DNA of 24,000 bases from Frateuria defendens (GCF_001182895.1 NZ_LFQR01000002.1:1-24000); one strand, 5' to 3'. Positions 1 through 24,000 are shown, counted from the stretch's first letter. Notes: generated by a model from the sequence alone, not told the origin. Made by a program: numbers and translations.

Positions 1-414
1 AACACCGGCCAAAGGCCGGCCAGCCTGCGATTGGGCCAACAACACAGCCTTCCCTCGCGGATACCAGCAGGGAGATCGTGAACCGGCTCTTATTTCCCGA
101 GCCGTGTGCCGGTCGCCTCCGCGTGCGCGGGGCGGCACCCTTCGCCAGCCAAAAATCGAAACCATTCGATTAAGCAATGGAGCCGAAATTAGTTGCGTTA
201 TTCGCAATAAATTACCGCCAAGGCGATTAAGACGACCAGTTGTCAGTTTCGCTACAAAAATTATCTGGCGGCGATTTTCCCTGTGCTAGCGTGCCTTCCG
301 GCAGGCGCCACCGTGCGCCTGTCCCGGGGCGGCCTTGCCGTATCCAAACGTCCCGCACCTGCAAGTCGCCGGTTTTTCTCCATATCACTGGATTTCAGCA
401 TGAGGAGTGGTTTT

Positions 415-2019
415 ATGCAGATGAAGAAAACGTCGCTCAGCCTGGCTTTGGGCGCCGTCCTGTCGCTGGCGTCTTCGGTAACGCTGGCCGCGGCCGCCCC
501 GGCCGCGACGTGGAAGACCACCGCCACGCATGCGCACGAACTGGCCGCCACCGCCGCCGCGGGCGACCTCGCCGCGTCCGACACGCCGGTGCACGTGGAA
601 GTGGTGCTCAAGGTGCAGAACAAGGCGACGCTGGACGATTTCATCACCTCCTCGCACAACCCCAGGAGCCTGCTGTTCGGCGCCAAGCTGCAGCCGAAGG
701 ACGTCGTGGCCGAGTTCTCGCCGAGCGAGGCCCAGGTGCAGGCGGTCGTGGACCATCTCAGCCAGGCCGGCTTCACCCACATCACCGTGTCGCCCAACCG
801 CCTGCTGGTCTCCGCCGACGGCGACGCCGCCAGCGCACACGCCGCCTTCCAGACGCGCCTGGTGAAGGCGCTCGACGCGGAAGGCCGCAGCGCCTATGCC
901 AACATCGACGACGCCAAGGTCCCGGCCGCGCTGGCCGACACCGTGCTCTCGGTGGTGGGCCTGCAGACCGTCTCGCACGCGCACACGATGAACAAGCCGG
1001 CCTCCGGCACGCAGGCCACCACCGGCATCGTCGGCCACAACCCGACCGCCTTCCCCGCCATCTACGACGTGGGCAGCACGCCGACGGCGTCGACGGTCAC
1101 CGTGGGCATCATCACCGACGGCGACATGACGCAGCCGCTCAAGGACCTCAACACCTTCACCTCCCAGAACGGCCTGCCCGCGGTCAACACCGCCGTGGTG
1201 GTGGTCGGCGGCGCCAGCACCGACACCAGCGGCACCGCCGAATGGGACCTCGACAGCCAGGACATCGTGGCCATGTCCGGCGGCGTCAACAAGCTCATCT
1301 TCTACGCCGCCAACTCGCTCTCCAACAGCGCCCTCACCGCGGACTTCAACAAGGCGGTGAGCGACAACCAGGCCAGCGTCATCAACGTCTCGCTGGGCGA
1401 GTGCGAGACCTACGCCTACAACGACGGTTCGATGGCCGCCGACGACCAGATCCTCGCGCTGGGCGTCGCCCAGGGGCAGACCTTCTCCATCTCGACCGGC
1501 GACGCCGGCGCCAACGAATGCGGCAAGAGCCCGCGCGGCACCACGCCGAGCTACCCGGCCAGCTCGCCCTACGTGGTCGCCGTCAGCGGCACCACGCTGA
1601 CCACCGGCGTCAACAACAGCTGGGTGGGCGAGACGCTGTGGAGCAAGGCGGGCGGCAGCCCGAGCACCGTCGAGCCCAAGCCGAGCTGGCAGACCCAGGG
1701 CGGCGGCAGCACCCGCGACGTGGCGGACGTGGCCTTCGACGCCGACCCGAACTCCGGCTCCATCATCGTGCTCAACGGCGGCAGCGCGCAGTACGGCGGC
1801 ACCAGCCTGGCGGCGCCACTGTTCGCCGGCGTCTGGGCCCGCGAGCTGGCCGCCCACCCGGGCCTCGGCTTCGCCGGCCCGCACCTGTACGGCGCGCCCT
1901 CGGCCGTCTATCACGACATCACCTCCGGCAGCAACGGCGGCGAGACGGCCGCGCCGGGCTGGGACTACGCGAGCGGCTTCGGCAGCACCATCGTGAGCGC
2001 ACTGAACGCGAGCCTGTAA
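415..2019 (+). CDS. Secreted sedolisin-family (MEROPS S53) serine-carboxyl peptidase precursor with pro-kumamolisin-type activation domain
   Basis: ORF 283..2019. Preferred start is ATG 415, preceded by AGGAG at 403-407; MQMKKTSLSLALGAVLSLASSVTLAAAAP reads as a Sec signal peptide. S53 hallmarks in the translation: SGTAEWDLDSQD (Glu/Asp of the Ser-Glu-Asp triad), FSISTGDAGA (oxyanion Asp), GGTSLAAPLFAG (nucleophile Ser), and a C-terminal Ca-site-like DITSGSNGG...GWDYASGFG. The N-terminal part (VHVEVVLKVQN...AAFQTRL) resembles the S53 propeptide. Confidence 0.85.
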   Translation: MQMKKTSLSLALGAVLSLASSVTLAAAAPAATWKTTATHAHELAATAAAGDLAASDTPVHVEVVLKVQNKATLDDFITSSHNPRSLLFGAKLQPKDVVAEFSPSEAQVQAVVDHLSQAGFTHITVSPNRLLVSADGDAASAHAAFQTRLVKALDAEGRSAYANIDDAKVPAALADTVLSVVGLQTVSHAHTMNKPASGTQATTGIVGHNPTAFPAIYDVGSTPTASTVTVGIITDGDMTQPLKDLNTFTSQNGLPAVNTAVVVVGGASTDTSGTAEWDLDSQDIVAMSGGVNKLIFYAANSLSNSALTADFNKAVSDNQASVINVSLGECETYAYNDGSMAADDQILALGVAQGQTFSISTGDAGANECGKSPRGTTPSYPASSPYVVAVSGTTLTTGVNNSWVGETLWSKAGGSPSTVEPKPSWQTQGGGSTRDVADVAFDADPNSGSIIVLNGGSAQYGGTSLAAPLFAGVWARELAAHPGLGFAGPHLYGAPSAVYHDITSGSNGGETAAPGWDYASGFGSTIVSALNASL

Positions 2020-2042
2020 GGCGCATGCATCGCTGAACCCGC

Positions 2043-2078
2043 GGGGCATCCGTCGCGAGGCGGATGCCCCGTTTTTTT
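2043..2078 (+). terminator. Rho-independent terminator of the peptidase gene
   Basis: Perfect 10-bp stem GGGGCATCCG (2043-2052) / CGGATGCCCC (2061-2070), 8-nt loop, then G plus T7 (2072-2078). It starts 24 nt after the stop codon. Confidence 0.85.
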
Positions 2079-2262
2079 GGAGCATCCCGCAACGGCGCCA
2101 CGCGCCCGGCGAAAGCGGGGGGCGTACCGCCCGTGCGGACATAGTGCTACCTTTCCGCCGAACAACGGGGGTTGAGTCCCGTCGTCCCCAGGAAGTCTCT
2201 CGAGCCACGTCCGCCGCCCCTCCACCGGGCGGCCTGTCCAGCCAATTTCCGGGAGCAAAACG

Positions 2263-5200
2263 ATGGCGCTCACCCGCCGCGAGTTCATCAAGGTCACGGG
2301 CCTCGGCCTGGCCGCATCGAGCCTTGGCATGCTCGGCTTCGGTGCCGCCGGGGTGGCGCAAGCCGCCGCCGTACGGCCATTCAAGCTCACCCACGCGACC
2401 GAGACGCGCAACACCTGCACGTACTGCTCGGTCGCCTGCGGCATCCTGATCTACAGCATGGGGGACCGCGCCAAGAACGCGCGCTCCAACATCATCCACA
2501 TCGAGGGCGACCCGGACCATCCGGTGAACCGCGGCACCCTGTGTCCGAAGGGCACGGCCCTGCTCGACGTGGTGCACGCCCCCACCCGCCTGAAGGCCCC
2601 ACGCTACCGGCCGCCCGGCGGCACCGAGTTCAAGGAAGTCTCCTGGGACTTCGCCCTGGACCGCATCGCCAAGCTGATGAAGGAGGACCGCGACAAGCAC
2701 TTCATCGCCAGGAACGCGGCCGGCACCACGGTCAACCGCTGGACCAGCACCGGCATGCTGGCGGCCTCGGCGTCGTCCAACGAAACCGCCTACCTCACCT
2801 GGAAGGTGGCCCGCTCCCTCGGCATGGTGGTGTTCGACAACCAGGCGCGCGTCTGACACGGACCGACGGTGGCCAGTCTGGCCCCATCATTCGGTCGCGG
2901 TGCGATGACCAACACCTGGCAGGACATCAAGAACGCCAATCTCGTCATCGTCATGGGCGGCAATGCCGCCGAAGCCCACCCCTGCGGCTTCAAGTGGGTG
3001 ATCGAGGCAAAGATCGAGAACGGCGCCAAGCTGGTCGTGGTCGATCCACGCTTCACCCGCACGGCCTCGGTGGCCGACTACTATGCCCCGATTCGCCCGG
3101 GCACGGACATCGCGTTCCTGAGCGGCGTGATCCGCTACCTGCTGGAGCAGGACGCGATCCAGCACCAGTACGTGCGCGCCTACACCAACGCCAGCCTGGT
3201 GGTGAAGGAAGGCTTCGCCTTCGAGAATGGCCTGTTCAGCGGCTACAACGAGGAAACCCACAGCTACGATAGGTCGAGCTGGGACTACGAGCTGGACGAG
3301 CAGGGCTTCGCCAAGTCCGACGACAGCTGGCAGCACCCGCGCTGCGTGATCAACCTGCTCCGCCAGCACGTTTCCCGCTACACGCCGGAGACGGTCTCGC
3401 GCATCTGCGGCACGCCGCAGGACAAGTTCCTGCACATCTGCGGGCTCATCGCCGCCACCGCCGCGCCGGACAAGGCCATGACCAGCCTGTTCGCGCTGGG
3501 CTGGACGCAACACTCGGTCGGCTCGCAGAACATCCGCACGATGGCAATGATCCAGCTGCTGCTGGGCAACATCGGCGTGGCCGGCGGCGGCATGAACGCG
3601 CTGCGCGGGCATTCCAACATCCAGGGACTGACCGACGTCGGCCTGCTCTCCAATCTGATGCCGGGCTATCTCAACCTGCCCCTGGACAAGGAGACCAGTC
3701 TCGACGAGTACATGAAGACAAAGCAGTACAAGCCGCTTCGTCCAGGACAAACCAGCTACTGGCAGAACTACCGCAAGTTCGTGGTCAGCCTGCAGAAGGC
3801 GATCTACGGCGACGCCGCCACCCAGGACAACAACTGGGCCTACGACTGGCTGCCCAAGCTCGACGTGCCGATGTACGACATCATCCGGGCCTTCGAGATG
3901 ATGAACAACGGCCAGTTGACCGGCTACATCTGCCAGGGCTTCAACCCGCTGCAGGCCTTCCCCGACCGCGGCAAGATCCGTCGCGGCCTGTCCAAGCTCA
4001 AGTTCCTGGTCACCATGGACCCGCTGGACACCGAGACCTCGCGCTTCTGGCAGGACTTCGGGCCGCAGAACCCGGCCAGGTCGGCCGAGATCCAGACCGA
4101 GGTGTTCCAGCTGCCGACCACCTGCTTCGCCGAGGAGAACGGCTCGCTGGTCAACTCGGCGCGCTGGCTGCAATGGCACTGGAAGGCGGCCGAGGCGCCC
4201 GGCGAGGCCATGTCCGACATCTGGATCATGAGCGGCATCTTCCACCGCCTGCGCGAGCTGTACCGCAAGGAAGGCGGTGCCTTCCCCGACCCGATCCTCA
4301 ACCTGACCTGGAAGTACACCGACCCGGTCGAACCGGACCCGGAGGAGCTGGCACGGGAAATGAACGGCCGCGCGCTGGCCGACCTCACCGACCCGGCCAC
4401 CGGCGCGGTCCTCACCAAGGCCGGCACCCTGCTGGACGGCTTCGCCCAGTTGCGCGACGACGGCACCACCGCCTCGGGCTGCTGGATCTTCTCAGGTTCC
4501 TTCACCGAGAAGGGCAACCAGATGGCCCGCCGCGATGCCACCGACCCGCGCGAGCAGGGCATCGCGCCGAACTGGGCGTGGGCCTGGCCGGCCAACCGGC
4601 GCATCCTGTACAACCGCGCCAGCGCGGACCAGGACGGCAAGGCCTGGAACCCGGCCAAGCCGATCATCGAGTGGAACGGCAGCCGCTGGGAGGGCATCGA
4701 CGTGCCCGACTACGGCCCCACCGTGAAGCCCTCCGACGGCGTCGGCCCGTTCATCATGAACGCCGAAGGCATGGGCCGCCTGTTCGCCCGCGACCTGATG
4801 GCCGACGGCCCCTTCCCCGAGCACTACGAGCCGCTGGAGTCGCCGGTGGAGAACGTGCTGCATCCGAAGGTGCGCTCCAACCCGGTGGCGCGCGTGTTCG
4901 CCAGCGACCGGGCCGCGTTCGGCACCCCGCAGCACTACCCGTACGTGGCGACCACCTACCGCCTCACCGAGCACTTCCACTTCTGGACCAAGCACGCGCT
5001 GATCAACGCCATCCTCCAGCCGGAGGAATTCGTCGAGATCGGCGAGGTGCTGGCCAAGGAGAAAGGCATCGAGCAGGGCGGCTGGGTGAAGGTGTCCTCC
5101 AAGCGCGGCGAGGTGGTGTGCAAGGCCTACGTGACCAAGCGCATCAAGCCGCTCCTGGTCGACGGCAAGCCGACCCACGTGATCGGCGTGCCGTTGCACT

Positions 5201-5337
5201 GGGGCTTCACCGGCCAGGCCAGGAAGGGCTACGGCGCCAACACGCTGACGCCCTCCGTCGGCGACGCCAACACCCAGACGCCGGAGTTCAAGGCGTTCCT
5301 CGTCAACGTCGAAAAGACCGGCGCGCCGGCAGCCTGA
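2263..5337 (+). CDS. fdnG: Formate dehydrogenase (FDH-N/O type) catalytic alpha subunit, molybdopterin selenoprotein, Tat-exported; TGA 2854-2856 decoded as selenocysteine
   Basis: ORFs 2263..2856 and 2869..5337 are in the same frame and separated only by a TGA. The junction reads [26 protein letters not shown], the conserved Sec-His active-site motif of FdnG/FdoG. N-terminal twin-arginine signal LTRREFIK; 4Fe-4S motif CTYCSVACG...C. GGGAG lies 8 nt upstream of ATG 2263. Total 1024 codons. Confidence 0.95.
2857..2898 (+). promoter_or_regulatory. Bacterial SECIS element directing Sec insertion at the fdnG UGA
   Basis: Immediately 3' of the UGA is an apical hairpin GGUGGCCAGUCUGGCCCC (2868-2885). 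It has stem GG(U-bulge)GGCC / GGCCCC and a G/U-containing loop, and is extended by GACCGA (2861-2866) / UCGGUC (2891-2896). The architecture and reading-frame position match the E. coli fdnG/fdhF SECIS as I recall them. Confidence 0.7.
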
Positions 5338-5347
5338 GGCCACAGTC

Positions 5348-6274
5348 ATGTCAGACCTGCAATCGCAAGACTATGTTCGGCGCTCCGCCTCGACCCTGAC
5401 GCCGCCTTCGGTCCGCAGCCACGAGGACGAGGTGGCCAAGCTGATCGACGTCAGCCGCTGCATCGGCTGCAAGGCCTGCCAGTCGGCGTGCATGGAATGG
5501 AACGACCTGCGGCCGGAAGTGGGCCACTTCGAAGGCTCCTACGAGAACCCGGCGGACCTCGGCCCGAGCGTGTGGACCCTGATGAAGTTCGCCGAGCACG
5601 AGAACGAACAGGGCAACCTCGAGTGGCTGATCCGCAAGGACGGCTGCATGCACTGCGAGGACCCGGGCTGCCTGAAGGCCTGCCCGGCGCCCGGCGCGAT
5701 CGTGCAGTACGCCAACGGCATCGTCGACTTCATCAGCGACAAGTGCATCGGCTGCGGCTACTGCGTGAAGGGCTGCCCGTTCAATATCCCGCGGATCAGC
5801 AAGCAGGACCATAAGTCGTACAAGTGCACGCTCTGCTCCGACCGCGTGTCGGTCGGGCTGGAGCCGGCCTGCGTCAAGGCCTGCCCCACCGGCGCCATCA
5901 TGTTCGGCTCCAAGACCGACATGAAGCACCAGGCCGCCGAGCGCATCGAGGACCTGAAATCCCGCGGCTTCGACCAGGCCGGCCTGTACGACCCGCCGGA
6001 GGTGGGCGGCACCCACGTGATGTACGTGCTGCACCACGCGGACAAGCCCTCGCTGTACTCGGGCCTGCCCGACAAGCCGCGGATCAGCCCCGTGGTGGGC
6101 GCGTGGAAGGGCTTCATCAAGCCGCTGGCCGTGGCCGGCATCGCGCTCGCCGCCGTCGGCGCCTTCTTCCACTGGATCACCGCCGGCCCGAACGAGGTGA
6201 CCGAGGAAGACGAGGCCGAGGGCGAGCGCGTGCTGCGCGAAGCCGACGCGCACGAACCGGAGAAGTCGCCATGA
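5348..6274 (+). CDS. fdnH: Formate dehydrogenase iron-sulfur beta subunit (FdnH/FdoH/FdxH type, four 4Fe-4S clusters, C-terminal membrane anchor)
   Basis: 308 aa with four ferredoxin-type Cys clusters: [42 protein letters not shown]...CVKAC. C-terminal hydrophobic helix [26 protein letters not shown] lies 9 nt upstream of ATG 5348, which is 11 nt after the fdnG stop. Confidence 0.93.
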
Positions 6275-6930
6275 CCCGCCCGAACAACGCGATCACCCGC
6301 TATACCGCGGCGAACCGGGTCAACCACTGGATCACCGCCCTCTGCTTCGTGCTGCTCACCCTCTCGGGCCTGGCGATGTTCCACCCGATGCTGTTCTTCC
6401 TCTCCGGCCTGTTCGGCGGCGGCCAGTGGATGCGCGCGGCGCATCCGTGGATCGGCATCGTGCTGATGGCGAGCTACCTCGGCCTCATCATCCAGTTCTG
6501 GCGCGAGAACCTCGTGAACAGGGACGACGTGGCCTGGATGAAGTCGATCCGGTACGTGGCGGTCAACGACGAGGAACACGTGCCGCCGGTCGGCCGCAAC
6601 AACGCCGGCCAGAAGATGGTGTTCTGGTCGATGACGCTGCTGGTTCCGGCGCTGTTCTTCAGCGGCCTCTTGATCTGGGAGGTGTACTTCGGCGCGGCCA
6701 CCTCGATCCCGGTGCAGCGCGTGGCCGTGCTGGTGCACAGCCTGGCCGCGATCGCGGCGATCCTCGTCTGGGTCGTGCACGTCTACGCGGCGATCTGGAT
6801 CCGCCATTCGGTGCGGGCCATGACCCAGGGCTACGTGACCCCGGGCTGGGCCTGGCGCCATCACCGCAAGTGGCTGTGGGAACTGGCTTCCGAGCAGCAC
6901 GACAAGGCGCCCCCCAGGAAGCACCCGTGA
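6271..6930 (+). CDS. fdnI: Formate dehydrogenase cytochrome b556 gamma subunit
   Basis: ATG 6271 overlaps the fdnH stop (ATGA). The 219-aa product [26 protein letters not shown]... has four hydrophobic helices with conserved His residues (NHW, HPW, VHSL, VHVY). The upstream part of ORF 5824..6930 is out-of-frame read-through of fdnH. Confidence 0.9.
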
Positions 6931-7877
6931 AGCAGGCTGCAGCACCGCCCAACGCCAAGTGGACCGGCCCGGCGCAGGCCGGCGTCAAGTCGCCCGACCC
7001 GATCCTGCTCGCCGATCCCGCCAGGCGCTTCGCCGCCACCGCGCAACGGCTTGAAAACCTCGCCGCCGGGCATCCCATGGAGGCCTGGCTGCGCTTCATG
7101 GCCAGCCTCGCGCAGGCCCAGCACGCCGTGGCGACCACGCTCGCCCCCGCCGCCGCGCCCGACCCGACCGCGGTGGCCCAGGCCGTCGAGGCGCGCCTGC
7201 CACCGCTGGCGGCGGACGGCCATCGCCGCGAAGCGTCCTGGCGCGAAGGGCTCGCCCTGCTGCTCGATCGCATCGACGGCAGCGCTCTGCCGCCGGCCGC
7301 GCTGGCCGTCATGGCGCAACTGCGGCGCAGCGATGCCGCCGCGCAGGAGAAGCTGGCCGACCAGTTCCTGCGCGGCGGACTCGCCGCCGCCGATGCCGGC
7401 GCCGCCGTCTACGTGGCCGCCGCCCTGCAGGTCTATTTCACCGCCTCGGCGGCGCGCCTCAAGGCCGAAGACCTGCGGCTGCTCGAAGAGCGCGGGCTCT
7501 GCCCCTGCTGCGGCTCGCCCCCGGTATCCGGCCTGATCACCGCCAGCGGCCAGGCGCCCGGCACGCGCTACCTGTATTGCTCGCTGTGCTCCACCGCGTG
7601 GAACCACGTGCGCGCCGTGTGCATCACCTGCGGTGGCACGCGCCGGCTCTCCCTGCAGGGCATCGAGGGCGACGCTGGCCTGGTCAGGGCCGAAACCTGC
7701 GGCGAATGCCACACCTACGCCAAAGTGCTGTACCAGGTGCGCGACATGCAGGCCGACCCTTACGCGGACGACCTCGCCTCGCTGGGCCTGGACATGCTGG
7801 TCGCCGAGGAAGGCTTCGCCCGGCACGCACCGAACCCGCTGCTGCTGGTTGGTGAGACCGAAGCCGCGACCGGGTAG
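6927..7877 (+). CDS. fdhE: Formate dehydrogenase accessory/maturation protein FdhE
   Basis: GTG 6927 overlaps the fdnI stop (GTGA) and has AGGAAG at 6915-6920. Four CxxC pairs are present (CPCCG, CSLCS, CITCG, CGECH), plus the conserved tail DDLASLGLDMLVAEEGFAR..NPLLL. 316 aa, similar in length to E. coli FdhE. Confidence 0.88.
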   Translation: MKQAAAPPNAKWTGPAQAGVKSPDPILLADPARRFAATAQRLENLAAGHPMEAWLRFMASLAQAQHAVATTLAPAAAPDPTAVAQAVEARLPPLAADGHRREASWREGLALLLDRIDGSALPPAALAVMAQLRRSDAAAQEKLADQFLRGGLAAADAGAAVYVAAALQVYFTASAARLKAEDLRLLEERGLCPCCGSPPVSGLITASGQAPGTRYLYCSLCSTAWNHVRAVCITCGGTRRLSLQGIEGDAGLVRAETCGECHTYAKVLYQVRDMQADPYADDLASLGLDMLVAEEGFARHAPNPLLLVGETEAATG

Positions 7878-7889
7878 CTACACAGCCTG

Positions 7890-8095
7890 CGAGAGTGATC
7901 CCTCTCCCTCCGGGACTTGGGGTTAGCGTTGAATGTCAGCCGGCCTTTGCGAGCGCCTTACCTCGGCCTCACTCTCCCAAGCCGAATCCTTCTCCCCTTG
8001 GGAGAAGGTGCCGGCAGGCGGATGAGGGTGCGGGCGGAGCGAGGCCCCGACGGACGCCGACCTTCCCACCCTCGCCCTTGCCCTCACCGCCCGGT
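7890..8095. repeat. REP-like imperfect palindromic element(s) in the convergent fdhE/permease spacer
   Basis: Core perfect hairpin CCTTCTCC (7988-7995) / GGAGAAGG (8001-8008), flanked by imperfectly complementary CCTCACTCTCCC and GATGAGGGTG arms. A second pair is GAGGGTG (8024-8030) / CACCCTC (8067-8073). This resembles the ctctccc...gggagag...gtgaggg class of intergenic repeats common in proteobacteria. Confidence 0.45.
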
Positions 8096-8106
8096 GCTCT
8101 CGCGCA

Positions 8107-9162
8107 TCAGCGCAATTGCAGCCACACCGCCAGCACTCCGCCGAGAACGCCAAACCCGACCACCGCCACCGCGACCGCCACCAGCACCCGCACGGGAAAG
8201 GCGCGCGCGAGCATCGCCAGCGACGGCAGGCTCACCGGCGGCAAGGTCAGCAGCAAGGCGGCGGCCGGCCCGCTCCCCAGGCCCAGCGCCAGCATCGCCT
8301 GCACGATCGGCACCTCGCCGGCCGTTGGGATCACGAACAGCATCCCGGCCAGCGCCAGGGCGGCGATCCAGAACCACTGGTCGCCGATCGCCGGCCCGAT
8401 GTGCGGGAACATCCACGCGCGCAGCGCGCCCAGCAGCAGGACGATCACCACGTATTCGGGAATCAGCCGCGCCGCCATCCGCCCGAAGATCGCCATCCAG
8501 CGCCGCCCCGTCTCGGCCAGCGAGCGCGGCTCGGGCTCCGCGGGCAGCCACGGCCCGGCCGCCGCCTCCCGCCCCGGCGCGGCCATCCGGTTCGCCAGCC
8601 AGCCCAGCCCGAACACCATCGGCACGCCCAGCAGCACGCGCAGCAAGGTCCAGTGCCAGCCGAGCACGAAGCCGGTGAACACCAGGGTGGCGGGATTGAG
8701 CACGGTATTGCCGAGCCAGAACGCGATCGCGCCGCCGGGCGACGCCCTGTGCCTGCGCAAGCCCACGACCACCGGCGCCGCGCAGCAGGTGCACATCATC
8801 CCCGGCACCGCCAGCAGGCCGCCGGCCAGCACGCCGCCGAAGCCATGGCCGCCGAGCAGGCGCCCGATCCAGTGCGCCGGCAGCAAGGCCTGGATGCCCG
8901 AGCCCAGCAACAGGCCCAGCACCATCGCCTTCCAGATCGCCTTGCCATAGGCCAGCGCATAGTCGAGCGCCGCGTTCCAGGACGGCGCCGGCGCGCTCGC
9001 CGCCTCGCCCATCAGGATCGAATGGCCGATGGCATGCTCGGACGCGGCCACGAACGCGCGGCCGTAGTACGGCTGCCACTTCACGTAGAACAAGCCGGCG
9101 ACCGCCAGCAGCAGGAACACGGACAAGCGCATGGTGCGCGCTGTTTGCAGAGCGGCAGGCAT
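8107..9162 (-). CDS. Polytopic inner-membrane permease of the COG0701 / PF03773 (ArsP-like, UPF0718) family with a vicinal-cysteine motif
   Basis: 351 aa and strongly hydrophobic throughout. Motif AVPGMMCTCCAAPVVVG (Cys124, Cys126, Cys127) resembles the membrane-embedded Cys motif of this family. GGGGAG lies 5 nt upstream of ATG 9162; an alternative start is ATG 9132. Confidence 0.75.
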   Translation of the reverse strand: MPAALQTARTMRLSVFLLLAVAGLFYVKWQPYYGRAFVAASEHAIGHSILMGEAASAPAPSWNAALDYALAYGKAIWKAMVLGLLLGSGIQALLPAHWIGRLLGGHGFGGVLAGGLLAVPGMMCTCCAAPVVVGLRRHRASPGGAIAFWLGNTVLNPATLVFTGFVLGWHWTLLRVLLGVPMVFGLGWLANRMAAPGREAAAGPWLPAEPEPRSLAETGRRWMAIFGRMAARLIPEYVVIVLLLGALRAWMFPHIGPAIGDQWFWIAALALAGMLFVIPTAGEVPIVQAMLALGLGSGPAAALLLTLPPVSLPSLAMLARAFPVRVLVAVAVAVVGFGVLGGVLAVWLQLR

Positions 9163-9813
9163 CGATCTCCCCTGCGGGCAATCGGGACATTACGGCCCTA
9201 CAGGGCACGACATTGCCACCGGATGCCGCAGGCCAGGTGCGCTGCGCAGGGGCAAGACCTTCAATCGCGTGCCGCGCAGCATGCTACGGCCTGCGGGCAA
9301 AGTCACTACGGCTCGCGGGGCGCACAGCGATAAAGCGATCACCCGTACCGATCGTTCATGATCAGCGCGCCGACATCCTGACCGGCGTGAGACTATCGTT
9401 TGGAATCGGACAGAAGCGGACGTTGAGGAAGCGCAACCTCCCCCAGCTTTTTTTGGTATGACACATCAGCAAGTGGACGCGTCTCTGCGGTTGTTCGAAT
9501 CCGACGGCTGTGCGCGACATCAACGCGCTTGTCGGGCTTGGACTGCTTAAGCGTGGCGCCACTGGAGACCGTAGCATGAGCTACGAATTCGGCATGGCGC
9601 ACATCAAGCGGGGGTCACCTCAATCGGCCAGTCGTGACCAGAGTGCACGCACCTCAAACACCATGTTGCGACCGGAGAGGTGTTGGCTCGTCGGTTCGCT
9701 TCCAAACCTTCCACGTAATATCTGCTGCGCATTGAACACGAGTGGTGCATTTCTGCCGCTCGATCACTGAGATGCTTCTAGCTAGAATGGCCACAACCAG
9801 AGGAAGCGGTGGC

Positions 9814-10854
9814 ATGATAGAAGCAGTAGATCTCTTTTGTGGCGTGGGAGGACTTACCGCGGGCCTACGCGGTGAGGGCGTGCGGGTTCTCGCCGGCTAC
9901 GACATCGACTCCGCGTGCGAGTTTCCTTACCAGGAGAACAATGACGCCGAGTTCGTTCTGAAAGACGTTACCGAAGTGACGGTCGACGAGATTCGGTGCC
10001 GGTATACGCCCGGTGCTGTGCGACTGCTAGCGGGCTGCGCACCTTGCCAACCATTCTCGACATACAACCAAGGACGAGACACGAGCTCCGATCGAAAGTG
10101 GCCACTTCTCGATCAATTCGCCCGCCTGATCGAAGGGACCGCGCCCGACCTCGTAACCATGGAAAACGTCCCCGATGTCACCAAGCACGACGTATACCAC
10201 CGATTCGTTGCTACGCTGACCGACCGACCCGACCCCTACCATGTATGGGCCGGCACGGTGTCATGCGCGGACTACGGCCTACCCCAGCGACGCAAACGGC
10301 ACGTATTGTTGGCTTCTCGTCTTGGTCCAGTCGAATTGATTTCGCCAACTCACGCCGATCGACACATCACCGTGAAAGAAGCGATTGGCGCGTTACTGCC
10401 AGTAGCTGCCGGCGAAAGCGACCCCATCGACCCGCTGCACACAGCGTCGCGCCTCTCTGACATAAACATGAAGCGAATCAGGGCATCCAAGCCTGATGGA
10501 ACGTGGCGTGACTGGCCAAAACGGTTACGAGCAGCGTGTCACCAAAAAGCTTCTGGGAAGACGTATCCCGGTGTGTACGGCCGCATGTCCTGGGACAAGC
10601 CCAGCCCAACGATGACGACATTGTGCTATGGATATGGCAATGGCCGCTTTGGGCATCCTTCTCAGGACAGAGCCATCACCTTGCGTGAGGCTGCGTTGCT
10701 ACAAGCGTTTCCGCCAGACTACGTTTTCGTTCCACCTGACCAACCTGTCCACTTTCGCACGGTTGGTCGCATGATTGGCAACGCTGTTCCTGTTCGGCTT
10801 GGCGAGATCATCGCCAAGAGCCTACACCAGCATCTCGAACAACTGAGCCGCTGA
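9814..10854 (+). CDS. dcm: DNA (cytosine-5)-methyltransferase
   Basis: All canonical C5-MTase motifs are present: I DLFCGVGGLT, IV GCAPCQPFS (catalytic Cys), VI MENVPDV, VIII QRRKRHVLLAS, IX REAALLQAFPPDYVF, X IGNAVPVRLG. Preferred start is ATG 9814, with AGGAAG at 9801-9806. In-frame alternatives are ATG 9787, ATG 9772 and GTG 9742. Confidence 0.9.
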   Translation: MIEAVDLFCGVGGLTAGLRGEGVRVLAGYDIDSACEFPYQENNDAEFVLKDVTEVTVDEIRCRYTPGAVRLLAGCAPCQPFSTYNQGRDTSSDRKWPLLDQFARLIEGTAPDLVTMENVPDVTKHDVYHRFVATLTDRPDPYHVWAGTVSCADYGLPQRRKRHVLLASRLGPVELISPTHADRHITVKEAIGALLPVAAGESDPIDPLHTASRLSDINMKRIRASKPDGTWRDWPKRLRAACHQKASGKTYPGVYGRMSWDKPSPTMTTLCYGYGNGRFGHPSQDRAITLREAALLQAFPPDYVFVPPDQPVHFRTVGRMIGNAVPVRLGEIIAKSLHQHLEQLSR

Positions 10855-11260
10855 GCCCGAGTTCATCACGAAGGCGTACCCTGAGGCGGTTCGGAACGCG
10901 GGCTTCGCACTCCCATACGACGACTACACGCCAGCCGAGCTTTTCGAGTTCGGCTCGCTGTCGTACATCACGCGCCACGTTGGCTTCAAATTTCGTCCGC
11001 CAGAATTCGACGTTTGATTTCGGCTCGGATGCGAGACGGCAACCCGGGTGTCGATGCCAAAAGCACCCATGGACAAAGACCGCGACTCGGCGCCGAGGAA
11101 GGACGAGATCAGGAGACCCAGGGAGGTCCTTCCTGTGTAGACGAAACCGGCCACCCAGCGCATGCACCAGCTTCCGGACAATCAATTCGGGTCCGGTATG
11201 CTTTTGCCGCACACGGCCCATGTGCGCGCTTCGCTGGGGCGTTGTCAGCCTATCCGTCAA
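10808..11260 (-). CDS. vsr: Very-short-patch repair endonuclease (T:G mismatch nicking)
   Basis: 150 aa with the Vsr signature TGPELIVRKL...RFRLHRKDLPGSPDLVLPRRRVAVFVHGCFWHRH..C......PKSNVEFWRTKFEANVARD...LEKLGWRVVVVWECE. The only start that keeps the conserved N-terminal TPQRSAHM segment is TTG 11260. That start overlaps the upstream gene's end by 11 nt. Confidence 0.88.
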   Translation of the reverse strand: MTDRLTTPQRSAHMGRVRQKHTGPELIVRKLVHALGGRFRLHRKDLPGSPDLVLPRRRVAVFVHGCFWHRHPGCRLASEPKSNVEFWRTKFEANVARDVRQRAELEKLGWRVVVVWECEARVPNRLRVRLRDELGLSGSVVRDAGVGSWR

Positions 11261-13310
11261 GTGATGTCATCAACTCGTTCAAGCTGTTGAGCTCGGCAGT
11301 CGCTTCCATGTATTCGCCGTACGCCTGTTGAGCTCGGTGAATTAGCTCATCGTATTGAAGAATGCGCGATCCCGGTGAGACAAATCGCATCGCATTCTCA
11401 TAGTCTGCGTGATTGTGTTGTTGTTCCGGCACTGGCTGCCCAACGACGAACACAACTTCGATCGAAGGCATTGATTCCGCTTTCGCTTCACCGGTGCTCA
11501 CGAGCATCTTCTTTAGGTCATTGACGTAACCCTTACCCTGCGTCATCAACTCTTGGAGCGTAACCACCCTACCGGCCCGCTTGAGCTCGACAATGACGTG
11601 CTTTCCAGCGACCGTCTTGTATGCAATGTCCACTCTTCCGTTGCTCGTCTCGACATCGCGGTCAGCATGTGTCTCAGCAAACATCTTCGCCACACGCGTC
11701 TCCATGTACTCGGAGCCGGTCGCCCTCTCCCAGGACGGGTCAAGTAGCCAGAGTCGCTTGAAGATGTGCTGCTGGAGAACCTTTTCCTTTACGTTAAGGT
11801 CGACCGCCTTCTCAAGAGCCCGTATTGCTTCCAAACGCCCCGAGACAATGTCCCTATAGGCAGCACCTTCTACTGCATCATGATCAGCGAATAGGCGTAT
11901 CAGTTCGACAGACCCGCTTTCGATTGCCGAAGCCAGAGCATCGCTCATTCCCTTTAACTTCATCCGCTCGAAGCCGTAGATCGCATGCTTTAGCAACTGT
12001 CGACGTTCAGCTTCGTCATCAACGCGCAGACGTTCTACTACACCAATGACGCGACGCGCGTTGCGCTTCAGACCTTCGGAATCGAGCGATGCAATCCAAT
12101 TCCGTATTGCTGGGAATTCGTCCTCCACAACTGTCGGGTCGTCCATGCGGCGCCACTCCGTCCACTGCCTTTCGAGCTGCCCGAGCACCTTTTTGAGGTA
12201 TACGAGCAAATCCTCATACCGCTGATCGTCTTCGATCACGCGTTGGCGATCACTTGTCGCGATGTCCTGATCGCCGCTTTCGTCGAGAAAATCGACCTCG
12301 ATCTGGCCAGTCAGGTATTCCATGTAGTGGCGACTATCGGCAACCGCGCTGAGTATGTTTTCCTGGAACAACCGCCCTCTGGCGATGACCACGACGCCGT
12401 TCAGATTTCCGGCGGCGCCAGTGAGATCCTTTGGCTTGTACGCAGTGCCAAGCCAGCCGCGAACGCGCCGCGACGACTCCCACCCATCAAGCCGGCTATC
12501 GAGCGTCGATTCTCGCTTGACCGACTCCAGCCACTGTGGCTTCTTCCAGTCGCCTATCTTCCACAAATACTGACAAGCTGACAGGTCCCCGCGGTCCTTG
12601 GAGGTAACATCTTCGTCATTGATCGCGACAGTGAAGTCGTCCGTACCGATCACTGAGAATCGCCGGGCTAGGCGTTCACGAAGGTTCTTTGCGCGGACGC
12701 GGTGTTTCTTCAGGTCTCGCAACACGATTCGTGTGCCAACCTTAGGCATTTCTTCCTTAAGGCTGTCGAGTACTTCTGGCCTGTAACGACCTTGCTCGTG
12801 CTTGCGCGCGCTTCCGGCAACGGCTTCGATATCCGCCAGCTTCATCTTGAGCCCGCAACACTCGCCATCTTTGGTAGAGAAGACGGACACCTCCTTCGCG
12901 ATGGAAAACGGCGCGAGTTTGCCGACACCCTTGCGCCCCATGACCGGGCGACCACCCGGCGTGCGATCGTCACCTTTCGCTCGCCGCCGGTAGCCCACAG
13001 TCAGAAACTTCTCGTTGACGTCGTTATGAGTCATGCCGACCCCGTTGTCAGCAATAACAATGCAGTCGCCTGGGACATCAATCTCAATGGACACCTTCTT
13101 GGCGTCGGCGTCCCATGCGTTCGCCACGAGCTCAGTCAGCACCGCCGGTACATTGCTGTAGAGGTTGATGCCGAGGTGGTCAAGCACACTGAGCTCAATG
13201 GAAAGCTCATAGCCCCCTATCACTTCCGACTCGTCTTCAGCGTTCTCCTCAGGGACCAGCACCTCGTCCTCGTCGACCACCTCGCTCTGAGCAACTAGCT
13301 CCTTGTTCAT
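11250..13310 (-). CDS. MORC/MutL-like GHKL ATPase (HATPase_c_3 type) fused to a C-terminal PD-(D/E)xK, Shedu/DUF4263-like nuclease domain; candidate restriction/defence effector
   Basis: ATG 13310 has GGGGAG 6 nt upstream; the ORF extends to 13451, but that part looks non-coding. GHKL motifs: N-box ELVANAWDA, G1 DNGVGM, G2 GRKGVGKLAPFS, then GTRIVLRDL. MORC-like NGVVVIARGRLF follows. C-terminal EKVLQQHIFKRLWLLDPSWE...GRVDIAY...HVIVELKR gives a D...ExK nuclease core. Confidence 0.8.
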   Translation of the reverse strand: MNKELVAQSEVVDEDEVLVPEENAEDESEVIGGYELSIELSVLDHLGINLYSNVPAVLTELVANAWDADAKKVSIEIDVPGDCIVIADNGVGMTHNDVNEKFLTVGYRRRAKGDDRTPGGRPVMGRKGVGKLAPFSIAKEVSVFSTKDGECCGLKMKLADIEAVAGSARKHEQGRYRPEVLDSLKEEMPKVGTRIVLRDLKKHRVRAKNLRERLARRFSVIGTDDFTVAINDEDVTSKDRGDLSACQYLWKIGDWKKPQWLESVKRESTLDSRLDGWESSRRVRGWLGTAYKPKDLTGAAGNLNGVVVIARGRLFQENILSAVADSRHYMEYLTGQIEVDFLDESGDQDIATSDRQRVIEDDQRYEDLLVYLKKVLGQLERQWTEWRRMDDPTVVEDEFPAIRNWIASLDSEGLKRNARRVIGVVERLRVDDEAERRQLLKHAIYGFERMKLKGMSDALASAIESGSVELIRLFADHDAVEGAAYRDIVSGRLEAIRALEKAVDLNVKEKVLQQHIFKRLWLLDPSWERATGSEYMETRVAKMFAETHADRDVETSNGRVDIAYKTVAGKHVIVELKRAGRVVTLQELMTQGKGYVNDLKKMLVSTGEAKAESMPSIEVVFVVGQPVPEQQHNHADYENAMRFVSPGSRILQYDELIHRAQQAYGEYMEATAELNSLNELMTSLDG

Positions 13311-13798
13311 TCGCGACTCCCCACTGCCAGATTCGTTGTTGATTTTCGCATTTCCACAACATTTGGAGTCTCGCGCACCTGATGACCTGGGTGGGTTCTT
13401 CTCCGTTAGTGCGGATACTTCCAAGAAGCCCTCGAACACGCCAGGCCTCACCGTCCGCTACGGGTCGATTTCTGCCGGTCGACAGCAACACGCTACTGAT
13501 CATACTGATCAGCGAGACGATCATGGGCGATCGGTCGCGTGATGCGTTAGTTGCGTTACCGCATTCGCGGCGGCGATGAGTGGATGCGCGCCGTGGCAAT
13601 CCATCGCGTGCGCTCCTTCCCTGCGAAGACCATTGCACCCGCGATACCGCATCGCAAGCCACCCTCGGCACCCACGCCTGCCTTGACCCTGGTCCAGCCC
13701 ACGCCGCAGCATACGCAGCCTTGGCCTTCTTTCTCTTTTGCCGCGCGCCGGCGTGGCGCGAGCTTAAGGATCGAGGCCGGGAATCGCGATGTCACCGG

Positions 13799-15232
13799 AT
13801 GAGCGCCATGAGCGGACCCGAGGCCACCTCCCTGCGTCACCTCCCCGCGGTCGCCGCCGTGCTGGCCACGGCCGAGGCGGCTCCGCTGCTGGAGCGGCAC
13901 GGGCGCGCCGCCACCACCGACGCCATCCGCCAGGCCATCGACGCGGCGCGCGAGGCCCTGCGCGCCGCGCCCGCCACGGCGCCGAGCGCCGCCGAGCTGG
14001 CGCAGCGGGCCCAGGGGCTGCTGGAATCGCGCGCGCCCAGCCTGCGCCCGCTGTTCAACCTCACCGGCACCGTGCTGCACACCAATCTCGGCCGCGCCGT
14101 GCTGGCCGAGGCCGCCGTCGAGGCGGCGGTGGCCGCGATGCGCCACGCGGTGGCGCTGGAATACGACCTGGACAGCGGCACGCGCGGCGAGCGCGACGAT
14201 CACCTGCGCGCCCTGCTGTGCGAGCTGACCGGCGCGCAGGACGCCACCGTGGTCAACAACAACGCCGCCGCCGTGCTGCTCTGCCTCAACACGCTCGCGC
14301 TCGGGCGCGAGGCCGTGGTGTCGCGCGGCGAGCTGATCGAGATCGGTGGCGCCTTCCGCATGCCCGACATCATGGCGCGCGCCGGCGCGCGCATGGTCGA
14401 GGTGGGCACCACCAACCGCACCCATCCGGCCGACTACCGCGACGCCCTCAACGCGGACACCGGCGTCGTGCTCAAGGTGCACACCTCCAACTACCGCATC
14501 CAGGGCTTCACCGCGGAAGTCGGCGCGCGCAAGCTGGCCGCGCTCGCCGATGCCGCCGGCGTGCCGCTGCTCAACGACCTCGGCTCCGGCACCCTCGTCG
14601 ATCTCTCCCGCTACGGGCTCGCCAAAGAACCCACCGTGCGCCAGGCCGTGGCCGAGGGCGCGCGGCTGGTCACCTTCTCGGGCGACAAGCTGCTGGGCGG
14701 CCCGCAGGCCGGCTTCATCGTCGGCGACCGCGCGCTGATCGCGCGGATCAACCGCAACCCGCTCAAGCGCGCGCTGCGCGTGGACAAGCTGCGCCTGGCC
14801 GCCATCGAGGCCACGCTGAACCTGTACCGCGATCCCGACCGCCTCGCCGAACGGCTGCCCACCCTGCGCTTCCTGGCCCGCGACAAGGCCGGCATCGAGG
14901 CCCAGGCGCGCCGCCTGCTCCCGGCCGTGGCCGAGCGGCTCGGCATGGCCTTCGCGGTCGAGGTCGGCGACTGCCTGAGCCAGGTCGGCTCCGGCGCCCT
15001 GCCGCTGGATACCCTCGCCAGCGCCGCGCTGCGGATCCGCCCGCGCGGCAGCCAGCGCGAACTCGAACAGCTGGCCGCGGCGTTGCGCGCCTTGCCGCGC
15101 CCGATCGTCGGCCGCGTCGCCGACGGCGCCCTGCGCCTGGACCTGCGCTGCCTGGCCGAAACCGACGAAACACCGTTCCTGGCCTCCCTCGCGCAACTCG
15201 ACACCGGCAGCCTGGCCGCGCACGACCCATGA
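13799..15232 (+). CDS. selA: L-seryl-tRNA(Sec) selenium transferase (selenocysteine synthase)
   Basis: 477 aa from ATG 13799 (alternative ATG 13808). The N-terminal [11 protein letters not shown] resembles E. coli SelA LYSQLPAIDRLL. The PLP-lysine motif [17 protein letters not shown] is present. The first 73 codons of ORF 13580..15232 are not SelA-like. Confidence 0.92.
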
Positions 15233-17172
15233 TCATTGGCACGGCCGGCCATATCGACCACGGCAAGACCTCGCTGGTCAAAGCCCTCACCGGCGTCGAC
15301 GGCGACCGTCTCAAGGAAGAGAAGGCCCGCGGCATCACCATTGACCTCGGCTTCGCCTACCTGCCGCTGGAAGACGGCCTCACCCTCGGCTTCGTCGACG
15401 TGCCCGGCCACGAGCGCTTCGTGCACACCATGGTGGCCGGCGCCAGCGGCATCGACATCGCCCTGCTGGTGGTGGCGGCCGACGACGGAGTGATGCCGCA
15501 GACCCTCGAACACCTGGCGATCCTGGACCTGCTGCACATCCGGCGCGGCCTGGTGGCCCTGACCAAGGCCGACCTGGCGACGCCCGAGCGGCTGGCCGAG
15601 GTGCGCGCGCAGATCCGCGAAGCGACCGCGGGCACCGTGCTCGCTGGCGCCGACATCTTGCCGGTTTCCTCGGCCACGGGCGCCGGCATCGGCGCGCTGC
15701 GCGAGCGGCTTGCCGCCGAGGCGCGCACGCTGGGCGAGCGCGCCGCCGACGGCCGCTTCCGCCTGGCCATCGACCGCGTGTTCGTGCTGCCCGGCATCGG
15801 CGTGACGGTGACCGGCACCGTGCTGTCCGGCGCGGTGCGCGTCAAGGACCAGGTGCTGCTCAGCCCCTCGGGACTGGCCGCGCGCGTGCGCTCGCTGCAT
15901 GCGCAGAACCGCCCCGTGGAGAGCGGGCGGGCCGGCGACCGCTGCGCGCTCAATCTCGTCGGCGAGGGCATCGCCAAGGCGGCGATCCATCGCGGCGACA
16001 TGCTGGTCGACCCTTTCCTGCACGCGCCGACCGACCGCATCGACGCGCGCCTGCGCCTCCTGCCCGGCGAACCCAGGCCGCTCGGCCAATGGTTTCCGGC
16101 GCGGCTGCACCACGGCGCGGTCGAAGTCGGCGCGCGCATCGTGCTGCTCGAAGGCGAGCAACTGCCGCCGGGCGGCACCACCGACATCCAACTGGTGCTG
16201 GATCGGCCGATCGCCGCCGCCGCGCTCGACCGCTTCGTGCTGCGCGACGTCTCCGCCCAGCGCACCCTAGGCGGCGGCCAGTTCCTCGACCTGCGCGCGC
16301 CCTCGCGCCAGCGCCGCACCGCCGCGCGCCAGGCCCAGCGCGCCGCGCTGGCCATCGCCGATCCGCAGCAGGCCTTCGCCGCCCTGCTCGACGCGCCGCC
16401 GTTCGCGTGGGATCTTCCGGGCTTCGCGCGGGAGCGCGCCCTGTCCCCGGCCAGGCTCGATGGCATCGTCGCCGCGCTCTCGCCGCTCGTCTTCGCCGCC
16501 GGCGACGAGCGCATCGCGGTCAACCGGACGCATTGGCTGCGCTTCGTCGCCGGCGTGGTCGAGTGTCTTCAGGCCTTCCACGCCTGCCATCCGGACCTGC
16601 AAGGCATGGGACGGGAGAAGCTGCGGCTGGCCTTGCAGCCCAGGCTGCCCGCCTCCGTCTTTGCGCAGGCCCTGCAGCATGCCGACCTCGCCGACCGCGT
16701 GGTCCGCGATGGCGCTTTCGTGCGGCTGGCCAGCCATTCCCTGCAGCTGAGCGCGGAGCGCGAGGCACTGTGGCAGGCGATTGCCCCGCTGCTGGACGGC
16801 GAGGCCCGCTTCCGCCCGCCGCGGGTGCGCGACATCGCCGGCGCGCTCGCCCAGCCGGAGCCGGACATCCGGCAGCTGATGAAATTCGCCGCACGGCTGG
16901 GCCTGACCGACGAAGTGGCGCACGATCATTTCTTCCTGCGCGCGACCGTGCACGAAATGGTGCTGATCGCCGCCGACGTCGCCGCGCAGGCGCCCGACGG
17001 CCGCTTCACCGCCGCGCAGTTCCGCGACCGCCTCGACAATGGTCGAAAAGTCGCCATCCAGATACTAGAATTCTTCGACCGGCAAGGCGTCACGCTCCAT
17101 CGCGGCACCTTGCGCAGGCTCCAGGCGCGGTACCTCGATTTGTTCGGACCCGTTCCTCTGCAGTCGCGTTGA
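15229..17172 (+). CDS. selB: Selenocysteine-specific translation elongation factor
   Basis: ATG 15229 overlaps the selA stop (ATGA). GTPase motifs are [20 protein letters not shown] and LTKADL. A long C-terminal winged-helix region is present. 647 aa. Confidence 0.93.
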
Positions 17173-17174
17173 AT

Positions 17175-17271
17175 GGAAGAGAATCGTCTCCGGTGGGGCG
17201 TCCGGACTTCAAATCCGGGTGAGGCAGACAAGACTGTCTCGGGTGGGTTCGACTCCCATTCTCTTCCGCCA
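17175..17271 (+). tRNA. selC: tRNA-Sec (anticodon UCA)
   Basis: 97 nt: GGAAGAGAATCGTCTCCGGTGGGGCGTCCGGACTTCAAATCCGGGTGAGGCAGACAAGACTGTCTCGGGTGGGTTCGACTCCCATTCTCTTCCGCCA. It has an 8-bp acceptor stem GGAAGAGA/TCTCTTCC, anticodon loop CUUCAAA (UCA at 17209-17211), a long variable arm, a GGTTCGACTCC T-arm and an encoded CCA. It is close to the E. coli selC sequence. Confidence 0.95.
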
Positions 17272-17453
17272 TGCCGCGGGCGGTTGCCTCCGAACCTGTT
17301 CACGATCCCGCCACCGGCGCGCCGGGCGTCGCGCAGGCGTTCGCCTTGCGCGCAGCCGCGGAGTCATGGCGGCACCACTGCGTAAGCTTGTCGCGCGCAG
17401 CACGCTCCGACAGCAGCAGGGATCAACGCTCGGGGAGCGCGCGAGCAGGTTTC

Positions 17454-18494
17454 TCAGGCGACTTCGACGCCGGGAGCGCCTGCCGCCACCGAGCCGATGA
17501 GGCTCGCGCGGGGGTAGCCCGCCGCCTCGATCATCGCCCGGATCGCCTCGGCCCGTTCCGCCTTGCACGCGACCAGCAGGCCGCCCGAGGTCTGCGGGTC
17601 GGTCAGCAGGGCGCGGTGCCATGCCGGCAGGTGTTCCGGCAACGCCACGCCATCGCCGTAGCTGTTCCAGTTGCGCCCCGAGGCGCCCGTGACGTAGCCC
17701 GCCTCGGCCAGCGCCTCGGCCTGGGCGAGGAAAGGAATGCGCGTCTGCTCGATACTGATCCGCAGGCCGCTGCCGCGAGCCATTTCCAGGCTGTGGCCGA
17801 GCAGGCCGAAGCCGGTGACGTCGGTGATCGCGTGCACGTCCTCGTCCTTGGCCAGCTCGGTGCCGATGCGGTTGAGCAGCGTGGTCGAGGCCAGCATCTC
17901 CGCATACGCCTCCGTCGGCAGCACCTGCTTCTTGAACGCCGCCGAATAGACGCCCACGCCGATGCCCTTGGTCAGGATCAGCGCATCGCCCGCCTGCGCC
18001 CCCGCGTTGCGGCGCACGTTGGCGGGCGCGCACAGCCCGATCGCGGCAAGCCCGTAGATCGGCTCCACCGAATCGATCGAATGGCCGCCCGCGACTGGAA
18101 TGCCGGCCTGCGCGCACACCGCCTCGCCGCCAGCGAGGATCGCCCGCACCGTCTCCACCTCCAGCTTGCCCAGCGGCATGCCCAGGATGGCCAGCGCCAT
18201 GATCGGCTTGCCGCCCATCGCATACACGTCGGACAACGCATTGGCCGCCGCGATGCGGCCGAAATCGTAAGGGTCGTCCACCACCGGCATGAAGAAATCG
18301 GTGGTGGCGATCACGCAGGTGCGCTCGTCCACCTGCCACACCGCCGCATCGTCGCTGGACTCCCTGCCGACCAGCAACTGCGCGAACGGCATCGCCGACG
18401 TCTTGCCGGCGAGCAATTCCTGCAGCACGGACGGCGCGAGCTTGCAGCCACAACCGCCGCCGTGGGCGAGGTCGGTCAGACGAGGGGAGGACAT
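17454..18494 (-). CDS. selD: Selenide, water dikinase (selenophosphate synthetase), Cys-type
   Basis: ATG 18494 has GGAG 6 nt upstream. N-terminus is [21 protein letters not shown] (glycine-rich Cys/Lys active-site loop). An AIR-synthase-like fold is suggested by [20 protein letters not shown] and GGHSID. 346 aa; the remaining upstream part of ORF ..18839 is non-coding-like. Confidence 0.93.
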
Positions 18495-18834
18495 GAGCGG
18501 CTCCTGCGGAAGGCACGATGGCGCGCGGCCAAAATCCTGCGCAGCATAGCGAAAAGCGCTCGCGCTGAAGCCGCGCATACCCGGACAGGCCGACGGCCTT
18601 ATCCGCCGAAACCGCCCGCAGGCGTCGTCACGCCGGGCATGGCTTCGGAGACCGGCGCACCCTCGGCCACGATGGCCAGCAGCAGGCCGCGCGTATCGCC
18701 CGGCGTACCGCAAAGCCGGCGTGCGCGGCCGCTCGGCACTGCTGGCCATGCTGCTGAGGGGAAACGGCAGCGCGTGAGGCCGTTCCGGCACCTCAGTTCG
18801 GCCTCGCCATGGAACCGGAGGCCTTTCTCCGGGC

Positions 18835-18860
18835 AACAAAAAACCCCTGAGGACAGGGGT
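18835..18860 (-). terminator. Rho-independent terminator downstream of tRNA-Ser
   Basis: On the minus strand: ACCCCTG-TCCT-CAGGGGT followed by TTTTTGTT (plus-strand A-run 18838-18843). It lies 10 nt after the tRNA 3' end. Confidence 0.75.
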
Positions 18861-18869
18861 CTTTGCAAC

Positions 18870-18962
18870 TGGCGGAGAGAGAGGGATTCGAACCCTCGAT
18901 AAGGCTTTTGACCCTATACTCCCTTAGCAGGGGAGCCCCTTCGGCCTCTCGGGCATCTCTCC
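18870..18962 (-). tRNA. serV: tRNA-Ser (anticodon GCU)
   Basis: Reverse complement: GGAGAGATGCCCGAGAGGCCGAAGGGGCTCCCCTGCTAAGGGAGTATAGGGTCAAAAGCCTTATCGAGGGTTCGAATCCCTCTCTCTCCGCCA. Acceptor stem GGAGAGA/TCTCTCC, anticodon stem-loop CTCCC-CTGCTAA-GGGAG, a long class II variable arm, T-arm GAGGG-TTCGAAT-CCCTC and an encoded CCA. Confidence 0.93.
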
Positions 18963-19035
18963 GTGTTTTGAGCCGCATTGCTGCGGAGCCGGCAAGGATA
19001 CCGACCAATGCGGCCGAGGTAAAGGTTTCGCTCGC

Positions 19036-19242
19036 TCAGTGCTCGCTGGAACCGCCGGTGGAGCCGTCGCCGGACTCGTTCTCGCCCTTGATGCGCTGGT
19101 AGATCTCTTCGCGGTGCACCGCGACGTTCTTGGGTGCATTGATGCCAATGCGGACCTGGTTGCCTTTAACGCCGAGCACGGTGACGGTCACCTCGTCGCC
19201 GATCATCAAGGTTTCACCGACCCTGCGGGTCAGAATCAACAT
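19036..19242 (-). CDS. csrA: Carbon storage regulator / translational repressor CsrA (RsmA)
   Basis: 68 aa, [51 protein letters not shown]. This is a near-canonical CsrA sequence. GGAG lies in CATGGAGTAGAAAAC upstream of the ATG. Confidence 0.96.
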
Positions 19243-19509
19243 GTTTTCTACTCCATGGATACTGATGGTTTAAGGCCTGCACGGCGTGAACCTCACCCCT
19301 GAGTCCACGCCTTGCATTCGACGACCGTCCGTCGAAGGCCTTACCGCCTTCCCCGGCACTCACAAACCTGTGTTCAAAGAACTTGTCTGTCGGCCTCGTT
19401 GCCTTGCAACGAACACCGGCATCCGACGGATACTAGCCGAGCCCAAGCGCCCTATGCAATGCGCTGGGCGCGGCGCGCTTCTTCATGTGGCAGCCGGGCC
19501 CTTTCGTAC

Positions 19510-22152
<2,643 letters not shown>

Positions 22153-22210
22153 GCGGATCTGGCGGCAAACTGGAAAAGAAAGCGCTTGGGACGCTGAACG
22201 CCGCGTTCGA

Positions 22211-22711
22211 TCAGTCGTCGGGATCGGCGGCATCGTCCACATCGGCGCGGGTGACGCCGCGTACTGTGGCGGCGGGGAAGCCCCGGCGCAAGAGGAACTG
22301 CGCCCGGCGGGCGCGCTCGGCGGGGTCGGCAGCGCCCCCCGAACCGTAGCGGCGCCGCAATTGTGACGCGGCCAGCGCCCCCCAGTCGACTTCGGCGGCG
22401 TCCAGCAGGGCCCGGATGCGCGCACCGGACAGGCCGTGGCTCTTGAGCTCGGCCTGCAGGCGCAGGGGGCCGTAACCCTGAGCGGCGCGGTTGCGGATCA
22501 GCGCCTCGGCGAAGCGCTCATCGTCCTGGTAGTGCTGCTGGCCGAGGCGGTCCAGCGCGTCGCCGGCCTCCCCGTCCTCGTAGCCGCCCTGGCGCAGCTT
22601 CTGCCCCAGCTCGCGACGCGAATGCTCGCGCCGCGCCAGCAGGCGCAGCGCCTTGTCGTAGGCACTGGCCTTGGGTTTATCCTCGCCTGAGCGGTCGCGC
22701 TGGCGTTTCAT
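22211..22711 (-). CDS. recX: RecA inhibitor RecX
   Basis: 166 aa with RecX-type three-helix repeats: [23 protein letters not shown]..., [32 protein letters not shown]. It sits immediately downstream of recA, as in most gammaproteobacteria. Confidence 0.9.
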
Positions 22712-22746
22712 ACGTACGATGGCCTGCGAACGATGACCTACTGTAA

Positions 22747-22845
22747 GAGCGCGCCTGCGCGCGACCGCTGTTCGCCGCGCGCCCAGGACGCCCAGAAGAA
22801 GCCAAGGTCAAGCAAGGTCAAGGGCGGTCGCGCGCAGGCGCGCTC
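22747..22845 (-). promoter_or_regulatory. Large perfect inverted repeat in the recA-recX spacer (candidate attenuator / RNA structure)
   Basis: GAGCGCGCCTGCGCGCGACCGC (22747-22768) is the exact reverse complement of 22824-22845, giving 22-bp arms and a 55-nt loop. The loop carries the tandem 10-mer CAAGGTCAAG x2 (22803-22822). No U-tract follows the stem on the transcribed strand. Confidence 0.5.
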
Positions 22846-22860
22846 CTAATGCAGGGCGGC

Positions 22861-23895
<1,035 letters not shown>

Positions 23896-24000
23896 CGTAG
23901 GAGTCTCGTGTGCGGTGAATGGGGCGCATCGTGCCCGGGCTGCGTCTCACGGGCTGCGATGCGGTAAAGCAGGCGATCAGTATCCCACACCGGTCAAGCT

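What the first reader, a model, noticed from the sequence alone, without database searches (positions are those of the whole stretch)
11250..13310. MORC-like GHKL ATPase fused to a Shedu/PD-(D/E)xK nuclease: candidate uncharacterised ATP-dependent restriction or defence effector
The 686-aa product reads as a modular enzyme, numbered from ATG 13310. (1) aa 1-30 form a strongly acidic tail (12 D/E of 30: NKELVAQSEVVDEDEVLVPEENAEDESEV); whether it acts as an autoinhibitory or DNA-mimic segment is pure speculation. (2) aa ~35-205 form a Bergerat-fold ATPase: N-box E60-LVAN64-AWD67, G1 D88-NGVGM, G2 G125-RKGVGKLAPFS, then GTRIVLRDL. This is the HATPase_c_3 flavour shared by MutL and MORC proteins. 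(3) aa ~285-320 read GWLGTAYKPKD...NGVVVIARGRLF, resembling the S5-fold transducer motif of MORCs, followed by a ~180-aa helical region. (4) aa ~505-625 read EKVLQQHIFKRLWLLDPSWE...SEYMETRV...GRVD561IAY...HVIVE575LK577R. This is a D...ExK restriction-endonuclease-fold core whose leading helix and spacing look like DUF4263, the nuclease domain that defines Shedu (SduA, Doron et al. 2018). GHKL/MORC-type ATPases embedded in restriction-modification contexts were predicted computationally (Iyer, Abhiman and Aravind 2008), and to my knowledge most remain biochemically untested. I do not recognise a GHKL-MORC module fused to a Shedu-type nuclease, sitting with a C5 methyltransferase and Vsr, as a characterised system. 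Three readings are possible: (a) an ATP-dependent restriction enzyme paired with the methyltransferase; (b) a Shedu-class sensor-nuclease that merely shares an island with an orphan Dcm-Vsr pair; (c) a modification-dependent nuclease.
Basis: partly seen in the sequence, partly recalled or inferred. Interest (0 to 1): 0.85.

Follow-up and report, generated by a model that had tools for sequence, protein, structure and literature searches.

The report
HgiDII-family restriction enzyme with methylase and Vsr
The 686-aa gene is an already named type of restriction enzyme (BbrUII/HgiDII family: an ATPase head fused to a Shedu-like DNA-cutting tail), sitting with its protective cytosine methylase and a Vsr repair nuclease on a small imported island, so it is real and correctly dissected but not new.

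Summary
The ORF at 11250-13310 (-) is real and intact. The nuclease's best solved-structure match is the Bacillus cereus Shedu nuclease.

It is not uncharacterised. It scores 735.9 bits (cut-off 550) over its full length on NCBIfam NF050001, "BbrUII/HgiDII family restriction enzyme". The exact protein is RefSeq WP_049620545.1 of Frateuria defendens, which already carries that name.

R.HgiDII's GHKL domain was described in 2008. The GHKL + S5 + restriction-fold architecture with Dcm and Vsr was described in 2008 as paraMORC3. A GHKL-DUF4263 Shedu, VcSduA, was shown in 2025 to need both its ATPase and its nuclease residues.

Among the 80 closest homologous loci, 42 have a related C5 methylase directly adjacent, five of them in the window's exact R>V><M layout. 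A further 32 sit inside class-1 DISARM operons.

Best reading: a three-gene Type II restriction-modification island, low in GC and horizontally acquired, that probably targets GTCGAC or a TCGA-core palindrome. The role of the ATPase is still biochemically unresolved.

Novelty: already known. Interest is low to moderate.

The parts
11250..13310 (-). R gene: BbrUII/HgiDII-family restriction enzyme, 686 aa (RefSeq WP_049620545.1, Frateuria defendens)
   Evidence: NCBIfam NF050001 gives 735.9 bits against a cut-off of 550, aligning aa 34-683 to model positions 1-658 of 659. PADLOC REase_II PDLC03419 gives 2e-95. Exact-sequence look-up.
13212..13310 (-). aa 1-33: acidic, disordered, non-conserved N-terminal extension. 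It lies outside the family model.
   Evidence: pLDDT below 50 for residues 1-31. Length and charge vary among homologues. The family model starts at aa 34.
12696..13211 (-). aa 34-205: GHKL (Bergerat-fold) ATPase domain. Motif I is E60/N64, motif II is D88-x-G-x-G92, motif III is G125-RKG-x-G130-K, and motif IV is G192-T193.
   Evidence: Pfam PF13589, E 1.3e-20. All motif residues are invariant in 46 sequences.
12225..12695 (-). aa 206-362: middle (transducer) domain of the Hsp90/MutL/MORC type. It includes the invariant R311-G-R313 and T352-S-D-R-Q-R357.
   Evidence: AlphaFold model with pLDDT about 90 here. The full-length Foldseek top hits are TRAP1/Hsp90 N+M domains over about 470 columns, E 3e-15.
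11799..12224 (-). aa 363-504: all-helical linker or arm
   Evidence: DSSP helices 363-504 in the model. No family match.
11253..11798 (-). aa 505-686: PD-(D/E)xK nuclease domain, Shedu-like. Candidate catalytic residues are E537, D561, E575, K577 and Q591.
   Evidence: Invariant residues. Helix-strand-strand-helix-strand topology. Foldseek top PDB hit is 8ti9, the B. cereus Shedu nuclease, followed by FokI, EcoT38I and Kpn2I. SduA_C is sub-threshold in 11 of 14 members and NucS_C in 6 of 14.
10808..11260 (-). vsr: very-short-patch-repair T:G mismatch endonuclease, 150 aa with a TTG start. Its start overlaps the R stop codon by 11 nt, so it lies in the same operon.
   Evidence: TIGR00632, 142 bits against a cut-off of 97.85, over model positions 1-119. 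Pfam Vsr 3e-28. Coordinates.
9742..10854 (+). M gene: C5-cytosine DNA methyltransferase. The ORF starts at GTG 9742; the likely start is ATG 9814. It converges on vsr, and the two 3' ends overlap by 47 nt.
   Evidence: PF00145, E 4e-47. Motifs FCGVGG, PCQ, ENV, QRRKR and GNAVP are read directly from the translation. Best PADLOC hits are DrmMII at 8e-82 and MTase_II at 9e-80.
9200..13550 (.). Low-GC island (about 55-60% GC against about 70% in the flanks) that carries only M, vsr and R. It is inserted between a permease gene (8107-9162, -) and selA (13580-15232, +).
   Evidence: Composition profile. GC3 is 0.58-0.65 in the island genes and 0.85-0.96 in the flanking genes. Flanking genes identified.

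Best explanation
**What it is.** This is a horizontally acquired three-gene Type II restriction-modification cassette in Frateuria defendens.

**Proposed roles of the three genes.**
- The C5 methyltransferase marks the host's copies of a short palindromic site. The site is probably GTCGAC, the site of the family prototype HgiDII, or a closely related TCGA-core palindrome.
- The 686-aa BbrUII/HgiDII-family enzyme cuts unmethylated copies of that site in incoming DNA, using its C-terminal Shedu-like PD-(D/E)xK domain (E537, D561, E575-x-K577).
- Vsr is translated from the same operon as R. It nicks the T:G mismatches that arise when 5-methylcytosine deaminates, which offsets the mutagenic cost of the methylase.

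**Proposed role of the ATPase.** The N-terminal GHKL ATPase and the Hsp90/MutL-type middle domain most likely act as an ATP-driven dimerisation clamp. The clamp would bring two nuclease domains together on DNA and gate cleavage or turnover.

**Shown here:** gene integrity, family membership, fold assignments, motif conservation, and conserved linkage to the methylase and Vsr.

**Inferred:** the recognition sequence, dimer formation, and whether ATP is needed for cleavage.
For: **Family membership**
- NF050001 'BbrUII/HgiDII family restriction enzyme' (equivalog) matches at 735.9 bits against a cut-off of 550, full length, E 4e-221.
- PADLOC REase_II matches at 2e-95.
- The exact protein carries that name in RefSeq.
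- M.HgiDII is a characterised m5C methylase for GTCGAC (PMC5867850). R.HgiDII is a Type IIP enzyme with an N-terminal GHKL domain (PMC2441816).

**Synteny in the 80 closest species-level loci**
- 42 loci have an M homologue (46-69% identical to the window's M) directly adjacent.
- 5 loci have the identical R>V><M order.
- 21 more loci show M and/or Vsr at the head of a larger operon.
- Only 2 loci with full 8-kb flanks lack any M.

**Other support**
- The R stop codon and the vsr start overlap by 11 nt.
- The target-recognition region of the linked methylases (aa 245-314) is as conserved (0.58-0.77 identity) as the catalytic motifs. This is consistent with a shared specificity.
- Full-length relatives at 23-39% identity also sit next to Dcm genes: five plasmid records (H3, H4, H6, H7, H8), including two archaeal plasmids.
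- All four GHKL motifs and the E-D-ExK-Q nuclease motifs are invariant across the family.
- The nuclease fold is supported by Foldseek and by Pfam sub-threshold hits.
- In the architecturally equivalent VcSduA, E27A (ATPase) and K557A (nuclease) each abolish defence (PMC12137116).
- The low-GC island indicates horizontal acquisition.
Against: - No experiment or methylome is available for this strain. The GTCGAC specificity is extrapolated from prototypes whose sequences I could not retrieve and align.
- The nearest homologues are only 55-58% identical.
- GTCGAC is not avoided in the island: 5 sites in 4.5 kb. This is neutral evidence.
- From memory, HgiDII was characterised as an ordinary Type IIP enzyme in standard buffers. 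If that is right, ATP may not be needed for cleavage in vitro, and the role of the ATPase stays unexplained.
- VcSduA has the same architecture and defends without any methylase and without toxicity. The architecture alone therefore does not prove dependence on a methylase.
- 32 of the 80 homologous loci place the gene inside class-1 DISARM operons. The family may therefore work in more than one mode.
Confidence: 0.8

Rival explanations
1. R is a stand-alone Shedu type 1D (paraMORC3-like) sensor nuclease. It recognises a feature of infection or DNA ends rather than an unmethylated sequence, and it merely shares an island with an orphan Dcm-Vsr pair.
For: - The C-terminal domain's best solved-structure match is the B. 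cereus Shedu nuclease, and SduA_C gives sub-threshold hits in 11 of 14 members.
- GHKL-DUF4263 proteins are classed as Shedu type 1D.
- VcSduA works alone, without a methylase.
- Iyer et al. noted paraMORC3 members without conserved neighbours.
- Two homologous loci with full flanks have no methylase within 8 kb.
Against: - The protein meets the equivalog cut-off of a restriction-enzyme family.
- PF14082 is not reached: 14.5 bits against a cut-off of 27.
- A homologous methylase with a conserved target-recognition region is linked in at least 65 of 80 loci.
- R and vsr overlap, so they form one operon.
- Relatives at only 23-27% identity still sit directly beside Dcm genes.
Confidence: 0.1
2. 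R is a modification-dependent (Type IV-like) nuclease that attacks DNA carrying a foreign modification. The neighbouring methylase would be unrelated or antagonistic.
For: GHKL or other NTPase domains coupled to nucleases occur in modification-dependent systems.
Against: - A nuclease that cut m5C DNA would be incompatible with a tightly linked, intact C5 methylase in the same cassette. That pairing is conserved in most homologous loci.
- The family prototype HgiDII is paired with M.HgiDII as a classical restriction-modification system.
- No modified-base-reader domain (SRA, EVE, YTH) was detected.
Confidence: 0.02
3. The cassette is a decaying or silent remnant of a larger DISARM-type system, and R is no longer functional on its own.
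For: 32 of 80 homologous loci have the gene between drmMI and drmA of class-1 DISARM operons. The window's M has DrmMII as its best PADLOC hit.
Against: - All three genes are intact, with every catalytic motif present.
- The same minimal three-gene layout recurs in five other species, and M-R pairs without DISARM occur in 42 loci.
- No DISARM gene is present anywhere in the 24-kb window. The flanks are fdh, sel, alaS and recA genes.
Confidence: 0.05

Closest known systems
R.HgiDII / R.BbrUII (NCBIfam NF050001, BbrUII/HgiDII family restriction enzyme; Type IIP, with GTCGAC as HgiDII's site)
   Same: The protein matches full length above the equivalog cut-off. It has the N-terminal GHKL domain reported for R.HgiDII. 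It is partnered with an M.HgiDII-like C5 methylase.
   Different: - Identity to the prototypes themselves could not be measured. The closest database relatives are 55-58% identical.
- The recognition site is not verified.
- In 2008 the C-terminal domain of R.HgiDII was left 'unassigned to any known fold'. Here it is assigned to a Shedu-like PD-(D/E)xK fold.
paraMORC3 (Iyer, Abhiman & Aravind 2008)
   Same: It has GHKL + S5-type domain + a C-terminal restriction-endonuclease-fold domain with E-D-ExK. It is associated with Dcm methylases and Vsr and is laterally mobile.
   Different: That paper gives no model or accessible member list, so formal membership could not be tested. The paper does not mention HgiDII (0 occurrences).
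VcSduA / Shedu type 1D (GHKL-DUF4263), Vibrio cholerae WASA lineage
   Same: - The order of domains is the same.
- The catalytic Glu of the ATPase corresponds: E27 in VcSduA, and E60 here, which is position 27 once the 33-aa tail is removed.
- The ExK lysine is near the same position: K557 in VcSduA, K577 here.
- Both activities are required for defence in VcSduA.
   Different: - VcSduA is a single-gene system that works without a methylase and is not toxic.
- Its nuclease domain is recognised as DUF4263. The window protein's domain falls below the PF14082 threshold.
- The window protein is genetically tied to M and Vsr.
Canonical Shedu SduA (B. cereus; PDB 8ti8/8ti9)
   Same: It is the best solved-structure match for the nuclease domain. 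The motif I-IV pattern E...D...ExK...Q is the same.
   Different: - The match is weak: TM 0.46, 11% identity.
- The N-terminal sensor differs (sPC4/Whirly in SduA, GHKL here).
- SduA forms a tetramer and senses DNA ends or infection, not methylation.
MutL / MORC / Hsp90 GHKL+transducer ATPases
   Same: It has a Bergerat ATP-binding fold followed by a transducer-type middle domain.
   Different: - The best whole-protein structural matches are Hsp90/TRAP1 rather than MORC or MutL.
- Sequence similarity to each is marginal, E 0.0015-0.005.
- It has no CW, coiled-coil-hinge or MutL C-terminal domains.

Membership tests
BbrUII/HgiDII family restriction enzyme (NF050001) | Whole-protein HMM score at or above the curated equivalog cut-off (550 bits), with full-length coverage | tested here: met
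   735.9 bits, E 4.4e-221; aa 34-683 align to model positions 1-658 of 659.
BbrUII/HgiDII family restriction enzyme (NF050001) | Genetic pairing with an M.HgiDII-like C5 cytosine methyltransferase | tested here: met
   An intact PF00145 methylase lies within the same island. Homologous methylases are linked to R homologues in at least 65 of 80 loci, with a conserved target-recognition region.
BbrUII/HgiDII family restriction enzyme (NF050001) | Site-specific cleavage (GTCGAC for HgiDII) that is blocked by the cognate m5C methylation | not testable with these tools
   This needs enzyme assays or methylome data. The prototype sequences were not retrievable for a direct TRD/R alignment.
GHKL ATPase superfamily | Bergerat-fold motifs I-IV (ExxxN; DxGxG; GxxGxG; GT) | tested here: met
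   PF13589 gives 74.2 bits against a cut-off of 25. E60, N64, D88, G90, G92, G125, G128, G130 and T193 are invariant.
MORC family sensu stricto | MORC-specific signature beyond the generic GHKL+S5 pair (per Iyer et al., paraMORCs lack the motif that unifies MORCs) | tested here: inconclusive
   - MORC3 matches only at E 0.004, on a par with HtpG (0.0015) and MutL (0.0046).
- The 50 best structural matches listed are all Hsp90-family proteins: TRAP1, Hsp90, Hsc82, GRP94, HtpG.
- Literature statement.
Shedu (SduA) | DUF4263 / PF14082 SduA_C domain at or above the Pfam gathering score (27 bits) | tested here: not met
   The isolated C-terminal domain gives 14.5 bits, E 0.042. 11 of 14 family members give sub-threshold hits, best E 1.4e-4. 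There is no hit in the full-length scan at E<=1.
Shedu (SduA) | Nuclease-domain fold like the solved Shedu structures | tested here: met
Shedu (SduA) | A single-gene defence system that works without a cognate methyltransferase | tested here: not met
   Linkage to a C5 methylase and Vsr is conserved, and R and vsr overlap in one operon. This is genomic evidence only, not functional evidence.
paraMORC3 | GHKL + S5-type domain + C-terminal RE-fold domain with E-D-ExK; Dcm/Vsr neighbourhoods | tested here: met
   Architecture. E537, D561 and E575xK577 are invariant. Neighbours. The features match the description in PMC2292703. A member list or model was not available, so formal assignment remains unverified.
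Vsr (very short patch repair endonuclease) | TIGR00632 at or above its cut-off | tested here: met
   142.1 bits against a cut-off of 97.85, over model positions 1-119 of 119.
DISARM class 1 | drmD, drmMI, drmA, drmB (and drmC) present beside the gene | tested here: not met
   The window's other genes are fdnG/H, fdhE, a permease, selA, selB, selD, alaS, recX and recA. DISARM genes flank homologues in 32 of 80 other loci, but not here.

The most novel reading that the evidence does not exclude
The BbrUII/HgiDII 'Type IIP' enzymes may be a methylase-partnered branch of the GHKL-Shedu (type 1D / paraMORC3) nucleases, in which site-specific cleavage is gated by an ATP-driven clamp. If so, a classical restriction enzyme and a 'sensor' Shedu would share one mechanism. 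The same module may also serve as the working nuclease of the many class-1 DISARM operons in which it sits between drmMI and drmA. In those systems the annotated nuclease DrmC is reported to be dispensable. On this reading, the Frateuria island is the minimal free-standing form of that module.
Probability: 0.3. Interest if true: 0.55.

Novelty: already known. Interest (0 to 1): 0.25.

Why it matters
**For this window, little.** The gene is a correctly annotated member of a named restriction-enzyme family, inside an ordinary imported restriction-modification island.

**Residual value for the family**
- No member has a solved structure.
- In 2008 its nuclease domain was listed as an unknown fold.
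- I found no biochemical account of what the strictly conserved GHKL ATPase does in a supposedly simple Type IIP enzyme.
- Linking it to Shedu type 1D and to class-1 DISARM operons gives a tractable model for how ATP-driven clamps control PD-(D/E)xK nucleases in defence.

Tried and rejected
- **Profile search.** A profile of the C-terminal domain searched against PDB sequences gave only spurious hits, such as fluorescent proteins at E about 0.4.
- **Island boundaries.** I looked for markers of mobility at the island edges.
  - No tRNA lies at the edges; tRNA-Sec is 3.7 kb away.
  - No integrase or transposase was found.
  - Only short imperfect repeats were found. One is a 20-nt pair, 85% identical, at 9744-9763 and 13463-13482, which could be chance.
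- **Controller protein.** Small ORFs in the 9162-9742 and 13310-13710 spacers gave no C-protein or HTH match.
- **Promoters.** The scan found no more sites than shuffled controls.
- **GTCGAC avoidance.** None was seen.
- **Prototype literature.** The primary BbrUII paper (PMC3815753) is not held. The VcSduA hit table was truncated in the stored supplement. I could not align the window protein directly with R.HgiDII, R.BbrUII or VcSduA.
- **Acidic tail.** I rejected the idea of a functional acidic N-terminal tail. It is not conserved, is disordered, and lies outside the family model.
- **Histidine-kinase sensor.** I rejected this reading. The match is to HATPase_c_3 with an Hsp90-type middle domain, and there is no HisKA/DHp domain.
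Full report
**1. Observation**

The ORF on the minus strand from ATG 13310 to the stop at 11250 translates cleanly into 686 aa. ATG 13310 is preceded by GGGGAG with a 6-nt spacer. An exact-sequence look-up shows that the 686-aa product is RefSeq WP_049620545.1 of Frateuria defendens. The RecA encoded in the window is also identical to that species' RecA.

In a 46-sequence alignment of homologues (47-57% identical to the query, 52% mean column identity) the following are invariant:
- ATPase residues: E60, N64, D67, D88, G90, G92, G125-R-K-G128, G130, K131, T193.
- Nuclease residues: E537, D561, E575, K577, Q591.

The acidic N-terminal 30 residues exist. They vary in length and charge among homologues, are modelled as disordered, and lie outside the family profile. 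I treat them as a non-conserved extension.

**2. What the protein is**

*Family assignment*
- Pfam sees HATPase_c_3 (E 1.3e-20). In the C-terminus it sees only a weak NucS_C hit.
- NCBIfam gives a full-length, above-cut-off equivalog match to NF050001, "BbrUII/HgiDII family restriction enzyme": 735.9 bits against a cut-off of 550, E 4e-221.
- PADLOC calls it REase_II at 2e-95.
- RefSeq already gives it that family name.
- No relative has a solved structure. The only PDB sequence hits are marginal matches of the ATPase domain to HtpG, MORC3 and MutL.

*Full-length model.* An AlphaFold model built on the family alignment has mean pLDDT 80.7 and shows four parts:
- a Bergerat-fold domain (aa ~34-205);
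- an α/β middle domain (aa ~206-362, pLDDT about 90);
- an all-helical arm (aa 363-504);
- a C-terminal α/β domain.

By Foldseek the whole protein best matches the N+M domains of TRAP1/Hsp90 over about 470 columns, E 3e-15. It is therefore a GHKL-plus-transducer ATPase of the Hsp90/MutL/MORC/topoisomerase class. It is not a histidine-kinase sensor, and it is not specifically a MORC.

*C-terminal domain.* A separate model of aa 495-686 (pLDDT 78.6) gave these results:
- Its best PDB match is the Bacillus cereus Shedu nuclease domain 8ti9 (E 1.6e-3, prob 0.99, TM about 0.46). FokI, EcoT38I, Kpn2I and Mus81 follow.
- In the viral library it matches RecB-family and restriction nucleases, and Rpb5 proteins of giant viruses.
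- Scanned alone, the C-terminal domains of 14 family members hit Pfam SduA_C (DUF4263) in 11 cases and NucS_C in 6. All hits are below the gathering score.

The domain is a PD-(D/E)xK nuclease whose nearest recognisable relatives are Shedu and NucS.

**3. Surroundings**

The three genes M (9742-10854, +), vsr (10808-11260, -) and R (11250-13310, -) make up a low-GC island. Its GC is about 55-60% against about 70% in the flanks. GC3 is 0.58-0.65 in the island genes and 0.85-0.96 in the flanking genes.

The window's gene order is:
- fdnG (selenocysteine-containing), fdnH, fdhE and a permease on one side of the island;
- selA, selB, tRNA-Sec, selD, tRNA-Ser, alaS, recX and recA on the other.

No integrase, no tRNA at the edges and no convincing flanking repeat marks the boundaries.

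M has all the C5-methylase motifs. Vsr passes TIGR00632. The vsr start overlaps the R stop by 11 nt, so R and vsr form one operon. M converges on them with a 47-nt overlap at the 3' ends.

**4. Related loci**

The family is large: 2,711 database proteins at E<=1e-5 among the candidates scored, and at least 583 GTDB species representatives. I examined the 80 best loci.

| Arrangement | Loci |
|---|---|
| Homologous C5 methylase directly next to R | 42 |
| R between drmMI and drmA of a class-1 DISARM operon | 32 |
| M within 8 kb but not adjacent | 2 |
| No M seen, flanks truncated | 2 |
| No M within full 8-kb flanks | 2 |

- Of the 42 simple loci, 18 also have vsr. Five have exactly the window's R>V><M order: L001, L002, L020, L065, L068.
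- In the 32 DISARM loci the operon reads drmD-drmMI-R-drmA-drmB-drmC. PADLOC confirmed these names for L004.
- In 21 of those 32 loci, the M.HgiDII-like methylase and/or vsr is visible in the flanks; where both are seen they lead the operon, as in L004.

The target-recognition region of the linked methylases is as conserved as their catalytic motifs. This is consistent with one shared or closely related specificity.

More distant full-length relatives (23-39% identical, 250-336 bits on NF050001, below its cut-off) occur on plasmids of Rubrobacter, Deinococcus, haloarchaea, Acinetobacter, Streptococcus and Campylobacter. A Dcm gene lies beside them in five of these records (H3, H4, H6, H7, H8), including the three I opened.

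**5. Mechanism**

The best-supported reading is a classical Type II restriction-modification cassette:
- M methylates C5 in a short palindrome.
- R cuts unmethylated copies.
- Vsr repairs the T:G mismatches created when 5mC deaminates.

M.HgiDII methylates GTCGAC. The related DrmMII of a Serratia class-1 DISARM system methylates MTCGAK. GTCGAC or another TCGA-core palindrome is therefore the most likely target here. This is inference.

All four ATP-binding motifs are invariant across the family. The architecturally equivalent VcSduA loses its defence function with an E27A ATPase mutation. ATP binding or hydrolysis is therefore almost certainly functional.

By analogy with Hsp90, MutL and MORC, I propose that ATP-driven N-terminal dimerisation closes a clamp. 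The clamp would position the two nuclease domains on the palindrome. This step is inferred and untested. From memory, HgiDII was handled as an ordinary Type IIP enzyme, which leaves open whether ATP is needed for cleavage itself.

**6. Comparison with what is known**

- Iyer, Abhiman and Aravind (2008) described paraMORC3 as GHKL + S5 + a C-terminal RE-fold domain with E-D-ExK, found with Dcm and Vsr.
- Gu et al. placed GHKL (HATPase_c_3) + middle-domain + DUF4263 proteins in Shedu type 1D.
- Adams et al. (2025) showed that VcSduA, which they equate with paraMORC3, needs both catalytic centres and acts without abortive infection.

The architecture, its genomic partners and its defence function are thus all in the literature, and this very protein carries the family name. 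What the present analysis adds is modest:
- an explicit assignment of the HgiDII-family C-terminal domain to a Shedu-like PD-(D/E)xK fold;
- a census of its genomic contexts.

**7. Verdict**

Novelty: already known. Interest: 0.25.

The most novel reading not excluded is that the family unifies Type IIP restriction with ATP-gated Shedu nucleases and supplies the nuclease for many class-1 DISARM operons. I give it a probability of about 0.3, and it would merit about 0.55 interest if true.

Noticed in passing
L004 1-16550; also L009, L010, L017, L019, L025, L027, L030, L033, L037, L040, L051, L054, L060, L063 and others: In 32 of the 80 closest homologous loci, the BbrUII/HgiDII-family gene sits between drmMI and drmA of a complete class-1 DISARM operon (drmD-drmMI-R-drmA-drmB-drmC, PADLOC-confirmed in L004). 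These copies score even higher on NF050001 (865 bits) than the window protein. In 21 of the 32, the M.HgiDII-like C5 methylase and/or vsr is visible in the flanks. The characterised Serratia class-1 DISARM description lists no such gene. I do not know whether this association has been reported.
   Followed up: partly
window 2263-5337 (+), SECIS at 2851-2909; tRNA-Sec at 17175-17271 (+); selA 13580-15232, selB 15229-17172, selD 17454-18839 (-): The formate dehydrogenase alpha subunit carries an in-frame TGA at 2854-2856, read as RV-U-HGPTV, with an Rfam SECIS_3 element over it (82.6 bits). The complete selenocysteine machinery (selA, selB, tRNA-Sec, selD) lies on the other side of the restriction-modification island. 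The island has therefore landed in the middle of an fdh-sel locus.
   Followed up: yes
window 9744-9763 and 13463-13482: A 20-nt imperfect direct repeat (GGTGCATTTCTGCCGCTCGA / GGTCGATTTCTGCCGGTCGA, 85% identical) brackets the three-gene cassette almost exactly. It could be a remnant of the insertion event or a chance match. No integrase, transposase or edge tRNA accompanies it.
   Followed up: partly
window 9742-10854 (+): The methylase's best PADLOC hit is DrmMII (8e-82), marginally ahead of MTase_II. The DrmMII of the Serratia class-1 DISARM system methylates MTCGAK, which shares the TCGA core with HgiDII's GTCGAC. This suggests one methylase lineage serves both plain restriction-modification cassettes and DISARM.
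   Followed up: partly
L081 (Acinetobacter wuhouensis pOXA23_010062) 1-6860: A distant M-R pair of this architecture (R 25% identical, 315 bits on NF050001) lies immediately downstream of genes annotated as Mu transposase C-terminal domain protein, TniB and TniQ, that is, as apparent cargo of a Tn7/Tn5053-like transposon on a resistance plasmid.
   Followed up: no
H3 NZ_CP081960.1 (Halobaculum magnesiiphilum) and H4 NZ_CP147875.1 (Haloplanus sp.) plasmids: Full-length relatives (36-37% identical, 95% coverage) occur on haloarchaeal plasmids next to DNA cytosine methyltransferases. The module therefore crosses the bacteria-archaea boundary. The Haloferax methylase HVO_C0040 was earlier reported as homologous to M.HgiDII.
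   Followed up: no
L082 (Streptococcus agalactiae pR31-snf2-M) 2955-8155: A 581-aa relative lacks the N-terminal part of the GHKL domain: its alignment starts at position 26 of HATPase_c_3, so the ExxxN box is missing. It sits between a HaeIII-family restriction-modification pair and a second Dcm. It may be an ATPase-dead or mis-started variant.
   Followed up: no
window 13223 versus 13310: Two database versions of the protein differ in their start: 657 aa from GTG 13223 (MetaClust) and 686 aa from ATG 13310 (RefSeq). The Shine-Dalgarno sequence favours ATG 13310, but the extra 29 residues are not conserved.
   Followed up: yes
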